Positions 1 through 57,984 of a stretch of 57,984 bases of DNA are shown here, piece after piece. The position numbers and the translations under genes were made by a program. This stretch comes from Candidatus Jorgensenbacteria bacterium RIFCSPLOWO2_01_FULL_45_25b (lineage in GTDB: Bacteria > Patescibacteriota > Minisyncoccia > UBA6257 > GWB1-50-10), in the NCBI GenBank assembly GCA_001781035.1, contig MFKK01000037.1, positions 1 through 57,984 of the forward strand, in the 5' to 3' direction. Positions within the stretch are counted from its first letter, which is position 1, and each line of letters begins with the position of its first letter. The notes beneath the pieces were generated by a model, which saw only the letters and a program-made list of their open reading frames with translations, was not told the DNA's origin and searched no databases.

Positions 1-579
1 GGGCGGGACCCGAAGCATTCGGCGATCGCGGTTACGGAGGGGCTCTTGGAGATTTTAGACCGGAGCGAGCTTGAGGGCGTGCTCGCGCATGAGCTTTCGC
101 ACATCGGGAACCGCGATATGCTTGTTTCTACCGCGGCCGTGGTTCTTGTTGGGTTTATTTCCATCCTCTCGGATTTTTTTATGCGTTCCATGTGGTTTCG
201 GGGACGAGGCAGAGAAAGAGATGGCGGGGCAGGGAATATTATGCTTCTTATCGCGATTGCCTTTTCCATTCTTGCTCCGATTTCCGCGATGCTTATTCAG
301 CTTGCGATTTCAAGAAAGCGCGAGTTTTTGGCGGATGCCTCCGGCGCGCTTCTTACGCGTTATCCCGAGGGGCTCGCCTTGGCGCTTCTTAAAATTTCCA
401 AAAGCTCTCTTCCAATGCGATTTTCGGGAAATACCACGGCGCATCTTTGGATTGATGACCCGTTTGACGACCCAAGAGGGGAGAAGTACGCGAGGAAGCC
501 GTGGTTTCATAAAATGTTTATGACTCATCCGCCGGTTCATGAGCGGGTCTCGGCGCTTCGCGGACTTGAGATAGAATAA
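1..579 (+). CDS. htpX: HtpX-like M48 zinc metalloprotease, 5' end outside window
   Basis: Frame-1 ORF is open from base 1. It has the HELSH (HExxH) zinc motif, hydrophobic segments and a C-terminal MTHPPVHERV. Confidence 0.85.
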   Translation, partial: GRDPKHSAIAVTEGLLEILDRSELEGVLAHELSHIGNRDMLVSTAAVVLVGFISILSDFFMRSMWFRGRGRERDGGAGNIMLLIAIAFSILAPISAMLIQLAISRKREFLADASGALLTRYPEGLALALLKISKSSLPMRFSGNTTAHLWIDDPFDDPRGEKYARKPWFHKMFMTHPPVHERVSALRGLEIE

Positions 580-648
580 TTCTTAATTATCAATAACTGA
601 ATTTGCTTGTTGCAAAGCGTTTTTTCAGGTGATACACTTTTAACTATT

Positions 649-1344
649 ATGAATCATAGGTTTGGGAAGGTAGTTGTTATCGCCTTAGGCGGTTCGGTTA
701 TTTTTCCCAATAACATTGATTCCGATTTCTTACGACGCTTTCGCCTGTTTATTAGAGACCAGGTTTCTCGGTATCAGAGAAAGTTTTTGATTGTCGCGGG
801 AGGCGGGAAAATTTGTCGCGCGTATCAGCAGGCTGCCTCCGAGGTGATACAGCTTCCTTCGGAAGATCAGGATTGGCTTGGTATCCATACGACGCGATGC
901 AACGCCCAGCTTTTGCGTTCCGTGTTTCGGGATATCGCGAATCCGGTTGTGATTGACGAGCGATACAAGGTTCGCACGCTTCGGTATCCGGTTACAATCG
1001 CTTCGGGATGGAGGCCGGGAAATTCAACCGATTATATCGCCTTCGCGCTCGCGGAGGATTTTGGCGTTGATGAGGTTGTGGTCGCGGGGAAGCCGAAGTA
1101 TGTGTATACGAAAGACCCACGGAAGTATAAGAGCGCGAAGCCCCTTACGTTGATTTCGTGGAAAGAGTATCGGAAGCTGATTCCCCGCAAGTGGGTGCCT
1201 GGAGCTCACGCGCCCGTTGATTCCGTTGCCGCGCGTTTGGGGCAGGAGGAGGGAATTTCCGCTTTTGTGATTGGCGGAACGGATTTGAAAAATTTTCAGG
1301 ACATGTTGAATGGCAAGGAGTTTCGGGGAACGATGATAGGGTAG
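649..1344 (+). CDS. pyrH: Archaeal-type UMP kinase / amino-acid kinase family protein
   Basis: VVVIALGGSV, IVAGGGKICRAYQ and SGWRPGNSTDY motifs. ATG at 649 chosen inside ORF 607-1344. Confidence 0.65.
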   Translation: MNHRFGKVVVIALGGSVIFPNNIDSDFLRRFRLFIRDQVSRYQRKFLIVAGGGKICRAYQQAASEVIQLPSEDQDWLGIHTTRCNAQLLRSVFRDIANPVVIDERYKVRTLRYPVTIASGWRPGNSTDYIAFALAEDFGVDEVVVAGKPKYVYTKDPRKYKSAKPLTLISWKEYRKLIPRKWVPGAHAPVDSVAARLGQEEGISAFVIGGTDLKNFQDMLNGKEFRGTMIG

Positions 1345-1521
1345 TTTACAATTATCAATTTATAATGGATTTAACAAGCTTACCACAGGATGGATTCGGC
1401 AATCTCACCACAGGTTTTCATTGAATTTTCAATGATTCAATTTTCAAACTTTTGAAATTTTGTTTTTATTGTTCCACTGCGCCCCCACGCCTATGTATAG
1501 GTAAGGGGGCATATTAGTATA

Positions 1522-2106
1522 GTGATAGATGGTGATATGTTTTGTTTTAATGGTCGCGCTGCACTTTTACCACGATCGTGGTATAATTGCAACGTGAGTT
1601 CTGTTGATGATGTTTTAACAATTCTTTTTAGTTATTCTGCTGGTTACAAACGATTGAGACAACTGGCGCGTGGCGGGTCTACTTTTCCTCAAATCGGACG
1701 TTTTTCTTCTTTGGATGAAAAAAAATCCGATTCTTCTCTTCGTTCCACGCTTTGCCGTTTGCGAAAAAATGGGCTTGCAAAAAAACAGGGGGGTGTTTGG
1801 TTTATCACTCCCAAAGGAGCAGATGTGCATAAGAAGCGTCAGGTAGTACGGAAGCGCGCGGAGTTTATGAAATTAAACCGAAAAAAGAAGAAGACGATGA
1901 TTGTCGCGTTTGATGTTCCAGAACACAAGAGAGGTCTTCGCGACTGGTTGCGCGAAGAACTTTTATTTTTAGGATTTGAGCCGATTCAGAAAAGTGTTTG
2001 GTTTGGTCCAGGTCCTTTGTTGGAGAAGTTTGTGCGCGAACTTGATGCGAGAGAGTTGCTTCCTTGTATAAAATTTTTTAGGGCGATGGAGGATGAACTT
2101 GTTTAG
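1522..2106 (+). CDS. PaaX-like regulator with winged-helix N-terminus and Cas2-like ferredoxin-fold C-terminus
   Basis: MIVAFDVPEHKRGLRDWLREELLFLGFEPIQKSVWFGP is the PaaX_C/Cas2-fold pattern. The true start may be GTG 1594, because the first 75 nt overlap a palindromic repeat. Confidence 0.6.
   Translation: MIDGDMFCFNGRAALLPRSWYNCNVSSVDDVLTILFSYSAGYKRLRQLARGGSTFPQIGRFSSLDEKKSDSSLRSTLCRLRKNGLAKKQGGVWFITPKGADVHKKRQVVRKRAEFMKLNRKKKKTMIVAFDVPEHKRGLRDWLREELLFLGFEPIQKSVWFGPGPLLEKFVRELDARELLPCIKFFRAMEDELV
1556..1596. repeat. Degenerate copy of the TTCCACGATCGTGGAA palindromic element (family P1)
   Basis: gcgctgcacttttaccacgatcgtggtataattgcaacgtg; shares the CCACGATCGTGG core with 2146, 42559 and 54801. 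Confidence 0.5.
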
Positions 2107-2145
2107 TTAGAAGAATTTTTTGGAAGTTTGTGGTCTGGGTGATTT

Positions 2146-2198
2146 GCGCTGCATTTCTTCCACGATCGTGGAAGAAATGCAGCGTTTTTTGTTTTTTT
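2146..2198 (+). terminator. Rho-independent terminator formed by a P1 palindrome
   Basis: Perfect palindrome gcgctgcatttcttccacgatcgtggaagaaatgcagcg followed by a T-run, 40 nt after the stop at 2106. Confidence 0.8.
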
Positions 2199-2410
2199 AA
2201 TAACATCGTGAACTCTCCGCCTTTACAAGTGGAGAGGTTCATTTGTCCGATAGTTTCTTTTTTTGATTTTAGGAGTGAATTTGGGTAGAGTGTATGTATA
2301 TTTCGTTGGTTGCCTTTACCCCCCTTGGGTTATGGCGTACCAAGGGTAGTCTTCGCCGAGGCTACGGTTATCAATGTCCGTCGTTGCTTTATGTAGGCTT
2401 TGGCGAGACA

Positions 2411-2495
2411 GGAAGGGTGCCGGAGCGGTCTAACGGAACGGCTTGGAAAGCCGTGGCTCGAAAGGGCCTCGTGGGTTCGAATCCCACCCCTTCCG
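2411..2495 (+). tRNA. tRNA-Ser (anticodon GGA)
   Basis: Manual cloverleaf: acceptor GGAAGGG/CCCTTCC, 3-bp D stem, anticodon loop TTGGAAA, long variable arm GGCTCGAAAGGGCCTC, T arm GTGGG-TTCGAAT-CCCAC. Confidence 0.9.
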
Positions 2496-4130
2496 CAGAT
2501 TGGACACAAGTCGCTCATCAAGAGCGGCTTTGTTCTTATTTGATGCGCTAAAAACGAATTGAGGATAGGTTCTAATCTGGGCAATTTCGCTTTCAACCTT
2601 CGGCAGCTTTTCAAAGATGGTTTTGAACACGGGACGCAGTGTTATAGCGACTTTCTGGTCTTGTATGACGAGGTGCGAACCTAAACAGGCAAAGATGGCT
2701 CGCTTGGTCTCCATATCGCCGCGGGCGAACCACGTGCGAGCGTATCGCGCGAAGTTGAACGTGCGCTCGCTCAATTCGAGCCATTCCTCGATTTCCCTGT
2801 TCTGCGTGCTGATGCTGCCCTCCAGCGCCGCTTTCTGCTTCAACAGGCGCGTGCGGAGGTCTTGATACTGCTGGTCGGAGATGAGTTGCCCTTCCATATT
2901 CTCTGGCGAAGAATACTTGAGCAGAAGATTATCGAGCTGCTGCGTAATGCGGAGATGCTCGCGCTCGCTGTTTTTCAAAACGGCTTCGTGCGTTTGCGCC
3001 TGTGTCTGACGGATTTCGTGCAAGTATCGGATAGCCCATTCCTTGAACTTCTCGGAGATGGTAAGTTTGTTGATTTCAGCATCAATCTGTGCGCTCAACT
3101 CCTTTAACTCAACCGCCTTCTCCTGGCAGTTCTCATCTTTCTGCTTCGTGCAGCGATAGTAAATGTAGTGGTGGATGTTGCCGTTCTTCTGGTGCTTCAC
3201 CTTCTCCTCGGCGGTAATCATCGCGCCGCAGTTGCCGCACTTCATAATCCCCGTGAAAGCAAAGCGGTGTTTTTGCGGTCGCGGTCTGCCGTTGCGTCCG
3301 AGCAGCTTTTGCACGATGTCATATTCTTTCTCCGTAATCATTGGCTCGTGCTTTCCCTGGTACCAGTTGCCGCTGCCCGCGGGGTATTCAAACATCCCGT
3401 AATAGAACGGGTTGGTAAAGATTCGATATATTGAACTGCGGCACAAAGATTTGCCGATGAAGCGTTTTGTTTTTCGGGTTTTGAACTTCCATTCCTCCCT
3501 TGCGATTCTGACAATTTTAGGCGGCGTGTAGTTGCCTGTAAGCATCAAGTCCCACATACGGCGCACCGAACCGAAACGCTCCTCATCTTTTACGATATAG
3601 TTTCTGCCCTTCTCCTCGTCTTGTTTTGTATTCAAATACCCAAGCGGCGCGCGTGAAGGATACCAGCCCATCTTGAGCTTGGTTTTCAACCCGCGCTTCA
3701 CGTTCTTGCTCAAATCAAGCACGTACTGGTTCGCCACGCCGAACTCAACAGATGTAATGAGTACGTTGTCGTCTGGGTAGTAATCTTTGTCGCTCGTCTT
3801 GATGTGCCTCAACACTTCCTTTTGAAGCAGCCACTTTATCGTTCCTTCGTCCACGGGATTGCGGGCAAGGCGGTCGAGCTTCCAACAAAGAATACCCTGC
3901 GCTTCTCCCTTCTGGATGCGGGCAATCATATCATTAAAAATCTCCCTGCCTGGAGCTTTTGCGGATTTTGATTCTATGAATGGTTGCTTAATTACTTTCA
4001 AACCAGAACGCTCCGCAATTTCCTTGAGTGTCTCAAGTTGCGACTCAATACTCAAAACTTGCCTGTCGTCATCCTCGGTGGACTTGCGGCAATAGACAAA
4101 GTATTTGATTTTTGGATTATCGTTTATCAT
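2430..4130 (-). CDS. Large serine recombinase (integrase)
   Basis: N-terminal resolvase motif YCRKSTEDDDRQ, a recombinase domain, a Cys-rich zinc ribbon (CGNCG...CTKQKDENC) and a long coiled-coil tail. The 3' end overlaps tRNA-Ser antisense. Confidence 0.9.
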   Translation of the reverse strand: MINDNPKIKYFVYCRKSTEDDDRQVLSIESQLETLKEIAERSGLKVIKQPFIESKSAKAPGREIFNDMIARIQKGEAQGILCWKLDRLARNPVDEGTIKWLLQKEVLRHIKTSDKDYYPDDNVLITSVEFGVANQYVLDLSKNVKRGLKTKLKMGWYPSRAPLGYLNTKQDEEKGRNYIVKDEERFGSVRRMWDLMLTGNYTPPKIVRIAREEWKFKTRKTKRFIGKSLCRSSIYRIFTNPFYYGMFEYPAGSGNWYQGKHEPMITEKEYDIVQKLLGRNGRPRPQKHRFAFTGIMKCGNCGAMITAEEKVKHQKNGNIHHYIYYRCTKQKDENCQEKAVELKELSAQIDAEINKLTISEKFKEWAIRYLHEIRQTQAQTHEAVLKNSEREHLRITQQLDNLLLKYSSPENMEGQLISDQQYQDLRTRLLKQKAALEGSISTQNREIEEWLELSERTFNFARYARTWFARGDMETKRAIFACLGSHLVIQDQKVAITLRPVFKTIFEKLPKVESEIAQIRTYPQFVFSASNKNKAALDERLVSNLRKGWDSNPRGPFEPRLSKPFR

Positions 4131-4968
4131 TGTTTTTATGATTACCAGGATTCTTTCTGCGAAAGATTACGTGTATCTCGTTCTCGTCTCCTGGCTTTGT
4201 CTGTTTATCCTGCGACGGTTCTGGTTGAGAGGGCGCTTTCGGTTTGAATACCACCTGGAGGCTGCCGTCCTTCGGTCTCTCGAAATATCCCTCCTCCTGC
4301 TTCGCCTCTTCTAACAGCTTCTCCAGCTCCTGCTCCTCTTGTTGATTTTGAGATAAGGTTAACTCCTCTTCTTCGAGCGCTTCCTTTTTATTGTTTAGTA
4401 TTTTTTCTTTTTCCTCTGGCGTAAAGATGCTGCTGCTGCCATAGAAAGGGTCATTGCTTCGCGGGTCTGTCTCCAGTTCCCGTTTTCTCTTTGCGTATTT
4501 TTTCCATTCTTCGCTATCTTCCTTTGGCGAGCGTAACGCCGCAATCTCTTCTTCCTGCTCGCCTAATCTGTGGAATAAAATTGCAAATGCCAACCCTCCG
4601 AAAAACAATATCCCCCCAAGCGACTCGGACAATTCAAAACTCATCAAGCCAAGCACTATTGGTGAAATACAAATTGCGGCGGAGATTTTTGAAAGCGTTT
4701 TGTAGGTCATAATCATAGTTGCTCGCGGCAATCCCCACAAATCAAAAAGGGACAGCCAGAGCCTGCGACCCACAAGATTGAATGCACGAAGGCACCAATT
4801 GTGGAGGATAGCTGCCCCTTTCAGCCCGCAATTGGAGCCGTAAAAGGCAATTACCCACGTGCTGATATTCAAACTTGTAGGTCGCAAGTTCATTATACCA
4901 ACCCTGTCAAAAGCTGCAAGGGGGTAATCCATACCTGTGAATTGCAGCAATAATGTGAGAGTGTTCAT
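4117..4968 (-). CDS. Hypothetical membrane protein with acidic coiled-coil tail
   Basis: ATG at 4968 lies 3 nt after the upstream stop. The 3' end overlaps the recombinase start by 14 nt. It has TM segments and an E/K-rich tail. Confidence 0.6.
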   Translation of the reverse strand: MNTLTLLLQFTGMDYPLAAFDRVGIMNLRPTSLNISTWVIAFYGSNCGLKGAAILHNWCLRAFNLVGRRLWLSLFDLWGLPRATMIMTYKTLSKISAAICISPIVLGLMSFELSESLGGILFFGGLAFAILFHRLGEQEEEIAALRSPKEDSEEWKKYAKRKRELETDPRSNDPFYGSSSIFTPEEKEKILNNKKEALEEEELTLSQNQQEEQELEKLLEEAKQEEGYFERPKDGSLQVVFKPKAPSQPEPSQDKQTKPGDENEIHVIFRRKNPGNHKNNDKR

Positions 4969-4970
4969 AG

Positions 4971-5783
4971 TTACCACGTCATTGGTTTCTTCTCTTTGAT
5001 TCTCCCTTCCCGCGCCCATTGTTTTAGCAGTCCTCGTAACGCACTGAATGATGGGCTTGCGTCTCCATTGCGTTGTAGTTCCGAATAAGCTGCGAGCGCA
5101 TCTGATTCCTCGTAATAGCCTCGCAACATAATCAGCGTGCCTTTTGAGATTTCCCCCTTAATAGGTTCCGTATTCTTTGCCGTTTTTATATTTTCCGCCC
5201 TGATTTCTTTATCTGATTCCATTAGATGATTTCGTGTCTCATCCGTGCCACTGTTATAAGGTGGATTTTGAGACTGTTGACCCTGTTTTAGTGATACTGT
5301 TTTCGGCTTCCTTATCCCCTGTATAACAGTCTCAAAAGGAAGACTGTTAAGACTTGTCCAATGAGATGTCTCAAGCAGGGCATAGACGTTCGGCACGCGC
5401 CCCTTTGAGCGGCGGATGATTGCAATAATGCTGTACGCTTCCAGTATCCTGAATGCTCTAAATACAGTGCTCCTATTCGTTATTCCGCCCAGCTTCATAA
5501 CCGTTGCCGCGGCAGGAAAGCATATCTGCTTTTCGTGGTGCGCGTACTTTGCGAGAATGCAATACACTGTGGTTGTGCTGTCTGGGAATGCTGCGGCGTA
5601 CCCTTTCTCAAAGTATTCGTTATCCAAGTAAAGGCGCGTCTGTTTGACAGGCGGTCTTACGGGCAAGCCATCGAACGAATCCAGCTTTGGCTGCCATTTC
5701 TTTTTATTCAGAATGTTGCCTATGTTTTCCATTGTCATCGTCATTAAGCCACGATTTCTTAATCGGCTTATAGATTGCATCAA
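4971..5783 (-). CDS. Winged-helix DNA-binding protein (possible replication/regulatory protein of the island)
   Basis: ICFPAAATVMKLGGITNRSTVFRAFRILEAYSIIAI is wHTH-like. The start may be 5744-5732 (MTMTMENI). Confidence 0.55.
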   Translation of the reverse strand: MMQSISRLRNRGLMTMTMENIGNILNKKKWQPKLDSFDGLPVRPPVKQTRLYLDNEYFEKGYAAAFPDSTTTVYCILAKYAHHEKQICFPAAATVMKLGGITNRSTVFRAFRILEAYSIIAIIRRSKGRVPNVYALLETSHWTSLNSLPFETVIQGIRKPKTVSLKQGQQSQNPPYNSGTDETRNHLMESDKEIRAENIKTAKNTEPIKGEISKGTLIMLRGYYEESDALAAYSELQRNGDASPSFSALRGLLKQWAREGRIKEKKPMTW

Positions 5784-5895
5784 AGAGCGTCAAAAGCTGT
5801 GTTGCTTCTTCCATTGCCTGCTCATCGGAGATTTCGGTACCCTTCTCCTCTTTCCAAATTGCTTTGAACTCTTGTAATGCTTTATCGGAAGTCAT
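5704..5895 (-). CDS. Small acidic hypothetical protein
   Basis: 63-aa ORF in an operon context. Its start overlaps the upstream stop (5892-5895). Confidence 0.4.
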   Translation of the reverse strand: MTSDKALQEFKAIWKEEKGTEISDEQAMEEATQLLTLFDAIYKPIKKSWLNDDDNGKHRQHSE

Positions 5896-6155
5896 CGCTC
5901 GTATATCCGCGCCTTTAATGTTTTGAGTTGGTTGAAGAACGCTTGCGGCTCAACCCGTAAATCTCCTCGCCAGTACGCATTCACTCCTTCTTGCAGTCCA
6001 GCGGAGTTTTGAAAGATGAAGACCGACCGTGTGGGGCTTACTCGCTCCATTTCTTCAACGACAAAGCCAGAAACGCAAAGAGCCGCAGTCAACGAAAGGT
6101 CTGCGGTTCGAAAATCTTTGTTGTTCTGGTTCATCGTCATAGTTTGGGTAGCCAA
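5892..6155 (-). CDS. DUF5659-like small protein
   Basis: The pattern TADLSLTAALCVSGF...FIFQNS...FFNQLKTLKARI matches my memory of DUF5659, which is common in CPR and phage elements. Confidence 0.6.
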   Translation of the reverse strand: MATQTMTMNQNNKDFRTADLSLTAALCVSGFVVEEMERVSPTRSVFIFQNSAGLQEGVNAYWRGDLRVEPQAFFNQLKTLKARIYER

Positions 6156-6216
6156 AATAAAAACAAGCTACGTTTTCAGCGTAGCTGTTACAAAAAGAGC
6201 TGTCGTTTCTATCCTG

Positions 6217-6933
6217 TTAGTTCAGTGTCTTTCTTGCTCCTGCATTCCGTTTCTTGTCCTTGCTTTCTGTTTTTGGCAAGGCATTGAGTTGCTGACGCAG
6301 TTTTACTTCATCCACTTGAAGCTCTTTCAAATCGGCATCAGTAAGACTATTTCTGAACTCGACCGCTTTAATTGATGCGTTTGGGAAGAATGCTCTTTTG
6401 AGTTCTCCCTTAAAGCCCAAGTCGGCGATAATCTGCGCAAACTTTTTGGCTATATCCAATTTCGCAGCCCGCAATGCCTCCCTGGTTATTGTTGTATTCG
6501 GGTGTTCAATTGCAAACAAGATGAAGTCGTGATTTTCAGAAGCAAAGTTTGGCTTGCCGACAATGTACTTATCATTCACGATAACCTCTCGCGTTTTGGT
6601 AAGACACACAAGGTATTTCGGCTTCGCAGACTCCAAAAACCTTTCCAGCCTTTGCCTATCAATCGAGTAAGTCCAAACTGCCCGCGGGTGCGTCCGTGTA
6701 GCGTAAAGCAATCGTGAACGCGTAGATTGCGGCTTTTCCTCTTCGTACTGGAGTTTCTTGCGCTGAATCACTCCGCTTTTGCCCAACTCTGTAACAGCCC
6801 AAAGCAAGCCCTGTTCTGATAGGTCTGGTTTGAGTAAAGAGTCCCAATAGAACTCCACATCACCGTCCGCCGCATTCTTGTATTGGAGCGCATTTGTAAT
6901 AAGTTGAATAACCGCTCGAAGTTCTTTTGTCAT
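6217..6933 (-). CDS. Hypothetical protein
   Basis: ORF 6217-7104 trimmed to ATG 6933. The longer form overlaps the convergent-looking HTH gene and leaves no promoter space. Confidence 0.5.
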   Translation of the reverse strand: MTKELRAVIQLITNALQYKNAADGDVEFYWDSLLKPDLSEQGLLWAVTELGKSGVIQRKKLQYEEEKPQSTRSRLLYATRTHPRAVWTYSIDRQRLERFLESAKPKYLVCLTKTREVIVNDKYIVGKPNFASENHDFILFAIEHPNTTITREALRAAKLDIAKKFAQIIADLGFKGELKRAFFPNASIKAVEFRNSLTDADLKELQVDEVKLRQQLNALPKTESKDKKRNAGARKTLN

Positions 6934-7026
6934 ATCATTGTCATTTGAGTCGGCCACTGCCCTGTCAAAAGTTGCCCGATTCTTAATTGAAGTGTAGAAT
7001 AAAGTTATTAGTGAGTCAAAACTTTT

Positions 7027-7209
7027 ATGATAAAGACTTACACACTGCAAGACCTGGAAAAGATACTCGGCGTCAAGGAGCGGACGCTCTTTCGGTATAT
7101 TCAAAAGGGCTGGCTCAAAGGGTCAAAGCGCGGCAAATGGCGCTTTACCGACCAGGACATAAGGGACTTCCTCAAACACGGAAGAGATGACAGTCTAAAA
7201 GCGAAGTGA
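7027..7209 (+). CDS. Excisionase/MerR-type helix-turn-helix protein
   Basis: YTLQDLEKILGVKERTLFRYIQKGWLKGSKRGKWRFTDQDIRDFL is the typical Xis-family HTH pattern. Confidence 0.7.
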   Translation: MIKTYTLQDLEKILGVKERTLFRYIQKGWLKGSKRGKWRFTDQDIRDFLKHGRDDSLKAK

Positions 7210-7230
7210 GTAGCCTCAAACAAAAGAACT

Positions 7231-10200
7231 ATGCCAAAACTTCACGGAGTATTTATCGGAATAGACCGCTATGCTTCACCAGCGATAAACTGGCTTTCTT
7301 GTGCGAGAAGAGACGCGACTGCGCTCCACGCTCTTTTCGCTGACAACCTGCCAGGCGATTTGAAGCTACTGACTGATAAAGACGCCACTCGTTCAACTCT
7401 TGAGAAAGAACTAAAAAGTCTTTCGCAATGCGCTCCCGATGACATCGTGGTTTTTGCTTTTTCTGGACACGGCACAGAGACTCACGAGCTGGTAACGTAT
7501 GATACTGATAGGGCAAAGCTCTCGGCAACAACTATTTCCCTGAACCAATTAGGAGAACATTTTTCCAAGATACCTGCGCGTCGGCTTATCTGTATTCTTG
7601 ACTGCTGTTTCTCTGGCGGGATGGGAGCGAAAGCATTGCAGGTGGACGTTGTGCCCCGTGATATACCTTCGGGCGAAGAGTTGTTGAAACAATTATCTGG
7701 AGACGGAAGAGTAATCTTGACTGCATCGCTTGCGACAGAAAAGGCGTGGGAACACCAGAAACTCGGACACGGATTACTTACCCACTACCTGTTAGAAGCA
7801 TTGCAGGGGGCGGAAGAAGTACGCAAGAGCGGCAAGGTTGGTCTCTACAAGCTACTTGATTATGTAACAACCAAAGTAATAGATTCAGCTAAAATCTTCG
7901 GAGAAGAACAACACCCAGTATTACTTGGACAAATCAAGGAAGAAATAACGCTTCCGATTTTCAAACCAGGAAAACTTTATAAGGAAGCATTCCCCGAAAG
8001 AGATACAAGAAAAGTTACCCCCGACGTTCAATCGCTGTCTGCGTTTGGCTTCCCCGACGACCTTCTCAAAGCCTGGGCAGGCTCCTCAATAACCACACTG
8101 AATCAATTACAGGTGGACGCCATCAATGAGTTTAAGGTGCTCGATGGAGAGCACCTTGTTGTCTCTGCGCCCACCTCCGCTGGTAAAACTCTCATCGGTG
8201 AATTGGCTGCTTTGCAGGGCGTCATAGAAAGAAAACGTGCGCTCTTTTTATTGCCACTAAAGGCACTGGTAAATGATAAGTTGAGACATTTTGAGGAAAC
8301 ATATGGAGCGTTTGGATTACGGACTATACGAGCAACTGGAGAGAGCACCAGCGATGACATTTTGCCCTTGATGCGCGGGCAATACGATATTTGTTTGATG
8401 ACATATGAAAAGTTTTCAGCAATGATACTCGGCAGTCCCCACATACTCGACCAGGTAAGCACGATAGTGGTTGACGAGGTACAGATGATTGCCGACAAGT
8501 CTCGTGGCGTCAATTTGGAGTTCATTCTCACTCTTCTACGAATGCGACGGAAGCAAGGCATTGAGCCACAAGTAATCGCGTTATCTGCTGTGATTGGGGA
8601 TACGAATGGTTTTGAGAGGTGGTTGGGCGCGAGATTGCTACGACGCACCGAGCGCCCCGTACCATTAGACGAAGGTATTGTCAGATTGGATGGTACTTTC
8701 CGCTATATCGAATCTGATACGGGTAAAGAAAAGACCGTGCAGTCAGCACAAACACAATTCAGGAAAGGTAGCGGACAAGATGTCATCATTCCGCTTGTAG
8801 GAAAATTGGTCAAAGACGGCAAAAGCGTCATCGTGTTCAGGGAAACCAAGTCAGAAGCACAAGCGTGCGCACTTTACTTGGCTCGAAATCTGGGCTTACC
8901 GCCTGCTCAAGTCGCAGTGGATAATCTTCCGAACACAGACCCGTCTATTTCTTCACAAAAGCTACGAGAAACATTGAATGGTGGCGTAGCATTTCACATT
9001 TCTGACTTGGATGCAGAAGAGAGAAGACTGATAGAAGAGCAGTTTCGCGCCTCATCCTCCGCACTAAAAGTTATTGCTGCAACGACAACGCTGGCGATGG
9101 GAGTGAACACACCCACAGAGGCAGTTATTATCGCGGGATTATCCCATCCTGGAGACGTGCCATATTCTGTTGCGGAATATAAGAACATTGCGGGAAGAGC
9201 TGGGCGACTCGGTTATACAACACGTGGTTCCTCATTCCTTGTCGCTCTCACTCCGAGTGAGGAACATACGCTTTGGACGAACTACATACAAGCGAATCCA
9301 GAAGATTTACATTCAAAGTTCTTTGCTGACAATACCGACCCTCGTTCGCTGGTAATAAGAGTGCTGGTAGCCGTTCGTTCAAGGCGAGGGCTTACCGCTG
9401 ATGAGATTGTGGAGTTTTTGGAAGAGAGCTTCGGTTCTTTCCAGGAAAAGATAAAGAATCCTGCTTGGGCCTGGGATAAAAACCAAATCACGGCAGCAAT
9501 TGAAGAACTGCGTACTCATCGGCTCATCGAACAAGATAAAGATGGTTTCTACCATCCAACTCCACTTGGAAGACTGGCTGGTGAATCTGGTTTGGAAGTA
9601 GAATCAGTATTGCGAGTCGTCAGTGCACTACAAGGAATCCAGCAGGCTGATATTAGCGACCCAGCACTTATCGCTCTGACCCAAGTTACTGTTGAACTTG
9701 ACCAGGTTTTATTCCCGCTCAACAAAAGAAGTACACAGAAGGAGCCTCAAACTTGGATGACAGAAGTTAGGAATCAAAGAATACCTGGGAACATCATCAA
9801 CGCATTCCATCGTTCTATCCAAGACCAAACTGATGCGACACGACGGGCTAAAAAGGCAGTGGCCTGTCTCTTGTGGATTACAGATAAACCACTGGTAGAA
9901 ATCGAAAATGTGTTGATGCAGTTTGACCGTGCAGACACTGCTGCTGGCGCCATAAGAAGCGTGAGTGCCAGAGTTTGTGATGTTTTATCCACAGTTGCCA
10001 GAATCGCTGAACTACTCAATCCAGGATTTGATTTGGCTGCTCGTGTCGAGCGATTGTTGGTGCGACTTGAAATCGGCATCCCAGCAGGGGTAGTAGAACT
10101 GGGCAGTATCTTCGGTAGGGTTTTCAATCGCGGTGATTATCTCTGTTTAATGAAAAACGGAATCACAACTAAAGAGGCATTTGAAGCCGCAAAAGAGGAT

Positions 10201-10326
10201 GCACTTTTGCAGTGTTTAGAAAACAATCGGGAAAAGCTCGCGGCAGCAAAAGTGAGGCTTGAAGAATACGAGCGAGAGGAAAAGCCGATACCTGGCTCCC
10301 CAATTCTTCCAGAATACGAAGGATAA
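7231..10326 (+). CDS. Caspase-like (peptidase C14) domain fused to Ski2/Hel308-like SF2 helicase
   Basis: C14 dyad motifs FAFSGHG and ILDCCFSGG. Helicase motifs APTSAGKT, LPLKAL, TYEKF, VDEVQ, LSAV, ATTTLAMGVNTP and AGRAGRLG. Confidence 0.85.
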   Translation: MPKLHGVFIGIDRYASPAINWLSCARRDATALHALFADNLPGDLKLLTDKDATRSTLEKELKSLSQCAPDDIVVFAFSGHGTETHELVTYDTDRAKLSATTISLNQLGEHFSKIPARRLICILDCCFSGGMGAKALQVDVVPRDIPSGEELLKQLSGDGRVILTASLATEKAWEHQKLGHGLLTHYLLEALQGAEEVRKSGKVGLYKLLDYVTTKVIDSAKIFGEEQHPVLLGQIKEEITLPIFKPGKLYKEAFPERDTRKVTPDVQSLSAFGFPDDLLKAWAGSSITTLNQLQVDAINEFKVLDGEHLVVSAPTSAGKTLIGELAALQGVIERKRALFLLPLKALVNDKLRHFEETYGAFGLRTIRATGESTSDDILPLMRGQYDICLMTYEKFSAMILGSPHILDQVSTIVVDEVQMIADKSRGVNLEFILTLLRMRRKQGIEPQVIALSAVIGDTNGFERWLGARLLRRTERPVPLDEGIVRLDGTFRYIESDTGKEKTVQSAQTQFRKGSGQDVIIPLVGKLVKDGKSVIVFRETKSEAQACALYLARNLGLPPAQVAVDNLPNTDPSISSQKLRETLNGGVAFHISDLDAEERRLIEEQFRASSSALKVIAATTTLAMGVNTPTEAVIIAGLSHPGDVPYSVAEYKNIAGRAGRLGYTTRGSSFLVALTPSEEHTLWTNYIQANPEDLHSKFFADNTDPRSLVIRVLVAVRSRRGLTADEIVEFLEESFGSFQEKIKNPAWAWDKNQITAAIEELRTHRLIEQDKDGFYHPTPLGRLAGESGLEVESVLRVVSALQGIQQADISDPALIALTQVTVELDQVLFPLNKRSTQKEPQTWMTEVRNQRIPGNIINAFHRSIQDQTDATRRAKKAVACLLWITDKPLVEIENVLMQFDRADTAAGAIRSVSARVCDVLSTVARIAELLNPGFDLAARVERLLVRLEIGIPAGVVELGSIFGRVFNRGDYLCLMKNGITTKEAFEAAKEDALLQCLENNREKLAAAKVRLEEYEREEKPIPGSPILPEYEG

Positions 10327-10388
10327 AAAGGTTCCCAGGCAAAAAGCATCAACTTGAAGGCCACGAAGAGTTCAAACCATAACATTTT

Positions 10389-10898
10389 ATGGATGTAACT
10401 TATATAAAACATAGACTTGATTTATATGTCGGCTCCATTCAATACGGTGTAGGTAATTGCAAAAACGCATACGCATACCTCAAACAAAAGAATGATGAGC
10501 TGAATGAAGCGTGGCGCAATGGTACGACGCACAGTCTCAACGAATTGGGGCATCTCGATAAGGTTTTCAAAGATTACCTGATTTTGAAAATTGCGGGTCT
10601 CTTTGACAAACGTGGCGATACGCTATCGCTTTTTAGTTTGCAGAAGTTTCTCCAAAACAATCTGCCCGATAGTGAGGGCTTATTTGCACCTGGCTTTGTG
10701 GAGATTCAAAATAAGTACCAGGACACAATCAAGAAAGTCGTGAAAGTACGACATAAAGCTGTTGCACACACGAGCGATGATTTCCCCGACAACATTCTTT
10801 ACACGCAGGACTTATTGGCAATGCCGATAATGGAGTTTCTGAAAGACGTTGAAAACCTTGCTGCGCAGGTTGGCACAATCACATTTCCAGTGAGGTAG
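10389..10898 (+). CDS. AbiU2-like HEPN-domain protein (putative RNase)
   Basis: LKIAGLFDK...KVRHKAVAHTSDD fits the Rx4-6H HEPN motif. Same strand, 62 nt after the helicase fusion. Confidence 0.5.
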   Translation: MDVTYIKHRLDLYVGSIQYGVGNCKNAYAYLKQKNDELNEAWRNGTTHSLNELGHLDKVFKDYLILKIAGLFDKRGDTLSLFSLQKFLQNNLPDSEGLFAPGFVEIQNKYQDTIKKVVKVRHKAVAHTSDDFPDNILYTQDLLAMPIMEFLKDVENLAAQVGTITFPVR

Positions 10899-11326
10899 AG
10901 GATTTTGCCCCAAAATCTCTCCATCTGGAGACGGCTACCCCAGCGCCCGCGCAAAGTTGAAAATCAAAACACCCCCCATCTATTTTGGGTTTTTAAGAAA
11001 AACGGGCACAAGAAAGACGGGGGTACACCCCGTCGGGACAGTCGCAGCGGTGATACTGTTTGAAATCGGCGATGCTGTTATACAGAAGCATACAGGGTTA
11101 AATACTGATAAGTACCATATTGAAAAACAGGGGGCTGCCAAAACAAGCCAATGTTATGTCAAAAGTTGCAAGGATGCTATTGATTGGTAGGTACGTAATG
11201 AAGCTGTACGGAATAGACCAGGAAATACTATACTACCCGTGCTGACTCCAACGAGAGTTTTGGGATGAAAAACCAGTTAGACGGGTTCTGCCAATAGGTA
11301 CGAACATCGTCCACTACCCCCCGCCA

Positions 11327-12313
11327 ATGCATATTATATTTCCTAAAAAATTACAGAAGGGTGATGAGGCGCGCGTTATCGCGCCCTCACGTTCGCTCGG
11401 TATTGTTTCCGAGGAGGTACGAAGTGTCGCGAACCGGAGATTTGCCGAACTTGGTTTGAAGATAAGTTTTGGCAGGCACGCGGAAGAAAAGGATGATTTT
11501 TTTTCTTCCAGCATTCAGTCGCGGGTGGAGGATTTGCACGAGGCCTTCCTTGACGCGAATGTCGTGGCAATTTTTACGGCCATCGGCGGTTTTAATTGCA
11601 ATCAGTTGTTTCAATATTTTGATTGGAATCTGATACAAAATAATCCGAAGATATTGTGCGGTTACTCTGACATCACGGCTTTGAGTAACGCGATGTTCAC
11701 AAAAACCGGACTTGTTTCATATTCGGGTCCGCATTATTCCACTTTTGGTCAGGAGCTCTATTTTGACTATACGTTGGACTACGCGAAGCGATGTTTGTTT
11801 TCTAATAATAGATTTCAAATTCATCCAAGCATGGAATGGAGCGATGATTTGTGGTATAAAAATCAAAAGACGCGCGACCTTATTCCAAACCGTGGATTCC
11901 TTGTGATAAATGAGGGGAGAGCTTCGGGCAGAATTCTTGGGGGCAACCTTGGTACGTTTAACTTATTGCAGGGCACGGAATATTTTCCTAATCTTAGGGA
12001 TTCTATTTTGTTTCTTGAAGATGACCTTGAGTCATTGCCTCACACTTTTGACCGTGATTTACAGTCGCTTATTCATGTACCCGGATTTGCCGGAGTCCGA
12101 GGGATTGTGATTGGTAGATTTCAGAAGGCGAGCAATATGCCTGATGAGTTATTGATTAAAATTATCAAAACAAAAAAAGAATTGGATAGGTTACCGATTC
12201 TTGCGAACGTTGATTTCGGACACACCGACCCTAAATTCACCTTTCCCATAGGCGGGGAAGCGAATATGGAAATTCTGAACGGGAAAGCGAAACTGGAAAT
12301 AGTAAAACATTGA
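11327..12313 (+). CDS. S66-family LD-carboxypeptidase (LdcA/MccF-like)
   Basis: GYSDITAL nucleophile motif and C-terminal DFGHTDP. Confidence 0.8.
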   Translation: MHIIFPKKLQKGDEARVIAPSRSLGIVSEEVRSVANRRFAELGLKISFGRHAEEKDDFFSSSIQSRVEDLHEAFLDANVVAIFTAIGGFNCNQLFQYFDWNLIQNNPKILCGYSDITALSNAMFTKTGLVSYSGPHYSTFGQELYFDYTLDYAKRCLFSNNRFQIHPSMEWSDDLWYKNQKTRDLIPNRGFLVINEGRASGRILGGNLGTFNLLQGTEYFPNLRDSILFLEDDLESLPHTFDRDLQSLIHVPGFAGVRGIVIGRFQKASNMPDELLIKIIKTKKELDRLPILANVDFGHTDPKFTFPIGGEANMEILNGKAKLEIVKH

Positions 12314-12363
12314 AGTTTTTGTTTTTTTGAGTTTGTTGCTGGAGTTGGTAAACTAGAAATGTG

Positions 12364-13056
12364 ATGATAGCAAAAAAAAGATTGAAGGTTGGTGTTATCA
12401 GGTTTCCGGGTTCAAATTGTGATTTTGACACGCTTCATTTTTTTAAAAAGTTCGGACATAAGGCGGAATTTATTTGGTATAAGGACGTAAGCATTCCGCG
12501 TTATGATTTACTTGTTCTTCCCGGCGGGTTCGCGTTTGGGGATCGTGTATACGCCAAAGCAACGGGGCATTATGATATAGATCCGGGTGTTCTCGCGATT
12601 TCTTCGCCGGTACTTAAGGCCATTAAACGGGTGGTTCGTTTGGGCGTGCCGATTTTGGGTATTTGCAACGGTTTTCAGATTCTCGTAAAAGCAGGGCTCT
12701 TGCCCGGTAAGCTGGTTCAAAACGATTCAAAAAAGTTTTTTTGCGACTATGTTCGCTGTGCAGTTCAGGGCGCGTCTTTTTTTGGCGACCCTTCCATGCT
12801 TGGGAAAACATTTATTATTCCGGTCGCGCACGGGTATGGCAGATATATAGCGTCAGCACGTTTGTTGAATAGATTGCAGAAAAACAAGCAGATTTTTTTA
12901 AGATATTCAACATTTAATCCGAACGGGTCCGCGCTGAATATCGCGGGAGTTTGCAACGAGCAAAAAACTATTTTTGGCATGATGCCCCATCCGGAGCGGT
13001 CGCTTGATGGGAAGTATTTTATGCGCGCAATAGAAACATATGTCGCGGGAAACTGA
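12364..13056 (+). CDS. purQ: Phosphoribosylformylglycinamidine synthase, glutaminase subunit
   Basis: VGVIRFPGSNCD, GICNGFQIL and MPHPER motifs. Confidence 0.9.
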   Translation: MIAKKRLKVGVIRFPGSNCDFDTLHFFKKFGHKAEFIWYKDVSIPRYDLLVLPGGFAFGDRVYAKATGHYDIDPGVLAISSPVLKAIKRVVRLGVPILGICNGFQILVKAGLLPGKLVQNDSKKFFCDYVRCAVQGASFFGDPSMLGKTFIIPVAHGYGRYIASARLLNRLQKNKQIFLRYSTFNPNGSALNIAGVCNEQKTIFGMMPHPERSLDGKYFMRAIETYVAGN

Positions 13057-14584
13057 TATACCAAAGATTCTTGCCGAGGCGATGGCGAGCGAGCATACAA
13101 GCTACAAGAGCACGAAGAAGTTTTTGTCGCGTCTCCATACCAAGGGCAAGTATGTGATACAAGGGCCCGGCGAGAACGCGGGAATTGTTGATTTGGGAGG
13201 AGGATGGGCGCTCGCGATGCGCGTGGAGAGCCATAACCATCCGTCGTTTATAAAGCCATATCACGGGGCCGCGACAGGAGTCGGCGGAATCTTGCGGGAT
13301 ATTTTTACCATGGGCGCGCGCCCGATCGCGCTTTTGGATATTCTTCGTTTTGGAACTGATAGGAATGCTCGTCGTCTTTTGCGCGAGGTTGTTCGCGGTA
13401 TTTCCGATTATGGTAATTGTGTTGGGGTGCCTGTTGTCGGCGGAGATTTGTATGTTGACAGCACATACAATCATAATTGTCTTGTGAATGTCGCGGCGTT
13501 CGGTTTGGTTCGGAAAGATAAGATTATTTATGGCAATGCCCTTACTCCCGGAAATGATTTAATTTATGTCGGCGCGCGGACGGGGAGAGACGGGGTGGGC
13601 GGCGCGCAGATGGCGTCCGCGAATCTTGACGCGCAGGATGAGGCTACTATTCAAGATGCCGACCCGTTTCTTGAGAAGTTACTTTTGGAGGCGTGTTTAG
13701 AGCTTGCCGATACGCCGTGGATTGAAGGAATGCAGGATATGGGCGCGGCTGGACTTTTGTGTTCCACGTCCGAAGTCGTGCTCCGCGGACGCAAGAAAAC
13801 GAAAAAGAATCTTGGCGCGAGAGTGTATCTTAATCGTGTTCCGACTAAGGCGCGAAATATGTCGCCGGTTGAGATGTTGCTTTCAGAGTCACAGGAGCGA
13901 ATGTTAATTGTTGGACATTGCAGACATCGCGAAAAAATTCTTAAGGTGTTTAAGAAGTGGGATTTAGAGGCATGCGTGGTTGGCGCGGTAACGAATGACG
14001 GGAAGTATACGATTGTGTATGACACTCCGCGCAAAAAGAATATTATTTTGCCAATGGAGTTTTCAGATATTTTTCCTGATGTACGAGAGGATTGGGATTT
14101 GACGAGTTGGAAAGCACAAGGTACGAAACACGAAAAAGCCGCGAGTCGGATTACACAAGAGATTTGGCATCAGTATGATTGGATGGTTGGTATTCGGACG
14201 CTTAAGGGTCCGAATAAGTCGGGGCGTTACGCCGTGCTTGATGTGCCGGAAATTGGAAAGGAAATTGTTATCGCGTGGAGCTCGGATGAGGGATTGTCGG
14301 ACAGCGATCCGGCGCGCGGGATTCAACACGCGTTTGATGTTTGCTTGCGTCGTTTGCGTTCTCTTCGCGCGATGCCTCTTGGAATTACGAATTGCCTTAA
14401 TTTCGGGCACCCAAAAGATTCAATGGGCGCGTTTGCAGAAACGATAGATGCTCTTACGAAACGCTGTAAAGAGAAAAATATTCCGGTTGTGGGCGGAAAT
14501 GTGAGTTTGTATAACGCGCACAGAGCGTACTCAATCAAACCAACCCCTGTGCTTATTATGGCGGGGGTGAGGAGACGAGTGTAA
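13040..14584 (+). CDS. purL: Phosphoribosylformylglycinamidine synthase subunit PurL, C-terminally short
   Basis: SEHTSYKS, GPGENAGIVD, ESHNHPS, GAATGVGGILRD and GGNVSLYN motifs. At 514 aa it lacks the last AIRS_C-like domain. Confidence 0.85.
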   Translation: MSRETDIPKILAEAMASEHTSYKSTKKFLSRLHTKGKYVIQGPGENAGIVDLGGGWALAMRVESHNHPSFIKPYHGAATGVGGILRDIFTMGARPIALLDILRFGTDRNARRLLREVVRGISDYGNCVGVPVVGGDLYVDSTYNHNCLVNVAAFGLVRKDKIIYGNALTPGNDLIYVGARTGRDGVGGAQMASANLDAQDEATIQDADPFLEKLLLEACLELADTPWIEGMQDMGAAGLLCSTSEVVLRGRKKTKKNLGARVYLNRVPTKARNMSPVEMLLSESQERMLIVGHCRHREKILKVFKKWDLEACVVGAVTNDGKYTIVYDTPRKKNIILPMEFSDIFPDVREDWDLTSWKAQGTKHEKAASRITQEIWHQYDWMVGIRTLKGPNKSGRYAVLDVPEIGKEIVIAWSSDEGLSDSDPARGIQHAFDVCLRRLRSLRAMPLGITNCLNFGHPKDSMGAFAETIDALTKRCKEKNIPVVGGNVSLYNAHRAYSIKPTPVLIMAGVRRRV

Positions 14585-14632
14585 ACGATTGGATGATTTG
14601 TTTATTGTTGTTATGTGTGGTATTGTATTGAT

Positions 14633-14860
14633 ATGTCGCAGATGAAAAGGCAATTTACCGCCTTGTATAAAAAGCAGGGCAAGTGGTATGTTGGTTGGAT
14701 TGAAGAAATTCCTGGAGTAAACACTCAAGGACGAACGCTTCAAGAAGCGAAGTTGAATTTAAAAGAGGCTTTGAATTTGGTTTTGGAAACGAACAAGCTT
14801 TTGTCCGGCGGAAGTGAGGACAGAGAAGTGATCCGAGAGTCGCTTATGGTTGCTTTGTAG
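14633..14860 (+). CDS. hicB: HicB-family antitoxin
   Basis: YVGWIEEIPGVNTQGRTLQEAKLNLKEALNLVLE is the UPF0150/HicB pattern. Confidence 0.7.
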   Translation: MSQMKRQFTALYKKQGKWYVGWIEEIPGVNTQGRTLQEAKLNLKEALNLVLETNKLLSGGSEDREVIRESLMVAL

Positions 14861-14873
14861 AGATTATTAACTT

Positions 14874-15068
14874 ATGAAGCGAATAGATTTGGTGAAACAT
14901 CTTTTTAATGAAGAGTGTGTTTTATTTAGAGAGGGCGGTAAGCATAGTGTTTTCTTTAATCCTAAAACAAAGAATGTTTCTACGGTGCCTCGTCATAAGG
15001 AAATAAATAGTTTTCTTGCGGAGAAGATTTGTAAGGATTTAGGGATAAGGGAGTTGAAAAAGAAATAA
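14874..15068 (+). CDS. hicA: HicA-family mRNA interferase toxin
   Basis: REGGKHSVFFNPKTKNVSTVPRHKEINSFLAEKICKDLGI is the YcfA/HicA pattern. Confidence 0.75.
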   Translation: MKRIDLVKHLFNEECVLFREGGKHSVFFNPKTKNVSTVPRHKEINSFLAEKICKDLGIRELKKK

Positions 15069-15200
15069 CACAAGAAACCTTTCTATATCTATTGCAAAAA
15101 AATTGCGGATGGGCTACAATAGGGGGATTGTAAATAAGACGCAGGGACATTAGGTCGAGTTTCTCTGTAGAAGCAAAAAAAAGACAATAAAGACAATCAC

Positions 15201-15398
15201 ATGAACGGAACTATCAAAACTCTTACGGATAGGGGATTCGGGTTTATTGCTCGCGAAGGCGAGACAAAAGACCTCTTTTTTCACTCCAAAGAATTGAATG
15301 GTGTCGCGTTTGATGAATTGAAGGTTGGCGATAAGGTCACCTTTGATGTCGTCAACAGCGAGAAGGGCCCGGCGGCGACGAATGTTTCGCGCGCGTAG
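15201..15398 (+). CDS. cspA: Cold-shock protein (CSD)
   Basis: GTIKTLTDRGFGFI RNP1-like motif; 65 aa. Confidence 0.9.
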   Translation: MNGTIKTLTDRGFGFIAREGETKDLFFHSKELNGVAFDELKVGDKVTFDVVNSEKGPAATNVSRA

Positions 15399-15415
15399 GC
15401 TTCACTAAAAAGAAT

Positions 15416-15446
15416 CGCTCCCGCTTTTGCGGGGGCGTTTTTTTTG
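15416..15446 (+). terminator. Rho-independent terminator of csp
   Basis: cgctcccgc-tttt-gcgggggcg followed by T8. Confidence 0.8.
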
Positions 15447-15518
15447 TTTCTGTGGCGTGAGAGTTTGTTGTATAGTTATTGTGGATTCCGTACTTGATAT
15501 GGAATGACAAGTTTTTTT

Positions 15519-15563
15519 AATATTGGGGATGTCCGACATCCGGCGGGATGACGGACATCCTAA
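15519..15563 (+). repeat. 45-nt hairpin/mini-ORF repeat, copy A
   Basis: aatattggggatgtccgacatccggcgggatgacggacatcctaa. It differs from 16781-16825 at 2 positions and has the 9-bp stem ggatgtccg/cggacatcc. Confidence 0.8.
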
Positions 15564-15567
15564 GTTT

Positions 15568-16137
15568 ATGCAAAGAAAAATTAATATTCATGGAAGGGAG
15601 ATTTCTTATGTTCTTCAGACAAGCAAGCGGGCGCGGGCGACGCGCCTTACGTTGTATTCTGACGGGAGGTTTGTGGTTACCGTTCCACAAAGGATGCGAG
15701 ATGGTTTTGTTGAGGAGTTTCTTCTTCGGAAGGCGCGATGGATATTTAAGAAGCTGGAATATATTAAGAGATTTTCGGATAAAACTTTTTTAGGAGGTGG
15801 TAGGAGAGAATTTTTGAAACACAAAGATAGGGCGCTTGCGTTTGCGGAGGAGAGAGCGCGGTATTTTAACGCGAGATATAGTTTTGAGTACAAGAGAATT
15901 ACCATTCGGAATCAGAAGACGCGTTGGGGGAGCTGTTCAAAGAAGGGAGGGTTAAGTTTTAATTATAGAATCGCGCTGTTACCGCAAAGATGCGCCGATT
16001 ATATTATTGTTCACGAGCTTTGCCATTTGAGAGAATTTAATCATTCACGAAAGTTTTGGGAGCTTGTCGCCCTTTCATTTCCCGATTATTTGGAAATTCG
16101 GAAAGATATAAAGAAGCTGTGTATATCAGGTTTTTGA
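15568..16137 (+). CDS. YgjP-like (DUF45) metal-dependent hydrolase
   Basis: RWGSCS and HELCHLREFNHSRKFW motifs. ATG 15568 preferred over 15523. Confidence 0.75.
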   Translation: MQRKINIHGREISYVLQTSKRARATRLTLYSDGRFVVTVPQRMRDGFVEEFLLRKARWIFKKLEYIKRFSDKTFLGGGRREFLKHKDRALAFAEERARYFNARYSFEYKRITIRNQKTRWGSCSKKGGLSFNYRIALLPQRCADYIIVHELCHLREFNHSRKFWELVALSFPDYLEIRKDIKKLCISGF

Positions 16138-16209
16138 CGAAAGATGTTTTTTAGATTAAAAAGAAGATAGAATCGTTCTTCGTGTACCTTATTAACCAGG
16201 AGGAGACTC

Positions 16210-16542
16210 TTGGATAGCTTGGAAAAGCTCTCGTCGCTTCAGTTGAAGCAGATGCGGCATGCTTCTACGCGTGTCGCGAAACGGTACGGTTTACGGCTTC
16301 CGCCGGAAGACTACTTTCTTCTCCTGTCGCTCATTCACGAGGGGCAGGCGGAGTTTGTTTGTCGGACGAAGAGAGGCGGGGTTCTCTACCGCCTTTCTTT
16401 TCGGAAGCACGTTCTTCATGCGTGTTACGATCCGAAAACACGCATGATAGCGACGTTTTTTTCTCCCTTCAGAAAGGAGAGGTGTGTTCGTTTTTCTGGT
16501 GGGAGACGCGCTCGTTATTACGTGTCTCCTCGTTGTGTGTAG
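16210..16542 (+). CDS. Hypothetical protein
   Basis: ORF only; non-ATG start in the track and no recognisable motif. Confidence 0.3.
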   Translation: MDSLEKLSSLQLKQMRHASTRVAKRYGLRLPPEDYFLLLSLIHEGQAEFVCRTKRGGVLYRLSFRKHVLHACYDPKTRMIATFFSPFRKERCVRFSGGRRARYYVSPRCV

Positions 16543-16608
16543 CGTGTGCGGTTTCTCGTTGCCTCGGGTTTTTATCCCGAGGCATACTTTTTGAAATTAA
16601 AGTAAAAA

Positions 16609-16705
16609 TGTTACCCTTCAAACCCCGTAAAGGACGGAAAGTCGCTTTCAGCGACCTCGTCCTACGGGGCAGGCTTCGCATGGGGAATAATATTTTATAT
16701 ATAAT
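16609..16705 (+). repeat. REP/MITE-like element, copy a
   Basis: Shares the 5' end gtta-cccttcaa-ccccg and the 3' end ggggaataatatttta with 21493-21587. The internal hairpin is ccccgtaaaggacg...cgtcctacgggg. Confidence 0.7.
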
Positions 16706-16780
16706 TGAGAATGTTTTTGAGATAGAGTATAAATATATGGATTACATAACTAGTGATAAGTTTTGCTTGTGTGACGACTC

Positions 16781-16825
16781 AATATTGGGGATGTCCGACA
16801 TTCTGCGGGATGACGGACATCCTAA
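16781..16825 (+). repeat. 45-nt hairpin/mini-ORF repeat, copy B
   Basis: aatattggggatgtccgacattctgcgggatgacggacatcctaa. Confidence 0.8.
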
Positions 16826-16867
16826 TGACTGATATTTTGGTGACGGAAGGAGGGTGTCTTGTAACTC

Positions 16868-17215
16868 ATGTATTTTATGATGAAAGAAATTATTTCATTT
16901 TCGGAGTTTCAGAAGCTGGATTTGCGGGTTGGGAAAATTTTAACGGCGGAACGAGTGGAGGGTTCGGAGAAGCTTCTTCGGCTGGAGGTTGATTTTGGAG
17001 AGGAGGTTGGTATTCGGCAGATACTCGCGGGTATTGGAAAGGCATACGTTCCCGACGAGCTTATTGGCAGAGAGATTGTTGTCGTTGTAAATCTTGAACC
17101 GCGCATGATGATGGGACTTCAGAGTCAGGGAATGCTTCTCGCCGTAGACGGAGGAGAGGGGCCTGTTTTGCTTTGTCCTCAAAGAGAGGTTTTTTCGGGT
17201 TCGCCCGTTCGGTAG
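16868..17215 (+). CDS. tRNA-binding domain protein (CsaA / MetRS C-terminal-like)
   Basis: FQKLDLRVGKILTAERVEGSEKLLRLEVDFGEE...VVVVNLEPRMMMGLQSQGMLLA. Confidence 0.8.
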   Translation: MYFMMKEIISFSEFQKLDLRVGKILTAERVEGSEKLLRLEVDFGEEVGIRQILAGIGKAYVPDELIGREIVVVVNLEPRMMMGLQSQGMLLAVDGGEGPVLLCPQREVFSGSPVR

Positions 17216-17602
17216 ATTCCTAAAGAACCAGGAGGTCCCTCTCCCCGCTTAGCGGGGTTCGGGATGCTCGATTTCTTATCCTTCCTCGTCAAAGCGAGGT
17301 TGGAAGAAATCGGCAATTCCTTGATTTCTTCTTTTTCTGTTGGTATGATAAACGGCGTTTTAGGAGGCGATTTATTTGTGAGAACGTAGGGTGTTGTTTG
17401 CACGTTTCTGCAGACAATTCGCACGAAAACACGCTATCAATTTCCCCTGCGAGGAAATTGCGCTCGCTCTCGGTCTCGCTCTCCCTCGCTTCGCTTGGGA
17501 TCCATGCCCGCTCGGCCTGCGAGACGGTTTTCTTAGCAAATTGTCCGCAGAAACATAGATGTTTTATAAAGAATGTTCGCAAATGTAATAATTTATTTAG
17601 GT

Positions 17603-18142
17603 ATGTACGCGAAACAACAAACAATCATTACCGCGCTTATCGCCTTTTTACTTGGATTTATTATTGCCTGGATGATTTTTGGCAGGAGTCCGGTTGCGGA
17701 GGCGCCGATTGAGGAGAGCGAGGAGGCTGGCACTTCTTCGCTTCCCGCTATTTCAAAAAATGAAGTTTCAGAGGAGAAGGCTTCAGTTGATTCCGATGTT
17801 ATTTCAAAGCCAATTGTTTTTTCAAAGGAAGTTCCTGTGGTTCACGACCAGCCGGCTGGCGCTACTGTTCTTGTGAAAGAGGTTGTGTTTGGCAAGCCTT
17901 CATGGATTGTCGCGCGCGAGGAAAGGAAGGGAAGTATCGGCAATATTTTGGGAGCGCTTTGGCTTCCGTCGGGAACGCATCAGAATCGGGAGGTGGAGCT
18001 TCTTCGCGAAACTGTCGCGGGCGGGATGTATTATGTTTTTCTTCACGATGATGACGGAGACAAAAAGTTTAATTCTTCCATTGACCTTCCTATAACTGAT
18101 TCTCTCGGCAAGCCTATTTCTGTGCCATTTAGGGCTTTGTAG
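17603..18142 (+). CDS. Membrane-anchored hypothetical protein
   Basis: N-terminal TM segment IITALIAFLLGFIIAWMIF followed by an acidic linker. Confidence 0.55.
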   Translation: MYAKQQTIITALIAFLLGFIIAWMIFGRSPVAEAPIEESEEAGTSSLPAISKNEVSEEKASVDSDVISKPIVFSKEVPVVHDQPAGATVLVKEVVFGKPSWIVAREERKGSIGNILGALWLPSGTHQNREVELLRETVAGGMYYVFLHDDDGDKKFNSSIDLPITDSLGKPISVPFRAL

Positions 18143-18212
18143 GCATGCCTTCCCTTCGACTCGGCTTAGGGTAAACTGCTCGGACAATAACCGAATTTCG
18201 TAATTCACAGCG
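18143..18212 (+). repeat. REP/MITE-like element, copy d
   Basis: ccttcccttcgactcggcttaggg...aataaccgaatttcgtaattcacag. Confidence 0.65.
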
Positions 18213-18263
18213 ATGTGGGAGTATTCCGTTTTTTATTGTATAATTTTTTCATTCGGTTTTTTT

Positions 18264-18986
18264 ATGGACACTCAACCTATTCATCATATTGCCGTTATTC
18301 CTGACGGAAACAGGAGGTGGGCAAGGAGGCGCGGGCTCCCGGGGCCGCAGGGGCATGTGGAGGGCATGAAGAAATTTGGCGAAGTCGCGAAAGAAACATT
18401 TCGGCTTGGGGTTCGGTATTTTACCTTTTGGGCGGCTTCGGAAAGCAATCTTACGAAACGCACAAAAGAAGAGGTCGCGGTTCTTATGATGCTTTTTCGG
18501 GATGAGATTGTTCGGCAACTTCAAGCAAAAGAATTTGACGAGCTTCATGTCCGAGTAAGAGTGCATGGGAAGGGGCTCGAAATTTTGGGGGACAAGAAAT
18601 TTACAGACGCGGTACGCGACTTGGAAGAAAAATCTTCGAAATATACAGATAAGCAACTTACCATTCTTTTTGGGTATAATGGAACCACGGAGATGTTGGA
18701 AGCAATACAAAGCATTGCTTCAGAATCAAGAATTAAGAATCAAGAATTAAGGATTACGGACGAATTAATTCGAACACATCTGTGGACAGGGGAATTGCCG
18801 GATGTGGACTTGGTGATTCGCACGGGATCGGCGGGGGATCCGCATAATTCCGCAGGGTTTATGATGTGGCTTACCAAAGAATCACAGTTTTATTTTACGG
18901 ATACGTACTTTCCGGATTTCGGAAAGAAAGGACTTGCCGAGGCGTTTGAAGAATACGCGAGGAGGGAGAGGCGGTTGGGAAAATAA
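18264..18986 (+). CDS. uppS: Undecaprenyl-diphosphate synthase (cis-prenyltransferase)
   Basis: HIAVIPDGNRRWARRRG and IRTGSAGDPHNSAGFMMW motifs. Confidence 0.9.
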   Translation: MDTQPIHHIAVIPDGNRRWARRRGLPGPQGHVEGMKKFGEVAKETFRLGVRYFTFWAASESNLTKRTKEEVAVLMMLFRDEIVRQLQAKEFDELHVRVRVHGKGLEILGDKKFTDAVRDLEEKSSKYTDKQLTILFGYNGTTEMLEAIQSIASESRIKNQELRITDELIRTHLWTGELPDVDLVIRTGSAGDPHNSAGFMMWLTKESQFYFTDTYFPDFGKKGLAEAFEEYARRERRLGK

Positions 18987-19872
18987 CAATTATATCGTTC
19001 GGAATGTCATATCAGAAAAGCCGTTTGAGTGGTCGCTTTCTGGCGGCGCGGTTTCTAGTTTTTCTTTACGCTGGGGAAGTTCGCCTGAAAATTTGCAGTA
19101 TCGCAAGGATGGAATTATCGGCACCTCAATCGCTATGTACGGACTTAATACTTCGTCAACTTGTTATTGGCAGGTTATTGGCGTGAACGGGTCAAGTACC
19201 ATATTTGGCAACATTCAATCATTTACCACCGCTCCCGTATTTACCTACTATTTGCCCTTTAACGAAAACTCGGGAACCGTTACCCGTGATTCCACGCTCG
19301 GCACTACCGCGACTCTTTACGGAGGAGCCCGCTTCTCCACCTTCTGTCCCGAGGGAAGCTGTTTGAATTTCACATCAAGCACCACTGCCTACGCCTCCAT
19401 ACCCACAACCTCAACCCTTATCGGTTTTCGCGACATTACTCTCCAGGCTTGGGTCTTCCGCAGAGCCGTATCACCCCGCACTCATGTTCGCGTTGTTTCC
19501 AAAGATTATGACTACTTCCTCGGCTTCTCGGGAGCGGGATCAAATCGTCTTGCCGTTGATTCCGGAGGAGGCGGAGGATGGCAGGGACTTACAACCGCAA
19601 CTCGCGATCTTCCTCTCGGAAGATGGGTTCACATCGCCTACACCTATTCTTCCTCCACGAATCGTTTGTACTATGACGGAGAGCTTGTCGAAGAGCAGGC
19701 GAAGACGAGAACCTTCGGACCAGGAACCCAGCCTCTTACCATCTCCGGACCAACCTTCGCGTTCAATGACCCCTTTGACGGGCTTGTTGATGAGGTGAAG
19801 ATTTCTCCTTTCGCGAAGACGGGAGCGGAGATACGGGCGGAGGTGTTAACTAAAACTCCTCCAATGCCTTAG
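18934..19872 (+). CDS. LamG/concanavalin-like domain protein, start uncertain
   Basis: ITLQAWVF..., LYYDGELV and DGLVDEVKIS are LamG-type motifs. Confidence 0.6.
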   Translation: MPRRLKNTRGGRGGWENNNYIVRNVISEKPFEWSLSGGAVSSFSLRWGSSPENLQYRKDGIIGTSIAMYGLNTSSTCYWQVIGVNGSSTIFGNIQSFTTAPVFTYYLPFNENSGTVTRDSTLGTTATLYGGARFSTFCPEGSCLNFTSSTTAYASIPTTSTLIGFRDITLQAWVFRRAVSPRTHVRVVSKDYDYFLGFSGAGSNRLAVDSGGGGGWQGLTTATRDLPLGRWVHIAYTYSSSTNRLYYDGELVEEQAKTRTFGPGTQPLTISGPTFAFNDPFDGLVDEVKISPFAKTGAEIRAEVLTKTPPMP

Positions 19873-19935
19873 TTTTGTTTTTCTTAATATTTTTATACGT
19901 TGACTTTTGGAAGCATCTCTCTCATTATTTTGTGA

Positions 19936-20234
19936 CGGGCTGTAGCCCGTTAGAGGCGCTCATTTCCATGTTTTATGTTTATGTGTTACAAAGCATTAAG
20001 GACGGTCAATGGTATACTGGTTATGCCAGTGATTTGAAGCGAAGAATCAAAGAACATAATTTAGGGCGGAATTTTTCGACTAAACACAGAATACCGTTTT
20101 GTCTCATTTATTATGAAGCTTGCTTGTCTGAAAAGGACGCAAAGACTCGTGAGAAATATTTGAAATCTGGAATGGGTAAAAGATATTTGAAGAATAGAAT
20201 GAGGTATTTTTTGAGCACCTCTAACGGGCTGTAG
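19936..20234 (+). mobile_element. GIY-YIG mini-cassette with terminal inverted repeats, inserted at the tRNA-Pro 5' end
   Basis: The 10-nt sequence cgggctgtag is present at 19936-19945 and 20225-20234. There is a 17/18-bp inverted repeat between 19944-19961 and 20213-20230. Confidence 0.45.
19968..20234 (+). CDS. GIY-YIG nuclease family protein (COG2827-like)
   Basis: FYVYVLQSIKDGQWYTGYASDLKRRIKEHN...KDAKTREKYLKSGMGK. The stop TAG lies inside tRNA-Pro. Confidence 0.8.
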   Translation: MFYVYVLQSIKDGQWYTGYASDLKRRIKEHNLGRNFSTKHRIPFCLIYYEACLSEKDAKTREKYLKSGMGKRYLKNRMRYFLSTSNGL

Positions 20235-20298
20235 TATACCGGTAGTACGTCTGCTTTGGGAGCAGATAGACCGGGTTCGATTCCCGGCAGCCCGACCA
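20225..20298 (+). tRNA. tRNA-Pro (anticodon TGG), CCA encoded
   Basis: Acceptor CGGGCTG/CAGCCCG, anticodon stem TCTGC/GCAGA, loop TTTGGGA, T arm CCGGG-TTCGATT-CCCGG, then ACCA. Confidence 0.85.
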
Positions 20299-20380
20299 AA
20301 AAAACGTAAAATGTAAAGTGAAAAAAGCAAAGCATTTAAAAGGCTTTGTCTTTTTTGGTTTTGCGTTTATAATAAATTTC

Positions 20381-20641
20381 ATGAAAAAGAAACCCGAAGC
20401 AATGTTAGAACTTTATCAGTTTGAGGAGTGTCCCTACTGCAAGCGAGTGAGAGAGAAGATGACGGATTTAGGAATGAGTTACATTATTCACAATGTGCCG
20501 CGCGCGAGAGAGAAGCGGGTTAAACTTGAAAAGATTTCGGGGCAGAAGTTTGTGCCAGTTTTGGTTGACGCGAATACGAAGACGATGATAGCGGATGATG
20601 ATGATAAGGCGATAGAGTATTTGGAGAAGACGTACGGGTAA
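20381..20641 (+). CDS. Glutaredoxin-like protein
   Basis: CPYC active-site motif and FVPVLVD. Confidence 0.75.
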   Translation: MKKKPEAMLELYQFEECPYCKRVREKMTDLGMSYIIHNVPRAREKRVKLEKISGQKFVPVLVDANTKTMIADDDDKAIEYLEKTYG

Positions 20642-20740
20642 AGGTCGTTTATAACCGCTCCGAAACTACGAATTATCCGAATCAACGAATACGAATATTT
20701 GTAGATTCGGATGAATTTGTAGATTGGGAACGGATTTTTT

Positions 20741-21211
20741 ATGAATAAAACTATAGCTATTATTGTTGCGGTTGTTGTTGTGGGATTCGGCGCGTGGTAT
20801 TTCATGAAGAGCGATTATTCGCTGAAGAAGGATGAGATGCAGGCGACCAGCACTCCCGAGGAGGCGGTCGTGAGTGAGAATGGTGCCGTGATGGGAGAGA
20901 AGCAGGTTGTTGTTTACACCGATGAGGGCTATGTTCCTTCTTCCCTTATCATCAAGGCGGGGGAGGTTGTGGAATTTAGAAATGAATCGTCGCGTGAGAC
21001 TTGGCCGGCGTCCGCGAAGCATCCGACGCATACCGGGTATCCGGGAACGGATATAAAGAAGTGCGATACGGCAGAGGCGGGTGAGATGTTTGATTCCTGC
21101 GGAGGCATCGCGCCCGGAGCGTCATGGACATTTACCTTTAACGAGAAGGAGGAATGGGGGTATCATGACCACTTGGACGCGAAGAAGTTTGGAAAGATTA
21201 TTGTTGAGTAG
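20741..21211 (+). CDS. Cupredoxin-like domain protein with N-terminal anchor
   Basis: IIKAGEVVEFRNES...HDHLDAKKFGKIIVE. Confidence 0.6.
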   Translation: MNKTIAIIVAVVVVGFGAWYFMKSDYSLKKDEMQATSTPEEAVVSENGAVMGEKQVVVYTDEGYVPSSLIIKAGEVVEFRNESSRETWPASAKHPTHTGYPGTDIKKCDTAEAGEMFDSCGGIAPGASWTFTFNEKEEWGYHDHLDAKKFGKIIVE

Positions 21212-21250
21212 AATCTAGAATCTAGAAGCTAGAAGCTAGAAGCTAGGATA
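21209..21250 (+). repeat. 7-bp CTAGAAK tandem array beginning at the stop codon
   Basis: tagaatc tagaatc tagaagc tagaagc tagaagc taggata. Confidence 0.9.
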
Positions 21251-21254
21251 TTGG

Positions 21255-21287
21255 AGATGGACATCAATTTGGTGTCCATCTTTGTTT
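21255..21287 (+). terminator. Rho-independent terminator
   Basis: agatggaca-tcaatttgg-tgtccatct followed by ttgttt. Confidence 0.75.
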
Positions 21288-21292
21288 ATCAC

Positions 21293-21416
21293 TTTGAATT
21301 ACGAAACTCCATTATTGCCTGAGCCCACGTCGAAGGCATTGCCTACGCGATAAATCTAAAATGTCGCCCTTCGACAAGCTCAGGGCATAATATTTAGGCA
21401 GTTTCGTAATTCAAGG
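21293..21416. repeat. Inverted pair of REP/MITE-like elements (c1 reverse, c2 forward)
   Basis: tgaattacgaaa...attattgcctgagc...cgtcgaagg faces cccttcgacaagctcagggcataatattt...tttcgtaattcaagg. Confidence 0.7.
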
Positions 21417-21492
21417 CTCATCGGGCTCTTTTTCTTTTGCTTGTCAATGGTGGTTGTTTCTTTGAGTTTGAGGTTTAATGGTTACAAGTAAT

Positions 21493-21587
21493 GTAACCCT
21501 TCAACCCCGAAGAATCCTTCGACAAGCTCAAGAAATACGGAGCAGGCAAACTCGGGGAATAATATTTTATCATTTTGTAATTCACAG
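21493..21587 (+). repeat. REP/MITE-like element, copy b
   Basis: gtaacccttcaaccccgaagaatccttcgacaagctcaagaaatacggagcaggcaaactcggggaataatatttt...ttttgtaattcacag. Confidence 0.75.
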
Positions 21588-21595
21588 ATTTATAT

Positions 21596-23317
21596 ATGGC
21601 GGGAGAGGTAGACATCATAAAAGAGAAAATTGATATTGTGGATTTTTTGCGGTCATATATTGACCTGCATCCCGCGGGGAAGAATTTTAAGGCGATTTGT
21701 CCGTTTCATTCGGAGAAGACGGCTTCTTTTGTTGTTTCTCCCGAACGGAGGATGTGGCACTGCTTTGGTTCGTGCGGGGAGGGGGGGGATATTTTTAAAT
21801 TTTTAATGAAGCATGAGAATTTGGAGTTTTATGAAGCCTTGAAAGTTTTGGCCGAACGGGCAGGCGTTCCTCTTCGCGCGCTTGACCCGCAGAAACAGAA
21901 GGAGTTTGGAGTTCTTTATGATATGCACGAGACGGCTAAGGATTTTTATCGGAAACAGCTTTCTTCGCAGACAGAGGCTTTGAGTTATTTGAGAGGAAGA
22001 GGACTTACGGATGAGACGATGGAGGAGTTCGGACTCGGATTTTCTCCGGGGGGAGAGGCGCTTACGCTTTTTCTTTTGCAGTCGGGATATGATATGTCGA
22101 ATATTGTTCGTGGGGGGCTCGCGCAGAAGAACGCGCAAGGGCTTCATCGGGACAAGTTTTATCGGAGGATTATGTTTCCGATTTATAATTCCATGGGAAA
22201 GGTTGTCGCTTTTACCGGACGGATTCTGCCGGAGAATGGAAGCCCTTCGACAAGCTCAGGAGATATACCGAAATATTTGAATAGTCCCGAGACGCCGATT
22301 TTTAACAAGTCGCATATTTTATATGGATTTCATGTTTCAAAGAATCATATCGCGAAATCGCGAACGGCTTTTCTTGTGGAGGGGCAGATGGATGTTTTGA
22401 TGTCGTGGCAGTCGGGAATACAAAATGTTGTCGCCGTTTCCGGAACGGGGCTTACTACGCATCATCTTGAGCGATTACGAAGACTCGCTGATACGCTTGT
22501 GTTGAGTTTTGATAACGATACTGCTGGATTGAAGGCGATGGAGCGTTCGCTTGACCTTTTTGCCGATTTTGATTTTTACGCGCGGGTTGCTTCTCTTGGA
22601 GAGCATAAGGACCCCGCTGACGCGGCGAAGGCGGATAAGGGATTTTTGGAGAGGGCTGTTTTGGAGGCGAGACCCGCCTTCTCGATTCTTTTTGAGTCGT
22701 ATTTCAAGGGGATTTCGTTTTCCGATGTTGCTTTGAAGAAACGGCTTGTGCGCCGTTCTTTGGAGAAGATTAGGGCTCTCAAGAGTTCTACCGAGCGGGA
22801 TATTTGGACGAAGGAGCTTTCAGGTGTTTCAGGCATTTCTGAATCGGGGCTTCTTGCCGAATTTGCTTCCATGTCCTTGCCCGCCTCACCCGTTTCTCAC
22901 GCGCCGGATTCTGTTTTTACCCCAACACTTCTTTCCCGCCCCCGACGAATTGAGCTTATCGCGAAGAGGCTGGTCTCGCTCGCGCTTCTTCGCGCTCCGT
23001 TTTTTGAAAGACTTATGGAGCATCGGGAGTGGCTTCCCAAGGAATATTGTAGTATTCTTGAGGAGCCTCAAGGAGTCCCTGCCACCGAGCTTAGTATGTT
23101 GGGAAGCTATGAGTTTGGGGGGGCGAAGGAGGAGGAGCTTCTTAAGGAATTTGATGACCTTTTGAGTTATATTCAGCTTGAGTTTTTGAAACAGAGAAGG
23201 AACGAGCTTCGTTTGAAGATTCGCGAGTGCGAGCGGAAGGGGACGAACGAGGAGTCTCAAACGTTTCTCGCGGAGTTTCATTCTCTTTCAAGGGAGATGG
23301 ACAAGTTAAAACGATAA
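21596..23317 (+). CDS. dnaG: DNA primase
   Basis: Zinc ribbon CPFHSEKTASF..WHCFGCG, the PKYLNSPET motif and the Toprim motif EGQMDV...DNDTAG. Confidence 0.9.
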   Translation: MAGEVDIIKEKIDIVDFLRSYIDLHPAGKNFKAICPFHSEKTASFVVSPERRMWHCFGSCGEGGDIFKFLMKHENLEFYEALKVLAERAGVPLRALDPQKQKEFGVLYDMHETAKDFYRKQLSSQTEALSYLRGRGLTDETMEEFGLGFSPGGEALTLFLLQSGYDMSNIVRGGLAQKNAQGLHRDKFYRRIMFPIYNSMGKVVAFTGRILPENGSPSTSSGDIPKYLNSPETPIFNKSHILYGFHVSKNHIAKSRTAFLVEGQMDVLMSWQSGIQNVVAVSGTGLTTHHLERLRRLADTLVLSFDNDTAGLKAMERSLDLFADFDFYARVASLGEHKDPADAAKADKGFLERAVLEARPAFSILFESYFKGISFSDVALKKRLVRRSLEKIRALKSSTERDIWTKELSGVSGISESGLLAEFASMSLPASPVSHAPDSVFTPTLLSRPRRIELIAKRLVSLALLRAPFFERLMEHREWLPKEYCSILEEPQGVPATELSMLGSYEFGGAKEEELLKEFDDLLSYIQLEFLKQRRNELRLKIRECERKGTNEESQTFLAEFHSLSREMDKLKR

Positions 23318-23330
23318 AATCCGAAGCATG

Positions 23331-23418
23331 AAATCCGAAATTCGAAACACGGGTTTATGTCATTTGAATTTAGAACATTAGAATTTGTTTCGAATTTCGA
23401 TATTCGAATTTCGGATTT
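23331..23418 (+). promoter_or_regulatory. Long imperfect hairpin between dnaG and rpoD
   Basis: aaatccgaaattcgaaaca ... tgtttcgaatttcga-tattcgaatttcggattt, with perfect 16-bp outer arms. Confidence 0.5.
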
Positions 23419-23426
23419 AAACATAT

Positions 23427-24695
23427 ATGGCAAAAAAAGAGAAAAAAATTATAAAAAAAGGAAAAGGTAAAAAGACTCTGAAGCGTCAAATTCCCTCAAA
23501 GAAGGCGGTAAGCAGGGTGCTTATTCGCACCGGTCGTTCTTCCCGGGGCGTTCGGCCTCCTCAAAAAAATGCTTCAACGAAAAAGGAGCTGAAGCTTACG
23601 AAAAAGGACCAGCTTATCAAGGAGTATGAGGAAAGGCTGAATGATTTGGTGTATCGCGGACGAGCGAGAGGGTTTGTTACTGATGCCGAAGTATTGAGTT
23701 TCTTTCCCCGTATTGAGGAGCACCTTCCTTTTTTAGAGATGGTTTACGCGCGGCTTGACCGCGAGGGTATTCGCGTAAAGGAATCCTCTCCTTTAATGAA
23801 GGTTATTAAAGATAAGGAGGAGATTACCGCGAAGGAATTGAAGGACGCCACTCGGATTGAACATGATTTGCCGGATGCCGTGCAGATGTATCTGAAAGAA
23901 ATAGGACGAACGGCTCTCTTAACCTCCAAAGACGAGAAGGAGCTTGCAAAACGGGCGGAGGGAGGCAATGAGGAGGCGCGGAAGAGGCTTATTCAGGCAA
24001 ACTTGCGGCTTGTTGTTTCTATCGCGAAGCGGTATGTGAACCGCAGTCCGCACTTGAGTATTTTGGATTTAATTCAAGAAGGAAACATCGGGCTTTCTCG
24101 CGCGGTTGATAAATTTGATTATCGGAAGGGATTTAAGTTTTCAACATACGCGACGTGGTGGATTCGGCAGGCGATTACGCGCGCTCTCGCGGATTATTCG
24201 CGCACAATTCGCATTCCGGTGCATATGGTTGAGACGATTACAAAGTATACGCAAATTAAGCGTCACTTGATGCAGGAGCTTGGGCGCGAGCCGTTGCCGG
24301 AGGAGGTTGCCGCGGAGATGGGAGTTGATGTGGAGAAGGTGCACTACATCCAAAAAATTTCACAGGAGGTTATTTCTTTGGAATCTCCGATCGGGGATGA
24401 TGACGAGGACTCAACCCTTTCTGACTTTATTAAGGATGAGCAGAGCCTGTCTCCCGACCAGCTCGCGAGCCACGCGCTTTTGAAGGATCAGATTCACGAG
24501 GTGATGAGAGACCTTACCGAACGCGAGCAGAAAATTCTCGCCATGCGGTTTGGATTGGAAGATGGGATTTCACACACGCTTGAGGAGGTGGGGAAGGTGT
24601 TTGGTGTTACGAGAGAGCGTATTCGGCAGATTGAGGCAAAGGCGTTGGATAAGATTCGGGGGAATGAGAAGGTGAAGAAGCTGGAGGGATACTGA
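23427..24695 (+). CDS. rpoD: RNA polymerase sigma-70 factor
   Basis: Region 2 [37 protein letters not shown] and region 4 [20 protein letters not shown]. Confidence 0.9.
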
Positions 24696-24740
24696 CGGGA
24701 ATTACTAAGTTACTAATTTCTAATTTTTAATGAATTTTCA

Positions 24741-26573
24741 ATGAAGTCATCGGAAATTAGGAGGAAATTTTTGAAGTTTTTTGAGGAGCGGGGGCATGTT
24801 ATAGTGCCTTCATCTTCTTTGGTGCCGGACGACCCTTCGGTGCTTTTGACGACCGCCGGAATGCAGCAGTTTAAGAGGTATTACACCGGTGAGGCGGACG
24901 CGATGAAAGATTTCGGTTCAAAAAGCACGGTGTCAATTCAGAAAAGTTTTCGCACTTCAGATATTGACGAGGTGGGCGACGAGAGGCACCTCACTTTTTT
25001 TGAGATGATGGGGAATTTTAGTTTTGGTGGATACTTCAAAGAAGAAGCGATTACGTATGCTTTTGATTTCATCACAAAGGAAATGGGGTTGCTGATTTCT
25101 TACGTGACGGTGTTTCAAGGTAGTCCTTCGACCCCAAAGAATCCTTCGACAGGTTCAGGAAATACGGAGCAGGCAAGTTCAGGAAATAACATTCCAAAAG
25201 ATACTGAATCCAAAGGGATTTGGGAGAGCTTGGGCGTGAAAGATGTAAGAGAGGAGGGAATGGATGATGTGTTTTGGGGGCCGACGGGGAGTTCGGGACC
25301 GTGCGGGCCGACGACGGAGATTTATTGCAAAAACGGGGCGGGGCAGGATATTGAGGTTTGGAATATCGTTTTTAACGAATTTTTTTGTACCGGTTCGCGC
25401 GAAGAGCTTTTGGCGGGGAGAGCTGAATTAAAACCCTTGCCGACGAAGGGTATTGATACGGGAATGGGGCTGGAGCGTTTGGCGATGTGCGCGCAAAAAA
25501 CAAAGACCATTTTTGAGACGGATTTGTTTGGCGGTTTTTTGAAAAAAGAGCCGATATCGGGTGTTACGGAACGCGTAAGAAGAATTGTTTTAGACCACGC
25601 GCGAGCGATTGCTTTTTTAATTTCTGACGGCGTGGAACCCTCCAATAAGGGCGCCGGTTATATTTTGAGGCGGCTTGTGAGACGAGCGATGGTGTATGAA
25701 TATTTAGTGAATCAAATTGAGTTTAAGCTTCCGATTGTGTTTACCGCGGTTCATGAAACATACGCGCGATGGTATCCTGAATTAAGCAAAGAGGAAATTC
25801 TTAACATTTTTGAGGGAGAAAAAGAACGTTTTTTGATTTCTTTGGAACAGGGATTAAAGGAGTTAAAGAAGTTTGAGAAGGTGGATGTGAAATCGGCGTT
25901 TTTTCTCTTCCAAAGTTTTGGCATTCCTTATGAGGTGATAAAGGAACTTGGCGGGGAGAGAACGATTCATTTGAAGCGCGAGGATTTTGAAAAAGAATTT
26001 GAAGAGCATCAAGAAATTTCCCGCGCGGGACTTGAGAAGAAGTTTGGCGGGCACGGTCTTATTTTGGATACGGGAGAGTTGAAGGCGGGGGATGTGGAGG
26101 AATTAAGGAATGCGACTCGGTTGCATACGACGACGCATTTGCTTCAGCAGGCGTTGCGGGACGTGCTCGGAGATTCCGTTCATCAGATGGGTTCGGATGT
26201 TACATCGGAGCGGACGCGGTTTGATTTTTCTTTTGCCAGAAAGCTTACGTCGGATGAGATTGGGCGCGTAGAGAAAATTGTGAATAAAAAGATTGAGGAG
26301 AATCTTCCGGTTGGTTGTGTAGAGATGTCAAAAGAAGAGGCGGAGAGAAGCGGCGCTTTGCACTTTTTTAAGGAAAAGTATCCCGACAAGGTTAAGGTAT
26401 ATTATGTCGGAGAGACGCTTTTGGACGCGTACAGCAAGGAGTTTTGCGGAGGGCCCCACGTGGGTCGTACCGAAGAAATTGGAAGAGTAAAAATTAGTAA
26501 GGAGGAGGCGGTTGCTTCAGGCGTGAGAAGGATGCGGGTAGTGTTGACTAAGGACGCAGAATTTAGAAGCTAG
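24741..26573 (+). CDS. alaS: Alanine--tRNA ligase, short form without the C-Ala domain
   Basis: FFEERGH, TTAGMQQFK, HLTFFEMMGNFSFGGYFK, and the editing-domain motifs HTTTHLL and CGGPHV. Confidence 0.9.
   Translation: MKSSEIRRKFLKFFEERGHVIVPSSSLVPDDPSVLLTTAGMQQFKRYYTGEADAMKDFGSKSTVSIQKSFRTSDIDEVGDERHLTFFEMMGNFSFGGYFKEEAITYAFDFITKEMGLLISYVTVFQGSPSTPKNPSTGSGNTEQASSGNNIPKDTESKGIWESLGVKDVREEGMDDVFWGPTGSSGPCGPTTEIYCKNGAGQDIEVWNIVFNEFFCTGSREELLAGRAELKPLPTKGIDTGMGLERLAMCAQKTKTIFETDLFGGFLKKEPISGVTERVRRIVLDHARAIAFLISDGVEPSNKGAGYILRRLVRRAMVYEYLVNQIEFKLPIVFTAVHETYARWYPELSKEEILNIFEGEKERFLISLEQGLKELKKFEKVDVKSAFFLFQSFGIPYEVIKELGGERTIHLKREDFEKEFEEHQEISRAGLEKKFGGHGLILDTGELKAGDVEELRNATRLHTTTHLLQQALRDVLGDSVHQMGSDVTSERTRFDFSFARKLTSDEIGRVEKIVNKKIEENLPVGCVEMSKEEAERSGALHFFKEKYPDKVKVYYVGETLLDAYSKEFCGGPHVGRTEEIGRVKISKEEAVASGVRRMRVVLTKDAEFRS
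25121..25196 (+). repeat. REP/MITE-like element, copy e, in frame inside alaS
   Basis: About 76 nt with about 12 mismatches to 21493-21568. It is translated as GSPSTPKNPSTGSGNTEQASSGNNIP. Confidence 0.75.
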
Positions 26574-26600
26574 AATCTAGAAACTAGAATCTAGGATATA
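26564..26600 (+). repeat. 7-bp CTAGAAK tandem array containing the alaS stop codon
   Basis: tagaagc tagaatc tagaaac tagaatc taggata. Confidence 0.9.
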
Positions 26601-26683
26601 TTCTTTCCAACACGAATAACAGAACTTTTATAGGAAATTATTGAGGCGTTTGGGGAAATGTTGTATAATATCTTTGTTTTCCC

Positions 26684-28426
26684 ATGAAATCCTCAAAGCA
26701 AAAAATTTTTCTTGACCAGCAGGTTGATATTACAACAATCGCGAAACATCTTTCGCGCGTACCAGAGAAGGAGATTATATTTAATTTTCCGCGGGGAGCG
26801 CGTTTTGCTTCCTCGCTTGATAATTTTCGCGCGTTAAAAAAGAGGGCGGATTCGCTGGGGAAGAAGGTGTTAATAGAATCAATAGACGAACGCGCTCTGG
26901 AGATGGCTTCTTCCACTGGTTTTGACACCTTAAATCCTATTTTTCAGACCGACCCCAAAACCGTTCGGGATATTATTCCGAAAACGACCTCCAAACCGGA
27001 AGGCTTTAGAACTCTTCCTGTACGTCTTTCTTCGCGAACTTCGTCTAGTGTTTCTTCCGAATCGCAGGAGAAGGCTTCTTTCTGGCGTAAGAAGGCATCG
27101 CCCGCGCCTCTTCCCACAAACAGGCTTCCTTCGTTTCTTTCCGATGACGCTGTAACAGACTCGGAATCCTCCGCTCCTGTTGTTTCAAAAAAGCCCTCAA
27201 AACCTCTTTTGTTTCCGAAGAACGCGGATTCAGGTTTTGGGATCCCTTCAAAAAAGACTGGTCGTTTTCGTGGCGGAAAGTTTGCGATGTCTTTTTTCCT
27301 GCTCGGCGGTTTGATTTTTTTGGGAGTTGGTGTTTGGGTGCTTGTCGCGGTTCTCCCAAAAGCCACAGTTAAGCTTGTTTTTAAGGAGTATTTAATGCCG
27401 TTTCAGTATCAGTTGAGAGTTGATACCGGTGTTTCAACATCAAGTATTCAGGAGGGAGCGCTGGTTCTTCCCGGAGAGCTATTGAAGGCGAGCAAGAATC
27501 TTCAGATGAGTTTTCCAGCGAATGGCACGGATAAAGTTGAGGTAAAAGCGAAGGGTAGGCTTACCATTTATAACGCCTTTAGTTCCGAGGCGCAGGCGCT
27601 TGTGGAACGTACCCGATTTGAAACTTCGGACGGAAGGGTGTTTCGTTTGATTGAGGGGGTTACCGTTCCGGGCGCGAAAATTGTTGACGGAAAGATTGAG
27701 CCGTCAACACTTGAGGTTTCCGTTCAAGCCGACCAAGCTGGAGTGGAGTATAACATTCCCGCTGTTCCAAAGTTTACTATTCCCGGATTTAAGGGAACTC
27801 CGCGATTTGAGGGATTTTATGGCGTTTCCAAAGAGCCGATGACGGGAGGATTTGTAGGTGTTCAGGCGGTCGCGACGGATGAGGATGTTGTTGCTGCGAA
27901 AAAGAGTCTTCGGGAGACGCTCTTATCTTCTCTAAAAGGGGAGCTTGGAATTTTGATGAAAGAGAATTATGACGTGCTGGAAGGTTCAACGGCATTTGAT
28001 GTTGTTAAGGAGGAAGTGGAACAGCCAGCGCCGCTTGAAAAAACATTTAAGTTGTATATGGAGGCGCGTTTTCGTCAGTTTGTGTTTGACCGCACGTCTC
28101 TTGAAGACGCTATTACCAAAGACGCGATACGGGAATTGGACGCGGGCTTCCTTCTTGCGGTTAAGAAAATTTCTGTTCAGTATTTTGACCCCCTGCTTGA
28201 TTTTTCAAAAGAGCAGTTGCAGGTGAGAGCGGAGGGAGAGATTGCGTTTCGCGCCGATATAAACGTTGGCGATTTAAAAAAGGAGTTTTTTGGAAAGGAT
28301 GCCGAATCAGCGAAGAAGATTATTTTTCAGCTTCCCGGGCTTGAGCGGGCAAATCTTTCCCTGAAACCTTTTTGGGTAGGCAGGTTTCCGAAGAACGAGA
28401 AGAAGGTAGAGATAGAGATAGAATAG
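26684..28426 (+). CDS. Hypothetical membrane protein
   Basis: 580-aa ORF with a Ser-rich linker and a single TM segment (FFLLGGLIFLGVGVWVLVAVL). No family recognised. Confidence 0.65.
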   Translation: MKSSKQKIFLDQQVDITTIAKHLSRVPEKEIIFNFPRGARFASSLDNFRALKKRADSLGKKVLIESIDERALEMASSTGFDTLNPIFQTDPKTVRDIIPKTTSKPEGFRTLPVRLSSRTSSSVSSESQEKASFWRKKASPAPLPTNRLPSFLSDDAVTDSESSAPVVSKKPSKPLLFPKNADSGFGIPSKKTGRFRGGKFAMSFFLLGGLIFLGVGVWVLVAVLPKATVKLVFKEYLMPFQYQLRVDTGVSTSSIQEGALVLPGELLKASKNLQMSFPANGTDKVEVKAKGRLTIYNAFSSEAQALVERTRFETSDGRVFRLIEGVTVPGAKIVDGKIEPSTLEVSVQADQAGVEYNIPAVPKFTIPGFKGTPRFEGFYGVSKEPMTGGFVGVQAVATDEDVVAAKKSLRETLLSSLKGELGILMKENYDVLEGSTAFDVVKEEVEQPAPLEKTFKLYMEARFRQFVFDRTSLEDAITKDAIRELDAGFLLAVKKISVQYFDPLLDFSKEQLQVRAEGEIAFRADINVGDLKKEFFGKDAESAKKIIFQLPGLERANLSLKPFWVGRFPKNEKKVEIEIE

Positions 28427-28487
28427 AAGCTAGAAGCTAGAAAATAGAAGCTAGAAGCTAGAAAATAGAAGCTAGAAGCTAAAATAA
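28424..28487 (+). repeat. 7-bp CTAGAAG array with 21-bp higher-order period, beginning at the stop codon
   Basis: (tagaagc tagaagc tagaaaa) repeated about 3 times. Confidence 0.9.
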
Positions 28488-28516
28488 AAGAAAAATAATC
28501 TGATATACTTATATAT

Positions 28517-29560
28517 ATGGAACAAATAAAATTCTCTCCAACAGCAGAAAAGCCGGAAAACGAGTCGGCGTTTGAACAGGTGGAAGGAAGAAAAGAAGCT
28601 CTTGAAAGAGCGCTTGAGTCGCTTCAAAAAACGCTAGAGAAACGATATGAAAATTTTCCATTCCACAATCCAAAACATTCCGAAGACGTGCGAAGTGGCG
28701 CGGTAAAATTTTTGGAGACTATAGAGGGCGTTGATTCTTCTTTAGTTACGTCAGAAGACAAAGAAATAGCCGAGCTTGTTGGGTTGGGACATGACCTTGT
28801 TCAAGACGCGGACACGCGCAGAGACGGAGCCCCACTTTCTATGAGGGTGCGTCATCGCGGCTTTGGTTTGGAGGATATATCAGGAAGAAAAACAGAGGGA
28901 AACGAAAGAAAAAGCGCGGAGGAACTTTTGGAAGAACTTGGAACATATAAAGACAAGGATGGAAAAAATGTGTTTGATGTGAAAGAAGGGTCCGTGTTGC
29001 GGGAGAAAATAATGAACGCGATAGCCGTAACATATCCGGAAACGGACATGGAGCTCTTAAAATCAAGCGGATTTAGGGACTTAAAGATTTTTCAGCAGTA
29101 CCTTACTCCTCAAAGCTCTGTTCTGGACCTTGCGATAGCGACCGCTGATTTGCGGGGTCCTCTTGCCGACGAGGATTTTGAGACATTTCGTAGAAGCGGA
29201 GACGCTGAATTCCGCGAGCTCAATGTTGCGATAAGCGAGGAGGTGGCGGGAGGAATAGAAAAGATTCCGCAGGAAAGAAGAGAGGCGATAGTAAAGAGCA
29301 TAAGAAATTGGAAAGTAACACAAATCTCATTCGCGAATTGGCAGAGATGGCTATTTGAAGAAAGCATAAATGGGAACGTTGCGCTCCAAAGCGCGCCAAA
29401 AGGAAGAGAAATAATGGACGCCTTGAAAAACGCGTATCTCCCAAATATGGAAAAAAATATTGAGGGAACAAAACGCGTTGCGGAAGAATCTCAAGTATTG
29501 AGCGCGGAAACCGAAGAGAATTTTCGGCAGGCGTTGGAAGCTGTAGGGTACGCGATTTGA
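28517..29560 (+). CDS. Hypothetical protein, possibly HD-domain
   Basis: FHNPKHSEDV ... LGHDLVQD resembles an H...HD motif. The assignment is weak. Confidence 0.55.
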   Translation: MEQIKFSPTAEKPENESAFEQVEGRKEALERALESLQKTLEKRYENFPFHNPKHSEDVRSGAVKFLETIEGVDSSLVTSEDKEIAELVGLGHDLVQDADTRRDGAPLSMRVRHRGFGLEDISGRKTEGNERKSAEELLEELGTYKDKDGKNVFDVKEGSVLREKIMNAIAVTYPETDMELLKSSGFRDLKIFQQYLTPQSSVLDLAIATADLRGPLADEDFETFRRSGDAEFRELNVAISEEVAGGIEKIPQERREAIVKSIRNWKVTQISFANWQRWLFEESINGNVALQSAPKGREIMDALKNAYLPNMEKNIEGTKRVAEESQVLSAETEENFRQALEAVGYAI

Positions 29561-29778
29561 AATTTTCCTATATTACCTACTCTAAACTAGAAGGTTACGA
29601 TAGAAATATAACTCGTCTCACTAAAGCGGAAGTTGTGAAATTCATAGAAATAGATTGAAATTAGTCCTTCCGCCAGGCGGGGTAACTCCCCCCCTCCCCT
29701 AAGTTTTAGGGGAGGGTACGACTTCTGTTGACTTTTCTTTAGTTTTAGTGTACAGTATGTACAAGGTGTTTTTTTTGT

Positions 29779-30600
29779 ATGAAAAAACTTTTTGTTTTAT
29801 TTATCTTTGTTCTTCTTTTTGGGGCGGTTTCTACTCGCTCTGTTTTCGCGCATCCGGGTCCGGTTGACGCGGAGGGATGCCACGAGTGTCGGCGAGGGTG
29901 TGATTTTTGGAATTATTGGAGTGTTCCGAATGTTTTGAAGCATTGTCATCCGGAGCGCGCTTTTGCTACGTCAACTGTTACCAAGGAGAAGGGCGCTGAT
30001 TATTCTTTGCTTTGGAGCGCTGGAGCGGAAGTGAAGCAGATACTTGGCGGAAATTCTTTTCTTGTTCAATTTGAGGACGGGTCAAAAAGAGAGGTGAGGC
30101 TTATCGGTGCTGAGTCTCCTAGTGTTTTTGTTTCTGAAGATAGGGCAGAATGTATTGAAAAGAAGGAGTTGGACGCGACGGAAGCGCTTCGCGGGCTTGT
30201 GTTTGAAAAAAAGGTTCTCTTGATTCGGGAGGGAGAAGAGAATGAGGATGAGGCTCATCGGCTTTTTCGCAATGTTTATCTTGAGGCTCTGTTTGTGAAC
30301 AGAGAGATGGCAAGTTCGGGATACGCGTATGTTTCGGACATGCCGTTTCTCGCGAGAGAGGATTTTTTGAAGGCGGAAGAGGAGGCAAAAGAAGCCGTTC
30401 TTGGCCTTTGGAATCCTGATATTTGTAAAGACGTAACGAAGCAGAGTGTGTTGCGCGACAAGCTGTACGCTCGCCTTTTGGATATTCGCAATGTTCCCCG
30501 ATGGATATTGTATCTTTTAGGTGTCGCCACTCCTTTTGTTTGGCTTGTGTCACGCGGTTTGATTCAGAGAAGAAAAGATAAAGAAGAGGAAGAATCCTAA
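29779..30600 (+). CDS. Secreted thermonuclease (SNase)-like protein with Cys/His-rich N-terminal motif and C-terminal TM
   Basis: Signal peptide, HPGPVDAEGCHEC, VRLIGAESP, NREMASSGYAYV and AKEAVLGLW. Confidence 0.7.
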   Translation: MKKLFVLFIFVLLFGAVSTRSVFAHPGPVDAEGCHECRRGCDFWNYWSVPNVLKHCHPERAFATSTVTKEKGADYSLLWSAGAEVKQILGGNSFLVQFEDGSKREVRLIGAESPSVFVSEDRAECIEKKELDATEALRGLVFEKKVLLIREGEENEDEAHRLFRNVYLEALFVNREMASSGYAYVSDMPFLAREDFLKAEEEAKEAVLGLWNPDICKDVTKQSVLRDKLYARLLDIRNVPRWILYLLGVATPFVWLVSRGLIQRRKDKEEEES

Positions 30601-30603
30601 AGT

Positions 30604-31293
30604 ATGAGAATTCAAAAATATCTTTCGGAGCAGGGCGTTATGTCCCGTCGGGAGGCGGAGGAGAGTATGCGGAAAGGGTTTGTTACGTGCAACGGGAAGG
30701 TTGTTCGTGATTTAGGAAGGCAGATTGACCCGGAACGCGACCGTATTCGCGTTCTTTCTTCCTCTTCTTCCGCCGAACGAAAAATGACAATTCTTGTAAA
30801 TAAGCCCCGCGGAGTTGTCTCGTCAAAAAATCCAAAAGAAGGCTTTACGGTTTTCCAAATGCTTCCTCAATTTGCAAACCTTCATGTCGTGGGACGCCTT
30901 GATAAGGAGAGCGAGGGAGCTCTTTTGCTTTCCAACGACGGGCCTGTTACGGCTTCCGTTACATCCGAGAAGCATCTTATTGAAAAAGAATATGAGGTTT
31001 GGATTCGGGAAGTTGTGCGTCCCGGGCGGATTCGGAAGATGGAGGAGGGGGTGCTTTTGGAAGACGGAAGAACATTGCCCGCGCGAGTTTCGCGAATTGA
31101 CGACCACGCGTTTCGGATTGTCTTGCGGGAGGGGAGGAAGCATCAGATTCGAAGAATGGCAGCCGTGCTTATGCTTACCGTTACCCGCCTGAAGCGTATT
31201 CGTATTGGAGACCTTACTCTCAAAGGCTTGAAGGAGGGGGGGTTTCGCGCGTTGTCTTTTGCCGAAGTTCAGGCGTTTAAACGGAGAAGCTAG
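30604..31293 (+). CDS. Pseudouridine synthase, RsuA/RluB family
   Basis: S4 domain MRIQKYLSEQGVMSRREAE and the catalytic motif VGRLDKESEGALLLSNDG. Confidence 0.85.
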   Translation: MRIQKYLSEQGVMSRREAEESMRKGFVTCNGKVVRDLGRQIDPERDRIRVLSSSSSAERKMTILVNKPRGVVSSKNPKEGFTVFQMLPQFANLHVVGRLDKESEGALLLSNDGPVTASVTSEKHLIEKEYEVWIREVVRPGRIRKMEEGVLLEDGRTLPARVSRIDDHAFRIVLREGRKHQIRRMAAVLMLTVTRLKRIRIGDLTLKGLKEGGFRALSFAEVQAFKRRS

Positions 31294-31325
31294 AAAATAG
31301 AAGCTAGAAGCTAGAATCTAGGATT
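31286..31325 (+). repeat. 7-bp CTAGAAG array filling the gap between convergent genes
   Basis: gaagc tagaaaa tagaagc tagaagc tagaatc taggatt. Confidence 0.9.
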
Positions 31326-32296
31326 TAAGGTTTGGTTTTTTTATCTTGTATCGTGTTTAGGAGTTTTTTTACTTTTTCAATACTTTTATCATCAAGGATT
31401 GAGATTCCAAGCACTTTCTTGGAGATTTTTTTCAGCTCGGTTTCTTTTTGCTTTAACTCTGCGCTTGAGACGGAGTCGCTTTTTGTAAGAAGCACATACT
31501 CGGGTTTTTTTAGAAGTCGAGGATTGTGTTTTTCCATCTCTTTTTTTACCGTGAGATATTCTTTTTTTGGATGTTCCGATTCGGCGGAGACGAGGTGAAA
31601 GAGAACCTTTGTGCGTTCAATGTGGCGGAGAAATTTGACTCCAAGTCCTTTTCCCGCGGAGGCTCCCTCAATTAGTCCCGGAATGTCGGCGAGGATGAGC
31701 TCGTAGTAGGCTCCGAGATTTGGTTCAAGTGTCGTGAATGGGTAGTTCGCGACTTTGCTTTTGGATGAGGTTAGCGCGTTTAAGAGACTGGATTTTCCGG
31801 CGTTTGGGAGCCCAATTAACCCGACATCCGCGATGAGCTTTAATTCCAGACGCAGAGAGAGATTTTCTCCCTGAAGCCCCGGTTGAAATTGTTTTGGAGT
31901 CGTGTTTCTTGAGGAACGGAAGAGAAAGTTTCCTTTTCCGCCATTTCCTCCCTTCGCGATGAGTAGTTTTTCTCCAACACGCGTGATTTCTTTTGTTTCT
32001 TTCGTCGCGAGATTTTGAATTACTGTTCCGGTCGGAACTTTTAATATCAAATCTTCTCCCGTTCTGCCGTCTCTGAATTGCGATCTTCCGTCCGCGCCAT
32101 CCCCCGCCTTTATATCTTTTTTGAATTGGAACTGATTTAGAGCGCTTATATTGGAGACGCCTTCAAGATACACATTTCCGCCCTTCCCGCCGCTTCCGCC
32201 GGTCGGGCCAAGGTGCATGGGAATGTTATTGAAAGCAACGCAACCCTTTCCGCCCTTCCCGCCGGAAACTTTTATCACTATGTCATCTATCAACAT
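31325..32296 (-). CDS. obg: GTPase Obg
   Basis: Gly-rich Obg fold (GGKGGKG, GGSGGKGGNV) and G1 motif GLPNAGKSSLL. Confidence 0.9.
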   Translation of the reverse strand: MLIDDIVIKVSGGKGGKGCVAFNNIPMHLGPTGGSGGKGGNVYLEGVSNISALNQFQFKKDIKAGDGADGRSQFRDGRTGEDLILKVPTGTVIQNLATKETKEITRVGEKLLIAKGGNGGKGNFLFRSSRNTTPKQFQPGLQGENLSLRLELKLIADVGLIGLPNAGKSSLLNALTSSKSKVANYPFTTLEPNLGAYYELILADIPGLIEGASAGKGLGVKFLRHIERTKVLFHLVSAESEHPKKEYLTVKKEMEKHNPRLLKKPEYVLLTKSDSVSSAELKQKETELKKISKKVLGISILDDKSIEKVKKLLNTIQDKKTKP

Positions 32297-32300
32297 ACTA

Positions 32301-33761
32301 TTATAGTTTTGCCAAATCTAACGTTTCGTCAATGCGGATTTTTTGCACGAAATCGGCAACATGGCTAACCAGTATCATCGCGCCCTCGTATTTATTTAGC
32401 GCCTCCGCGATCACCGGAATGTGGCGGAAGTTTATGTGGTTTGTGGGTTCGTCCAGTATAAGGAGTCCGGGCTTTTGGAGAACGAGGCGGGCGAGGGAGA
32501 GGAGCCCTTTTTGTCCTTCGGACAGGGAACCAATTTTTGTTTTTAATATTTCCGCGTTTAGGAGAAAGCCCGCCGCGACCGAGCGGAGATTTTCTTCGGT
32601 ACAATTTTGGACGACGTTTGTGAGCGAGGAGTAGGCGCTTTCGTTGAAATCAAGCGTGGAGAAATCCTGTCGGTAGTAGCCGACTCGTACGCCTTCCTGG
32701 AAGCTTATTCCTTTCGCGGTTCCTTTCGCGATTGATTCCAGGAGCGTTGTTTTTCCTATTCCATTCGGACCCGAAAGAAGAAGGTGCTGGTTTTTTTTCA
32801 AAGATATGGCTACTTTTTTTGCCGTTGTTTTGTGGTTTTTTACGACCGAGACGGATTGAATGTTTACAATTTCTCCCTGCAGGTTTTCTTCGCAAGGAAT
32901 GAAAAAGTTCCTTATTTTTTTATCTTCTTCGCGAATGTCTACCTTGTTTTCTTCCAGCTCATCAATCTTTTCGCGCATTTTTTTCGCGACGTTTCGCAGG
33001 CGGCCTCCTTTTTGCGCGAAGAAATTCGCCTGTTCTTTTCTGTTTTCAATATCTTTTTCAAGGCGTACGTTTAACATCCGTTCGCGCTCAATGCGTTTTG
33101 CTATTTCTTCAACTACGACGTAGTAGTTTCCGACATATTGTTCCACTTTGCGCGTGTGAATATCCAAGTACAACACTCCGTGGGAAAAGGAATTCAAAAA
33201 ATCCGCGTCGTGAGAAATAACAATACAGGTGTTTTTGAAATCTATGAGGAATTTTTTCAAATGCTCTATTCCTTCCTTGTCCAGATTATTCGTCGGCTCA
33301 TCAAGGAGGAGGAGGTCGGGGTTTTGTATGAGCGCGAAGGCGAGAAGAAGGCGCGCCTGCTGTCCTCCCGAAAACTGTTTTATTTTCTTTTCAAGCGATA
33401 CCGCGTGAAGATTTACCACTTGCAGAATTTTTTCACTTTTCGGGTCAATATCGTATATCTTTTCTTTGAAGGCGGACTCAAAAAATTCCCGCACGGTGAG
33501 CTCAAGTTCGTTTCTGGGAATGGTTTGTTTCGCGATCGCGACGGTTATGTTTCCGCTTACCGTTACCTTGCCCTCCTCGGGTTCAAGGTTTTTTGTAATA
33601 AGCTGAAGAATGGAGCTTTTTCCGGCTCCGTTTTGTCCCATGAGAGTTATTTTCGCTCCACCGCGCACCGAAAAACTCGCCTCATCAAGAATGGGTTTCG
33701 CGGGGCCGAAACTGAAGGATACCCCGTTGAATCTAAGAATGACATCGCCGTGGTTGTACAT
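32301..33761 (-). CDS. ABC-F family ATPase (two ABC cassettes, no TM)
   Basis: Walker A motifs GQNGAGKSS and GPNGIGKTT; signatures FSGGQQ and LSEGQK. Confidence 0.85.
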   Translation of the reverse strand: MYNHGDVILRFNGVSFSFGPAKPILDEASFSVRGGAKITLMGQNGAGKSSILQLITKNLEPEEGKVTVSGNITVAIAKQTIPRNELELTVREFFESAFKEKIYDIDPKSEKILQVVNLHAVSLEKKIKQFSGGQQARLLLAFALIQNPDLLLLDEPTNNLDKEGIEHLKKFLIDFKNTCIVISHDADFLNSFSHGVLYLDIHTRKVEQYVGNYYVVVEEIAKRIERERMLNVRLEKDIENRKEQANFFAQKGGRLRNVAKKMREKIDELEENKVDIREEDKKIRNFFIPCEENLQGEIVNIQSVSVVKNHKTTAKKVAISLKKNQHLLLSGPNGIGKTTLLESIAKGTAKGISFQEGVRVGYYRQDFSTLDFNESAYSSLTNVVQNCTEENLRSVAAGFLLNAEILKTKIGSLSEGQKGLLSLARLVLQKPGLLILDEPTNHINFRHIPVIAEALNKYEGAMILVSHVADFVQKIRIDETLDLAKL

Positions 33762-33921
33762 AATGTGGACGAATTTCTAATTCCTAATCTCTAATTTCTA
33801 AACAACACTAACATATAAGAAAACCGCAAGCGCATAGCATACCTTATTTCCTGATTTTTTTCAACCCCGTTAGCCCCGTTACAAATAGAATTTCTAGCAT
33901 TGGAGGTCGAACCTCCAAACA

Positions 33922-34521
33922 TTAGGGATTTACGCGTCTCTTTTTTTCCAGCCAGTCGGGTATCGGTTCAAAGATGATTTTTTCCCATCCGACCACTTCT
34001 TTTTCGGTTACGTCGTAATATGCCTGATAGGCTGTTTCCACGCTTCCATGAAGGGCATCTTTCCATTTGAGATTTAATTTTTCCGCAAGATTTTTTATTT
34101 TTTCTTCGCTTGGCGCTTCAAGTTCCAGAAAGGTTGGAATCCACGGCCATGTGTCTATCGTGATTTCACAATCCTCAAGTGTCCATGTTTCGCGTTTGGT
34201 TTCCTGATACGCGTGAGAGCGCAACCCTAACCTCGCGAGGAAGTCGCAGGTTGTTTCAAAATCACTTACTTCTATTGTTAGTTCCTTTGTGCCGTGAAGA
34301 GTTCTATTAATAAGCTGTTTGAGGCTTAGCGTTACTTTTTCGCCTTCATCGCGAACCCTTACCCACGCGCCTGTTTTTTGCAGTGTTTTGTCGGGGAAGT
34401 CAAACACCCGGCGTTTCATCAGATGCTCGGGATGTACGAGTTTTCCTCCCAGTTTTTGAAGGATTGTCCTTGTGTTTTCAGGCTTAATACCCAGAAATTT
34501 AGCCTCAATTTCAGTTTGCAT
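33922..34521 (-). CDS. CYTH-domain protein (class IV adenylate cyclase / triphosphatase-like)
   Basis: N-terminal EIEAKF (ExExK) motif. Confidence 0.7.
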   Translation of the reverse strand: MQTEIEAKFLGIKPENTRTILQKLGGKLVHPEHLMKRRVFDFPDKTLQKTGAWVRVRDEGEKVTLSLKQLINRTLHGTKELTIEVSDFETTCDFLARLGLRSHAYQETKRETWTLEDCEITIDTWPWIPTFLELEAPSEEKIKNLAEKLNLKWKDALHGSVETAYQAYYDVTEKEVVGWEKIIFEPIPDWLEKKRRVNP

Positions 34522-34568
34522 ACGTTCTGTACTTTAACAGGATTTTACTCTTTTGGCTAGCTTATTTT

Positions 34569-35858
34569 GTGTATATGGTATATAGTGCTCTGCGCATGAA
34601 CATAGAAAAAAGTTTCAATGAAATGGGTATCGCGCCGGGAATACTGGAGATTCTTTCCCGGATGAAATTTACTTCTCCCACGCCGATTCAGGAGCAGTCT
34701 ATTCCTGTTGCTTTGGAGGGTAAGGATTTAATCGGTATCGCGCAAACCGGCACCGGAAAGACGCTCGCCTTCGGGATTCCGATGATTCAGGCTGTTCTTC
34801 GAACGAAGGCGGAAGGGCTTGTGATTTTGCCCACGCGGGAACTTGCTTTGCAGGTGTATGAAGTTTTTCAAAACATCGCGGGACCTTTGGGGCTTCGGGG
34901 AGCGCTTTTGATTGGAGGCGAGGCGATTGGACGGCAGACGCGGGATTTGCAACGACACCCCCATATTATTATCGGAACTCCGGGAAGGATTTTGGATCAT
35001 ATTGAACGTAGAGAAGGATTGCTTTCTCATACTACCGTTTTGGTGCTTGATGAAGCGGATAGAATGCTTGATATGGGATTTGCTCCGCAATTATCCAAGA
35101 TACTTACGACTCTTCCGCGCGCGCGACAGACGATGCTTTTTTCCGCCACGATGCCCGCGGAAATTGTCCGTATCGCGCAGACTCACATGAGGCTTCCTGT
35201 TCGGGTGGAGGTTGCTCCGTCGGGGAGCGTGCTTCCGGAGGTTACGCAGGAGCTTTTCTTCGTTTCCCGAGAGGCGAAACCCTCCCTGCTTTTGAAATTG
35301 CTTGGCGAGTATCGGGGACAGATTTTGGTATTCGTGCGAACGAAATTTGGAGTTACAAAAATTACGCGTGGACTTCGCGCGCAGGGTCATCAGGCCGGGG
35401 AGCTTCATTCAAACCGGACGCTTGGCCAGAGGCGTGAGGCGCTAAACGGATTTAAGACGGGGAAGTATCGCGTGCTTGTCGCGACGGATATCGCGGCGCG
35501 CGGTATTGATGTGAAAAATATAGAGCTCGTGGTGAATTATGATTTGCCCTCAAACGCGGAAGATTATGTGCATCGTATCGGAAGAACGGGGCGCGCGGGA
35601 GTGAGAGGACACGCGATCGCGTTCGCGACCCCCGACCAGAGAGGGAATGTACGGGGAATTGAGCGACTTATGCGAATTGCTTTGCCTCTCTCCAAGCTTC
35701 CCGAATTGCCGAACGTTCCTCAAGTTTCGCAAGCAGTTTCTTTTTCACCGGAGAAACTCACGCCTTTTCGCGGAAGAAACTCCCGTTCCCCGTATTCCAA
35801 GCCTCCTCGGCGGGAATTTCACGGAGCGGAAAGAAGAATCGCTCGGAGGCACAGATAA
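34569..35858 (+). CDS. DEAD-box RNA helicase (start possibly ATG 34596)
   Basis: AQTGTGKT, PTRELA, DEAD, SAT and HRIGRTGRAG motifs. Confidence 0.9.
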   Translation: MYMVYSALRMNIEKSFNEMGIAPGILEILSRMKFTSPTPIQEQSIPVALEGKDLIGIAQTGTGKTLAFGIPMIQAVLRTKAEGLVILPTRELALQVYEVFQNIAGPLGLRGALLIGGEAIGRQTRDLQRHPHIIIGTPGRILDHIERREGLLSHTTVLVLDEADRMLDMGFAPQLSKILTTLPRARQTMLFSATMPAEIVRIAQTHMRLPVRVEVAPSGSVLPEVTQELFFVSREAKPSLLLKLLGEYRGQILVFVRTKFGVTKITRGLRAQGHQAGELHSNRTLGQRREALNGFKTGKYRVLVATDIAARGIDVKNIELVVNYDLPSNAEDYVHRIGRTGRAGVRGHAIAFATPDQRGNVRGIERLMRIALPLSKLPELPNVPQVSQAVSFSPEKLTPFRGRNSRSPYSKPPRREFHGAERRIARRHR

Positions 35859-36767
35859 TTATTTGAGCCACGAGGCGATTTCGTTTCCAAGTATCGCTCT
35901 TTTCCCTTTAAAAGAGTGGTTTGCTCCTTTGATGATGCTGTAGGTGAAATTTGGCTGTTCTTTTTTTAGAATACCTATTACGCGCGGAATATTTCCCCAG
36001 GCGTATTCGTCTTTGTCTCCATAGATGACAAGCGTGGGTTTTTTTATTGATTTGAAGTGACGAAAGAGAGGCTCTTTGGAGAGTTTTATTTTTTTAATAA
36101 CTTCATAAAAAGGGAAGATGTTGTAATCGCCGTCGGGATTCGCGATGTCGTAGAAGCTCGCATATGAGAATATAAGAGGCAGGAGATTTGGGATTATATC
36201 CTCACCTCTCCCGTTTTTTATTTTTTGTTTCGCGGTTTTTAGAGTTTTCCAAAATGTATTTTTTCCGAGAAGGTCGTAGTAGATTCCCGTGTCGTCTCCG
36301 CCACAGAGAAGGATGTATGTTTGTATTTCGTTTTTTGGTTTGTAGAAGTTGTAGACGCAGATTTTGTTCGCGCCCGTTGAGGAGCCCGCGAGATAGAGCG
36401 TTTTGCATCCGCGTTTTTTTAGAAAGGCAATCGCGCCCTCAATGTCTTCAACGCACTCCTTGATTTTTTCGTGCGCCATGCCGCACTTTTTCCCGCTTAT
36501 TTTTTCGTTTTTTTCAACATCAAGTTCGTGGACTATGTGCGCTCCGCGGTTGTTGAAGTAGAGGGTGGAAATCCCTTTTTTTTCAAGCGCTTCCGCGACG
36601 GGAAGCTTGTTTTTTGTATTATAAAAGACGGATGAACCTCCGTTGCCGTGGAGATAGATGAGGGCGCGAGCGGATTTTTTCACTTCGTAAAAAAGCCCCG
36701 GGAGAGTTAGGCCGTCTTTGGTTTTGAATTCAACAAAATTCGGGGGCAGTGTTTCTTTATTTCGCAT
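35859..36767 (-). CDS. Alpha/beta hydrolase
   Basis: LHGNGG and the GSSTG nucleophile elbow. Trimmed to ATG 36767 because the longer ORF overlaps pyrF. Confidence 0.7.
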   Translation of the reverse strand: MRNKETLPPNFVEFKTKDGLTLPGLFYEVKKSARALIYLHGNGGSSVFYNTKNKLPVAEALEKKGISTLYFNNRGAHIVHELDVEKNEKISGKKCGMAHEKIKECVEDIEGAIAFLKKRGCKTLYLAGSSTGANKICVYNFYKPKNEIQTYILLCGGDDTGIYYDLLGKNTFWKTLKTAKQKIKNGRGEDIIPNLLPLIFSYASFYDIANPDGDYNIFPFYEVIKKIKLSKEPLFRHFKSIKKPTLVIYGDKDEYAWGNIPRVIGILKKEQPNFTYSIIKGANHSFKGKRAILGNEIASWLK

Positions 36768-36797
36768 CTGTCCATTATACTGGAGAGAGGAAAGGAT

Positions 36798-37634
36798 ATG
36801 AAAGAGAGAAATTTTCAACAGTTGCTGGACGCGCGTGGACGTCTCGGCAAGTTTCTTTGCGTCGGGCTTGATAGCGAATTTAGCAGGATTCCTTTGTCCG
36901 CGCGGACTGATAGCATCGCGGATTCTATTGCAGGGTTTAATCGGGCAATTGTTGAGGCGACGAAGGATTTTGTGTGCGCGTACAAACCGAACGTCGCTTT
37001 TTATGAGGCGTATGGGGACGAGGGATATTCCGCTTTGCGACGGACTGTTCTTGATATTCATACCATCGTGCCGGATGTGCCGGTGATTCTTGACGCAAAG
37101 CGCGCGGATATCGGCAGTACGAATGCCAATTACGCGAAGATGGCATTTGAGTATATTCAAGCTGACGCGATTACGGTTCATCCGTATCTTGGAGGGGAGG
37201 CACTTTTGCCCTTCCTTACGCGAGCGGAGAAGGGCGTTATTGTACTTTGTCGCACATCCAATTTGGGAGCAGGCGAGTTTCAGGATTTATTAGTAAATAG
37301 CGAACCTCTTTATCGTTTTGTCGCGCGCCGAGTCGCGAGTAAGTGGAATAAAAATGGTAACTGCGGACTTGTTGTCGGGGCAACGTATCCCGACGAGCTT
37401 CACGAAGTTCGTGAAATTGTCGGCGACATGCCAATTCTTATTCCGGGCATTGGCGCGCAGGGCGGCGATTTGCAGAAAGTTGTTTCCGCGGGCAGGGATA
37501 GCCACGGACGAGGCATTATATTAAGTTCTTCACGCGGTATTCTATTTGCTTCCGATGGCGTGGATTTCGCGGAAGCCGCCCGACGCGAGACGGAGAAGCT
37601 TCATACGCTTATTAGTCAATATATGCGAATATAA
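36798..37634 (+). CDS. pyrF: Orotidine 5'-phosphate decarboxylase, type 2
   Basis: LCVGLDSE, DAKRADIGSTN and PGIGAQGG motifs. Confidence 0.85.
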   Translation: MKERNFQQLLDARGRLGKFLCVGLDSEFSRIPLSARTDSIADSIAGFNRAIVEATKDFVCAYKPNVAFYEAYGDEGYSALRRTVLDIHTIVPDVPVILDAKRADIGSTNANYAKMAFEYIQADAITVHPYLGGEALLPFLTRAEKGVIVLCRTSNLGAGEFQDLLVNSEPLYRFVARRVASKWNKNGNCGLVVGATYPDELHEVREIVGDMPILIPGIGAQGGDLQKVVSAGRDSHGRGIILSSSRGILFASDGVDFAEAARRETEKLHTLISQYMRI

Positions 37635-37639
37635 AGAAT

Positions 37640-38263
37640 ATGAACGAGCAGGAAATGATACAAATTTTGAATGAGGTTGGAGCGATTATTACCGACAGCC
37701 ATATTGTGTATACTTCCGGGTTACACGGCGCGACGTATATAAATAAGGACGCGATTTATCCTCATATCGCGCTTACGTCTCGTCTTTGTCGCGCTATTGC
37801 CGAACGGTTTTTGGAAGACAATGTGGAAGCTGTTATCTCTCCAGCAATTGGGGGCGTGATTCTTTCGCAGTGGACGGCACATCATCTTACGGAGATGAGC
37901 GGGCGTGAGGTTTTGGGGGTTTATGCCGAGAAGTCTGATGGTGGTATGTTTATTATCAAGCGCGGTTATGACAAGCTTATTGTTCATAAGAATGTTTTGG
38001 TCGTGGAAGATATTTTGAATACCGGCGGGTCGGCGAAGAAGGTGATTGAGGCAACACGCGCAATCGGCGGGAAGGTTGTCGGGCTTGGCGTTCTTTGCAA
38101 TCGCGGAGAAGTGGCGCCTCAAGATGTGGCGAATGTTCCAAAACTTATCTCTCTTATCAATTTGAAGTTTGAGACATGGGAGGAGGCGGTTTGTCCTCTT
38201 TGTAAGCGAGGCGTTCCTATTAACACGGATGTCGGCAGAGGACGCTTGATTCCTCGCATATAA
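37640..38263 (+). CDS. pyrE: Orotate phosphoribosyltransferase-like PRTase
   Basis: PRPP loop VLVVEDILNTGGSAKK; adjacent to pyrF. Confidence 0.7.
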   Translation: MNEQEMIQILNEVGAIITDSHIVYTSGLHGATYINKDAIYPHIALTSRLCRAIAERFLEDNVEAVISPAIGGVILSQWTAHHLTEMSGREVLGVYAEKSDGGMFIIKRGYDKLIVHKNVLVVEDILNTGGSAKKVIEATRAIGGKVVGLGVLCNRGEVAPQDVANVPKLISLINLKFETWEEAVCPLCKRGVPINTDVGRGRLIPRI

Positions 38264-38267
38264 ATGT

Positions 38268-38804
38268 ATGAATATTATTCTCGCGGCGGTTATCTCTTTG
38301 GACGGGAAGATTACGCGTCACAATGAGACGGGCGCGATTTCTTGGAATTCTATTGAGGATAAGAAGCATTTTGCCCGGCTTATCGCGAAGAGCGACGCGA
38401 TTATTATGGGGAGGAAGACATACGAAGCGGCGCGGAAAATTATAGTCTTGTCGCCCAGAAGACTTCGTATTGTTCTTACGCGAGCGCCCGAGAAATATAA
38501 AAAAGAAGCCGTTTCTCGCGAGCTTGAATTCTCAAAAGAGTCTCCCCGCCAAATTATTCGTCGTCTTCAAAAAATGGGGCGTCGCAAAATTTTGATTGTC
38601 GGAGGAGGGGAGATATACGCGCTTTTTTTGAGGGAGGGGCTGGTTTCCCGAATAGAGCTTACGATTGAGCCAAAGATATTCGGAACGGGAGGAAATTTTC
38701 TCGCGCCTCTTCAGATGAAGAAAGAATTTCGTTTGGTTTCGGCGCGGCGATTAAACAGGCGAGGAACTTTGCTTTTGACGTATGATGTGATTTCCACGAC
38801 TTAG
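38268..38804 (+). CDS. RibD C-terminal / dihydrofolate reductase-like reductase
   Basis: IILAAVISLDGKIT ... IMGRKTYE ... LIVGGGEIY. Confidence 0.65.
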   Translation: MNIILAAVISLDGKITRHNETGAISWNSIEDKKHFARLIAKSDAIIMGRKTYEAARKIIVLSPRRLRIVLTRAPEKYKKEAVSRELEFSKESPRQIIRRLQKMGRRKILIVGGGEIYALFLREGLVSRIELTIEPKIFGTGGNFLAPLQMKKEFRLVSARRLNRRGTLLLTYDVISTT

Positions 38805-39733
38805 AATGTTATTGTTTTTCCGTCAAAGGCGGATTTAATTTTCACCGTACCGGTTCCGGGTGTTATTTCGCCGATTACTGTGGCATTTTTTGTTTTTGAG
38901 AGTATTGCTGATACCTCTTTTTTTGGAGTAGAAAATATAAAACCTATTCCGCAATTGAATGTTTGGTACATGTCTTTGTTTGCCATCCCTTTTTTGTGGA
39001 TTTCATAAAATATTTTTTGAGGCAGGAGGCTTTTGGGGTGTTCTATATTAGCGTTCGCTTTCCCCAATATATCTTTCAGTTTGGTAAAGGCGCCGCCTGT
39101 GATGTGCATTAAACCGTTTATTTGATGTTTGGAGGAGAGGCTTAGAATTGTATCAAGGTATATCGCTGTCGGCGTTGTAAATTCGTGTCTTTTTATATTT
39201 CCGAACATTTTTCGTATCGCGGTGAAGCCGTTTGAGTGAAGACCGGAGCTTTTGAGACCTATTAGAATGTCGCCAATTTGAAACTTGTTTGGTTTAGGAT
39301 TTTTTACAAACCCCGAAACGGTCATACTAATATCAAGTCCCTCCGTATTGTTATGAAAAGAGTTTTCTCCTCCTGCGATTGCTATCTTGTATTTCAGGCA
39401 TTGCCGAACCAGCTCTTGAATTATTTTGAAGATTCGTTCGTTTTCAAGCGGAACTGTGATGTGATTTGAAAGCTTGTAGGGGATTGCCCGAATGATCGCG
39501 AGGTCGTTTAGGTTCATCGCCAGGGCGTCAATAACTGCGGCTTTAAATGTTCCTTCTTTCCAGTGATAGAATCCTTTCGTGCCTATGCCGTCGGTGTGGT
39601 CAACTTCCGGATAGGAAACCTTTTTTTGAATAATGGGATAGGTGTTGAATGTTACCGAAACGTAGGGGGTTTGCCAGGTTTTTTTAATTTCGTTGATGAT
39701 TTTTTGCTTGTAGGGTTTGAAGGGTTTGTACAT
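38801..39733 (-). CDS. purM: AIR synthase (phosphoribosylformylglycinamidine cyclo-ligase)
   Basis: DGIGTK motif and AIRS N and C domain pattern. Confidence 0.8.
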   Translation of the reverse strand: MYKPFKPYKQKIINEIKKTWQTPYVSVTFNTYPIIQKKVSYPEVDHTDGIGTKGFYHWKEGTFKAAVIDALAMNLNDLAIIRAIPYKLSNHITVPLENERIFKIIQELVRQCLKYKIAIAGGENSFHNNTEGLDISMTVSGFVKNPKPNKFQIGDILIGLKSSGLHSNGFTAIRKMFGNIKRHEFTTPTAIYLDTILSLSSKHQINGLMHITGGAFTKLKDILGKANANIEHPKSLLPQKIFYEIHKKGMANKDMYQTFNCGIGFIFSTPKKEVSAILSKTKNATVIGEITPGTGTVKIKSAFDGKTITF

Positions 39734-39746
39734 GAGATTTTTACCA

Positions 39747-40277
39747 TTATAGGAAGCTTTGTTTTATGACTTTCAGCGCGTTTTTATTCGCGGGGTCAAT
39801 GACAATTTTTTCCGCTTCATCAAACGTGAGCCATTTTGTGTCGTGAAATTCGCGCGGGTCAATATTAAAGTCATCTCCGTTTGTTTCCATTATAAACCAA
39901 ATATCAAAGTGTGTTTTGCAGGGCCTTGTGCTGTTTTCTATGTTGGTAATGGTAAAGAGAAAAGAAGGCGGGAGTTCTTTGAAAAAGTTTTCTACGCCTA
40001 ATTCTTCGTGGATTTCGCGATTTAGCGTTTGCCAAAGCGTTTCGCCTTTATCAATATGTCCGCCAGGAGCAAACCAGAGACCGGATTTTTTGTGGTGAAC
40101 GATAAAAACCTTTTTGTTTTTCGGATTGTAGGGCAGAAAATAGGCGCAAAAGTGGCTTTCCGGATTTTCGTCTCTTGTAAGCGCGTCCTTTTTTAACCGT
40201 TTTAGATAGAGTTCGCGGACCTCTTCATTTTTGCAGGCTGAAGTTTTCAGGATGTTTAAGATTTGAGAGTGAAGCAT
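39747..40277 (-). CDS. NUDIX hydrolase
   Basis: Nudix box GGHIDKGETLWQTLNREIHEELGV. The start was trimmed to avoid palindrome P3. Confidence 0.8.
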   Translation of the reverse strand: MLHSQILNILKTSACKNEEVRELYLKRLKKDALTRDENPESHFCAYFLPYNPKNKKVFIVHHKKSGLWFAPGGHIDKGETLWQTLNREIHEELGVENFFKELPPSFLFTITNIENSTRPCKTHFDIWFIMETNGDDFNIDPREFHDTKWLTFDEAEKIVIDPANKNALKVIKQSFL

Positions 40278-40290
40278 ATTTTGGCGGTGA

Positions 40291-40326
40291 AAACATTCCA
40301 GCATTCTCAAGAATGTTGGAATGTTT
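40291..40326. repeat. Palindrome family P3, copy 1
   Basis: aaacattccagcattctcaagaatgttggaatgttt. Confidence 0.8.
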
Positions 40327-40437
40327 ACGCTTTGTTATTTAATATCAAAATAATTTTTTCTGGTTTTGTGAGCCTTGAATAGTGGAGAACAATCTTATCA
40401 TCATACAAACGATGTGGGTGTGCTACAATCAGAGTAT

Positions 40438-40977
40438 ATGACTGAAGATGAGCAAAGGCAAGACAATGTTGCTTTTGTGGATGGGCAAAATTTATATATG
40501 AGCACCACGATGGCGGACAAGCCATGGCACATTGATTTAGCCCGACTTCGCGTATATTTGAAGAGAAAATACAAAGTTGAGAAAGCGTACTATTTTTTGG
40601 GTTTTACACAAGAAGATCGCCGCGAACTTTATGACGAAATACAAGAAGCGGGATTTATTCTCCAATTCAGGGAGCATAGTTCAGTAATGCTTGGCAAAAA
40701 GAAAGGAAATGTTGATACCGATATTGTTTTCGCCGTCATGAAAGCGTTATATCGTAATGAAGTATTTGGAGGGGTTGTTTTGGTGTCGGGCGACGGAGAT
40801 TATAAAATGTTGGTTGATTTTTTAATTGAGGAAAATAAGTTTGGGAAAATACTTTTTCCGAACCAAAAAAGAGCATTTTCTTTATATAAACGTATAGCGT
40901 TGAGATACAAAGCCGATTTAAGTGCCGAATTAGTAAGAAGGAAGATAGAAAAAGAAAAGGGCTCCTTAGGTAGTTAG
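40438..40977 (+). CDS. NYN/LabA-like (PIN-related) domain protein
   Basis: VAFVDGQNLY ... VLVSGDGDY. Confidence 0.75.
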   Translation: MTEDEQRQDNVAFVDGQNLYMSTTMADKPWHIDLARLRVYLKRKYKVEKAYYFLGFTQEDRRELYDEIQEAGFILQFREHSSVMLGKKKGNVDTDIVFAVMKALYRNEVFGGVVLVSGDGDYKMLVDFLIEENKFGKILFPNQKRAFSLYKRIALRYKADLSAELVRRKIEKEKGSLGS

Positions 40978-41059
40978 CCGTTCGGATCCCTTTTCGTCGT
41001 GATGTTTATATGTTAAACAATAGCATTAATGGTGTCAATTGCGAGAAAGTCAACATTAA

Positions 41060-42481
41060 TTACTTAAGGCTGGCTCTTGTGATGGAGCCAAAATAGCCTT
41101 TTGCCGGAACGATTCCCAGACTTGCTTGATATTCTGCGAGGGCGTTTTGAGTGAGCGTTCCAAAGTATCCCGTGCTTCCCGCCTTCGCGAGAGCGAGAGC
41201 TACGGGGCCGGTATTTTTTTTGATTAAGTATCGTTGCAGAAGTTGTACCGCGCTTCCTTCCGAACCGATTTTGAGGTCTATATTTATTGAGGCAAGACTA
41301 AGTGTTTCGTTTGTTTTTTGGGAATGTTGCGAGATTATTTCGGACGGCACAACTTCTCGTGATAAAAGGCTTAACATATGCGTTTTTGTAACGGGGCCGA
41401 AGTATCCTTGAGCGGGAAAAATGTCTACCGACGCTTGGTATTCCGCGAGGGCGTTTTGCGTGAGCGTTCCAAAGTATCCCGTGCTTCCCGCCTTCGCGAG
41501 AGCGAGAGCTACGGGGCCGGCACTCTCTTTAATTAAGATTTCTTGAAGGAGACGCACGCTCTCGTTCTGCTCTTTTGCTTTTATGTTTGTATCTATCAGC
41601 CGAGCTTTCGCGAGAATATCCTCGTTTTCCAGTAGCCATGTGATGATTTTTGGCAGTGTTTGTTTTGTGGTTTGCGCTTCTTTGATGAATTCCGGATATT
41701 CGCTTATGACGTGAATGGCAACAGAAAACGCCGTGTCTGATTTGTCTATTATCCTGCTTAATATCTCTATTCTTTCTTCCAGAGAAAATTCTTTCGTAAG
41801 GCGCGGATAGGGATTTGTCGCGATTCCCGTGTAATAGATGCCGAGGTGGAGATGCGGTAGTGTCCATCTGGCATTTCCCGTATTTCCGACATATCCAATT
41901 ACATCGCCGCGCGAGAGTGTTTGCCCCGCTATTATGTTAGGGGCAACTTCATCAAGGTGGGCGTAATAAAATTGTTCGCCTCCGGGGTTCGCGGTTAACA
42001 CAAAATTTCCACCCCGATTATCATAGCCGATGTTTGTGATGACCGCGTCTGTCGGAGAGATGATGAACGCGCCCCGCGGAGCTATGATATCTATTCCCTT
42101 ATGCACTCGTCCGTTTTGGCGTTTGTGATTCCATGAGTTTTCGGTTTCATTTGGTTTTATGTTGAAAAGTATTGGTATGTATATGTCTTCCGACGGATTT
42201 GGATTTAGAGCCCTTACCTTGTCTTGAACATCCTCGGGTATTCTAAAAAGAAACCCCTCAATCGCGTCGTCGGATATTGTTTGGAGAGTTGAGGAAGAAT
42301 CCATAGGAAGGGTGGAGGAGGGTTCTGTGAGCGCGATTGTGGAGGATACGGCGAGCGGGGAGACTGGAATTTCCTCGGCGCGCGCTATGTTGGAAGGAGC
42401 TTGTTTTACGAGAATACTCACTATTCCAAAGGCCAGAAGCATCGCAAAAGCCTTTTGTTTCTTGAGGTTTGATATGCCCAT
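41060..42481 (-). CDS. M23 peptidase with two C-terminal peptidoglycan-binding repeats
   Basis: HKGIDI, YYAHLD and GNTGNARWTLPHLHLGIY motifs, plus a duplicated GPVALALAKAGSTGYFGTLTQNALAEYQAS. Confidence 0.85.
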   Translation of the reverse strand: MGISNLKKQKAFAMLLAFGIVSILVKQAPSNIARAEEIPVSPLAVSSTIALTEPSSTLPMDSSSTLQTISDDAIEGFLFRIPEDVQDKVRALNPNPSEDIYIPILFNIKPNETENSWNHKRQNGRVHKGIDIIAPRGAFIISPTDAVITNIGYDNRGGNFVLTANPGGEQFYYAHLDEVAPNIIAGQTLSRGDVIGYVGNTGNARWTLPHLHLGIYYTGIATNPYPRLTKEFSLEERIEILSRIIDKSDTAFSVAIHVISEYPEFIKEAQTTKQTLPKIITWLLENEDILAKARLIDTNIKAKEQNESVRLLQEILIKESAGPVALALAKAGSTGYFGTLTQNALAEYQASVDIFPAQGYFGPVTKTHMLSLLSREVVPSEIISQHSQKTNETLSLASINIDLKIGSEGSAVQLLQRYLIKKNTGPVALALAKAGSTGYFGTLTQNALAEYQASLGIVPAKGYFGSITRASLK

Positions 42482-42558
42482 ACGCGTTTTTCTATTCTAC
42501 CATGTATAGCAAGATATGTCTCGGGGGTCTAGTGAAATTAAAAAAGAAAACATAAAAA

Positions 42559-42598
42559 ACGTTGCACTTTTTCCACGATCGTGGAAAAAGTGCAACGT
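42559..42598 (-). terminator. P1 palindrome, terminator-like on the minus strand
   Basis: acgttgcactttttccacgatcgtggaaaaagtgcaacgt is preceded on the plus strand by an A-run, which is a T-run on the minus strand. Confidence 0.6.
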
Positions 42599-42628
42599 AA
42601 GTTGCGCAGCAATATCTTGCTCTGTCCA

Positions 42629-43730
42629 GGTTCAGATACATATGAGACACTAGGTTTGTAAAGTAATGATGTTTCGCGTCGGCATTCGACCTTGTTCCAA
42701 TTTCGCCAGATATTCTTTTGGGGTGAGATAGCTTAACGCTTCGTGCGGTCTCACGTTGTTCCAAACATCTTGCCATACTCGTATTCTCTCGCGCATAACA
42801 GGGAGGAGCATGGAAATGTTCCCTTGCCGGTAGAATTCTCTCTCATCTGCCCCGTGAGAGATTTCAACGTACGTATTCTGTTTCGGATGTCTGGGGTATG
42901 TGAAGAAGTGAGACAGATTGAGTTCCCGACACCTCTTTTCAAACTCCTTCTGAAACGGAGCTCCATTGTCTGTCTGAACAGCCCGAATCGGAAAAGAGAA
43001 CCCCTAGAGACACTCTTCAAGAAACAAGGCTCCATTTCTTGACGACTCGGAGGCATACACCCGAAGAACTCTTGTTTTTGAAAGCACGTCAATGGCGGTG
43101 AATTGATAGAGCTTCTTTCCTCCGGGAAGCATGATGTGTTTCGTATCCATCTGTACCATATCACCAGGTGAAGATATCCTCATTCCATGCGGGAACCTTG
43201 CTCTTGGATGGAGAGCCGCTCTTCTTCGTTTCTCTGATATCTTCTTTGCGATCATACCGCGACGTTTCAAAATTCTTCCTATGGTGCTTGCGGAAACCAT
43301 CACTCCTTCTCGTTTCAGAAGGACATGGAGCTTGTGCTTTGACCACGCAGGATGCTCTCTGCGCAGGGAAACGATGCGTGCCGCCACTTCAGGCGGAGTT
43401 GTCGGTTTGCGGAGACGCTTCGGTCTTCGCGACTCCTCATTCAGTCCCAGAAGTCCGCGCGTGCGATATCGTTCAAACCATCGGTGCATCGTTGCGCGTC
43501 CGATGCCAAAATGACGGGCAGTGAGAGCGGTGTTTTTTCCATGAGCTCTGTGCCAGTCGAGAATGTTGATCCTGTATCTTGCTTCTTTCGTCAACCTTTC
43601 CCCAAGAAGGGCAGAACGCGCGATGGATGTCGCTCCGGGGAAGACTGTTCCGTATATGGTCATATGACGACCACTGTATCTTCCTTTCATCTTTTTTGAG
43701 AAGCGCTATGTGTATCATATGTTATGAACC
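42629..43730 (-). mobile_element. IS481/IS3-superfamily-like insertion sequence
   Basis: Terminal inverted repeats ggttcagatacatatgagacac and gtgtatcatatgttatgaacc (about 19 of 22 matched) bracket a DDE transposase. Confidence 0.75.
42650..43690 (-). pseudogene. DDE (rve) transposase interrupted by a single in-frame TAG at 43004-43006
   Basis: ...FLEECL*GFSFPIRAVQTDNGAPFQKEF...NNVRPHEALSYLTPKEY... The same frame runs on both sides of the stop, for 347 codons in total. Confidence 0.75.
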
Positions 43731-43779
43731 AGTACATGCTCTTTTCACGGCGCTATTTATGTGTTATTCTGCAGTCGTT

Positions 43780-45189
43780 ATGTTTCGCGATAAAAATTTT
43801 TTGAAATATATTCGGCAGTTTAGGTATGTTGTATTGGTCGCGGGTATCGCGATTTTGATACCGTCCTTTTATTTGAAAAAGGCGAGTCAGACTGTTGAGG
43901 TGGTCGTTTCCAACGGAGAAAACACGAAGATTCAATTTGCTTACGGCAGTTGGCCGGCGCTAGAAAACGCCCGCTTTTTTGAAAAAGTAAAACAGGATTT
44001 TGTTTCAAAGCAAACTGATTTTATTGAGGCGGACCTTTCCGCGATGTTGGTGCGCATGTATAGAAAGGGAGCGCTTGTGAAGGAGGTGCCAATTGTTTCC
44101 AAGGGGAAACCGGGTTCCTGGTGGGAAACTCCCGCGGGATTGTATAAAATTGAAGCAAAAAAAGAAAGCCATTATTCTTCTTTTGGACACGTCTATTTGC
44201 CGTATAGCATGCCTTTTCAGGGAAATTTTTTTATTCACGGGTGGCCACGCTATGAAAATGGCAAACCCGTGCCGGAAGGATATTCCGGTGGTTGTATTCG
44301 TCTTTCTGATGAGAATGCAAAAGAGGTTTATTCGTTCGCGAGCGTTGGAATGCCCGTGCTTGTGTATGAGCAATCTTTTGGAAGCGACCCTAGTAGGCAG
44401 GATTTTTCCTATACCTTTAAACAGCCACAAGTAAGCGCCGTGAGTTATCTTGCCGCTGATTTGGAGAACAACTTTGTGTTTCTTGAAAACAAGCCGAGTG
44501 AGCGACGTTCCATCGCGTCGCTTACCAAGCTCATGACCGCGCTTGTTGGAGTGGAATATATCAATGTTGAGCGTGAAGTAACCATCACCCCTTCTATGCT
44601 GGTTGAAACGGGTATTCCGCGTCTTAAGGCGGGAGACCGTTTTTCTGTTCTTGACGTTCTTTCGGCTCTGCTTATGGAATCATCCAATGAGGCGGCGAGG
44701 GCGGTAGCGGTGTCGCTCGGTGAAAAGCGATTTGTACAGCTTATGAATACTAAAGCCGTCGCGATTGGCATGAAGCAGTCTGCGTTTGTAGATACATCGG
44801 GCGCTCTCTTGGGTAATGTTTCAACCGTAGAAGATTTGTTCGCGCTCGCAAAATATCTCTATTACAACCGAAGTTTTGTTCTGCACATGAGCGTAGGAAA
44901 AGAAAGTCGCGCTGTGTATGGCCTATCGGCATTTAAGAATCTCAAAAATCTTAATGCTATTCCCAGTTTACAGGGAATGGTGGGTGGCAAGACAGATGAT
45001 GGCGATACGGCGAGCGATGGCATGCTCGCGGTATTTGAGATTACTATTGGAGGGAAGAAGCGACCGATTGCCATTATTGTGCTTGGGTCTCGCGACGGCA
45101 AGCGAGACGTGGAGGAGGTGTTTCAGTACGTCTTGTCAAATTATGAAAGAAAGGATAGTAGCGCGTTAGATGAAAACGCGGCGCTATAG
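43780..45189 (+). CDS. L,D-transpeptidase (YkuD) fused to S11 D-alanyl-D-alanine carboxypeptidase
   Basis: FIHGW...YSGGCIRL (YkuD), then ASLTK (SxxK), SSNEA (SxN) and GGKTD. The start was chosen after the IS end. Confidence 0.8.
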   Translation: MFRDKNFLKYIRQFRYVVLVAGIAILIPSFYLKKASQTVEVVVSNGENTKIQFAYGSWPALENARFFEKVKQDFVSKQTDFIEADLSAMLVRMYRKGALVKEVPIVSKGKPGSWWETPAGLYKIEAKKESHYSSFGHVYLPYSMPFQGNFFIHGWPRYENGKPVPEGYSGGCIRLSDENAKEVYSFASVGMPVLVYEQSFGSDPSRQDFSYTFKQPQVSAVSYLAADLENNFVFLENKPSERRSIASLTKLMTALVGVEYINVEREVTITPSMLVETGIPRLKAGDRFSVLDVLSALLMESSNEAARAVAVSLGEKRFVQLMNTKAVAIGMKQSAFVDTSGALLGNVSTVEDLFALAKYLYYNRSFVLHMSVGKESRAVYGLSAFKNLKNLNAIPSLQGMVGGKTDDGDTASDGMLAVFEITIGGKKRPIAIIVLGSRDGKRDVEEVFQYVLSNYERKDSSALDENAAL

Positions 45190-45196
45190 GTTGAGT

Positions 45197-45721
45197 TTAC
45201 GGGATAAATTTTTTGAAGACATCGGCGAGTTTTTCAACGACGCCTACTTTTATGTCTTCCTCGGTTTTTACGGGATGCTTTGAGATAATCGCGCGCGGAG
45301 GAGTGTGGAGATTTTTTACCGAGTCAATGATAAAATCCAAGAATTTTTTCTGTTCCGCTTCGCGCTCCTGATTTATATTTTCTTTTAGCAGTACGCGATA
45401 CGCCTCAAGAGAGCGCGCCATCATTGATTTGAAAGAGTATTCTTCCAGGTATTCCCGCTCCCTGTTGTGTTGGGCGTGAAAGAAGATGGCGGAGTATATA
45501 AGGGGAAGGGTGAGGGCGAGTTCCACCCAAAGGATTATGCTAAATCCCATTTCGGTCGTGAGGCTGAAGGCGAAGAGCGCGATGCAGAGGAGAAGGATGT
45601 TATTTATAATAAAGCAGTTCCGCCACATATTCTTTGATTTTTCCAGCTCTATTTTTCGTTCCTCAAAGATATTGAAGGGCGATTCCGTTGATGTTGTGTT
45701 TATTTTTATTCTCTTTCCCAT
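45197..45721 (-). CDS. Hypothetical two-TM membrane protein
   Basis: ORF with hydrophobic segments; no family recognised. Confidence 0.55.
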   Translation of the reverse strand: MGKRIKINTTSTESPFNIFEERKIELEKSKNMWRNCFIINNILLLCIALFAFSLTTEMGFSIILWVELALTLPLIYSAIFFHAQHNREREYLEEYSFKSMMARSLEAYRVLLKENINQEREAEQKKFLDFIIDSVKNLHTPPRAIISKHPVKTEEDIKVGVVEKLADVFKKFIP

Positions 45722-45738
45722 GCATTTGATTATATCAT

Positions 45739-47838
45739 ATGTTATACTATATGTTAATGAGGATTTTGAAGGACAATAGATTTTTATTTATTATCGTAGG
45801 CATTTTGCTTGTTGTGCCGTTTTCCGGTTTTGCCCAGTCTTTGGATTTGTCGTCAGTTATAAAACAGCTTCAAGAACAGATTGAGGCGTTGCAGAAGCAG
45901 GTTGTTTCACTGCAATCCCAGCTTCAAGTCGCGAAAGAAGAAATAGCGGAGGTAAAGACAGAATTAAAGCTTACTAATTCTCTCGTTCGTGGCTCATTTG
46001 GTGATGAAGTAAGAGCTTTGCAGGAGTTTTTGAAGCAGTTCCCAGATATTTACCCAAGCGGACTCGTAACTGGTTATTTTGGTCCGCAAACGGAACTGGC
46101 TGTCAAGAAGCTTCAGGAGAAACAAGGAATTGAGGCGGTCGGCATTGTCGGTCCCAAAACGCTTTCTAAAATTAACGAGCTTATTGCTTATGGAGCGGGC
46201 ACCTCGGGCGTGGTTCCGCCCGGACTTCTCATAGCTCCCGGTATTCAGGCGAAGCTCGCGACTACAACAATTTTGATTGTAAGTTCAACCTCACCAAACA
46301 CGACGACCACACTTCCTGTTGTTGCGCTCCCCTTACCTTTGCCAGTGACAAGTTCAACGTCTCCATTTTCCACAACGACGACGCCTGTGGTAACGCCGGC
46401 ACCTGTTGTGACTTCAACTCCCGCGCCAGCTACACCATCAATAGCGCCCGTTTTTTCTGTAGCTTCGCCGGCAAGTGGCGCGACGTGGAATAAGGGCAAC
46501 ACCTACAGTATTCAATGGTCTAATACCGGTTTGGTTGTTTCTAATGTTAGGATTAGTCTTTACAAAAATGGCGCGACTTATTCGTCTGACCCATTTATTG
46601 CCATTGATGTTCCCAATAGCGGGAGTTATAGCTGGCAGGTTTTTTCCTCGTTATCCGACGACTCAAATTATTCCGTGAGAGTTTTTAATTCCGCCTATCC
46701 GAATAATTGGGGAGATAGCGGTTTGTTTAGTATAATCGCGACTACGACAGCAACTACGGCAACGACTACTACGTCAACGGCAACTACGACAACAACCACT
46801 ACGGCTACAACAACTACTACAACCACTCCGATTATTACCGTTACCTATCCCAACGGAGGAGAGACGCTGGGATATTTGAGCTACGGCTTCTATTACAATT
46901 CAAGTAATGTTAGCAGAGTTGGTTTTAAGGTTCTTAAGGGTTCGCAGACTGTTTATGAGAGCACTACTCCGACCACAGCCGGAACGAGATTATCTTTTTC
47001 GCCGTTTCCCGATAACTCCGCGTGGTCCGCGTATCAATCGGGAAGTGATTATAAAATAAGAGTTTTTGATTGGGACAATTCAAGCGTGTATGACGACAGC
47101 AACAATTATTTTAGCGTAGACGTGACCGATCCCGTTGTTTCCAACCTCTCCGTTTCACTAATTACCGAGAACTCCGCCGTTATTACTTGGACAACCGATG
47201 AGCCCGCCAACTCGCAAGTAAATTATGGGAGCACATCCTCAAATTGGGCACTGACTCCCATAGATTACACTAAGGTTACCTCGCATTCCGTTACGCTTAC
47301 CGGTTTGACAAGCGGTACGCTTTATAAGTATAGAGTTATGTCAACGGACGACTTGGGAAATACAACTCAAACTCCAACATATCCTTCGGAGTACACGTTT
47401 ACGACTACCGCTATAGCCGCTTCTGTCACGATCACTTATCCCAATGGCGGAGAAACATGGGAAACGGGTCAAAACTACACTATTACTTGGAATTCAACTG
47501 GCAATATCAATGGCGTACTGTTATTTTTAGCCAATGAAGCAGGGCAGGTTTTTGTTACAAATTTAGTTAATGTCTACGGCAACCCCGGCAGCACTCAATG
47601 GGGCGTTTCTTCTTCTTTCTTAGGACGTTATAGAATATTAATCCACGGTTGCTCGGCTTTAAACTGCACGGTTGGCAATACTAAAAGCACTGAAAGCAGT
47701 GTTGCTAGCGATTTAAGTGATAGCTATTTTAATATAGTTTCCGCAACAAGTTCCGCAAACCTTGCCAATTCTAATTTGGCTTCACTTTTGGAATTACTTG
47801 CCTCGCTTCTTCAAAATCTTCAGCAGACGTTGAGATAG
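45739..47838 (+). CDS. Secreted surface protein: PG-binding domain, Thr/Ser-rich linkers, Ser-Thr-rich-like repeats and an Fn3-like domain
   Basis: Signal peptide; GDEVRALQEFL...GYFGPQTELAVKKLQ; repeated YPNGGET...W motif; AVITWTTDEPANSQVNYG. Confidence 0.7.
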   Translation: MLYYMLMRILKDNRFLFIIVGILLVVPFSGFAQSLDLSSVIKQLQEQIEALQKQVVSLQSQLQVAKEEIAEVKTELKLTNSLVRGSFGDEVRALQEFLKQFPDIYPSGLVTGYFGPQTELAVKKLQEKQGIEAVGIVGPKTLSKINELIAYGAGTSGVVPPGLLIAPGIQAKLATTTILIVSSTSPNTTTTLPVVALPLPLPVTSSTSPFSTTTTPVVTPAPVVTSTPAPATPSIAPVFSVASPASGATWNKGNTYSIQWSNTGLVVSNVRISLYKNGATYSSDPFIAIDVPNSGSYSWQVFSSLSDDSNYSVRVFNSAYPNNWGDSGLFSIIATTTATTATTTTSTATTTTTTTATTTTTTTPIITVTYPNGGETLGYLSYGFYYNSSNVSRVGFKVLKGSQTVYESTTPTTAGTRLSFSPFPDNSAWSAYQSGSDYKIRVFDWDNSSVYDDSNNYFSVDVTDPVVSNLSVSLITENSAVITWTTDEPANSQVNYGSTSSNWALTPIDYTKVTSHSVTLTGLTSGTLYKYRVMSTDDLGNTTQTPTYPSEYTFTTTAIAASVTITYPNGGETWETGQNYTITWNSTGNINGVLLFLANEAGQVFVTNLVNVYGNPGSTQWGVSSSFLGRYRILIHGCSALNCTVGNTKSTESSVASDLSDSYFNIVSATSSANLANSNLASLLELLASLLQNLQQTLR

Positions 47839-47980
47839 CTTGTTTTTGAAACTTATTTCTTAGGAATTCCTCCTCCTCTTCCGTCCCGCTAAGCGGGACT
47901 TTTTCGGAGTCACGGACTTTTCTTTCTCCCCGTTAAGTGGGACGGAAAAGTTCCGTTCAAAACCCTTTTCCAGCATAGTA

Positions 47981-48023
47981 AATACAAAACAAGCGTATCC
48001 TTGTGATACGCTTGTTTTGTATT
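47981..48023 (+). terminator. 19-bp-stem hairpin terminator
   Basis: aatacaaaacaagcgtatc-cttgt-gatacgcttgttttgtatt. Confidence 0.7.
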
Positions 48024-48324
48024 GGCTAGGGGTGCTGGACGAAGTTAGAACCCTTCTCCTGCAAGGAAAATCGTCTTTTTCATACAGCTTTGTTCTTTGA
48101 TTTTACCGTATTGCAGGATTCAGTAGTAATTGCCATCGACAGGACTTGAACCCGCAACTATTGACTTTTTTTGACAGTTGCTATAATTATGGTGTTCATT
48201 GAAAATCAATGAGGCGAGCATTTTGGACGCCAAATACTTGGTTTCTAAAGTGCTCGTCTCAATTTCTGAGACGGCCGTAGTCCCGCACGATGCGGGATAA
48301 TTCCAAACCATAAGGAGGTGTGCG

Positions 48325-49077
48325 ATGAGAAAGTCGCATACTGCTGGTTGGGCCTCGGATGCCCCGACGCCTGCCCAGCTCAAAGAGCTGTTTTCCCAGA
48401 TTGCGAGCGGCCGTATCAACAAGCGGCGGCTCCAGACCTTCCTGCGAAGCGGGATGGTTTTCAAGAACGAGGAGATTGCTCGCCTGATTCTTGGAGACGA
48501 CATCGTCTTCCCAGACGAAGTCGCTGAGAGTCGCGGGCTCTCCTACACCGACGCCCAGCTCAAGCACTTTGCGGAGATGATGCCTTCGGAGGAGGTGCTT
48601 CGCTGGTGCAAGACCAACGGCTACGCCATTGTAGCGGGGCCCCCGTCGCCGATGGGACTACTAGAGGTTCGAACTTTCAAGTCCGAACACTTTTACTCGA
48701 AGGGTGGCGGGTGGTATGGGGGGGGTCACGCCTTCGGCAACGGCGACAGGGCCGAGACCGAGTGGCTCGCCATCCGCAAGGAGCCCGTTCCGAACTCTCT
48801 CAATCAGAGCTGGAGCGAGCAACTGCGGCTTCTTTCGAAGGACGAGCAAGTTCCGAACACTGGCGAGATGAGCTGGTTCATCACGACCTTCTACGAGGTG
48901 CGTGGCGTGCGGCTCTTCGAGGAGGTCTATGTTCGGACCTCCTCTGTCACTTCGGGCGGCAGCCGTGTCCTTGTCGGCCGCTTCGACGAGGTCGGGCTCT
49001 ATGTCAGCGGCTGCTGGGACGGCGGCCGCCGCTACAGCTTCGGTTTGGCCGCCTCTCGGAAAAGTTCTGAACCTTGA
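48325..49077 (+). CDS. DGR variable (target) protein with C-terminal VR
   Basis: Strong SD aaggagg. It is GC-rich, and the C-terminus RVLVGRFDEVGLYVSGCWDGGRRYSFGLAASR aligns to the TR translation. Confidence 0.85.
   Translation: MRKSHTAGWASDAPTPAQLKELFSQIASGRINKRRLQTFLRSGMVFKNEEIARLILGDDIVFPDEVAESRGLSYTDAQLKHFAEMMPSEEVLRWCKTNGYAIVAGPPSPMGLLEVRTFKSEHFYSKGGGWYGGGHAFGNGDRAETEWLAIRKEPVPNSLNQSWSEQLRLLSKDEQVPNTGEMSWFITTFYEVRGVRLFEEVYVRTSSVTSGGSRVLVGRFDEVGLYVSGCWDGGRRYSFGLAASRKSSEP
48946..49059 (+). repeat. DGR variable repeat (VR)
   Basis: 114 nt aligning gap-free to 49427-49540, with 20 differences, all where TR has A. Confidence 0.9.
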
Positions 49078-49108
49078 AGTCTTGAGGGCTTGACCCTCTT
49101 GAATACTT

Positions 49109-49142
49109 GAGCTTCCGTCCGATTTTTTTTCGGCGGAAGCTC
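49109..49142 (+). terminator. Hairpin/terminator downstream of VR
   Basis: gagcttccg...cggaagctc with an inner tccga-T7-tcgg, followed by a T-run. Confidence 0.7.
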
Positions 49143-49426
49143 TTTTCTTTTGTTTTTCAAAAAGTTATTCTGTAAATGTTCTGCTAATGCAGGTGCGGCT
49201 ACGGTTTCACCTCGCAGGACATCCCATCTTTGAGATTTCACCAGAGTATCGTCGCCTACGGGTTACGATAGCGCGTGAACCAGACGGAGATAGAACTTCT
49301 TGCTCATCTTTAGTGGAGATAGCGAAAACATCGCTTGCTCCCGAATAAAATACAGGAAAGAGAGGATATAAGCCTTTGGCAGTAAACCTCAATTTCCAGT
49401 GCCACGGACGAGGATGGGCAAACCAT

Positions 49427-49540
49427 GTCACTTCGGACGGCAACCGTGTCAATGTCGGCAACTTCGACGAGAACGGGCTCAATGTCAACAACTACTGGGA
49501 CGACAACCGCAACTACAACATCGGTTTGGCCGCCTCTCGG
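49427..49540 (+). repeat. DGR template repeat (TR)
   Basis: Adenine-rich (AAC codons) counterpart of VR. Confidence 0.9.
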
Positions 49541-49590
49541 CAGTCATTCTCCGTCAATGTGAAATACCCTCGGAAAGGAGGGTATTTCAT

Positions 49591-49941
49591 TTAACGCTCT
49601 TTAGTTGACCTAATCCAACCACCAAGCTGTCTTCCGATTTCATCAACCGTCTCCTGCCACTTAATGTATTTGTTGACATCAATAACTTTTACTTCTTTAC
49701 AAAGCCGTAAGAACACTCGCAGAAAGTTTAGTTTGACGCTGGTTTTTTCTAACACGGGTAGTTTTTCGGTCTTTGAAAGCTGACTTGCCCAAAGCAAATT
49801 TTCCAATACATCTAAAGTAATGTTTTCGCATCTCTGCCAAAGCGTGTGGCGGTCTTGTTTCTTAACATTGTTTCGGTAAGCATAAAACTCCTTATACAGC
49901 TCGTAAGTTATTTTGAAAATTGGTATATCAAAATCATCCAT
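49591..49941 (-). CDS. avd: Four-helix-bundle protein, Avd-like (accessory variability determinant)
   Basis: 116 aa with a helical pattern ending ...DEIGRQLGGWIRS, typical of the 23S-rRNA-IVS/Avd family. It lies next to TR and RT. Confidence 0.7.
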   Translation of the reverse strand: MDDFDIPIFKITYELYKEFYAYRNNVKKQDRHTLWQRCENITLDVLENLLWASQLSKTEKLPVLEKTSVKLNFLRVFLRLCKEVKVIDVNKYIKWQETVDEIGRQLGGWIRSTKER

Positions 49942-49944
49942 ATT

Positions 49945-50994
49945 ATGAAAATCTATAAAAATGTTTTTGAAAAAATCATCTCACTGGAAAATCTGTTTTC
50001 GGCGTGGGATAAGTTTAGTAGCGATAAAAAGAAAAAACGGGATGTTGTTGAGTTTGAATGGGAGCTTGAGCAAAACATTTTTCAGCTTCATCGGGATTTG
50101 AAAAATAAAAAGTATAAGCACGAAACATATACTTCGTTTTATATTCAAGACCCCAAACAGAGGCACATTCACAAAGCTATAGTCAGAGATCGAGTGCTCC
50201 ATCACGCAATTTTCAGCGTGTTGAATCCTATTTTTGAGCCGACATTTATCGCACATTCGTTGTCGTGTCGTGTCGGCAAAGGAACGCATAAAGGAGTAGA
50301 TATTTTGGGCAGCATAACGAAGGCAGTCAGCCACAACATTCATAAGTCTTGTTTCGCTCTTAAATGCGACATTAAGAAATTTTTTGGGACAGTTGACCAT
50401 GCTATCCTTATGACCCTGCTTACAAAACGAATCAAAGACGCCGATGTGATGCTGGTTCTTAAAGAAATCGTAGAGAGTTTCAAATCCGAATACTCTAATC
50501 TTTTTCAAGCAAAGGGACTGCCCATCGGTAATTTGACTTCCCAGCTTTTTGCTAATATCTATCTCAACGAGTTTGACCAATTTGTTAAACATCGCTTGAA
50601 GATTGAAAATTACGTTCGTTATACGGACGACTTCGTAATAATTTCTGACAGCAAAACTTTTCTTGAAAATCTTATTGAACCAATCAGAAAATTTTTGCAC
50701 GATAGGCTGGCTTTGGAACTTCATCCCAGAAAAGTCAGTATCCGCAAATTGCACTGGGGCGTAGATTTTCTCGGCTATATTGTTCTCCCACACCATCGCT
50801 TGTTGCGGAGAAAAACTAAACAACGAATTTTGAGGAAACTGCATAAAAGAGTTTCTGAATACAAAAGCGGTATTATTACGAAACAAACACTGGAACAATC
50901 TCTCCAGTCTTATCTCGGTGTTCTTTCTCATGCGAATACTCATAAATTTGGCGATGAATTAAAAAATCAATTCTGGTTTTGGTTAAGTGAATAA
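49945..50994 (+). CDS. DGR-type reverse transcriptase
   Basis: IGNLTSQLFANIYLNEFD (the [LIV]GxxxSQ hallmark) and YVRYTDDFVII (YxDD). Confidence 0.9.
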   Translation: MKIYKNVFEKIISLENLFSAWDKFSSDKKKKRDVVEFEWELEQNIFQLHRDLKNKKYKHETYTSFYIQDPKQRHIHKAIVRDRVLHHAIFSVLNPIFEPTFIAHSLSCRVGKGTHKGVDILGSITKAVSHNIHKSCFALKCDIKKFFGTVDHAILMTLLTKRIKDADVMLVLKEIVESFKSEYSNLFQAKGLPIGNLTSQLFANIYLNEFDQFVKHRLKIENYVRYTDDFVIISDSKTFLENLIEPIRKFLHDRLALELHPRKVSIRKLHWGVDFLGYIVLPHHRLLRRKTKQRILRKLHKRVSEYKSGIITKQTLEQSLQSYLGVLSHANTHKFGDELKNQFWFWLSE

Positions 50995-51205
50995 AGTTAC
51001 TCCACGCCTCAACTCACTATTGTTTAGAATTACCAGAAGCCAAATTTGTTGCTGGTGGTTGGGGTTTCTTAACTTCTAACGAGTTTCTGAACCTTTGCCA
51101 CCAGCGACAAATGAAGCTCGTAAAATTGCCGCAAGGTTAGAGCCTGCGAAAAAGCCAGTGAATAAAAAGAAAATCGGGCAATTGTATGCCCGAAGTCCAG
51201 TAATG

Positions 51206-51276
51206 CTGCCGGGCAGGGATTCGAACCCCGGTACTCGCCTCCAAAGGGCGATGTCCTACCGCTAGACGACCCGGCA
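51206..51276 (-). tRNA. tRNA-Gln (anticodon TTG)
   Basis: U1-A72 acceptor TGCCGGG/CCCGGCA, D arm GTCT-AGCGGTA-GGAC, anticodon loop CTTTGGA, T loop TTCGAAT, discriminator G. Confidence 0.85.
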
Positions 51277-51315
51277 ATAAGTTCTTTTTACCATGTTTTT
51301 TTGATTTTGGGAATT

Positions 51316-52464
51316 TTAAGCGGTTTTTTGGTTTAGACTTTCAATCAGAGCAATTTCTAGCGGGATAATGGGGAAGTTACTGTATCTCATCTGACCGTAC
51401 GCTTTCAGGAGATTTTTTAGGGTTTCAATGTGGGAGTTTTTGAAAAGTTTGGAGTGTCCCTTAATTTTTTGGAGGTGCTCTCCGACGAGTTCGTTTTCAA
51501 GATGAACGGACATCATCGGGTCAAACTTAAGAACCGCCGTGTTGCGGAAGTGAATGATGAGGTCTTTGGTTAGCTGGACGAGATTCGTTCCCTCCTCCGC
51601 TATGTTTGAAAGATAATCAAGCGTTCCTTCTAGCTCCCCTTTCAGGATTTTTTCCGCGAAGTTCGCTATTTTATGAAAGCCTACTTTGCCGAGCGTGCTT
51701 TCAATCGCTTCTGTTGTGATTTCGTTTCCTTTTAGGCTAATCATCTGGTCAAGAAGGGATTCGGCGTCGCGGAAGCTTCCTTCGCCGGAGGAGGCGATCA
51801 GCTCAAGCGCGTCATCGGATATTTTTATTTTTTCCGCGCTCGCGATTTTCTTTAACTTCTCAATGATTATTTTCAGCGTCGGGTGTTTGAACTGGAACTT
51901 TTGCGTGCGGGAGGCGATTGTCGCGGGAATTTTTTCTATTTCGGTTGTCGCGAGAATGATGATGACATACGAGGGGGGCTCTTCCAGCGTTTTCAAAAGA
52001 GCGTTCGCGGCTTCTTTGGTAAGCTGATGCGCTTCGTCAATGATAAAAACCTTGTGTTTTAAAACAGAGGGCGAGACGCGGACGTGTTCTTTTAGAGCGC
52101 GCATCTCATCTATGCCTCTGTTTGAGGCGGCATCAATTTCAATGACGTCCAATGCGTTTCCGATATCAATAGATTTGCAGGCGTGGCAGGCGTTGCACGG
52201 CTCACTCCCGACGCTACGGTTGGGATTTTGACCCCCTTTGGACATCGGAGCCTCCGCTAATTGTTTTTGGCGCGCTTCACAGTTCGCGATTTTCGCGATA
52301 AGGCGGGCAATTGTTGTCTTCCCCGTACCGCGGGGGCCCGAAAAGAGATAGGCATGGGCGATTCTATCTTGGCGCGCGGCTTCCTGTAGAATTCGCACGA
52401 TGACTTCGTGGCCGATGAGATCGGCGAAAGTGGCGGGGCGATATTTTCTGTATAAAGCTAACAT
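51316..52464 (-). CDS. dnaX: DNA polymerase III subunit gamma/tau
   Basis: LYRKYRPATFADLIGHE, GPRGTGKTT, IDEAHQLT and the zinc module CNACHAC. Confidence 0.9.
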   Translation of the reverse strand: MLALYRKYRPATFADLIGHEVIVRILQEAARQDRIAHAYLFSGPRGTGKTTIARLIAKIANCEARQKQLAEAPMSKGGQNPNRSVGSEPCNACHACKSIDIGNALDVIEIDAASNRGIDEMRALKEHVRVSPSVLKHKVFIIDEAHQLTKEAANALLKTLEEPPSYVIIILATTEIEKIPATIASRTQKFQFKHPTLKIIIEKLKKIASAEKIKISDDALELIASSGEGSFRDAESLLDQMISLKGNEITTEAIESTLGKVGFHKIANFAEKILKGELEGTLDYLSNIAEEGTNLVQLTKDLIIHFRNTAVLKFDPMMSVHLENELVGEHLQKIKGHSKLFKNSHIETLKNLLKAYGQMRYSNFPIIPLEIALIESLNQKTA

Positions 52465-52533
52465 GATGTAAATATAGCCCAGAAAATAGTAAAAAAGAAG
52501 CGGGCTCAATTATATTCTTCCCATTTTTTCATT

Positions 52534-52563
52534 ACGCTTCACTGTACTAGTACGGTGAAGCGT
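52534..52563. repeat. Palindrome family P2, copy 1
   Basis: acgcttcactgtactagtacggtgaagcgt. Confidence 0.8.
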
Positions 52564-52596
52564 GAGAGTTTACGCGCTTTTTAAGCGCGTGCGTGA

Positions 52597-53199
52597 ATGT
52601 TCCGCCGGCGTTATACTGTTGTTGTGAGGAAGATGTTGGTGATATGCATGATGTTGGTTTTAAGCGCTGGAGCTTATTATGTTTGGAGCGCAAGGTTGGT
52701 TGATGAGAACGTGAGATATGAGAAACAAGATATGGGAACATTATTATTAACAAGTCTGGTTTTTGAACACAATGGGGTGATTCCCGCGAAATATACCTGT
52801 GACGGGGACGATATAAATCCACCACTTGAGATTTCCGGCGCGCCGGAAAAGGCGAAGAGTTTGGTTTTGATTATGGACGATCCGGACGTGCCGAAAAATT
52901 TGCGGGCGGACGGAATGTGGGTTCATTGGGTTGTATTTAATATTCCGCCAGATGTTGCCAAGATTTCGGAGAATACGAAGGCTTTCGGTGTGTATGGGAA
53001 GGGTACGAGCGGTGAGATGGGGTATCAAGGGCCCTGCCCGCCGGATAGGGAGCATCGGTATTTTTTTAAGGTTTACGCTTTAGATGTGATTCTTGATTTG
53101 AAGGCTGGCGCGATGAAAGAGGAGGTTGAGACTGCTATGAACGGGCATGTTTTAGATAAGGCAGAGTTTGTTGGTCTGTATGAGAGAGCGACTCACTAA
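52597..53199 (+). CDS. YbhB/YbcL (PEBP/Raf-kinase-inhibitor-like) family protein
   Basis: IPAKYTCDGDDINPPL, MDDPD, WVHWVVFNIP and CPPDREHRYFFKVYALD motifs. An alternative start is at 52633. Confidence 0.8.
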   Translation: MFRRRYTVVVRKMLVICMMLVLSAGAYYVWSARLVDENVRYEKQDMGTLLLTSLVFEHNGVIPAKYTCDGDDINPPLEISGAPEKAKSLVLIMDDPDVPKNLRADGMWVHWVVFNIPPDVAKISENTKAFGVYGKGTSGEMGYQGPCPPDREHRYFFKVYALDVILDLKAGAMKEEVETAMNGHVLDKAEFVGLYERATH

Positions 53200-53226
53200 C
53201 ACCTCTTTGTTTATTTTTTATGGGAA

Positions 53227-53266
53227 AAGAACATTCCAACATTCTCAAGAATGTTGGAATGTTCTT
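53227..53266. repeat. Palindrome family P3, copy 2
   Basis: aagaacattccaacattctcaagaatgttggaatgttctt. Confidence 0.8.
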
Positions 53267-53407
53267 GGGGAATGTTTGATGGGTATTTGTCGTTTTTATG
53301 TTTGAGATTTGTGTATGATTCAATGGCATTAGTGGAATGTATGAATGCTAATTGTGAATTTTTAAATCGCAATAATAAACCCGCGTTACATAAACGCGAG
53401 TGGGTTT

Positions 53408-53485
53408 CTAGTTCGTGAGCCAAGTATTGACTGCCACTATCACGGCTGGCAGTAAGAGTAGTGCCAGCCAACCCAATTTTTTCAT
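53408..53485 (-). CDS. 25-aa hydrophobic peptide (candidate small ORF)
   Basis: SD gggaggtga lies 6 nt before the ATG. The peptide is MKKLGWLALLLLPAVIVAVNTWLTN and a hairpin follows the stop. Confidence 0.35.
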   Translation of the reverse strand: MKKLGWLALLLLPAVIVAVNTWLTN

Positions 53486-53520
53486 GGTCATCACCTCCCT
53501 TCTATTTGAATGTTACTACA

Positions 53521-53928
53521 ATGAATTTTTTTGGTAAATATGAGTGGACAAGGCACGCGAGCATGAAGATGCGGTATTATGGTTTGAGTGAGCAGAGAGT
53601 GATACGGGTGATACGCGCGCCATTTAGATGTGAGGAGGGGGTGTTGGAGAAGGCGATTGCCGTGATGCAACCCAACAAGGTGATAAAGACGGAGAGGGGA
53701 AGGCCGGTGGAGTGGAGGGAGGAGATTTGGGCGATGTATCTCCTTGCTGACGAGCGAGGAGATTTGAAATCCGATCCGCTAGCTGGCGGACGAAATACGA
53801 AACTTGCGAATTTTGGAATTTCGGACAAGAAAATTAAAATTATTACGGTGTGGCGCTATCCTGGGACGAGTAAGGAGAGAGACCCAATTCCCGCCGATAT
53901 TATTCAAGAGTTACGAAGTTTGTTGTAG
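53521..53928 (+). CDS. Hypothetical protein
   Basis: ORF trimmed to ATG 53521 (MNFFGKYEWTRHA...). No family recognised. Confidence 0.5.
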   Translation: MNFFGKYEWTRHASMKMRYYGLSEQRVIRVIRAPFRCEEGVLEKAIAVMQPNKVIKTERGRPVEWREEIWAMYLLADERGDLKSDPLAGGRNTKLANFGISDKKIKIITVWRYPGTSKERDPIPADIIQELRSLL

Positions 53929-53975
53929 TTTTGTTTCTTTTGTTTTCTGTATGTGTTGTGGTGTTGTATTATTGT

Positions 53976-53997
53976 ATTACTGTACTAGTACGGTGAT
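53976..53997. repeat. Palindrome family P2, copy 2
   Basis: attactgtactagtacggtgat. Confidence 0.75.
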
Positions 53998-54071
53998 TAC
54001 AGAAGAGACTCTGATTAAAAAAATTTAAGGAAGGCGCGCGCCTTACTTAATTGGTTTGGCACCTGAGTGCC

Positions 54072-54161
54072 TTAACGCCCGACCCCTCCCAAAGGAAGGA
54101 GACAGAGCTTGCCTATTACCCAAACAGCGTAAAGAAAAAGGATGACAACAGATATCTTCAT
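54072..54161 (-). CDS. 29-aa hydrophobic peptide (candidate small ORF)
   Basis: SD aaggaggag lies 6 nt before the ATG. The peptide is MKISVVILFLYAVWVIGKLCLLPLGGVGR. Confidence 0.35.
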   Translation of the reverse strand: MKISVVILFLYAVWVIGKLCLLPLGGVGR

Positions 54162-54187
54162 CTTTTTCTCCTCCTTCTTGTTTGATT

Positions 54188-54751
54188 ATGATTTTAAAAC
54201 AAAATTTTTTCAATAGGTCGGCGCTTGAGGTCGCTCCGGAGCTTTTGGGGAAGTTTTTGGTTCGGAAGCACAAAGGCAAAACTATTGTTGGCATGATTAG
54301 GGAGGTAGAGGCGTATAACGGGCCTTTTGATAAAGCTTCGCACGCGTCAAAGGGGCGCACGCCGAGAACGGAAATCATGTTTGGTCCGCCCGGATATTTT
54401 TATATTTATTTATGTTATGGCTTTCACTGGATGCTGAATGTTATAACTGGAGAGGAAGGGTATCCGGCGGCAATTTTGATACGAAGTGTTCAATATTTGG
54501 AAGCCGAACTCCCAAATATTGAGGGGCCGGGGAGAGTGACGAAGTTTTTTGGGATTGATGGAAAGTTGAACGGAAAATCCGCCTTCGCTCAAGGCTACAG
54601 CGAGACAAAGCTCGTCTTGCCCGAGAATGGGTTGTGGTTTGAGGATAGAGGCGATGAATTTTCAATGAAGATAAAGAGAGCGCCGCGTATCGGAGTTGCT
54701 TCGGCGGGCAGGGTTTGGAGTAAGAAGCCGTATCGTTTTTTTGTGGACTAA
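54188..54751 (+). CDS. mpg: DNA-3-methyladenine glycosylase (Mpg/AAG family)
   Basis: VAPELLGKFLV, EVEAY, DKASHA and PGYFYIYLCYGFHWMLNV motifs. Confidence 0.85.
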   Translation: MILKQNFFNRSALEVAPELLGKFLVRKHKGKTIVGMIREVEAYNGPFDKASHASKGRTPRTEIMFGPPGYFYIYLCYGFHWMLNVITGEEGYPAAILIRSVQYLEAELPNIEGPGRVTKFFGIDGKLNGKSAFAQGYSETKLVLPENGLWFEDRGDEFSMKIKRAPRIGVASAGRVWSKKPYRFFVD

Positions 54752-54800
54752 GTAAAACGTAAAATTTAAGGCATGAAGCGCAAAATAAATTTATAACTTG

Positions 54801-54848
54801 CGTTGCATATTTTCCACGATCGTGGAAAAAGTGCAGCGTTTTTTTATG
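54801..54848 (+). terminator. Rho-independent terminator formed by a P1 palindrome
   Basis: cgttgcatattttccacgatcgtggaaaaagtgcagcg followed by a T-run, 50 nt after the mpg stop. Confidence 0.8.
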
Positions 54849-55002
54849 TTTCTTTTATATTTCTATGTTTATACTCTTATGTTTATATTTACATGTTTGA
54901 CATGTAAATATAAGAAAAAGCCCGTTAGGAAGACTTTTGATTAAGTATGAAAGAGCCCGCACCTGATGGCACGGGCATTTGGACGAAACAAGAAAAAGCC
55001 CG

Positions 55003-55152
55003 TTAGGAGGGCTTTTGCGCGAGGGGCGCTAGGAGACACACTAGCAACCCCCCGACTAGGGTTGTAAGTCCGGCAAGTTCCAACGCGTCCGCGCGAAATT
55101 CGCCGGCGACCAGCATTACGATTGTTGCTACAAGACATATCGTTAGATACAT
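55003..55152 (-). CDS. 49-aa two-TM small membrane protein
   Basis: MYLTICLVATIVMLVAGEF...LTTLVGGLLVCLLAPLAQKPS. The stop codon lies inside a terminator hairpin, aaaagccc-tcctaac-gggctttt. Confidence 0.5.
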   Translation of the reverse strand: MYLTICLVATIVMLVAGEFRADALELAGLTTLVGGLLVCLLAPLAQKPS

Positions 55153-55291
55153 CTTGTTAGTTCCTTTCTTGTTTGACTCTGATTGAGTCACTAGTATCAG
55201 TGTCTTGATTTGTTGCCGATTGTCAATGAGGCGTATGTAAAAGAGCCCGTACTGATGGCACGGACCCTTGGACGAAGCGAGGAGGGTTCTT

Positions 55292-55951
55292 TTACCAACC
55301 CTCTCGCTTTTTTATGTATTGAATGACTTTTCCTGCCGAAACGATATCGCCCTTCGCGTAGTAGCGATTGAGGCGATCTAACTCTCCCTCAAGAGACTCT
55401 AGACGCGTTTGTCCTCCCTCCCCCTGGCTCCATGATGCTTCCTGGAACCACGGGAGTGGCTTGGGGGGGATGGCATAGACGCTGATGGGGCGGTCCCCGA
55501 ACACCGAGATGGTGTTCGTGAACGCTCGCAACAGATGCCCCGTGACGGTGACGACCCCTAGCTTGAACCCAGGTCGATGGGTGTTCTCTATCGCCCAGAA
55601 CGCAAGTTGCAGGGCTTCCGTTCCGGTGTGAGATAAGCCCGCGGGGCGGGGGAGAAGCTCTATCTTCTCATCCGGTACACCGTGGGAGATAAGTTGTTTT
55701 TTCCAGCTTATTCCGCCGGAGTATGCACAGGTAACTTCGTCTCCGGAAGGGAAGTATCGTCCTCCCCCGCAGAGGAGGAGACGAGAGGTGCGTCCCTCTC
55801 GCACCAAAGTAGCTCCGTGTTCTAAGATCGCAATCTCGTTTTCGGGCGTATGCCCGAACAAGTACACTGCGTCTAGTTTTTTCGGAATCGTGTCGTTGTA
55901 CACAAGCATTGTAGCTTGTAACAACTCTAACTCGTTCTCATACCAAAGCAT
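55292..55951 (-). CDS. DUF218/YdcF-like protein
   Basis: LLLCGGG..., GVPDEKIELLP...SHTGTEA and VVTVTGHLLRAF resemble the DUF218 pattern. Confidence 0.5.
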   Translation of the reverse strand: MLWYENELELLQATMLVYNDTIPKKLDAVYLFGHTPENEIAILEHGATLVREGRTSRLLLCGGGRYFPSGDEVTCAYSGGISWKKQLISHGVPDEKIELLPRPAGLSHTGTEALQLAFWAIENTHRPGFKLGVVTVTGHLLRAFTNTISVFGDRPISVYAIPPKPLPWFQEASWSQGEGGQTRLESLEGELDRLNRYYAKGDIVSAGKVIQYIKKREGW

Positions 55952-56204
55952 TACAGCTCCTCCACCAGGAAAAAACTAGGTGATAGACCGTCAGGTGCCC
56001 GATTGACGCTAGCACTTATGAAGCATTTTTCGGATAAAATGTCAATAGTAAGGAGTAGTAAACTAAAAATAAATCCCTTTGACCCCGAAAAGCTTTATAT
56101 CGGGGCGGGTAGGCTCCCGCCGGACCCTGCCAGTTGATGGATTTTGCGGGCAAGCAGGGTGAGAAATAGAAAATGAAGAAATGAAAAAAATAACAGAAAT
56201 TAAT

Positions 56205-56230
56205 GTATCACTGTACTAGTACGGTGATAC
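56205..56230. repeat. Palindrome family P2, copy 3
   Basis: gtatcactgtactagtacggtgatac. Confidence 0.8.
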
Positions 56231-56348
56231 ATAAAAATGTAAGTTTTTGCTTTTTGCTATTTTTATACATTTAGTTGAATAAAAAAATGTGTGAGGTTAG
56301 AATGACGGTGGAATTCGGTCTTTAACAACGAACGAGAGAGGAAAGGGA

Positions 56349-56498
56349 ATGAGAATGAGATCTCCTTTGCGGGAGGTTGGCGGATTTTTCGCTTTCCTTC
56401 TTGTAATGTTGGTTTACGGTGTTTCCTGGCTTTTCCATAAGAAAACCAGAGAAAACAGGACTAATGAGGTTCTCGATCGTCTTTATCAGCTTCTCTAA
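56349..56498 (+). CDS. 49-aa single-TM small protein (below the ORF-track cutoff)
   Basis: SD gaggaaaggg. The peptide is MRMRSPLREVGGFFAFLLVMLVYGVSWLFHKKTRENRTNEVLDRLYQLL. Confidence 0.45.
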   Translation: MRMRSPLREVGGFFAFLLVMLVYGVSWLFHKKTRENRTNEVLDRLYQLL

Positions 56499-56515
56499 AG
56501 AGGATGGGGGGATAG

Positions 56516-56686
56516 ATGAGTAGGGTGGGAACTTTCTTACGAACTGTGTTGGGGGTTTTCGTGTTCTTTATTCTTTTCCTGTTTATTCTCGTCCTGTCTT
56601 CAGTTAGTCTACTGGAGACGGGGATTCGTTCGGCATTTCGGCGCGCCAGAGCCTTTCTGGCGCGTGAGGCGCCGGACGATTCGTAG
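56516..56686 (+). CDS. 56-aa single-TM small protein (below the ORF-track cutoff)
   Basis: SD gaggatgggggg. The peptide is MSRVGTFLRTVLGVFVFFILFLFILVLSSVSLLETGIRSAFRRARAFLAREAPDDS. Confidence 0.45.
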   Translation: MSRVGTFLRTVLGVFVFFILFLFILVLSSVSLLETGIRSAFRRARAFLAREAPDDS

Positions 56687-56687
56687 T

Positions 56688-56715
56688 GCGGAGGGTTTAT
56701 CGACCCTCCGCTTTG
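56688..56715 (+). terminator. Rho-independent terminator
   Basis: gcggagggt-ttatcg-accctccgc followed by tttg. Confidence 0.7.
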
Positions 56716-56845
56716 TATGTGTGGAAGTTTTGGTATTTTTGGTAAATATGTTGTCCTTTAGTTATGTTTAAAAAAATAACTTTATAAAAATATGAAAACA
56801 GCGAGACCTGGGTGGTCGCGCTGTTTTTTTGCCTCTCTCTCATTA

Positions 56846-57043
56846 TCAAGGGATTCTTGTTTTCTCCTCCCATTTTAGTAGCCACCTTTCAAGAAGAAAG
56901 TATGGCCAAAGGAACGTTACGATGATGCTTACGAGTGTCTCTTTGGTCCAGGGAATGTCCTTTTTCCGGAGCTGAAGCGTTGCTCCAACCCCAGTTAAAA
57001 GATAAGAAATCGCCAGGGCTATTAGAATTGCTCTCCAGTTCAT
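56846..57043 (-). CDS. 65-aa two-TM small membrane protein
   Basis: SD gaaggag lies upstream. The peptide begins MNWRAILIALAISYLLTGVGA. A bidirectional hairpin at 56802-56836 lies downstream. Confidence 0.55.
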   Translation of the reverse strand: MNWRAILIALAISYLLTGVGATLQLRKKDIPWTKETLVSIIVTFLWPYFLLERWLLKWEEKTRIP

Positions 57044-57166
57044 CTTCTACACTCCTTCTAAAATAGAAGTATATCACTTTTGTTTATTTTGACTAGATTA
57101 TTCACTTCGTTCCGGCTTTTGCCCGTTTGTTGACGGACTACGGACGGGCAGGCAGAATGACACTAT

Positions 57167-57984
57167 TATGAAACTATCAATTGGCATTGTGGGGTTGCCG
57201 AATGTGGGGAAGTCCACGCTTTTTAATGTTTTAACAAAACAGCAGGTTCTGGCGGCGAATTATCCGTTCGCGACGATTGACCCGAATGTGGGGGTTGTGC
57301 CGGTGCCGGACGAACGAGTGGACAGGCTTGCGGAGATGAGCAAGTCCGCGAAGAAGATTCCCGCGGTTGTGGAATTTTATGATATCGCGGGGCTGGTGAA
57401 GGGCGCGAATAAGGGCGAGGGATTGGGGAATCAGTTTTTAACCCATATTCGCGAGACGCAGGCGATTTGCATGGTGCTTCGCGTTTTTTCCTCGTCGGAT
57501 ATTATTCACGTGGAGGGCTCCGTGAATCCTTTGCGGGATTTGGAGATTATTGAAACCGAGCTCGCGCTTAAGGATTTGGAGACGGTGGAGAAGCGTCTTT
57601 CAAAAATTCTTCGGGACGCGAGGACGGGAAATAAAGAGGCGGTGGAGGAGAAGAATATGTTGGAAAAGATATACGCGCTTCTTGAACGGGGAAGGTTTTT
57701 GTCGCATGACTCGGAATTCATATCTCTTATTCACGCGAATAGGCGAATAGTGGAGCAGTTGAATCTTTTAACGGCGAAGGCTCGGATTTTTCTTTTGAAC
57801 GGAGAGGAAAAGAATGTGAGCGAGGAGCTGAGGGTGGCGATTAAGGAGAGGGGCGGTTCGTACGTGATTGCCGATTTATTTGAACGCGAACTTGAGGAGA
57901 CGGGCGTTCCCGAACTTATTCAGAAGGCATACGAGACGCTCGGGCTTATCAGTTTTTTTACAACGGGAGAGGATGAGACGAGGG
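57167..57984 (+). CDS. ychF: Ribosome-binding ATPase YchF (Obg-like), 3' end outside window
   Basis: Open frame to the window end, so it is not in the ORF track. Motifs are MKLSIGIVGLPNVGKSTLFN, ANYPFATIDPNVG, DIAGLVKGA and GLGNQFL. Confidence 0.9.

Follow-up and report, generated by a model that had tools for sequence, protein, structure and literature searches.

The window analysed here is the whole 57,984-nucleotide stretch, in which an island of 8,828 bp lies between a tRNA-Ser(GGA) gene and an S66 carboxypeptidase gene, spanning positions ~2495 to 11322 and ending 4 bases short of the S66 start codon. The initial annotation had proposed a serine-recombinase island of roughly 9 kb at this tRNA, with the backbone resuming at 11327. 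Our analysis supports the island, finds the point of resumption to be correct within ~5 bases and places the right border that had been missing. L022, L023 and L026 in the following list of features are related elements at other tRNA sites.

2411-2496, plus strand: tRNA-Ser(GGA), the probable integration target, intact (ARAGORN)
2493-2496, plus strand: left copy of the CCGC core, common to attL and attR
2430-4130, minus strand: large serine recombinase, integrated isoform, 566 aa (Pfam, PHROG and PDB sequence matches)
2508-2540, plus strand: element-borne terminator-like hairpin and T-rich run (scan match; 9 pairs, then TGTTCTTATT)
4117-5019, minus strand: 300-aa ORF with hydrophobic and charged coiled-coil-like stretches, no family, varying between elements
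4971-5783, minus strand: 270-aa HTH_36 protein, DNA-binding (PF13730, E 1e-7), given as 255-257 aa in public gene calls
5704-5895, minus strand: 63-aa conserved core ORF, 70-80% identical in L022, L023 and L026
5892-6155, minus strand: DUF5659 core protein (PF18903, E 5e-11), its stop overlapping the start of the 63-aa ORF
6217-7104, minus strand: 295-aa ORF at the head of the leftward operon, shortened to 246 aa in one gene call, no family
7027-7209, plus strand: HTH_17/MerR excisionase-like protein (PF12728, E 6e-9; PHROG excisionase, E 6e-9)
7231-10326, plus strand: fusion of a caspase (Peptidase_C14) with a Ski2/Hel308-type DEAD-box helicase, 1031 aa (Pfam DEAD/Helicase_C)
10389-10898, plus strand: AbiU2-like HEPN protein, 169 aa (HEPN_AbiU2, PF18734, 25.7 bits against a cut-off of 26.8)
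11228-11320, minus strand: displaced 3' segment of the recombinase gene, consisting of 30 codons and a TAG, GVVDDVRTYWQNPSNWFFIPKLSLESARVV (conserved far-end block)
11321-11326, plus strand: right copy of the CCGC core (11321-11324), then CA (from the sequence; conservation with related elements ends here)

The leftward genes previously named, namely those for the DUF5659 protein, the 63-aa ORF, the HTH_36 protein, the coiled-coil-like 300-aa ORF and the recombinase, were all found. The close coupling described for them stands for the overlaps at 4117/4130 and 5892/5895, whereas that at 4968/4971 varies with the choice of start codon and becomes 4971-5019 if the listed ATG at 5019 is used. Neither the 300-aa nor the 295-aa ORF had a family match in Pfam, and the former has only short patches in common with L023, L024 and L030. 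The DUF5659 protein is 70-76% identical in the three related elements, and weaker copies of the 63-aa ORF are present in L027, L029, L036, L037 and L072. Divergent from this operon is the gene for the HTH_17 protein (51-53% identical in the same three elements), which is a candidate directionality factor or regulator. The rightward genes, described earlier as a Xis-like HTH, a caspase-helicase fusion and a HEPN-like ORF, were found by Pfam, the HEPN match being sub-threshold. In PADLOC the fusion matched helicase models of HamB type (E 1e-33) and one for caspases (E 4e-16), and in PHROG the branch-migration helicase (E 3e-73); its AbiU2-like neighbour had no match in either. These two proteins most likely form an anti-phage module. 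Hachiman was considered as an identity for this cargo and rejected: the HamB-like helicase was matched, but its HamA (DUF1837) partner was absent from the PADLOC-scanned island proteins and from the island ORFs searched with Pfam. In contrast to Hachiman, the partner of the helicase here is the AbiU2-like HEPN protein, and the helicase itself carries a caspase domain.

The recombinase directly overlaps the tRNA gene, as had been observed, the 566-aa ORF (2430-4130, minus strand) sharing 67 nt with it. The catalytic-serine motif, recombinase domain and zinc ribbon previously ascribed to this protein were found in the ORF and in its Pfam matches (Resolvase, PF00239, E 2e-19 at residues 11-155, with the motif YCRKSTEDDDRQ; Recombinase, PF07508, E 8e-8; Zn_ribbon_recom, PF13408, E 4e-8), and R15, K16 and S17 are nearly invariant across 95 recombinase homologues. 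The protein matches the PHROG integrase (E 4e-67) and, among PDB sequences, the A118 integrase. An AF2 model of a relative, P0016, places the zinc-ribbon strands at 299-344 and a pair of long helices at 363-469, and its top Foldseek matches are the SPbeta, phiC31, Bxb1 and LI integrases (E down to 6e-21). The recombinase thus resembles LI/A118, phiC31, Bxb1 and SPbeta SprA in having a catalytic N-terminal domain, a recombinase domain and a zinc ribbon with a coiled-coil insert. No tyrosine recombinase domain was found in the island, only serine-recombinase domains being detected by Pfam and by Foldseek with the P0016 model.

Residues 1 to ~545 of the recombinase are encoded by the element (2497-4130), and the last ~20 (ending KGWDSNPRGPFEPRLSKPFR) are supplied by the tRNA gene, read in antisense. 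At the other end of the island is a block of ~100 bases (11228-11322) that is kept in all three related elements. Joining this block to the tRNA junction extends the recombinase ORF in frame by 30 codons (beginning VVDDVRTYWQNPSNWFFIPKLSLES), and the joined frame runs without interruption to a TAG that all four elements retain, while the other five frames contain stops. The tail peptide is 79-93% identical in L022, L023 and L026; when the elements are compared in pairs, most differences within the first 25 tail codons are synonymous, and amino-acid changes are concentrated in the last 4 codons. This in-frame continuation across the joined ends indicates that attP would lie inside the recombinase gene and that integration would split the gene. 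Overlap of the recombinase frame with a tRNA would then be the signature of an in-gene attP, and this overlap recurs across a large Patescibacteria clade. The displaced tail piece also contains the element arm of attR; tail conservation must derive in part from its role as an attP DNA arm, which confounds any coding signal in the first ~27 nt. In the model the tail has a pLDDT <50, and few alignment rows include it.

The right border is therefore marked by a displaced piece of the recombinase gene (11228-11322, minus strand) and not by a repeat of the tRNA end. It had been noted that the tRNA 3' end has no second copy, and indeed no repeat of it >13 nt is present in the window. The block at 11204-11328 is 81-86% identical to the far ends of L022, L023 and L026, with similarity ending at the CCGC core; at the level of sequence, homology with these three independent elements at other sites shows where the borders lie. 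The chromosomal arm of attL is the 3' part of tRNA-Ser(GGA) (T arm and acceptor strand), and the original tRNA end, G-CCA, is displaced to the right junction, immediately before the S66 ATG at 11327. Bases common to attL and attR are CCGC here and in L026, CCG in L022 and 13 nt in L023. Crossover probably occurs at the CC at 2493-2494 (tRNA positions 71-72 by hand count), which is favoured because it is the only non-palindromic dinucleotide in the shared core. All four elements have a T-loop-like TTCGAA motif in the tRNA arm and again in the element arm, the distance to the core being 17 nt in the former and 22 nt in the latter. This spacing agrees with the 5-bp shift reported for the LI integrase, in which the zinc-ribbon-domain motif is closer to the centre in attB than in attP (PMC3783163). 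The shifted motif is present in one arm of each site only, the other arms having no clear symmetry. The terminator-like hairpin lies 12 nt past the tRNA, antisense within the recombinase coding sequence, and ~14 of 17 folded family members (hand count) have a hairpin in the corresponding position, differing in sequence and usually with a T-rich run after it. We infer that the element-supplied hairpin serves as the tRNA terminator. In the reconstructed empty site, the S66 ATG abuts the tRNA CCA and has no visible ribosome-binding site, an unusual arrangement.

Comparison across the family shows that the gene also occurs unsplit, in one case on a circular contig, and that the family occupies many different tRNAs. 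Among the best 120 database matches, a contiguous tail was found in 11, antisense T-loop codons in 38 and a stop at the crossover in 64. The ORF ended inside an antisense tRNA in 15 of the 21 full-length homologues from species-representative genomes, the tRNAs entered by homologues being Ser, Trp, Gln, Asn, Arg, Lys or Glu. Four such integrase gene copies, all facing a tRNA, are present in the 0.8-Mb host genome; one of the three copies outside the island is apparently truncated (C27 1734-3143), with its stop 130 nt short of tRNA-Arg. The three related elements share the recombinase (74-79% aa identity), the DUF5659 protein, the 63-aa ORF and the HTH_17 gene with the island and differ in cargo and size (5.5, 10.3 and 8.5 kb), and two members at tRNA-Lys (L032 and L034) have their own tail piece ~9.7 kb distant. 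The circular relative (L122) is an 11.3-kb metagenome contig with a 141-nt terminal overlap, on which the recombinase is unsplit, the core genes are the same and no tRNA is present. The DUF5659 gene occurs on the unsplit-recombinase contigs L121-L123, and HTH_17 genes on L121 and L122. The presence of related elements at different tRNAs, alongside a circular relative, would also provide indirect support for attP x attB integration by the enzyme.

Composition was examined in the host genome, and occupancy in strain assemblies and relatives. Depletion of repeats, reported in the initial annotation, holds for genome-recurrent 14-mers, which cover 1.6% of the island versus 4.2% of the remainder of the window. 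The tetranucleotide composition of the island is foreign-like, being the most deviant among 175 equal-sized genome windows (~3.9 sd), whereas GC content is not distinctive (46.7% versus 45.3 +/- 1.5%). All fetched assemblies of the host strain, at or near 100% identity, have the island integrated, and no empty site, circular junction or excision product was found among the fetched contigs of this strain. Two Rifle scaffolds terminate exactly at 2496, which fits an assembly branch point; a repeat common to tRNA-Ser genes could explain these ends too. In five relatives from other genera the HtpX...tRNA-Ser(GGA) neighbourhood is kept with no recombinase there, and the tRNA-Ser(GGA) of these island-free relatives can be aligned full-length with that of the window. 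Thus, of the signs of foreign origin that had been anticipated, empty-site variants were not seen in the strain assemblies, but the five relatives have no recombinase at this site and the tetranucleotide composition is foreign-like.

We conclude, with a probability of about 0.85, that positions 2495-11322 are an integrated 8.8-kb mobile element of a Patescibacteria-wide family, with the mechanism proposed below for its attP-spanning recombinase gene. The uniform occupancy of the strain assemblies and the apparently truncated copy near tRNA-Arg could instead indicate that the island is an immobile, decaying remnant, of which the tRNA overlap and far-end block are relics. We consider this unlikely, as neither gene piece is damaged or out of frame, the tail retains its 79-93% identity to those of other elements, the Resolvase domain has its RKST motif and a Pfam match at E 2e-19, the core is kept at both junctions and the composition is still foreign. 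There is little probability that the far-end 100-nt block acts solely as a cis DNA site (attP arm, promoter or operator) for a protein that ends at or before the crossover. Near-invariance of the first ~27 nt past the core, even among distant members, is what a protein-binding site would be expected to show; the prediction for the tail is disorder, and stops at the crossover in 64/120 of the best matches indicate that a tailless protein is tolerated when integrated. However, conservation extends to ~75 nt past the core, compared with a reach of ~25 bp for a serine-integrase half-site, and follows a codon-wise pattern (CGT/AGA, CTC/TTA, TCG/TCA) with a conserved stop codon. Contiguous tail-bearing proteins were, moreover, gene-called in at least 11 independent clusters, and no homologue terminates before the crossover.

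We attach a similarly low probability to a larger composite unit reaching ~20.3 kb (tRNA-Pro) that also brought in S66, PurQ, PurL, HicAB and their neighbours. The neighbouring PurQ was found in 0/40 relatives searched, and in one relative (G009) tRNA-Ser is directly followed by the genes found at 20.9-28.4 kb in this window; together these indicate that the 11.3-20.3 kb region is itself variable, though outside this element. Against its inclusion, three related elements finish at the same conserved block as 11228-11322, the region carries housekeeping genes (UppS, CspA and a tRNA-binding protein) and recurrent 14-mers are back near the level typical of the window from ~14.5 kb on. The relatives used for this comparison are from other genera, among which rearrangements are frequent. 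A prophage or phage satellite would also place integrase-like and excisionase-like genes beside a tRNA, but is very improbable. Capsid, terminase, portal and tail proteins were all unmatched in PHROGs or Pfam, PHROGs matches being limited to integrase, excisionase and helicase, and no relative was confirmed among IMG/VR viral contigs with two degenerate recombinase peptide patterns. Identity to phage and plasmid recombinases reaches at most 27.5%, and elements of this size (5.5-11 kb) could not accommodate a tailed phage.

For the integrated mobile element, our preferred reading, we propose that in the free circle the recombinase gene crosses attP and would encode ~575 residues, including the conserved 30-residue tail. 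The enzyme would pair attP with the 3' end of a tRNA gene, the T-loop DNA (TTCGAA) probably being the zinc-ribbon-domain motif and the acceptor strand the recombinase-domain region, and strands would cross at the CC forming the last two acceptor-stem bases. The integrated tRNA would retain its body and receive its discriminator base and a new terminator hairpin from the element, while the integrated recombinase gene would terminate within the antisense tRNA, its true tail being 8.8 kb away at attR. Because the folded domains are all intact, the integrated isoform is predicted probably to be still active, and would in this respect be closer to Mx8 IntP/IntX than to a 'suicidal' integrase. The tail swap may signal integration state or adjust activity or stability. 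Excision would require the integrated isoform and a directionality factor, for which the conserved HTH_17, DUF5659 and 63-aa proteins are candidates. More tentatively, it is possible that a large clade of serine integrases reads generic tRNA features (the T-loop zinc-ribbon motif and the acceptor-end core), allowing closely related members to hop from one tRNA gene to another, and uses the in-gene attP as a state switch. If so, the tailed episomal enzyme would be integration-proficient and the isoform made after integration, whose tail is tRNA-encoded or lacking, would differ in directionality or stability, giving a built-in, RDF-independent control of directionality that would be new for serine recombinases.

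The element shares with phage and ICE large serine integrases a lack of long direct repeats, a nearby excisionase-like gene and, apparently, a very short attL/attR core, the bases common to its two junctions being compatible with a crossover at CC. It differs from these systems in its low identity (at most 27.5% to any searched), in having attP inside the enzyme's own frame and in belonging to 5-11 kb carriers in Patescibacteria hosts without virion or conjugation genes. Serine integrases are the main tools for insertion of large DNA and in nature mostly target protein-coding or intergenic sites. According to the Islander paper (PMC4383910), tRNA genes are not known to be targeted by these enzymes; the family described here, in contrast, targets tRNA gene 3' ends. 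Tyrosine islands of the Islander/TIGER type likewise combine insertion at a tRNA 3' end, an integrase beside the tRNA and accessory or defence cargo; unlike these, our element has no tyrosine integrase and no displaced tRNA fragment repeat, only the last acceptor bases being common. In mycobacteriophages of clusters G, N and P, integration-dependent immunity also involves an in-gene attP, with integration at a tRNA altering the C-terminus of a protein and hence its stability or activity. The attP-bearing gene of these phages is the repressor and their integrase is a tyrosine recombinase, whereas here the serine recombinase itself bears attP. A similar layout is that of Mx8 IntP/IntX, a bacterial system whose attP is located within the integrase coding sequence and in which integration provides a new 3' end without inactivating the enzyme (PMC6070905). 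This likeness is one of layout and not of family, as Mx8 Int is a tyrosine recombinase of a full-sized temperate phage with unrelated chemistry and site structure. The 'suicidal' integrases of SSV type also have an in-gene site, and their gene is partitioned on tRNA integration (PMC8371274, PMC7253208). These are, however, archaeal tyrosine recombinases divided into two substantial parts that are thought to be inactive, whereas only an apparently unstructured 30-residue tail is exchanged here.

What is new in the family of serine integrases described here is that it targets tRNA genes, apparently through features common to all tRNAs. The in-gene attP is likewise new for a serine integrase, the literature searched describing this layout only for tyrosine integrases (Mx8, SSV-type). 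The displaced gene tail provides a precise border marker where a direct repeat is absent. If confirmed at the bench, the family would offer integrases with conserved, predictable landing sites in many organisms and a natural experiment on the effect of a C-terminal extension on directionality. Finally, Patescibacteria genomes are very small, and compact integrative elements of 5-11 kb appear to shuttle defence genes among their tRNA sites.

The initial annotation's proposal of a serine-recombinase island at tRNA-Ser(GGA) is upheld, and the gene content it listed was recovered by ORF prediction with Pfam and PHROG searches. The window corresponds to contig C37 in a genome of the Patescibacteria type (0.80 Mb, 38 contigs), and the island and its target comprise the following features.

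2411-2496, plus strand: tRNA-Ser(GGA), called by ARAGORN
2430-4130, minus strand: large serine recombinase ORF of 566 aa, overlapping the tRNA gene by 67 nt; it carries all three Pfam domains typical of that class and matches a PHROG integrase
Leftward genes: DUF5659 protein, 63-aa ORF, HTH_36 protein and 300-aa ORF (Pfam, PHROG and PADLOC scans)
Rightward genes: excisionase-like HTH_17 protein, caspase-helicase fusion and AbiU2-like HEPN protein (HEPN match slightly under the Pfam cut-off)

The right border had been considered impossible to set by eye for want of a repeat of the tRNA 3' end, and such a repeat is indeed absent: a search of the window for direct repeats turned up nothing beyond matches of ≤13 nt attributable to chance, in keeping with a serine recombinase. 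Inverted copies of the element arm beside the tRNA did not rise above chance in the window and four related loci. The borders are now precise through comparison with related elements. A scan of species-representative genomes found relatives of the recombinase at 80 loci, the five closest being L022-L026 (70-79% identical). Alignment of the window with these loci by blastn detected, besides the recombinase and DUF5659/63-aa genes, a block of 100-125 nt (window 11204-11328) that recurs at 81-86% identity in L022 (4358-4456), L023 (1364-1464) and L026 (872-994), and in each of them lies at the element's far end. On the recombinase strand, similarity breaks off sharply at ...GCGG, with unrelated flanks beyond. 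Taking CC as the crossover, the island is likely to span 2495-11322 (8,828 bp). The elements measure 8.8 kb in the window and 5.5, 10.3 and 8.5 kb in L022, L023 and L026, respectively, with core genes in common and variable cargo. L022 comes from another genus and occupies the same host site as the window's island, adjoining HtpX and tRNA-Ser(GGA); L023 lies at tRNA-Ser(TGA), and L024 and L026 at tRNA-Trp.

Joining of the two ends indicates that the recombinase gene spans attP and would be cut by integration. The end of the element-encoded frame, ...CTT GTG TCC AAT CTG CGG, when joined to the far-end block, GGG GTA GTG GAC GAT GTT ..., stays open for 30 further codons, GVVDDVRTYWQNPSNWFFIPKLSLESARVV, to a TAG at 11228-11230, giving a joined recombinase of ~575 aa. 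This is the only frame open in all four elements, and the tail peptides of L026, L023 and L022 are 93, 90 and 79% identical to that of the window. Differences in codons 1-25 are mostly synonymous (CGT/AGA, CTC/TTA, TCG/TCA, CCA/CCG), while amino-acid changes are concentrated in the last four codons. Two more distant elements at tRNA-Lys (L032 and L034, recombinases ~46% identical) each carry a displaced tail as well, ~9.7 kb away from the junction. L032 carries two displaced tail copies 1.2 kb apart (positions 660 and 1834), and a tail piece in L029 (13161-13220) lies 8 kb away on the opposite side of its tRNA-Gln; these extra pieces suggest tandem or neighbouring elements.

Unsplit versions of the gene were found on other contigs. 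L122 (11,465 nt; JGI sample 3300032731) encodes an unsplit recombinase of 574 aa, P0016, is without a tRNA and has a direct terminal overlap of 141 nt, as is typical of circular molecules. Its gene order is that expected from circularizing the window's island, with DUF5659, a 62-aa ORF, a Toprim/DUF3854 protein and the recombinase on one strand, and cargo plus an HTH_17 gene on the other. Contigs L121, L123 and L124 also carry unsplit recombinase genes, with restriction-modification, GmrSD and AAA_13 genes as cargo, and the DUF5659 core gene is present on L121 and L123.

In tRNA orientation, attL reads ...GGTTCGAATCCCACCCCTTCCGC|AGATTGGACACAAGTCGCTC... and attR reads ...GGTACGAACATCGTCCACTACCCCCCGC|CAATGCATATT..., with only CCGC in common (CCGC also in L026, CCG in L022 and 13 nt in L023). 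Because serine integrases require a non-palindromic central dinucleotide, the crossover is likely to be CC (2493-2494 and 11321-11322). The reconstructed empty site, ...CCTTCC-G-CCA-ATG, consists of the tRNA end with its encoded CCA followed directly by the S66 start codon. In the tRNA arm, the T-loop TTCGAA begins 17 nt before the core, and a look-alike in the element arm (TACGAA, TTCTAA or TGCGAA) begins at 22 nt in each of the four elements. This outward shift of 5 bp in attP matches that described by Rutherford et al. between the attP and attB positions of the zinc-ribbon-domain motif of LI integrase (PMC3783163). The pattern suggests that the enzyme reads T-loop DNA, which would explain the use of different tRNAs by close relatives. 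The remaining two site arms had no clear symmetry in the window and four related loci. Within the recombinase 3' region, another T-loop-like sequence, ATTAGAACCTATCC (IRTYP when translated; window ~2575-2600), lies ~75 nt before the crossover and mirrors GTTCGTACCTATTGG (VRTYW; window ~11290-11310) after it; both this DNA motif and its peptide motif recur across the recombinase family.

[quoted passage not shown] Hairpins of differing sequence occupy the same place in most of the 17 folded family members (~14 by our count), usually with a T-rich run. We infer that the element provides a replacement for the tRNA's own terminator, which integration would move 8.8 kb away.

An AlphaFold2 model of P0016 (95 sequences, mean pLDDT 79.6) contains catalytic, recombinase and zinc-ribbon domains, a coiled coil of two helices (363-469) and a small C-terminal domain that extends to about residue 540, and its best Foldseek matches are the SPbeta, phiC31, Bxb1 and LI integrases. 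Since the tail (544-574) has a pLDDT below 50, the crossover falls just past the last confidently folded element, and integration is predicted to leave all domains intact. This places the case nearer to Mx8, where the new 3' end of the gene alters attachment-site specificity without inactivating the enzyme (PMC6070905), than to the archaeal 'suicidal' integrases (PMC8371274). Self-partitioning integrases are described in reviews as archaeal tyrosine enzymes (PMC8371274). According to the Islander paper, tRNA genes are known as targets of tyrosine integrases only, and the integrases of Mx8 and SSV reach across attP (PMC4383910). Our search of an incomplete literature collection recovered no serine integrase with attP inside its own gene and no work on large serine recombinases in Patescibacteria. 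We also sought a phage or plasmid relative: phage, plasmid and IMG/VR searches gave distant recombinases or none, the best phage and plasmid recombinases being at most 27.5% identical and an IMG/VR scan with two patterns confirming no relative.

Foreign origin had been proposed from the lack of dispersed repeats in the island, and a depletion of repeats is borne out by genome-repeated 14-mers, which are ~2.6-fold rarer there. Tetranucleotide deviation (0.256 versus 0.138 ± 0.030) is the highest of 175 equal-sized genome windows; GC content is ordinary. In the suggested comparison with relatives, HtpX...tRNA-Ser(GGA) is retained in five relatives of other genera that have no recombinase there, but their downstream genes differ, so that no exact empty site could be aligned. 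The strain is present in Rifle-type groundwater metagenomes, among them samples ERZ27254752, ERZ4903055, SRR3989344 and JGI 3300025317/3300025323. Same-strain contigs found via three flanking or island proteins are 99.5-100% identical; all those extending past the tRNA junction carry the island, and no empty site or circular junction occurred among contigs from the fetched samples that reach past it. When JGI metagenome contigs were scanned for the exact pattern of the region upstream of the tRNA, one contig matched, ending 18 nt past the tRNA. Two independent same-strain Rifle scaffolds (L113 and L114; ANAN16) terminate precisely at the tRNA/element junction (window 2496), and contig L117 passes from the 5' half of tRNA-Ser(GGA) into tRNA-Ser(CGA) sequence. 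These assembly breaks could reflect either population heterogeneity or tRNA repeats. From its intactness only, we infer that the window's island may currently be mobile.

In one relative (G009) the tRNA-Ser is followed by genes that lie at 20.9-28.4 kb in the window, and PurQ was found in none of the 40 relatives searched, so window 11.3-20.3 kb is variable in its own right. This stretch, outside the element as set by the conserved end, also holds housekeeping genes, and the run of S66, PurQ, short PurL and HicB/HicA (11327-15068) may be a separate acquisition between these and the island. In another relative without the recombinase (G022), 50 codons downstream of tRNA-Ser(GGA) (L016 1213-1347) resemble the recombinase C-terminal region (50% identity, E 2e-7), and may be the scar of a past element.

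Further along the window, 48325-50994 looks like a diversity-generating retroelement, with these parts.

48325-49077: target ORF, ending ...GSRVLVGRFDEVGLYVSGCWDGGRRYSFGLAASRKS
49376-49594: asparagine-rich template copy (...GNRVNVGNFDENGLNVNNYWDDNRNYNIGLAASRQS)
49591-49941, minus strand: four-helix-bundle (Avd-like) ORF
49846-50994: reverse transcriptase

A second tail-like motif beside it, at 48032, has no recombinase there and is probably due to chance. A similar reverse transcriptase/Avd pair adjoins a recombinase on contig C27 of the same genome (L020 136-1545).

All four recombinase copies in the genome face a tRNA: that of the window (Ser-GGA) and three paralogues that are 34-44% identical, two of which run off contig ends, as follows.

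C11:14137-15372: convergent with tRNA-Gln(CTG)
C27:1734-3143: convergent with tRNA-Arg(GCG)
C27:20526-21380: convergent with tRNA-Leu(GAG)

The paralogue at tRNA-Arg stops 130 nt before the tRNA and may have decayed. Of the 21 full-length homologues in species-representative genomes, 15 have an ORF that terminates within a tRNA gene on the opposite strand, with overlaps of 14-81 nt and tRNAs for Ser, Trp, Gln, Asn, Arg, Lys and Glu. Among 169 protein hits to the last 137 residues of the joined recombinase sequence, the best 120 were classified: 11 have a contiguous tail (e.g. ...KCPTFRRAVDDVRTYWQTATERIFIPSLSLNYAKIN), 38 read into antisense T-loop codons (DSN, ESN, GSN) and 64 end within a few codons of the crossover. 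A stop upstream of the crossover point was seen in no homologue examined. The island belongs to a widespread family, undescribed in the literature searched, of serine-integrase elements that target tRNA genes and, on integrating, cut the gene for their own integrase.

Follow-up and report, generated by a model that had tools for sequence, protein, structure and literature searches.

A caspase-Hel308 helicase fusion on mobile bacterial elements as a candidate single-gene abortive-infection protein

In Hachiman (HamAB), a Ski2/Hel308-like helicase senses DNA (PMC12278908), and in HamMAB, DNA sensing by a Ski2-like helicase, together with ATP hydrolysis and oligomerisation, triggers a fused protease (PMC12799240). 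Hel308 itself was stated to be absent from bacteria in the Hachiman paper (PMC12278908). Among caspase-like immune proteins, the effector of type IV Thoeris is a promiscuous, Arg-specific caspase (bioRxiv 10.1101/2024.10.24.620036), and a stand-alone caspase-like protein protects E. coli without an effector gene (PMC12642450).

Herein, we analysed a window of 57,984 nucleotides (the whole stretch of DNA under study, contig MFKK01000037.1) from a metagenome bin of Candidatus Jorgensenbacteria, in which one gene encodes a caspase-like domain joined to a Hel308-type helicase. The preliminary description suspected this pairing to be undescribed. It has in fact been listed, as 12 bacterial metacaspases with helicase domains (PMC3501461) and three cyanobacterial orthocaspases with DEAD and Helicase_C (PMC8283722), which are probably the same as or related to the family described here. 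Both surveys tabulate the domain pairing alone and leave out the Hel308 type, mobility, defence context, stand-alone nature and mechanism; the caspase-Hel308 gene family is widely spread, has never been studied and has been analysed by nobody.

Architecture of the fusion protein

The ORFs, the motifs and their coordinates (H80, C126 and Walker A of the fusion, R121/H127 of the downstream ORF) were recomputed from the ORF starts and agreed with the preliminary description (Table 1). Pfam C14, DEAD and Helicase_C all exceeded their cutoffs in the fusion protein. Peptidase_C14 (PF00656) covered residues 7-231 at 47.5 bits against a cutoff of 21.4, and NCBIfam caspase_w_EACC1 matched the caspase domain with 94 bits, under its cutoff. 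A Foldseek search with the model of this domain retrieved MALT1, caspase-7, GSU0716 and metacaspases at E-values of 1e-10 to 1e-8. The domain consists of a p20-like part with H80 and C126, a low-confidence linker loop (residues 127-143) and a p10-like part.

Table 1. Features of the island and the fusion gene, in window coordinates
Feature	Coordinates	Strand	Basis
tRNA-Ser(GGA), left island border	2411..2496	+	ARAGORN; Rfam tRNA 56 bits
Large serine recombinase, island backbone	2430..4130	-	Resolvase + Recombinase + Zn_ribbon_recom; PHROG integrase
Excisionase-like HTH_17 gene, head of cargo region, island backbone	7027..7209	+	HTH_17, MerR_1, PHROG
Caspase-Hel308 fusion gene, 1031 aa	7231..10326	+	ORF; Pfam C14 + DEAD + Helicase_C; full-length homologues; AF2
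Caspase-fold (peptidase C14) domain, residues ~1-245	7231..7965	+	PF00656; Foldseek
Catalytic His80 codon (FSGHG)	7468..7470	+	Conservation
Catalytic Cys126 codon (LDCCFSGG)	7606..7608	+	Conservation
Five-domain Hel308/Hjm-type SF2 helicase, residues ~270-1005	8038..10245	+	NCBIfam, PDB sequence, Foldseek
Walker A / motif I, APTSAGKT (K319)	8167..8190	+	Invariant columns S312-T320
Extreme C-terminal short motif SPILPEYEG	10291..10326	+	Conserved residues; tail modelled disordered
AbiU2-type HEPN gene, 169 aa, R121-x5-H127, independent of fusion	10389..10898	+	PF18734
Probable right-terminal island segment	11204..11327		blastn vs L081

H80 was invariant in 25 of 25 aligned sequences, and both His80 and Cys126 were present in all 65 divergent representatives, so that the earlier assignment to C14 proteases with an intact His/Cys dyad was borne out by profile, fold and conservation alike. 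D28 (65/65), D124 (64/65) and E174 (63/65) were similarly retained; C125 was variable, and the DCC of the fusion aligned with DC[C/A]HSG of the metacaspase MCA2. D124, two residues before C126, is a candidate S1-pocket acid. Because these acidic residues are conserved, a basic P1 specificity is likely, and the domain is predicted probably to cleave after Arg or Lys. Basic residues are also frequent in the linker loop (at the position of K134 in 44 and at that of R143 in 40 of the 65 representatives).

The basic loop residues are compatible with autoprocessing, and helicase-driven effectors are found in other defence systems. On these grounds, the helicase could be the effector that strips or unwinds invader DNA, with the caspase domain as its regulator. 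That domain might process itself, inhibit the motor or serve as bait for a phage protein or protease, and the motor would be set free once the domain was cleaved or engaged. We regard this as quite improbable, however. Caspase-like domains are the effectors in the precedents, and because the dyad and the three acidic pocket residues are conserved, the domain would be a working protease, acting in trans or on itself, rather than a bait.

In the helicase part, Pfam assigned DEAD to residues 292-455 (89.6 bits) and Helicase_C to residues 575-661 (36.6 bits), and the Hel308-type NCBIfam model PRK02362 aligned to residues 274-1005; against the Hel308 equivalog the score was 296 bits, far below the cutoff of 887. 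PDB sequence matches to Hel308, Hjm and Pol-theta helicase had E-values of 1e-49 to 1e-38, the best being Hjm (2zj2, E 1e-49, query residues 294-960), whereas HamB reached only 8.6e-22. Foldseek TM-scores, normalised to the target, were ~0.8-0.86 for Hel308/Hjm and Pol-theta helicase and 0.86 for full-length Hjm and Hel308. Two RecA domains, a winged helix, a ratchet and a helix-hairpin-helix-like domain 5 were recognised, and motifs Ia, Ib, II (DEVQ), III (SAV), V (TTTLAMGxNTP) and VI (GRAGR) were invariant in the alignment. The fusion therefore shares the full five-domain body and motifs I-VI with Hel308/Hjm and Pol-theta helicase; the family differs from archaeal Hel308/Hjm in being bacterial and mobile and in carrying an N-terminal caspase domain. 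Pfam, NCBIfam, PDB sequence and Foldseek thus agree with the earlier reading of a Ski2/Hel308-type helicase fused to a caspase, and we class the helicase as a complete 3'-5' DNA helicase. The conservation of the His-Cys dyad and the SF2 motifs suggests selection on both activities. Across relatives the helicase body appears modular, since it also occurs with another N-terminal domain (P0130), with a C-terminal extension (a sister clade) and with HATPase_c (P0231).

The helicase had also been likened to the sensor of Hachiman. The Ski2/Hel308 type stood, and PADLOC HamB models match the helicase part, but the fusion lies far closer to Hel308/Hjm/Pol-theta than to HamB; the DNA-sensor role known from HamAB and HamMAB is one that we infer for the fusion. 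In contrast to those systems, the fusion lacks both a HamA/DUF1837 partner and an MBL pro-nuclease substrate gene, and its protease is caspase-fold and joined to the helicase, whereas that of HamMAB is trypsin-like and joined to HamA.

The AF2 model of the whole protein (pLDDT 82, pTM 0.72) held no confident information on helicase gating of the protease. In the alignment, the interdomain linker was conserved (F254, P255 and YGFP..LL.AW), as were P1024, P1027 and Y1029 of the C-terminal tail, where pLDDT was <50 across residues 1019-1031. Divergent clades have related hydrophobic/acidic or Q-x-x-L-F-like tails.

The island and the adjacent HEPN gene

The fusion gene lies in an island of ~8.9 kb that encodes a serine recombinase and is located at tRNA-Ser. 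The recombinase gene abuts the tRNA gene, and its stop region lies antisense to the 3' part of the tRNA. Positions 11204-11327 share 79% identity with positions 9366-9489 of a related locus, L081 (blastn), while the flanking host genes differ, and are the probable right terminus; no tRNA-derived direct repeat was found. Syntenic recombinases are present in L081 and in a further relative, L082. The upstream HTH, an island excisionase or regulator belonging to the backbone, is 68% identical to that of L082, in which an R-M cassette precedes the fusion; the relatives carry 2.2-2.4 kb of other cargo between HTH and fusion. The island as described earlier, with an excisionase/MerR-type HTH (HTH_17, MerR_1 and PHROG excisionase families), the fusion and the HEPN gene as cargo of a serine-recombinase element, was thus corroborated by the Resolvase/Recombinase domains, the tRNA-Ser border and the synteny with both relatives.

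The 169-aa ORF downstream was matched by HEPN_AbiU2 at E 9e-6 with 25.7 bits, just below the Pfam cutoff of 26.8. Five of its seven homologues match PF18734 (best E 2.8e-9), RHKxVAH is invariant in the family alignment, and UniRef names the product a RiboL-PSP-HEPN domain protein. The AbiU2-type identity proposed previously is therefore upheld: the R-x5-H motif is invariant among the family members, even though the window protein itself falls just under the cutoff. The family is small and rare (7 clusters).

The preliminary description put the fusion and the HEPN RNase, with the HTH, together as a candidate defence module. All three genes lie on the same strand, 21 and 62 nt apart, no terminator is predicted between fusion and HEPN ORF, and in one lineage (L001) an unrelated NTase-HEPN (PF05168) stands directly 3' of the fusion. 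A two- or three-gene module is nevertheless very improbable. The HEPN family profile found no copy in 92 other fusion loci, and the gene is missing from the four closest relatives (79-89% identity). It resides in ~850 nt of window-specific DNA (10360-11200) that the 89%-identical L081 and L082 lack, and a 56%-identical homologue occurs in a different defence island (L089) without a fusion gene. In relatives, other cassettes stand between the HTH and the fusion as well. The adjacent HEPN is a separate, stand-alone defence gene.

Nor is any other partner gene conserved. The commonest neighbour family was present in at most 9 of the 53 lineages, each Pfam or PADLOC family recurred in at most 4 of the 132 nearest neighbours, and no dedicated substrate gene stood beside the fusion. 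These neighbourhoods indicate that the fusion is a self-contained single-gene unit.

Distribution of the family

The full architecture is common to >120 protein clusters (57-89% identity) from lineages of the Candidate Phyla Radiation (CPR), Proteobacteria, Bacteroidota, Elusimicrobiota and Omnitrophota. Of 185,579 species-representative genomes, up to 282 carry a relative; they belong to at least 12 phyla, and cultured isolates are among them. The window stems from a metagenome bin, where two genes could have been wrongly joined near nt 7950-8100 during assembly or binning. The chance of this is negligible. The identical protein was found on 7 contigs, the linker is conserved, and the fusion is uninterrupted in a complete Myxococcus chromosome, in Sphingobacterium spiritivorum ATCC 33861 and Afipia broomeae ATCC 49717 and on closed plasmids. 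A chimera was thus excluded, in keeping with the earlier view of a true fusion; the ORF is confirmed as a genuine gene, and its architecture is far beyond chance because >120 full-length homologous clusters share it.

Full-length copies were present on 17 plasmid records, and in 15 of 53 lineages an integrase or serine recombinase lay within 6 kb. Integrative elements, plasmids and defence islands all host the fusion. Because identity remains ~60% across phyla, horizontal transfer is indicated, and comparison of the sequences points to a bacterial family that is horizontally mobile and strongly conserved.

Apart from integrases, the neighbours are assorted defence genes: type III and HpaII R-M, Vsr, Z1/HNH, a Multi_ubiq-E2-E1/JAB system, nSTAND, pAgo, TIR/ThsB, Fic/VbhA, SymE and NB-ARC. 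The defence and mobile-element setting noted before thus recurs around the fusion loci (R-M, pAgo, TIR and STAND genes with integrases), with enrichment in defence islands being a qualitative judgement made without a background control. No PADLOC v2 model covers the family, whose matches were to generic helicase and caspase models alone.

Proposed function

The closest characterised relatives, Hel308/Hjm and Pol-theta helicase, are repair helicases. It is therefore conceivable that the fusion is a DNA-repair or replication-fork enzyme of the host or the mobile element, in which Hel308 moves on damaged DNA and the protease clears protein roadblocks or DNA-protein crosslinks, or processes a replisome factor. 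The conserved C-terminal tail would suit replisome recruitment, in a distant clade the tail may resemble a clamp-binding motif, and DEDD-type exonuclease genes are close by in two fusion loci. We nevertheless consider a repair role unlikely: the distribution is patchy and horizontal, copies on plasmids and integrative elements sit amid defence genes, and no repair-gene partners are conserved.

The fusion shares the C14 fold and His-Cys dyad with the type IV Thoeris caspase, the PCaspase of type III CRISPR, Avs/bNACHT-fused caspases, CanA and the stand-alone E. coli caspase-like defence protein, and several caspase-like immune systems likewise need no dedicated substrate gene. The proposed activator differs, being a fused DNA helicase rather than a TIR-made nucleotide, a SAVED-CHAT cascade or a STAND NTPase; neither a TIR nor a STAND partner is conserved across fusion loci.

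Collectively, we favour, with some confidence, the view that the fusion is a single-gene candidate abortive-infection protein against phages or mobile elements, in which a Hel308 motor would control a caspase effector. The motor would load on abnormal invader DNA, such as 3' single-stranded tails, forks or replication intermediates, and DNA engagement with ATP hydrolysis may then join or release the protease domains, by analogy with caspases and paracaspases, which are activated by dimerisation. Once activated, the protease, with its predicted cut after Arg/Lys, would cleave proteins of the host or the phage, with no dedicated substrate encoded alongside it. The association of the family with mobile elements would also fit a role in addiction or in competition between elements.

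Domain architecture and active sites of the fusion protein

The three open reading frames lie where the preliminary description had placed them (see the table of features), and its codon coordinates for H80, C126, the Walker A box and R121/H127 were reproduced when recomputed from the ORF starts. The caspase and helicase modules that it had read from motifs were both matched by Pfam in the 1031-aa protein. The N-terminus also scored 94 bits with the NCBIfam model caspase_w_EACC1 ('caspase, EACC1-associated type'), under the cutoff of 140. PADLOC v2 has no dedicated model for the fusion; parts of it are matched by generic HamB, PDC-M23B, SngC and BrxH helicase models and by 'caspase', and the proteins of the family are currently labelled only as 'DEAD/DEAH box helicase'. 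A full-text literature search turned up no description of a defence protein in which a caspase is joined to Hel308 or to a helicase in general. Twelve bacterial metacaspases with helicase domains (PMC3501461) and three cyanobacterial orthocaspases with DEAD and Helicase_C domains (PMC8283722) have been tabulated without comment, and in the conflict-systems paper where EACC1 is defined, helicases appear solely as R-M-type or SF1 partners. The family is uncharacterised.

Features of the window and of the fusion protein
Feature	Position	Strand	Remarks
tRNA-Ser(GGA)	2411-2496		overlapped by recombinase ORF
Serine recombinase ORF	2430-4130		opposite strand to the tRNA
23-nt direct repeat	4895-4917		weaker copy
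HTH region common to L081/L082	6930-7185
23-nt direct repeat	6953-6975		just upstream of HTH
HTH ORF	7027-7209	+	60 aa
Cargo slot, HTH-fusion	7185-7224
Fusion segment common to L081/L082	7224-10359
Fusion ORF	7231-10326	+	1031 aa
Peptidase_C14 (PF00656)	residues 7-231		Pfam; 47.5 bits, cutoff 21.4
DEAD	residues 292-455		Pfam
Helicase_C	residues 575-661		Pfam
C-terminal motif	10291-10326 (residues 1021-1031)		P-[IL]-[LIV]-P-x-Y-E
Cargo slot, post-fusion	10360-11200		window-specific; AbiU2 HEPN
HEPN ORF	10389-10898	+	169 aa
Segment conserved with L082	11131-11170		40 nt
23-nt direct repeat	11147-11169		second copy, downstream of HEPN
Terminal segment common to L081/L082	11204-11327
LD-carboxypeptidase-like gene	11327-12313		NCBIfam match
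ORF, PurQ-like by eye	12361-13056
ORF, PurL-like by eye	13040-14584

Modelled alone, the protease domain reached a pTM of 0.85, and the model resembled MALT1 paracaspase, caspase-7, the bacterial protein GSU0716 and the metacaspases Yca1 and MCA2 with E values of 1e-10 to 1e-8; a caspase-hemoglobinase fold is predicted for the N-terminus. H80 and C126, the dyad proposed earlier, were invariant in all sequences (25/25) of a 25-sequence alignment. The helicase part was further searched against a library clustered at 50% identity, and among the best 150 representatives the catalytic His and Cys were each kept in 65/65 divergent, near-full-length, caspase-bearing proteins. Three acidic residues were conserved in the same set, D28 in 65/65, D124 in 64/65 and E174 in 63/65. 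Since the Cys just before C126 varies, C126 is taken as the nucleophile. In a weak alignment to T. brucei metacaspase MCA2, FSGHG stands opposite YSGHG and DCCFSG opposite DC[C/A]HSG. Both in MALT1, which is Arg-specific, and in MCA2, the D-x-C aspartate and two more acidic residues line the S1 pocket. The retention of D28, D124 and E174, together with the alignment of the DCC motif to MCA2, therefore leads us to predict a basic P1 preference for the fusion protease.

The SF2 motifs GK319T, DEVQ, SAV, TTTLAMGxNTP and GRAGR were invariant in a 25-sequence alignment, and motifs I to VI are intact. Judged from this conservation, both the protease and the helicase activity appear to be under selection; that the helicase is the effector and the caspase domain only its regulator is, in our estimation, quite unlikely. 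The NCBIfam model PRK02362 (Hel308-type) aligned to residues 274-1005 over model positions 8-697 of 739. Because its score (296 bits, cutoff 887) and that of helicase_Hel308 (214, cutoff 1200) fall far under the equivalog cutoffs, the helicase is regarded as Hel308-like and not as an orthologue. The best sequence match of known structure was Pyrococcus Hjm 2zj2 (E value 1e-49, query residues 294-960), followed by Hel308 structures and then by the helicase domain of DNA polymerase theta, at about 1e-38. The helicase is thereby nearer to Hjm than to HamB of Hachiman (PDB 8vx9), which was matched at 8.6e-22 over part of the motor only; the PADLOC HamB models gave partial matches only (1e-34 to 1e-13).

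The structure prediction proposed in the preliminary description was carried out with AlphaFold2 from 25 homologues (pLDDT 82, pTM 0.72). By Foldseek, the model superposed on full-length Hjm (2zj8) and Hel308 (9b15) with a TM score of 0.86 (target-normalised), so that all five Hel308 domains are present: RecA1, RecA2, the winged helix, the ratchet and the helix-hairpin-helix-like domain 5. Pfam Helicase_dom4_arc was not reported for the window protein; it was reported for sister-clade relatives. With this family, bacteria are seen to possess a complete Hel308 architecture. HamB of Hachiman has been described as a Hel308-like DNA-damage sensor and Hel308 itself as absent from bacteria (PMC12278908), a statement of absence that the complete bacterial Hel308 corrects. 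The protein might be an enzyme of repair or roadblock removal, a reading that we consider unlikely.

Relatives that pair the same helicase body with other domains are a sign that this body is a reusable module. One such relative, P0130, has a 50%-identical helicase and an unrelated N-terminal 250 aa, and a large sister group (about 30% identity) carries the helicase N-terminally, followed by a C-terminal extension of about 200 aa. The only extra domain backed by a profile was the C-terminal HATPase_c of another relative, P0231 (residues 968-1068). The sister-group extension is carried by P0214, P0217 and P0224. Two assignments made by eye, the N-terminus of P0130 (residues 1-250; GDGF) as a class III nucleotide cyclase and the sister-clade extension (PD..E.K) as a PD-(D/E)xK nuclease, are impressions that sequence searches of Pfam and the PDB did not support.

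The extreme C-terminus, which is disordered in the AlphaFold2 model, ends in the core clade with a conserved motif through which the protein may dock to a replisome component. One reading of the whole protein builds on such docking: the tail would tether the Hel308 motor to a replication factor of the host (the beta clamp or an SSB-interacting hub), where the motor would read invader replication intermediates, and DNA-templated dimerisation would switch on a paracaspase-like death protease. We hold this replisome or DNA-end surveillance by a single-chain immune protein to be rather improbable. Several tail variants were observed. The motif reads SDIPLYEE in Bacteroidota, and the distant-clade tails are Q-x-x-L-F or QLxLxL-like; such a short C-terminal motif was also noted in P0154, P0159, P0196, P0205, P0208, P0210 and P0218-P0220. 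A putative resemblance to the bacterial beta-clamp-binding motif, QL[SD]LF, is seen in the tail of the most distant clade.

The serine-recombinase island and the HEPN and HTH genes

The preliminary description had interpreted the fusion, the HEPN gene and the HTH gene as one defence module carried by a serine-recombinase island. The fusion and its place as defence-island cargo stood, and the partnership with HEPN and HTH did not. The 169-aa protein scored 25.7 bits with PF18734 (HEPN_AbiU2), marginally under the cutoff of 26.8, and bears the UniRef name RiboL-PSP-HEPN domain protein. Its identity as an AbiU2-type HEPN was upheld by the match of 5/7 family members to PF18734 (best E value 2.8e-9) and by the R-x4-6-H motif, RHKxVAH, which is invariant in the family, including R121 and H127.

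Neither single-sequence nor family-profile searches found a copy of the HEPN family in the other 92 fusion loci examined, and the gene is lacking in the four relatives nearest to the fusion (79-89% identity). Its 56%-identical homologue is part of another defence island, where HEPN_AbiV, HNH, PDDEXK and AbiEii are its neighbours and the fusion is missing. The window shares with L081 and L082, the loci of 89%-identical relatives, the recombinase, DUF5659, the HTH region, the fusion and a terminal segment; the HEPN ORF falls in the window-specific stretch between the last two, and this DNA synteny shows that the HEPN gene is not the partner of the fusion. A HEPN-coupled module, with the two genes only 62 nt apart in the window, is thus very unlikely. 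The HTH, 21 nt upstream of the fusion, is 68% identical to the HTH of L082, matches PHROG excisionase families and belongs to the element backbone. It was likewise dismissed as a partner, since 2.2-2.4 kb of other cargo separate HTH and fusion in L081 (3798-5994: a hydrolase, a NUDIX protein and DUF5680) and L082 (3566-6000: HpaII methylase, its endonuclease and Vsr). This family of CPR serine-recombinase elements has two or more cargo slots in which the cassettes are exchanged, and the fusion is its constant cargo.

The serine-recombinase island itself was confirmed by its Resolvase, Recombinase and Zn-ribbon recombinase domains, by the overlapping tRNA-Ser and by the synteny with L081 and L082, which carry different cassettes. 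The element appears to run from the tRNA-Ser to about 11327, the right end being set by synteny with L081. A search for a tRNA-Ser-derived direct repeat at the right end gave nothing convincing; a flanking direct repeat would not be expected for a serine recombinase. The recombinase ORF reads through the 3' two-thirds of the tRNA on the opposite strand, and its C-terminal residues (...GWDSNPRGPFEPR) are antisense tRNA, so that the tRNA 3' end is either provided by the element or overlapped by it; the opposite end of the element showed no displaced tRNA fragment. A 23-nt direct repeat (..TGTCAAAAGTTGC) occurs on both sides of the HTH-fusion-HEPN region, with its second copy inside a segment conserved with L082, and might serve as an operator or delimit a cassette within the cargo region.

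The identical 169-aa HEPN protein was deposited in two bins of one study, Bacteroidetes (OFZ34368.1) and Jorgensenbacteria (OGG39684.1), which means that binning was inconsistent or that populations share the element; the fusion was deposited only under Jorgensenbacteria (OGG39683.1). An LD-carboxypeptidase-like gene lies directly right of the island, and two ORFs beyond it resemble, by eye, PurQ and PurL. Purine-synthesis genes would be unusual for a CPR genome, and these putative genes bear on the bin assignment.

Distribution and neighbourhoods of the family

The identical fusion protein is present on seven contigs in a Candidatus Jorgensenbacteria bin. All of the best 120 homologous clusters are about 1030 aa long, at 57-89% identity, and nearly all have the same Pfam architecture; they are spread over widely different phyla. 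A scan of one genome per species found up to 282 genomes with a relative, among them Chryseobacterium, Sphingobacterium spiritivorum ATCC 33861, Pedobacter, many Bradyrhizobium and Afipia strains (including the cultured Afipia broomeae ATCC 49717), Nostoc, a complete Myxococcus chromosome, Streptomyces, Planctomycetota, Acidobacteriota and CPR lineages. Full-length copies were also found on 17 plasmid records, some of them of a second clade at about 37% identity. Phage genomes held no full-length fusion, only lipothrixvirus Hjm-like helicases. An artificial joining of the two modules by assembly is ruled out by the seven contigs and by the recurrence of the architecture in the best 120 clusters, in species genomes including cultured strains and on plasmids; its probability is negligible.

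At 17 loci (L026-L037, L043, L048, L049, L057 and L063) the fusion occurs in nearly the same form (at least 85% identity among them), which is common to species representatives of Bradyrhizobium, Afipia, Rhodopseudomonas, Sphingomonas, Bosea and Xanthobacter. A ThiF-like ORF, a DUF2158/YodC-like 78-aa ORF directly upstream and a serine recombinase downstream are its conserved neighbours, which suggests the recent spread of a single mobile element.

Raw six-frame ORF clustering of the neighbourhoods was dominated by high-GC shadow ORFs and one near-identical Bradyrhizobiaceae element; the loci were then dereplicated to 53 lineages and genes were called greedily. No conserved partner gene was found in these 53 lineages, and the fusion stands alone. 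Its commonest neighbours were tyrosine integrases (9 lineages) and serine recombinases (8), together in 15/53, and no Pfam or PADLOC family occurred more than four times among the 132 nearest neighbours (52 lineages). The recurring families were integrases, resolvases, transposases, R-M methylases, pAgo, TIR/ThsB, E1-E2, Fic, Schlafen-like proteins and other caspases. At one locus the fusion is immediately preceded by a type III R-M system that integrases flank; another locus has Z1/HNH, a Multi_ubiq-E2-ThiF/JAB system and an HTH and Peptidase_M78 pair close by; SymE lies near the fusion at one locus. In Sphingobacterium an SF1 helicase and an nSTAND NTPase follow the fusion, a Hymenobacter plasmid carries Tn3, an exonuclease, a PLD protein and Fic/VbhA, and the Acaryochloris plasmid pREB8 carries NB-ARC and TIR genes. 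With these integrase, R-M, pAgo and TIR contexts, the earlier view of the fusion as cargo of defence and mobile neighbourhoods holds.

Two further neighbours were noted. Two unrelated lineages, one on a metagenomic contig and the other on the Hymenobacter plasmid, have DEDD/RNase_T-type exonuclease genes near the fusion (L087 7157-7885, L088 660-1388 and L091 6829-7743). At L001, the locus of a Rickettsiales relative (78% identity), a nucleotidyltransferase-HEPN gene (PF05168; 3460-4374) lies 55 nt downstream of the fusion. It is a second, non-homologous HEPN neighbour within the 53 lineages, belongs to a HEPN family other than AbiU2 and probably reflects defence-island co-location.

Relation to known systems and proposed mechanism

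The family is a variation on the known immune logic of sensor helicase and caspase effector. In HamMAB, a fused trypsin-like protease is switched on by the sensing of DNA, by ATP hydrolysis and by oligomerisation, and it then activates a pro-nuclease (PMC12799240). In type IV Thoeris, the caspase acts as a promiscuous effector with specificity for Arg (bioRxiv 10.1101/2024.10.24.620036), and a caspase-like protein without an effector gene protects E. coli, for which its catalytic Cys is needed (PMC12642450). Unlike Hachiman, the fusion has no HamA/DUF1837 among its neighbours in the window, and none is conserved in the 53 lineages. Whereas protease-effector modules (MBL, alpha/beta-hydrolase, Pepco, EACC1, canu) have a substrate or effector gene, no conserved one adjoins the fusion, and the upstream gene is the HTH. 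In contrast to type IV Thoeris, the window island has no TIR gene, and TIR occurs in only 2/132 neighbours elsewhere.

Considering these comparisons, we favour, with somewhat better than even confidence, a one-gene abortive-infection protein in which the Hel308 motor senses DNA and activates the caspase. The motor would detect invader or damaged DNA, DNA-templated proximity (possibly dimerisation) or a conformational change would activate the caspase domain, and the activated protease would cleave host or phage proteins after basic residues. The architecture, the conserved active sites, the mobility, the lack of a conserved partner and the defence-type surroundings are observed; the role in immunity, the trigger, dimerisation as the means of activation and the cleavage specificity are deduced. 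Since the family occurs in cultured strains (of Sphingobacterium, Chryseobacterium, Afipia, Bradyrhizobium and Myxococcus) and on plasmids, it is directly testable.

If the inferred function holds, the fusion would be a compact one-gene immune module that couples DNA sensing by Hel308 directly to a protease of the caspase type. Bacterial caspase immunity, for which TIR-made nucleotides, CRISPR signalling and STAND NTPases are the inputs known, would gain a further input, and Ski2/Hel308-like sensor helicases a new output, those known from Hachiman being nuclease release or trypsin-like protease cascades. Should the surveillance reading prove true, the Hel308/Pol-theta repair lineage would be tied directly to bacterial caspase-type cell-death signalling.

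Follow-up and report, generated by a model that had tools for sequence, protein, structure and literature searches.

Small single-domain GIY-YIG nucleases are known from the Ssn system, in which they cut single-stranded DNA (ssDNA) next to the hairpin repeats that flank their own genes (Chenal et al., Nat Commun 2025, PMC11893778). That paper describes several traits shared with the DNA studied here: a single-domain GIY-YIG protein of ∼90 amino acids (aa), a gene between hairpin-forming repeats, and repeats that are scattered and co-occur with the gene. It includes the remark that a repeat-gene-repeat arrangement resembles an insertion sequence, and it mentions no CPR genomes, tRNA link, or mobility data. 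Ssn has two local hairpins, whereas the arms of the cassette described below pair across the gene and leave the open reading frame (ORF) in the loop. The cassette also differs from Ssn in its sites, which are start codons and the 5' end of tRNA-Pro, in its flanking direct repeats, and in its gene-less derivatives. The Ssn SRM consensus, HGTCWYN(0-2)YYVSBRHN(0-5)WNVSBRGN(0-2)RNCYNB, had two matches genome-wide (controls, 0 to 6) and none near either of the two cassettes in this genome.

Non-intron insertions that encode GIY-YIG proteins have been reported in the rRNA genes of CPR bacteria (Tsurumaki et al., J Bacteriol 2024, PMC11270868). These insertions and rRNA intervening sequences resemble the cassette in carrying small GIY-YIG ORFs in stable-RNA genes, in not belonging to the group I or group II introns, and in lying at the tips or bases of stem-loops; inverted-repeat arms, gene-less copies, and tRNA or start-codon sites are not described there (PMC11270868). 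The GIY-YIG homing endonucleases, such as I-TevI and T4 SegB, which lies in a tRNA cluster (PMC2330249), have in common with the cassette the catalytic domain, a selfish gene, an association with tRNAs, and occurrence at the same site in distant genomes. However, they are 200 to 250 aa long with separate DNA-binding domains (the cassette protein has 88 aa), their targets are empty alleles in double-stranded form, at a single locus, into which they spread through homologous repair, and they lack inverted-repeat ends, gene-less derivatives, and multilocus copies.

The IS200/IS605 and REP/RAYT elements are also very small, have ends that form DNA hairpins as single strands, are strictly oriented, and have nonautonomous intergenic relatives (the REP/BIME repeats). 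They differ in using a Y1 HUH transposase, which forms a covalent intermediate and rejoins the DNA, and in having neither a long-range terminal inverted repeat nor a target duplication; the only gene of the cassette encodes a hydrolytic GIY-YIG nuclease, and no Y1_Tnp domain was found inside the cassette. We found no description of the cassette family in the literature that could be searched.

The window is the whole stretch of DNA that was analyzed, 57,984 nucleotides (nt) of contig MFKK01000037.1, and all coordinates refer to it. The DNA from 19944 to 20230 belongs to a widespread family of miniature, selfish cassettes and is a single copy of ∼0.29 kb. The features of the locus are as follows.

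19900-19928, + strand: sigma-70-like promoter candidate, TTGACT-17 nt-CATTAT (consensus match only)
19935-19945, + strand: direct repeat ACGGGCTGTAG, left copy, 11 nt
19944-19962, + strand: inverted repeat, 5' arm, AGCCCGTTAGAGGCGCTCA; pairs with 20212-20230
19968-20234, + strand: GIY-YIG nuclease ORF, 88 codons (Pfam GIY-YIG match)
20212-20230, + strand: inverted repeat, 3' arm, TGAGCACCTCTAACGGGCT; pairs with 19944-19962
20224-20234, + strand: direct repeat ACGGGCTGTAG, right copy, 11 nt
20225-20298, + strand: intact tRNA-Pro(UGG) (ARAGORN, tRNA-Pro(tgg))

The original prediction placed tRNA-Pro from 20225 and a GIY-YIG ORF with its TAG stop inside the tRNA, and both placements held. The Rfam tRNA model (20225 to 20295, 63.6 bits) agreed with ARAGORN, and this cassette-bearing gene is the only tRNA-Pro(UGG) gene detected in the 0.8-Mb CPR genome. 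The stop codon (20232 to 20234) is nt 8 to 10 of the tRNA, and the final 6 nt of the 3' arm are its nt 1 to 6. Inverted-repeat ends had also been predicted; they surround the ORF and, at 19 nt with 18 of 19 positions paired (95% complementary), are slightly longer than the 18 nt first given. The 5' arm contains the family core CCCGTTAGAG (19946 to 19955), which is conserved across phyla, and the sole Shine-Dalgarno-like stretch (AGAGG) before the ORF. Only 24 nt inside the cassette are noncoding.

The duplication of the tRNA 5' end was likewise present, but it spans 11 nt, not 10: it consists of nt 1 to 10 of tRNA-Pro plus the preceding A. It flanks the cassette, re-creating an intact tRNA-Pro downstream and leaving a copy of the tRNA 5' end just after the promoter-like site; together with 19944 to 19950, the left copy forms the local palindrome ACGGGCT-GT-AGCCCGT. 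The promoter candidate exists as predicted but lies 9 nt to the left of the 19909 to 19937 originally assigned to it. It matches the consensus at 9 of 12 positions, and the 900-nt region has three such sites versus 1.2 expected. A transcript beginning ∼7 nt past it would start at ∼19935, exactly where the left repeat copy begins. By eye, −10-like hexamers lie 6 to 8 nt 5' of the left copy at three sister loci (L126, L142, and L149).

The protein matched Pfam PF01541 (GIY-YIG) with an E value of 1.5e-14 and 54.5 bits, against a cutoff of 22.6. The domain covers residues 1 to 68 and is followed by a helix that runs to the C terminus; the 88-aa protein is thus single-domain, and it lacks a second or DNA-binding domain of the Seg/I-TevI type. 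Y5, Y16, G18, R26, H30, and E62 are invariant across 46 sequences, and all of these but G18 are, judging from the sequence, catalytic-type residues. No NCBIfam profile scored above its cutoff (TIGR01453 reached only 20.9 bits; cutoff, 56). The AlphaFold2 (AF2) model (pLDDT, 93.3) has the beta-beta-alpha-beta-alpha fold of the GIY-YIG superfamily, and the folds closest to the model were UPF0213 (1ZG2), Slx1, and I-TevI; by sequence, the PDB match was also 1ZG2 (E, 5.6e-10). UPF0213 proteins (BH0048, 1ZG2; EF2693, 1YWL) and the Slx1 domain were the best sequence and fold matches and have the same catalytic-type residues, and the family as a whole consists of UPF0213/Slx1-like single-domain GIY-YIG proteins of ∼85 to 90 aa. 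Slx1 cleaves branched DNA in a structure-specific manner, which fits a hairpin or cruciform substrate, but it carries an additional RING domain and depends on Slx4. We know of no function or repeat partner for UPF0213 proteins. A protein tree based on 86 columns gave no answer as to whether the tRNA-Pro-associated copies are one lineage.

A search of the genome for further copies had been proposed, and such copies were found. The arm core, CCCGTTAGAG or CTCTAACGGG, occurs 24 times in the genome versus ∼1.5 expected, and the reversed-pattern control occurs 0 times; the full 19-nt arm, at up to 2 mismatches, was found nowhere else in the genome. The core also brackets a second cassette (C19). 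Because this copy has the same arms but no tRNA, the arms are part of the cassette and not of the tRNA. Gene-less units with the arm core are present at C8, C21, C32, C13, and C15. In the family, gene-less cargo between the arms is about 10, 60, or 100 nt, and such units stand to the cassette much as MITEs stand to a full-length element. Tandem arrays have the junction CTCTAACGGG-GCTCAC-CCCGTTAGAG, a 10-6-10 layout.

Across 61 relatives surveyed, arm abundance tracks the GIY-YIG gene. All 15 motif-rich relatives (at least 5 copies) have the gene, and none of the 13 that lack it has more than 2 copies of the motif. Within one bacterial family the gene is patchy, being present in 28 of 36 genomes at 0 to 13 copies. 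A search built on a 7-sequence alignment gave at least 579 related loci, at 58 to 74% identity, in CPR phyla, Omnitrophota, Planctomycetota, Desulfobacterota, Nitrospirota, and others, a cross-phylum spread that may in part reflect misbinning of MAGs. The inverted repeat was present in 60 of 81 cross-phylum copies, and the core was kept together with the protein. The frame in which the 3' arm is read differs between copies (S-N-G here versus L-T-G in relatives), and the arm ends covary with each genome's own tRNA-Pro (CGGGCT/AGCCCG versus CGGGCC/GGCCCG); both facts argue for selection on the arms at the nucleotide level. There was no strand or wobble bias among arm mismatches (G·T, 21; A·C, 24; other, 55), a pattern that favors neither a selected RNA stem nor any single strand of the DNA.

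Past mobility of the cassette family is well supported, which bears out the original idea of an inserted, mobile-type cassette. In one relative (G018), two cassettes are 99.65% identical over exactly the 284 bp bounded by the inverted repeat (ATCCCG to CGGGATGA), and their flanks are unrelated; another (G055) has a pair that is 98.6% identical over 287 bp. Many cassette copies lie at contig ends. Along with the other copies and the gene-less derivatives with the same ends, these pairs are what one expects of an element that has moved.

The sites occupied are of two kinds. At start codons, in 19 of 52 copies, the TGA of the cassette overlaps the beginning of a host ORF (at least 85 aa) on the same strand; the layout is ATGAAT, the unit, and then ATGAAn, where the stop and start codons share the sequence ATGA, and gene-less units of 117 to 120 bp have the same overlap. 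At tRNA-Pro, in the same register as here, there are cassettes in the sister loci L126, L142, and L149, gene-less units in L132, L120, and L173, and a scar of the same kind in L051. Fusion to tRNA-Pro in this register, by a cassette or by a gene-less unit, recurs in seven other genomes, some from other phyla. Insertion is on the first ∼8 nt of the tRNA, whose start, CGGG(C/G), is also the arm terminus. In both settings, a unit lies exactly at the boundary between a host gene and its expression signals. Chance coincidence was rejected because the cassette features recur.

Relatives were compared for an empty tRNA-Pro site, as had been proposed: 28 other tRNA-Pro genes are uninterrupted, and the syntenic locus of G004 has no cassette. 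Within this species we found no empty site; exact-protein look-ups gave five public contigs with the locus, and the cassette is in place in all of them, with essentially no sequence difference. The neighborhood of L035 at first seemed different, but the locus proved to be the same one, in which an IS200-like gene follows the tRNA; an N-gap accounts for the nominal identity of 96.6%.

A simple target duplication of 10 bp, as originally predicted, is not supported. In the family, the flanking repeat is usually 5 to 7 nt (range, 5 to 17) and is often the same sequence (ATGAA). The left copy at sister loci with tRNA-Pro runs into arm sequence (TAACGGG), which is found in the leader of only 1 of the 28 native tRNA-Pro genes. 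A target duplication of fixed length was therefore rejected, and because the repeat is variable yet often identical, it is not a classical staggered-cut duplication.

The best explanation of these observations, and in our view a probable one, is a family of selfish, inverted-repeat-bounded GIY-YIG cassettes that are copied to new sites at the 5' ends of genes. At this locus, the tRNA promoter would transcribe the cassette as a ∼290-nt leader, from which RNase P would free the tRNA. In the transcript, a 19-bp stem would hide the ribosome-binding stretch of the ORF and compete for the 5' strand of the tRNA, and might so restrict synthesis of the nuclease to a short cotranscriptional window. Modeling is consistent with this competition, as originally predicted: the predicted minimum free energy (MFE) fold (−119.9 kcal/mol; z, −5.6) forms the 19-bp stem, and with the upstream copy paired to the 3' acceptor strand, the stem is predicted to lie ∼11 kcal/mol below the canonical tRNA fold. 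In DNA, the arms may extrude as a hairpin or cruciform that the nuclease would recognize and nick, by analogy to Ssn on ssDNA hairpins and Slx1 on branched DNA. The cassette would then be copied into sites that share 6 to 12 nt with its right-end junction, and host replication and repair would finish the process. GIY-YIG enzymes hydrolyze DNA, and rejoining or ligating strands is beyond them; an autonomous mechanism would therefore need host functions.

A bolder proposal, which we offer tentatively and regard as rather unlikely in its full form, is that the cassettes are an undescribed class of autonomous transposon. The only protein would be a structure-specific GIY-YIG nuclease of ∼88 residues that reads the hairpin of its own arms, and at ∼285 bp the unit would be smaller than any self-contained mobile element now known, inserting at gene 5' ends by short homology to its right-end junction and mobilizing the gene-less units too. 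Since insertion would be exactly at start codons or at nt 1 to 8 of tRNA-Pro, the element would borrow the host promoter and ribosome-binding site and leave the host gene intact.

The rival that survives best, although we consider it doubtful, holds that another enzyme moves the inverted-repeat-bounded units in trans, with the GIY-YIG protein as cargo or with another job, such as Ssn-like restriction of incoming ssDNA. The mover could be the single host Xer-type tyrosine recombinase acting on the palindrome of arm, 6 nt, and arm (compare IMEX and integron attC sites), or a Y1/HUH transposase (RAYT or IS200-like) acting on the hairpins. The inability of GIY-YIG nucleases to ligate speaks for such a helper. 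The tandem 10-6-10 junction resembles a tyrosine-recombinase core with a 6-bp overlap; overlap-directed recombination would produce the observed flanking repeats of 6 nt and the constant orientation with respect to the asymmetric ATGAAT spacer; and the left half-site at tRNA-Pro (TAACGGG) is similar to the arm end. Candidate enzymes are at hand, with one Xer-like gene in every genome checked and Y1_Tnp homologs in four of five. However, the arms co-occur with the GIY-YIG gene over the 61 genomes, and Xer, being universal, cannot explain this; Y1_Tnp was not found in G055 (96% complete), the genome with the 98.6% pair; and core and protein are conserved jointly across phyla, as expected if the protein reads the core.

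A quite improbable reading is that the inverted repeat acts mainly in RNA, either looping the insert out, which would keep the host ribosome-binding site or the tRNA body usable, or serving as a stem for RNase III-type processing, and that the tRNA-Pro cassette is an old, fixed, immobile leader. It would account for the strong predicted long-range stem (z, −5.6), the 5' arm covering the ORF's sole Shine-Dalgarno-like stretch, the identity of the locus in five independent assemblies, and the units always being co-oriented in host transcription units, at start codons and in a cleaved pilin leader. But G·U mismatches are not in excess over A·C, the arms are nearly perfect, and the core is conserved in sequence beyond complementarity. 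A looped-out fold would place two extra nt and an arm of 290 nt between nt 8 and 9 of the tRNA, and a tRNA of this predicted structure would probably not function. An RNA role would also leave unexplained the near-identical copies at new loci and the gene-less copies with the same ends.

Two other candidates were rejected. A group I, group II, or archaeal-type tRNA intron does not fit, because 24 noncoding nt leave no room for a ribozyme and the downstream tRNA is complete; on this strand, Rfam gave no family other than tRNA at E of ≤1. A classical DDE insertion sequence or MITE would have inverted repeats, as here, but not flanking repeats of 5 to 17 nt that are often the same sequence; rve and DDE_Tnp_1 genes are sporadic among the genomes. 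The least probable of the rivals is that an immobile, vertically inherited nuclease gene gained its palindromes by local template-switch (fold-back) copying, with the duplication-like repeat as a by-product: the left-end palindrome, an inverted copy of the arm start with stems of variable length (7 to 10 bp), fits, but the 99.65% pair in unrelated flanks, the same-ended gene-less units in many genera, the single arm core across phyla, and the patchiness of the gene in one family (28 of 36 genomes, 0 to 13 copies) do not.

If the nuclease moves its own cassette, the family would push down the minimum size of autonomous mobile elements, and a GIY-YIG mechanism would join the short list of bacterial DNA transposition routes. 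Even with another mover, the family accounts for many mini-genes annotated as "GIY-YIG nuclease family protein" and for hairpin repeats in CPR and other uncultured bacteria, and it illustrates how an element can spare its host gene by inserting exactly at the 5' end. The protein/arm pairs are candidate sequence- or structure-specific DNA-cutting tools, as has been proposed for Ssn. At tRNA-Pro, the putative cotranscript would be an unusual precursor of an essential tRNA, with a 290-nt protein-coding leader and a stop codon inside the tRNA, and such precursors bear on how tRNAs are processed where the RNA-processing machinery is minimal.

The genome from which the window comes (0.80 Mb in 38 contigs, of the CPR/Patescibacteria type) carries, at the 5′ end of a tRNA-Pro gene, a GIY-YIG ORF enclosed by two inverted-repeat arms (the cassette, positions 19944-20230). 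The features of the locus are as follows.

19900-19928, + strand: promoter-like sequence TTGACT-17-CATTAT, a weak match to the consensus (9/12)
19935-19945 and 20224-20234: direct repeat of 11 nt, ACGGGCTGTAG
19944-19962 versus 20212-20230: inverted repeat of 19 nt, 18/19 paired
19968-20234, + strand: GIY-YIG ORF of 88 residues (PF01541, E 1.5e-14); its TAG stop is nt 8-10 of the tRNA
20225-20298, + strand: tRNA-Pro(UGG), called by ARAGORN; the Rfam tRNA model concurs

These results confirmed the observation behind the original prediction, with small corrections only. The ORF was correctly located and does stop inside the tRNA, but its length had been put at 89 aa; the inverted repeat is real, but had been sized at 17 of 18 paired positions; the start of the tRNA is duplicated, but over 11 nt instead of 10; and the promoter-like sequence exists, but not at 19909-19937. 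As claimed, removal of 19946-20234 would leave promoter plus tRNA, under either reading of the flanking repeat discussed below. Uninterrupted sites, which the prediction implied, were found in relatives: 28 other tRNA-Pro genes, including two with identical first 20 nt, are intact, and the syntenic locus in the related genome G004 (uppS, tRNA-Pro, glutaredoxin, and the next gene) has no cassette. A genome-wide search of G004 for a GIY-YIG homolog found none.

The other copies that the prediction called for were also found. A second full-length cassette in the window's genome, on contig C19, is 67% identical, has no adjoining tRNA, and has the arms of the window's cassette, CCCCGTTAGAGACA ... 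TGTCTCTAACGGGG. Judged from the sequences, the arms are part of the cassette and not of the tRNA. The C19 copy (C19:11815-12089, within C19:10336-13587) is probably in decay, a single in-frame TGA interrupting its gene. Its stop forms a GTGA overlap with the beginning of a 451-aa ORF with the N terminus VILTFHGGAKSVTGANYLLE, which is metallo-beta-lactamase/RNase J-like.

GIY-YIG homologs occur in 48/61 related genomes (same family and order), with a maximum of 13 in a 0.7-Mb genome. In most of the copies fetched from relatives the ORF is bracketed by an inverted repeat, the 5′ arm stopping a few nucleotides ahead of the start and the 3′ arm overlapping or abutting the stop. The inner arm sequence varies among copies while complementarity is kept, and all through the cross-phylum copies the arm core keeps its sequence, CCCGTTAGA(G/A). 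The 3′ arm, CTCTAACGGG, is translated as S-N-G in the window but as L-T-G in relatives; selection therefore acts at the nucleotide level, not at that of the peptide. Mismatches in the arms showed no strand bias, which favors neither an RNA stem nor a particular DNA strand.

One relative, G018, has two cassettes on separate contigs that are 99.65% identical across exactly 284 bp, from ATCCCGTTAGAG through CTCTAACGGGATGA, with unrelated flanks; another, G055, has a comparable pair (287 bp, 98.6%) with different arms. Copies in relatives are often at contig ends, as expected for high-identity repeats. (On one public contig, ENA ERZ27254846 k141_971752, nt 1-23 are Illumina adapter sequence, CCCTACACGACGCTCTTCCGATCT, joined to the middle of the GIY-YIG gene, an assembly artifact.) The subfamily has at least 579 loci in the species-representative genome collection. 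The best 80 of these are 58 to 74% identical to the window's protein, and their hosts are Parcubacteria, Saccharibacteria, and other CPR phyla, plus Omnitrophota, Planctomycetota, Desulfobacterota, Nitrospirota, Clostridia, Balneolaceae, and Gammaproteobacteria MAGs; mis-binned CPR contigs may explain some of the odd hosts. Mobility of the cassette family is well supported; any mechanism for it is hypothetical.

The window's genome has 24 occurrences of the 10-nt arm core, versus about 1.5 expected and none for a reversed-pattern control. Beyond the two cassettes, the same ends enclose units without the gene, either alone or in tandem arrays whose spacers are 6 nt long:

Contigs C8 and C21: gene-less unit of about 78 bp
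Contigs C32 and C13: other short gene-less units
Contig C15: bare hairpin of 33 bp

Across the 61 genomes, all 15 with at least five motif copies have a GIY-YIG gene, and all 13 lacking the gene have two copies or fewer, an association that is supportive only, relatedness inflating the figure. A conserved gene-less unit of 117 to 120 bp, bounded by these ends, recurs in no fewer than eight genera; G023 and G011 have four copies apiece. Some 78-bp units (C8:34943-35104, C8:38122-38199, and C21:24008-24222) lie within the leader peptides of type IV pilin-like genes, single or two to three in tandem, directly at the G|FTLIE prepilin cleavage motif. They are in frame and stop-free, unit plus 6-nt repeat being 84 bp, or 28 codons; the insert would be removed together with the leader.

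In 19/52 copies from relatives, the TGA of the cassette forms an ATGA or GTGA overlap with the start codon of a host ORF of at least 85 aa on the same strand; the N termini of these ORFs resemble Fmt, Tgt, PilC, Pgk, and others. Several additional copies have a host start no more than 22 nt away. The start region is repeated in the left flank (ATGAAT|unit|ATGAAn); gene-less units have the same repeat, in constant orientation relative to the host start, and two of these units have a left ATG degraded to ATA. The family thus habitually occupies the junction where the expression signals of a host gene meet that gene, which is left intact.

The gene for tRNA-Pro is hit repeatedly. Among the 32 first-fetched copies from relatives, 4 share exactly 10 nt with a tRNA (Pro, Asn, Met, or Phe), and their stop falls on nt 8-10 of that tRNA. 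In the cross-phylum set, a tRNA is within 150 nt of 8/82 copies and is tRNA-Pro in 6 of the 8. The window's geometry recurs at L126 (Parcubacteria) and at L142 and L149 (both Saccharibacteria), where nt 1-6 of tRNA-Pro double as the end of the 3′ arm (its final 6 nt); the arm ends change in step with the tRNA concerned, being CGGGCT/AGCCCG or CGGGCC/GGCCCG. At L132, L120, and L173 a gene-less unit is joined to tRNA-Pro in the same register, with a GIY-YIG gene just upstream, and L051 has a scar, a partial tRNA-Pro copy plus CCCCGTTAGAA, ahead of an intact tRNA-Pro. Bacterial tRNA-Pro starts with C1 and then GGG; tRNA-Pro is probably hit because this CGGG is also the arm terminus.

Other arrangements at tRNA genes were seen. 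At the syntenic locus of G004 (C3:20036-23107), a complete tRNA-Pro, bracketed by the inverted repeat GGTCGGACGCATAGT/ACTATGCGAACCGACC plus an extra hairpin, is nested between the halves of another tRNA-Pro(UGG), a tRNA-in-tRNA insertion at the anticodon loop. A near-identical strain (ENA ERZ28564339 scaffold_70623) diverges from the window within the 3′ acceptor strand of tRNA-Pro (AG to TC at 20289-20290); beyond that point, the opposite strand carries a gene for an IS200-like Y1 transposase in place of glutaredoxin. Two tRNA-Met genes in the window's genome (C11:5471-8581) flank a degraded GIY-YIG gene from a different subfamily; an intact relative in G016 (contig C24), also between two tRNA-Met genes, runs 10 nt into the second, where its stop occupies nt 8-10. 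In G034 (contigs C18 and C80), two 344-bp copies, 98% identical, consist of the hairpin CCTGCCGGCAGG, a GIY-YIG ORF, and a full tRNA-Phe, with CCA as their exact end. The tRNA seems to be part of the unit that is duplicated in this subfamily; the C80 copy has an additional copy of tRNA-Phe nt 1-20 upstream. In G005, G023, and G022, the first 8 nt of tRNA-Pro(GGG/CGG), CGGGC(C/T)GT, appear again about 75 to 80 nt upstream, with a conserved hairpin-like segment (gcttgcRtcccgg) between the two copies.

Transcription from the candidate promoter would begin at about 19935. In the transcript's predicted minimum-energy fold (−119.9 kcal/mol, z −5.6) the 19-bp stem forms, the upstream CGGGCUG pairs with the 3′ acceptor strand of the tRNA, and the whole ORF is looped out between tRNA nt 8 and 9. 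Holding the tRNA in its canonical form, with the downstream copy as its 5′ strand, is about 11 kcal/mol less favorable, in a model that ignores tertiary structure, proteins, and translating ribosomes. Since this is the sole tRNA-Pro(UGG) gene in the genome and the arrangement is identical in five assemblies, a working tRNA must be made. The simplest route would be opening or cutting of the stem followed by RNase P cleavage at 20224/20225, which would take away the ORF's stop codon. The stem would also hide the ORF's only SD-like stretch; both effects would hold nuclease synthesis low.

Overall, the interpretation in the original prediction is partly supported. A simple 10-bp target duplication does not fit the flanks, which have 6-nt direct repeats just outside the core (CTGTAG/CTGTAG in the window, GTTTAC/GTTTAC on C8, ATGAAT/ATGAAn in most relatives). 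The duplicated stretch can also reach 11, 13, or 17 nt, since the outer part of the 3′ arm is copied in the left flank as well. At sister tRNA-Pro loci the left copy is (C)TAACGGGC..., and TAA precedes +1 in only 1/28 native tRNA-Pro leaders. There are two readings: insertion may prefer sites that look like the right-end junction of the element (the end of the arm and 6 nt more), or the left hairpin may belong to the element.

The solved structures nearest to the protein by sequence are the UPF0213 proteins BH0048 (E 5.6e-10) and EF2693. A confident AlphaFold model from 46 sequences (pLDDT 93.3) matched, best first, UPF0213, the Slx1 catalytic domain, and I-TevI; Slx1 is a nuclease for branched DNA. 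Because Y5, Y16, G18, R26, H30, and E62 are invariant among the 46 sequences, the window's copy looks functional. The nuclease may itself direct its cassettes to tRNA genes, a step given odds of only about one in three. To our knowledge, GIY-YIG enzymes cannot rejoin DNA, and the rival candidates for moving the units are therefore a Y1/HUH transposase or a host Xer-type recombinase acting on the 10-6-10 junction. Genes for both occur in these genomes, but no Y1 gene was found in G055, which has the 98.6% cassette pair. Xer is universal and therefore cannot account for arms that track the GIY-YIG gene. Elsewhere in the window (42884-43171, − strand), a match to rve (integrase core) lies in a 351-codon frame with one in-frame TAG, probably a broken IS transposase.

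The closest precedent is Ssn, small single-domain GIY-YIG proteins that Chenal et al. (PMC11893778) showed to bind hairpin repeats flanking their own genes and to cut adjacent single-stranded DNA; the authors remarked on the IS-like layout of gene plus repeats. The cassette arms do not fit the SRM motif given there. Tsurumaki et al. (PMC11270868) recorded insertions in CPR rRNA genes that are not introns and contain GIY-YIG ORFs; their description includes no inverted-repeat wrapping, gene-less derivatives, or start-codon or tRNA-5′ placement. A full-text literature search returned no account of inverted-repeat-wrapped GIY-YIG mini-cassettes, of gene-less derivatives, or of such placement. A nuclease with cognate hairpin repeats is already known; the window's cassette is a variant of that arrangement, and the variant is itself new.

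Follow-up and report, generated by a model that had tools for sequence, protein, structure and literature searches.

How does a block of DNA that resembles an intergenic repeat come to be translated inside an essential gene? We asked this of a 57,984-nt Candidatus Jorgensenbacteria contig, analysed over its whole length (the 58-kb window). Such a block lies in alaS (24741–26573, + strand; 610 aa, Pfam tRNA-synt_2c at 7.9e-92 plus tRNA_SAD) and a shorter one in dnaG (21596–23317, + strand; 573 aa, Pfam Zn_ribbon_DnaG, DNAG_N and Toprim). The original prediction held that a non-autonomous repeat had entered essential coding sequences with the frame kept. Our results uphold it: the alaS segment is absent from most relatives, is paralogous to an intergenic copy (copy E) and has no linked enzyme in the window. 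Judging from sequence comparison, we give a probability of roughly 0.78 to the whole reading, in which the AlaS segment and a DnaG heptapeptide both stem from translation of small interspersed repeat copies tolerated in loops.

The alaS segment (25117–25193, + strand) aligned without gaps over 77 nt to intergenic positions 21490–21566, with 64/77 identities (in-window blastn E 8e-19). An approximately 76-nt block with about 12 mismatches to 21493–21568 had been described, with the reservation that the similarity might prove non-significant. The match is real at this E-value, but the coordinates were off by 1–3 nt, the length is 77 nt and the mismatches number 13. These comprise 12 transitions and one transversion, in both directions, and the preponderance of transitions points to ordinary divergence. 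The similarity extends past the short core of the repeat into non-core sequence. The insertion proper, PSTPKNPSTGSGNTEQASSGNN (residues 129–150, about 22 aa or 66 nt), spans approximately 25125–25190 on the + strand. Pattern matching located an inner core copy (CCTTCGACAGGTTCAGGAAATA, 25143–25164, + strand) nested between an outer 5' half (CCTTCGAC, 25125–25132, + strand) and an outer 3' half (AAGTTCAGGAAATAAC, 25175–25190, + strand), and a 15-nt internal repeat (25150–25164 and 25174–25188) is 93% identical. The same nested layout is present in the AlaS of locus L122 and in L004/L059. The inner core is a decayed copy that matches the consensus at 16/20 positions. The alaS frame runs continuously through the repeat as VTVFQ-GSPSTPKNPSTGSGNTEQASSGNNIP-KDTESKGIWE, and the translation proposed between these flanks was correct. 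Five independent assemblies from other samples, clonal with one another, carry the sequence at ≥99.97% identity, showing that the alaS and dnaG repeats are not assembly artefacts. No presence/absence polymorphism within the species, which would mark recent movement, was found among these five clonal assemblies.

The segment is missing from solved (PDB) AlaRS structures, in which the flanking blocks lie one residue apart. Among the 120 nearest CPR AlaS homologues, about 110 are likewise without it. Most close relatives keep a loop of 2–3 residues, confirming the earlier statement that canonical AlaS has only a short loop at this position. The homologues are mostly 578–590 aa long versus 610 aa here, and the net gain over the canonical GS-D-VVPKD is about 20 aa. 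The names attached to the AlaS and DnaG homologues also place the host in the Patescibacteria. The syntenic closest relative (L121) is without this segment. The alignments thus identify the AlaS segment as a lineage-specific insertion. Its site is a loop of the catalytic domain that joins a beta-strand to a helix. The AlphaFold model has residues 126–154 as coil, with pLDDT <50 for residues 136–147.

The same loop is occupied in other lineages. In the L121 AlaS a clean 24-nt unit interrupts a GAG codon that lies 5 codons upstream of the present insertion site; the junction reads TTTGA/24 nt/GGGG, so that the GAG codon is restored and no target is duplicated. In the P0052/P0103/P0045 clade the loop reads GS-HSTSSGQ-A and relatives at 88–90% identity are empty; filled and empty alleles of the P0052 clade differ by 20 nt in place of GC. 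P0107 has a nested copy in the loop and a second copy near the C-terminus. A peptide motif scan of 120 AlaS homologues placed every core-like peptide that it caught in this one loop; the second P0107 copy escaped it and emerged from a scan of the DNA. As far as homologue alignments tell, other CPR lineages acquired the same core independently in the same AlaS loop. That distant orthologues might share the segment as ancestral sequence was not borne out: sister lineages are either empty or carry a different, independently placed core. A 100%-identical island around the insert in L123 and L201 had raised the idea of homing-like co-conversion, which we rejected because both belong to one species whose alaS is mosaic.

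The dnaG copy is a single core unit (22242–22265, + strand), 22/24 identical to 21366–21389 (E 2e-4). Positions 22244–22263 match the cross-phylum core described below at 18/20, and 0/100 shuffles matched at ≤3 mismatches. The dnaG frame is continuous through the copy and reads (G)SPSTSSGD before PKYLNSPET, so the SPSTSSG previously assigned to the core at this point is right. The site is a polymerase-domain loop that is hypervariable among CPR primases (3–35 residues). This loop had been expected, on alignment of orthologues, to carry a lineage-specific insertion. It is indeed 8–9 aa longer than in solved primases, but the loops of the nearest homologues are only 0–6 residues shorter, and there is no clear lengthening relative to these CPR relatives. 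In a Uhrbacteria primase that shares only 40% identity with this DnaG, the exact core lies in the same loop, and GDPSINSGEI in the P0126 DnaG loop may be a decayed homologue of the core. By these alignments, the core appears to occupy a variable loop rather than clearly to lengthen it relative to the nearest relatives; gain, replacement or older ancestry would each be compatible with the homologue loops.

Five intergenic copies lie in the window. Copy A (16607–16698, + strand) has the 5' GTTACCCTTCAA and 3' CAGGC..GGGGAATAATATTTTAT frame of copy E, matching it over 19 nt at 89% and 36 nt at 81%, around an inner cargo that is a long perfect hairpin (RNA fold -33 kcal/mol, z = -3.4). Copy B (18146–18212, + strand) lies directly upstream of the uppS start codon. 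Copy C (21293–21340, - strand) is in reverse orientation, reads CCTTCGAC-GTGG-GCTCAGGCAATAAT...TTTCGTAATTCA and matches copy B over 37 nt at 81% (E 1e-5). Copy D (21363–21416, + strand) contains the exact cross-phylum 20-mer at 21368–21387, followed by TAATATTT and TTTCGTAATTCA. Copy E (21490–21587, + strand) stops 9 nt short of the dnaG start codon and bears AATAATATTT...TTTTGTAATTCA as its 3' module; of all the copies it is the nearest paralogue of the alaS segment. Pairwise E-values among these copies range from 1e-5 to 5e-3. The pattern CCTTCRAC..RGYTCRGG was found 5 times in the window versus 0.03 expected, and the 3' module TTTCGTAATTCA 4 times, adjoining cores only, versus 0.6 expected. 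The additional copies originally listed at 16609–16705, 18143–18212, 21293–21340 (reverse) and 21365–21416 are by these measures real relatives. Two of the seven copies in the window are thus inside genes, at a density of about one copy per 10 kb. L121 is without the three copies upstream of dnaG, and its intergenic region there measures 122 nt versus 385 nt here. A match at 19680–19692 was discarded as native Laminin_G_3 coding sequence (GELVEE). An 18-mer specific to the composite gave only 36 chance matches with unrelated flanks in a metagenome scan; alaS and copy E may be the only two copies of the 77-nt form.

The core itself is a discrete 24-nt unit, C-CCTTCGACAAGCTCAGGGCA-RGC. Beyond these 24 nt, almost no information content (about 0 bits) is left across 117 loci. 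At least 120 species-representative genomes, spread over more than 15 phyla, contain the exact 20-mer (about 1 expected by chance), and its flanks in them are unrelated. This presence in many phyla beyond the present genome had escaped the original prediction. The unit forms a weak hairpin (about -7 kcal/mol) with a 4–5 bp stem and a conserved 11-nt loop. The stem covaries: 36 compensatory cells were counted versus 10.4 ± 2.8 in shuffles, none of 500 shuffles reached this value, and slid controls were lower. Units also form tandem arrays of 24-nt period and nested self-copies, and in sphingomonads they occur as inverted pairs. The Sphingobium TomTYG megaplasmids hold 3–18 copies. CPR copies lie mostly inside housekeeping genes on the sense strand and usually read PSTSSGQ (8 of the 10 clearest cases). 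Their other hosts, all in sense, encode GyrB, PepA, NusA, an RNase J-like protein, FolD, PolX, a histidine kinase and FBA; in all, at least 10 CPR host genes besides the present alaS and dnaG have ORFs that read through in frame. In one case the unit is a component of an RNase P RNA (P12). In three Acidobacteria loci (L119, L007 and L092) the unit is embedded in hairpin 1 of the Acido-Lenti-1 motif (Rfam RF01687).

Rfam scans of the window and 28 loci, with gathering and E-value thresholds, matched no family to the unit; only the carriers, Acido-Lenti-1 and RNase P, were recognized. No match to the unit was found in E. coli (20,395 records, 5,426 complete genomes, E up to 1, 11-base words), showing that it is widespread but not universal. 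A full-text literature search with the nucleotide core, five translated peptides and concept terms returned no paper describing it. Two further ideas were rejected. By eye the unit seemed always to sit in the loop of a host hairpin, but this was statistically marginal (p = 0.04) and does not hold as a general rule. A phage vector was suggested by the exact 20-mer in LIT1-like Pseudomonas phages, where it is native tail-fibre coding sequence (FDKLRA) through which distant homologues align straight.

We looked for the enzymes and scars of known mobile elements. When 2,272 ORFs taken from 120 loci were clustered all against all, no linked protein family proved recurrent (best 5/120). Pfam detected no DDE or HUH transposase in the 58-kb window; its matches there included a serine recombinase, a GIY-YIG protein and the reverse transcriptase of a diversity-generating system (DGR). 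A RAYT (Y1 transposase) gene was found neither in the window nor as a recurrent neighbour in the 120 loci. The alaS and E copies have no terminal inverted repeats, pairing in their folds being internal only. Target-site duplications were absent at the alaS junctions (GGTAGT/../ATTCCA), at L121 and in the P0052 clade. The differences between alaS and copy E lack a DGR-target pattern, since they are not confined to template adenines; adenine-only changes are seen in the genuine DGR of the window. The label "REP/MITE-like" given to the repeat is therefore loose. A covarying hairpin is present, but terminal inverted repeats, target-site duplications and a linked transposase were not found, the location is partly genic, and the alaS copy has no unusual palindrome stability (z = -0.4).

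Could the insertions be adaptive instead, a useful flexible Ser/Thr/Gly-rich linker, modification site or mRNA hairpin having been selected repeatedly into the same loops? The recurrent, independent occupation of one AlaS loop and one DnaG loop would fit, as would the strong bias to the PSTSSGQ frame and the covariation of the stem, from which it follows that the hairpin is constrained somewhere. Yet most close relatives manage with the 2–3-residue loop, filled and empty alleles stand side by side at 88–90% protein identity, and copies decay, as the alaS inner core has. The modelled AlaS loop is disordered, and the unit also occurs in unrelated proteins, an RNase P RNA and intergenic DNA. We thus consider adaptation unlikely. 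Somewhat less probable again is a reversed direction of movement, copy E having arisen from a fragment of alaS by ectopic gene conversion or duplication. That only two long-composite copies are known, 3.6 kb apart and in direct orientation, is compatible with such an origin. However, the segment is absent from relatives' AlaS and is thus alien to alaS under either direction of movement, copy E has the family 3' module that is common to copies B, C and D and missing in alaS, and copy A presents E's outer frame with a different cargo.

CPR genomes carry insertions in rRNA genes, and the segment might be cut out of the transcript or the protein, as an intron or intein would be, to leave a canonical mature AlaRS. 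We find this very improbable: no Rfam family, self-splicing introns included, matches the region, inteins are far longer than 66 nt or 22 aa, and the coding copies are all stop-free and a multiple of three in length, which would be unnecessary if they were spliced out. Least credible is that the similarity reflects native or coincidental coding sequence, whether by descent of ancestral loop residues or by chance. Short strings resembling the core do occur in native sequence, GELVEE and the phage FDKLRA among them, but a 77-nt match at E 8e-19 and core matches that no shuffle reproduced argue strongly against it, and the homologue alignments, which show an insertion, have already refuted it for alaS.

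Taken together, these results favor translated repeat copies tolerated in loops, and suggest the following course of events. The 24-nt unit would have been elaborated here into 50–100-nt elements (5' CCTTCGAC - variable cargo - GYTCAGGRCAATAAT..TTTCGTAATTCA), whose cargo can be a further unit copy, and which lie between genes at 16.6, 18.1 and 21.3–21.6 kb. A nested two-unit copy, paralogous to the one upstream of dnaG, would have been copied into the AlaS catalytic-domain loop; a single unit lies in the hypervariable loop of the DnaG polymerase domain. With low confidence, we suggest that insertion copied DNA from another repeat copy without target-site duplication or a linked transposase, perhaps through an event directed by a hairpin or a single strand, or through template switching primed by microhomology, and that insertion-bearing alleles might then move between strains by homologous recombination. 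Survival in an essential gene would depend on a length multiple of three, freedom from stops and a permissive surface loop. This filter would account for copies lying in sense and for a PSTSSG(Q) frame that is hydrophilic and flexible; the insert would persist as a disordered loop that no function requires. For four hits in one AlaS loop the filter alone is perhaps insufficient. A target preference is possible; several insertions come after GAC or GGN-TCN.

A bolder proposal, which we advance tentatively and would not bet on, is that the unit CCCTTCGACAAGCTCAGGGCARGC is a distinct, extremely small insertional element. It would spread within and between phyla, its sequence and hairpin constrained by a copying machinery, and would enter intergenic repeats, RNase P P12 and CPR essential genes (seeding surface loops) by clean block insertion without target duplication.

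To our knowledge, selfish repeats that settle in frame in essential genes have so far been a textbook peculiarity of Rickettsia. The phenomenon would now extend to ultra-small CPR genomes, affecting AlaRS and primase here and gyrase, NusA, PolX, RNase J-like proteins and aldolase in relatives. Because the same loops are struck repeatedly, the repeat may be a concrete, sequence-traceable source of the lineage-specific insertions that hamper alignment and modelling of CPR proteins. Bacterial repeat families are usually lineage-specific (PMC3184786). The core breaks this rule: an exact 20-mer within a sharply bounded 24-nt unit, to which no gene is linked, recurs in more than 15 phyla. If a common copying mechanism is real, the unit would be an unrecognised, very small kind of mobile DNA, testable in cultivable Sphingomonas/Sphingobium. 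An insertional element of this kind would be shorter than any mobile or templated DNA module known in bacteria, and would supply protein indels across phyla.

How does the repeat compare with known systems? REP/REPIN elements are mobilised by RAYT (Y1 HUH) transposases and are extragenic, species- or genus-specific, stem-dominated palindromes. Like them, the unit is a short hairpin-forming sequence with a covarying stem, found singly, in inverted pairs and in clusters with no evident target-site duplication; unlike them, it is often genic, has a stem of only 4–5 bp and a conserved 11-nt loop, and has no RAYT in the window. The USS/DUS of Pasteurellaceae and Neisseriaceae, family-specific motifs of 9–12 nt in thousands of copies that arise by point mutation and uptake bias, are likewise short, exact, over-represented genome-wide, tolerated in coding regions with frame and orientation bias and often arranged as terminator-like inverted pairs, but here 24-nt blocks are inserted at about one copy per 10 kb. 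Acido-Lenti-1 (RF01687) is a carrier and not the unit, as core-free copies of it exist (L011). Bacterial MITEs (Correia/NEMIS, ERIC, RUP, BOX) are also non-autonomous and multi-copy, and some lie inside genes with occasional in-frame fusion to ORFs (PMC3184786). In contrast to these, the repeat here has no terminal inverted repeats, target-site duplication or parent IS, and its unit is several-fold shorter than any MITE.

The closest known analogue is the Rickettsia palindromic element (RPE). RPE is an interspersed repeat of non-coding type that also occurs in many unrelated housekeeping ORFs (Ogata et al. 2000, as reviewed in PMC10969869, PMC3184786). It is described there as always in frame and read through, without a transposase of its own and thought to be tolerated where fold and function are undisturbed, and as about 100–150 bp long and confined to Rickettsia and relatives (PMC10969869, PMC3184786). 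Compared by description, the repeat analysed here likewise lies in frame inside genes and is read through. It differs in its size, with a 24-nt unit and composites of 50–100 nt (about 66–77 nt in alaS) rather than about 100–150 bp, in its PSTSSGQ-like peptide, in its CPR/Patescibacteria host, and in a core that is common, letter for letter, to more than 15 phyla.

The alaS segment at 25117-25193 is paralogous to intergenic copy E of the repeat (21490..21587, + strand): it aligned without gaps to 21490-21566 with 64 of 77 positions identical (E 8e-19, window-internal comparison), and 12 of the 13 differences were transitions. The dnaG piece (22242-22265) proved to be the repeat core, matching 21366-21389 at 22 of 24 positions (E 2e-4). 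Searching for the 20-mer CCTTCGACAAGCTCAGGGCA with up to three mismatches gave three occurrences in the window, exact at 21368-21387, with three mismatches at 21516-21535 (copy E) and with two in dnaG, and zero matches in 100 shuffles. A looser pattern, CCTTCRAC..RGYTCRGG, occurred five times versus 0.03 expected. The copies proposed at 16.6 kb, 18.1 kb and 21.3-21.4 kb (A, 16607..16698, +; B, 18146..18212, +; C, 21293..21340, -; D, 21363..21416, +) are indeed relatives (pairwise E 1e-5 to 5e-3), and a 3' module, TTTCGTAATTCA, is common to B, C, D and E and was found at those four sites only.

The genes dnaG (21596-23317), rpoD (23427-24695) and alaS (24741-26573) are consecutive on the + strand, and the original prediction had translated AlaS and DnaG correctly. 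The window belongs to a Patescibacteria genome (CPR, Parcubacteria-type); the best homologues of both proteins carry the names Uhrbacteria, Paceibacterota, Jorgensenbacteria or 'Patescibacteria group'. The sequence is not an assembly artefact, because five further assemblies of the same organism, from separate samples, are at least 99.97% identical to the window over 14.7-36.6 kb. Same-organism assemblies from three other samples end at window position 20490 or 20737, as would be expected of a repeat or structural variant at that point; nearby, a small ORF for a GIY-YIG nuclease (19875-20234) runs into the start of tRNA-Pro (20225-20298). Tandem heptamers (TAGAAGC / TAGAATC, 5-8 copies, TAG in every unit) lie at 21209-21246, 26558-26594, 28422-28481 and 31285-31321, beginning at or just past the stop codons of four + strand genes, alaS included.

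As had been proposed, the AlaS site is normally a short loop. Alignment to solved AlaRS structures fell into two blocks, with residues 126-152 unmatched and a single residue in the solved chain there; the canonical sequence at the site is VTVF-x-GS-D-VVPKDEES, and about 110 of the 120 nearest homologues have nothing inserted. In an AlphaFold model (mean pLDDT 82.8), residues 126-154 are a coil linking strand 119-125 to helix 155-163, and pLDDT falls below 50 at residues 136-147. The syntenic closest relative (L121, 75.6% AlaS identity) lacks both the alaS segment and three copies upstream of dnaG, where its intergenic region is 122 nt versus 385 nt in the window. The 77-nt match and the empty homologues together support colonisation of coding sequence in frame as real.

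Other AlaS proteins carry insertions of their own. In L121, a clean 24-nt block (TTTGA|CCCTTCGGCAGGCTCAGGGCAAGA|GGGG) interrupts a GAG codon five codons upstream of the window's alaS site. Three homologues (P0052, P0103 and P0045) read GS-HST(S/G)SGQ-A where relatives at 88-90% identity are empty; filled and empty alleles of this type differ by a 20-mer in place of GC, which makes the filled allele 18 nt longer, and the junction may have 1-3 nt of microhomology. P0052 and P0103 come from a single species with a mosaic alaS and therefore represent one insertion event. A motif scan of 120 AlaS homologues caught core-type peptides in the window's insertion loop only; a DNA scan recovered what this peptide scan had overlooked in P0107, a second copy close to the C-terminus in addition to a nested copy in the same loop. 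A nomurabacterial AlaS (L110) has a core-type insertion in a different loop. Between L123 and L201, flanking genes are ~100% identical and the alaS interior only 45-90%, except that a 150-nt island surrounding the insertion is 100% identical; recombination has made alaS a mosaic in this species.

Compared with solved primases, the DnaG loop has 8-9 extra residues. Its length ranges from 3 to 35 residues among CPR primases and is just 0-6 residues shorter in the nearest relatives, so the dnaG core sits in a hypervariable loop, and simple gain is its likely, though unproven, origin. An Uhrbacteria DnaG only 40% identical to that of the window has the exact core in the same loop.

All window copies, and nested copies elsewhere, follow a common plan: 5' CCTTCGAC, a cargo of 0-50 nt, then (AA)GYTCAGGRCAA... 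The cargo is absent from copy D and dnaG, 4-17 nt in copies C and B, a long perfect hairpin (z = -3.4) in copy A, and a further core unit in copy E and alaS; nesting occurs at GAC|AAG within the unit. The whole alaS copy shows no unusual degree of structure (z = -0.4). At 1365-1414, past an amino-acid-kinase gene on its downstream side, two 25-nt units in tandem (GGATTyrrCAAkCTyACCACAGG) resemble the core and look like a diverged version of it. A distinct family of near-perfect 38-nt palindromes, CGCTGCAyTTyTTCCACGATCGTGGAArAAATGCAGCG (1554-1607, 2144-2197, 42557-42610, 54798-54851), looks REP- or terminator-like. The window also holds two copies of a 34-nt palindrome (40292-40325 and 53230-53263, 97% identical) and of a 45-nt direct repeat (15519-15563 and 16781-16825, 96%).

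We scanned one genome per GTDB species for the exact 20-mer and found at least 120 matches versus a chance expectation of ~1 (596 Gb, two strands, / 4^20). By record title, the matches listed include Acidobacteriota, Chloroflexota, several CPR lineages, Alpha-, Beta- and Gammaproteobacteria, Verrucomicrobiota, Lentisphaerota, Planctomycetota, Bacteroidota, Ignavibacteria, Actinomycetota, Gemmatimonadota, Chlamydiota, Calditrichota, Eremiobacterota, Desulfobacterota-type lineages, Cyanobacteria, Saganbacteria and Omnitrophota. Cultured isolates are among them (Sphingomonas natans, Nostoc sp. CHAB 5844, Chakrabartia godavariana, Sphingosinithalassobacter portus), and in complete Sphingobium megaplasmids an inverted-pair form reaches as many as 18 copies; 5,426 complete E. 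coli genomes gave no match. An information-content profile of 117 loci (a single instance per locus) extended conservation only to position -1 (C, 114/117) and positions +1 to +3 (R-G-C), beyond which information was ~zero. What is conserved is therefore a 24-nt unit with sharp boundaries, and its flanks are unrelated. Tandem arrays at a 24-nt period occur at four loci (L023, L041, L061, L066). The unit forms a hairpin, NCCT[TCGACARGCTC]AGGN, whose stem covaries at two pairs (CG to UA to GC): compensatory cells numbered 36 versus 10.4 +/- 2.8 after shuffling, with 0 of 500 shuffles as high and slid controls lower. No Rfam family covers it. In Acidobacteria, it lies inside hairpin 1 of Acido-Lenti-1, copies of which also exist without the core. 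In a Candidatus Nealsonbacteria locus (L080, 3154-3521), the core is, in antisense, the P12-region hairpin of bacterial RNase P RNA (GCCCUGAGCUUGUCGAAGGGU), so the unit is tolerated also in an essential structured RNA. One Pseudomonadota MAG (L004, L036, L059; GC 0.42) has expanded the unit, with at least eight exact-core copies on three contigs, falling within about a dozen clusters of core-like units, and a recurring nested dimer, [CCTTCGAC][CCTTCGAC AAGCTCAGGGCAAGC][AAGCTCAGGGAC]; this is a good genome for deducing the insertion rule. The exact 20-mer also occurs in a tail-fibre gene of Pseudomonas phage LIT1 (L203, 601-620) and ~65 relatives, where it encodes TFDKLRA. The alignment of more distant LUZ7-type homologues continues across it, so this copy appears to be native coding sequence, a rare coincidence, and we rejected it as an insertion.

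At loci of low GC, most of them from CPR, the exact core is usually found well inside a long ORF. Hosts identified by Pfam are GyrB (interdomain linker), leucyl aminopeptidase, NusA (C-terminal tail), a beta-CASP/RNase J-like protein, FolD, PolX (thumb-PHP linker), a histidine kinase (ATPase domain) and class II aldolase; acidobacterial leuS-like genes, judged by eye from the flanking peptide, also carry it. Orientation was sense in 11 of 12 ORFs, the sole exception lying at an ORF edge, and the frame encoded PSTSSGQ in eight of the ten clearest cases and LRQAQGK in two. Because five of the unit's six frames are open, this frame bias is best explained, we infer, by selection for a hydrophilic, flexible peptide.

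The unit is discrete, inserts as a clean block without target duplication (L121), nests at GAC|AAG and forms tandem arrays, and has no cis-linked gene; no protein family recurred beside it at 120 loci, and alaS alleles of one species have been reshuffled by recombination. A new insertion may be copied from an existing copy of the repeat, through an event directed by a hairpin or single strand or through a microhomology-primed template switch, and would then have to pass a strong filter that demands an intact frame, no stop codons and a position in a loop. No gene for a DDE or HUH transposase lies in the window. Genes for a large serine recombinase (next to tRNA-Ser), a small GIY-YIG protein and a DGR reverse transcriptase are present, and no connection of these to the repeat was found. 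The DGR (48325-50994) comprises a reverse transcriptase (RVT_1, 49846-50994), a template repeat (49426-49540) and a variable repeat (48945-49059) at the 3' end of ORF 48325-49077, with all mismatches at template adenines; the differences between alaS and copy E are not adenine-specific, so we rejected the alaS segment as a DGR target. The region adjoining tRNA-Ser (2411-10898) is likely an integrated element or defence island; it contains the serine recombinase (2430-4130, - strand), an HTH_36 protein, a caspase-DEAD helicase fusion (7231-10326) and an AbiU2-like HEPN protein (10389-10898).

Our literature search, whose coverage was incomplete, found no paper describing the unit, and an earlier description is possible. 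The label 'REP/MITE-like' in the original prediction holds in part. The repeat has a hairpin, as REPs do, but its copies are not only extragenic, some lying inside genes, and no RAYT was seen; the MITE half of the label fell, as the repeat lacks terminal inverted repeats, target-site duplication and a parent IS. Repeat families of different bacteria commonly share structure, not sequence (PMC3184786), and cross-phylum identity is therefore the unit's most unusual feature; what could be copying a 24-nt unit in such a range of phyla is a potentially important question. The closest behaviour is that of the Rickettsia palindromic elements (PMC10969869, PMC3184786), which differ from the unit in length, host range and sequence. 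The present case is a variant of a wider phenomenon, that of selfish repeats residing in genes.
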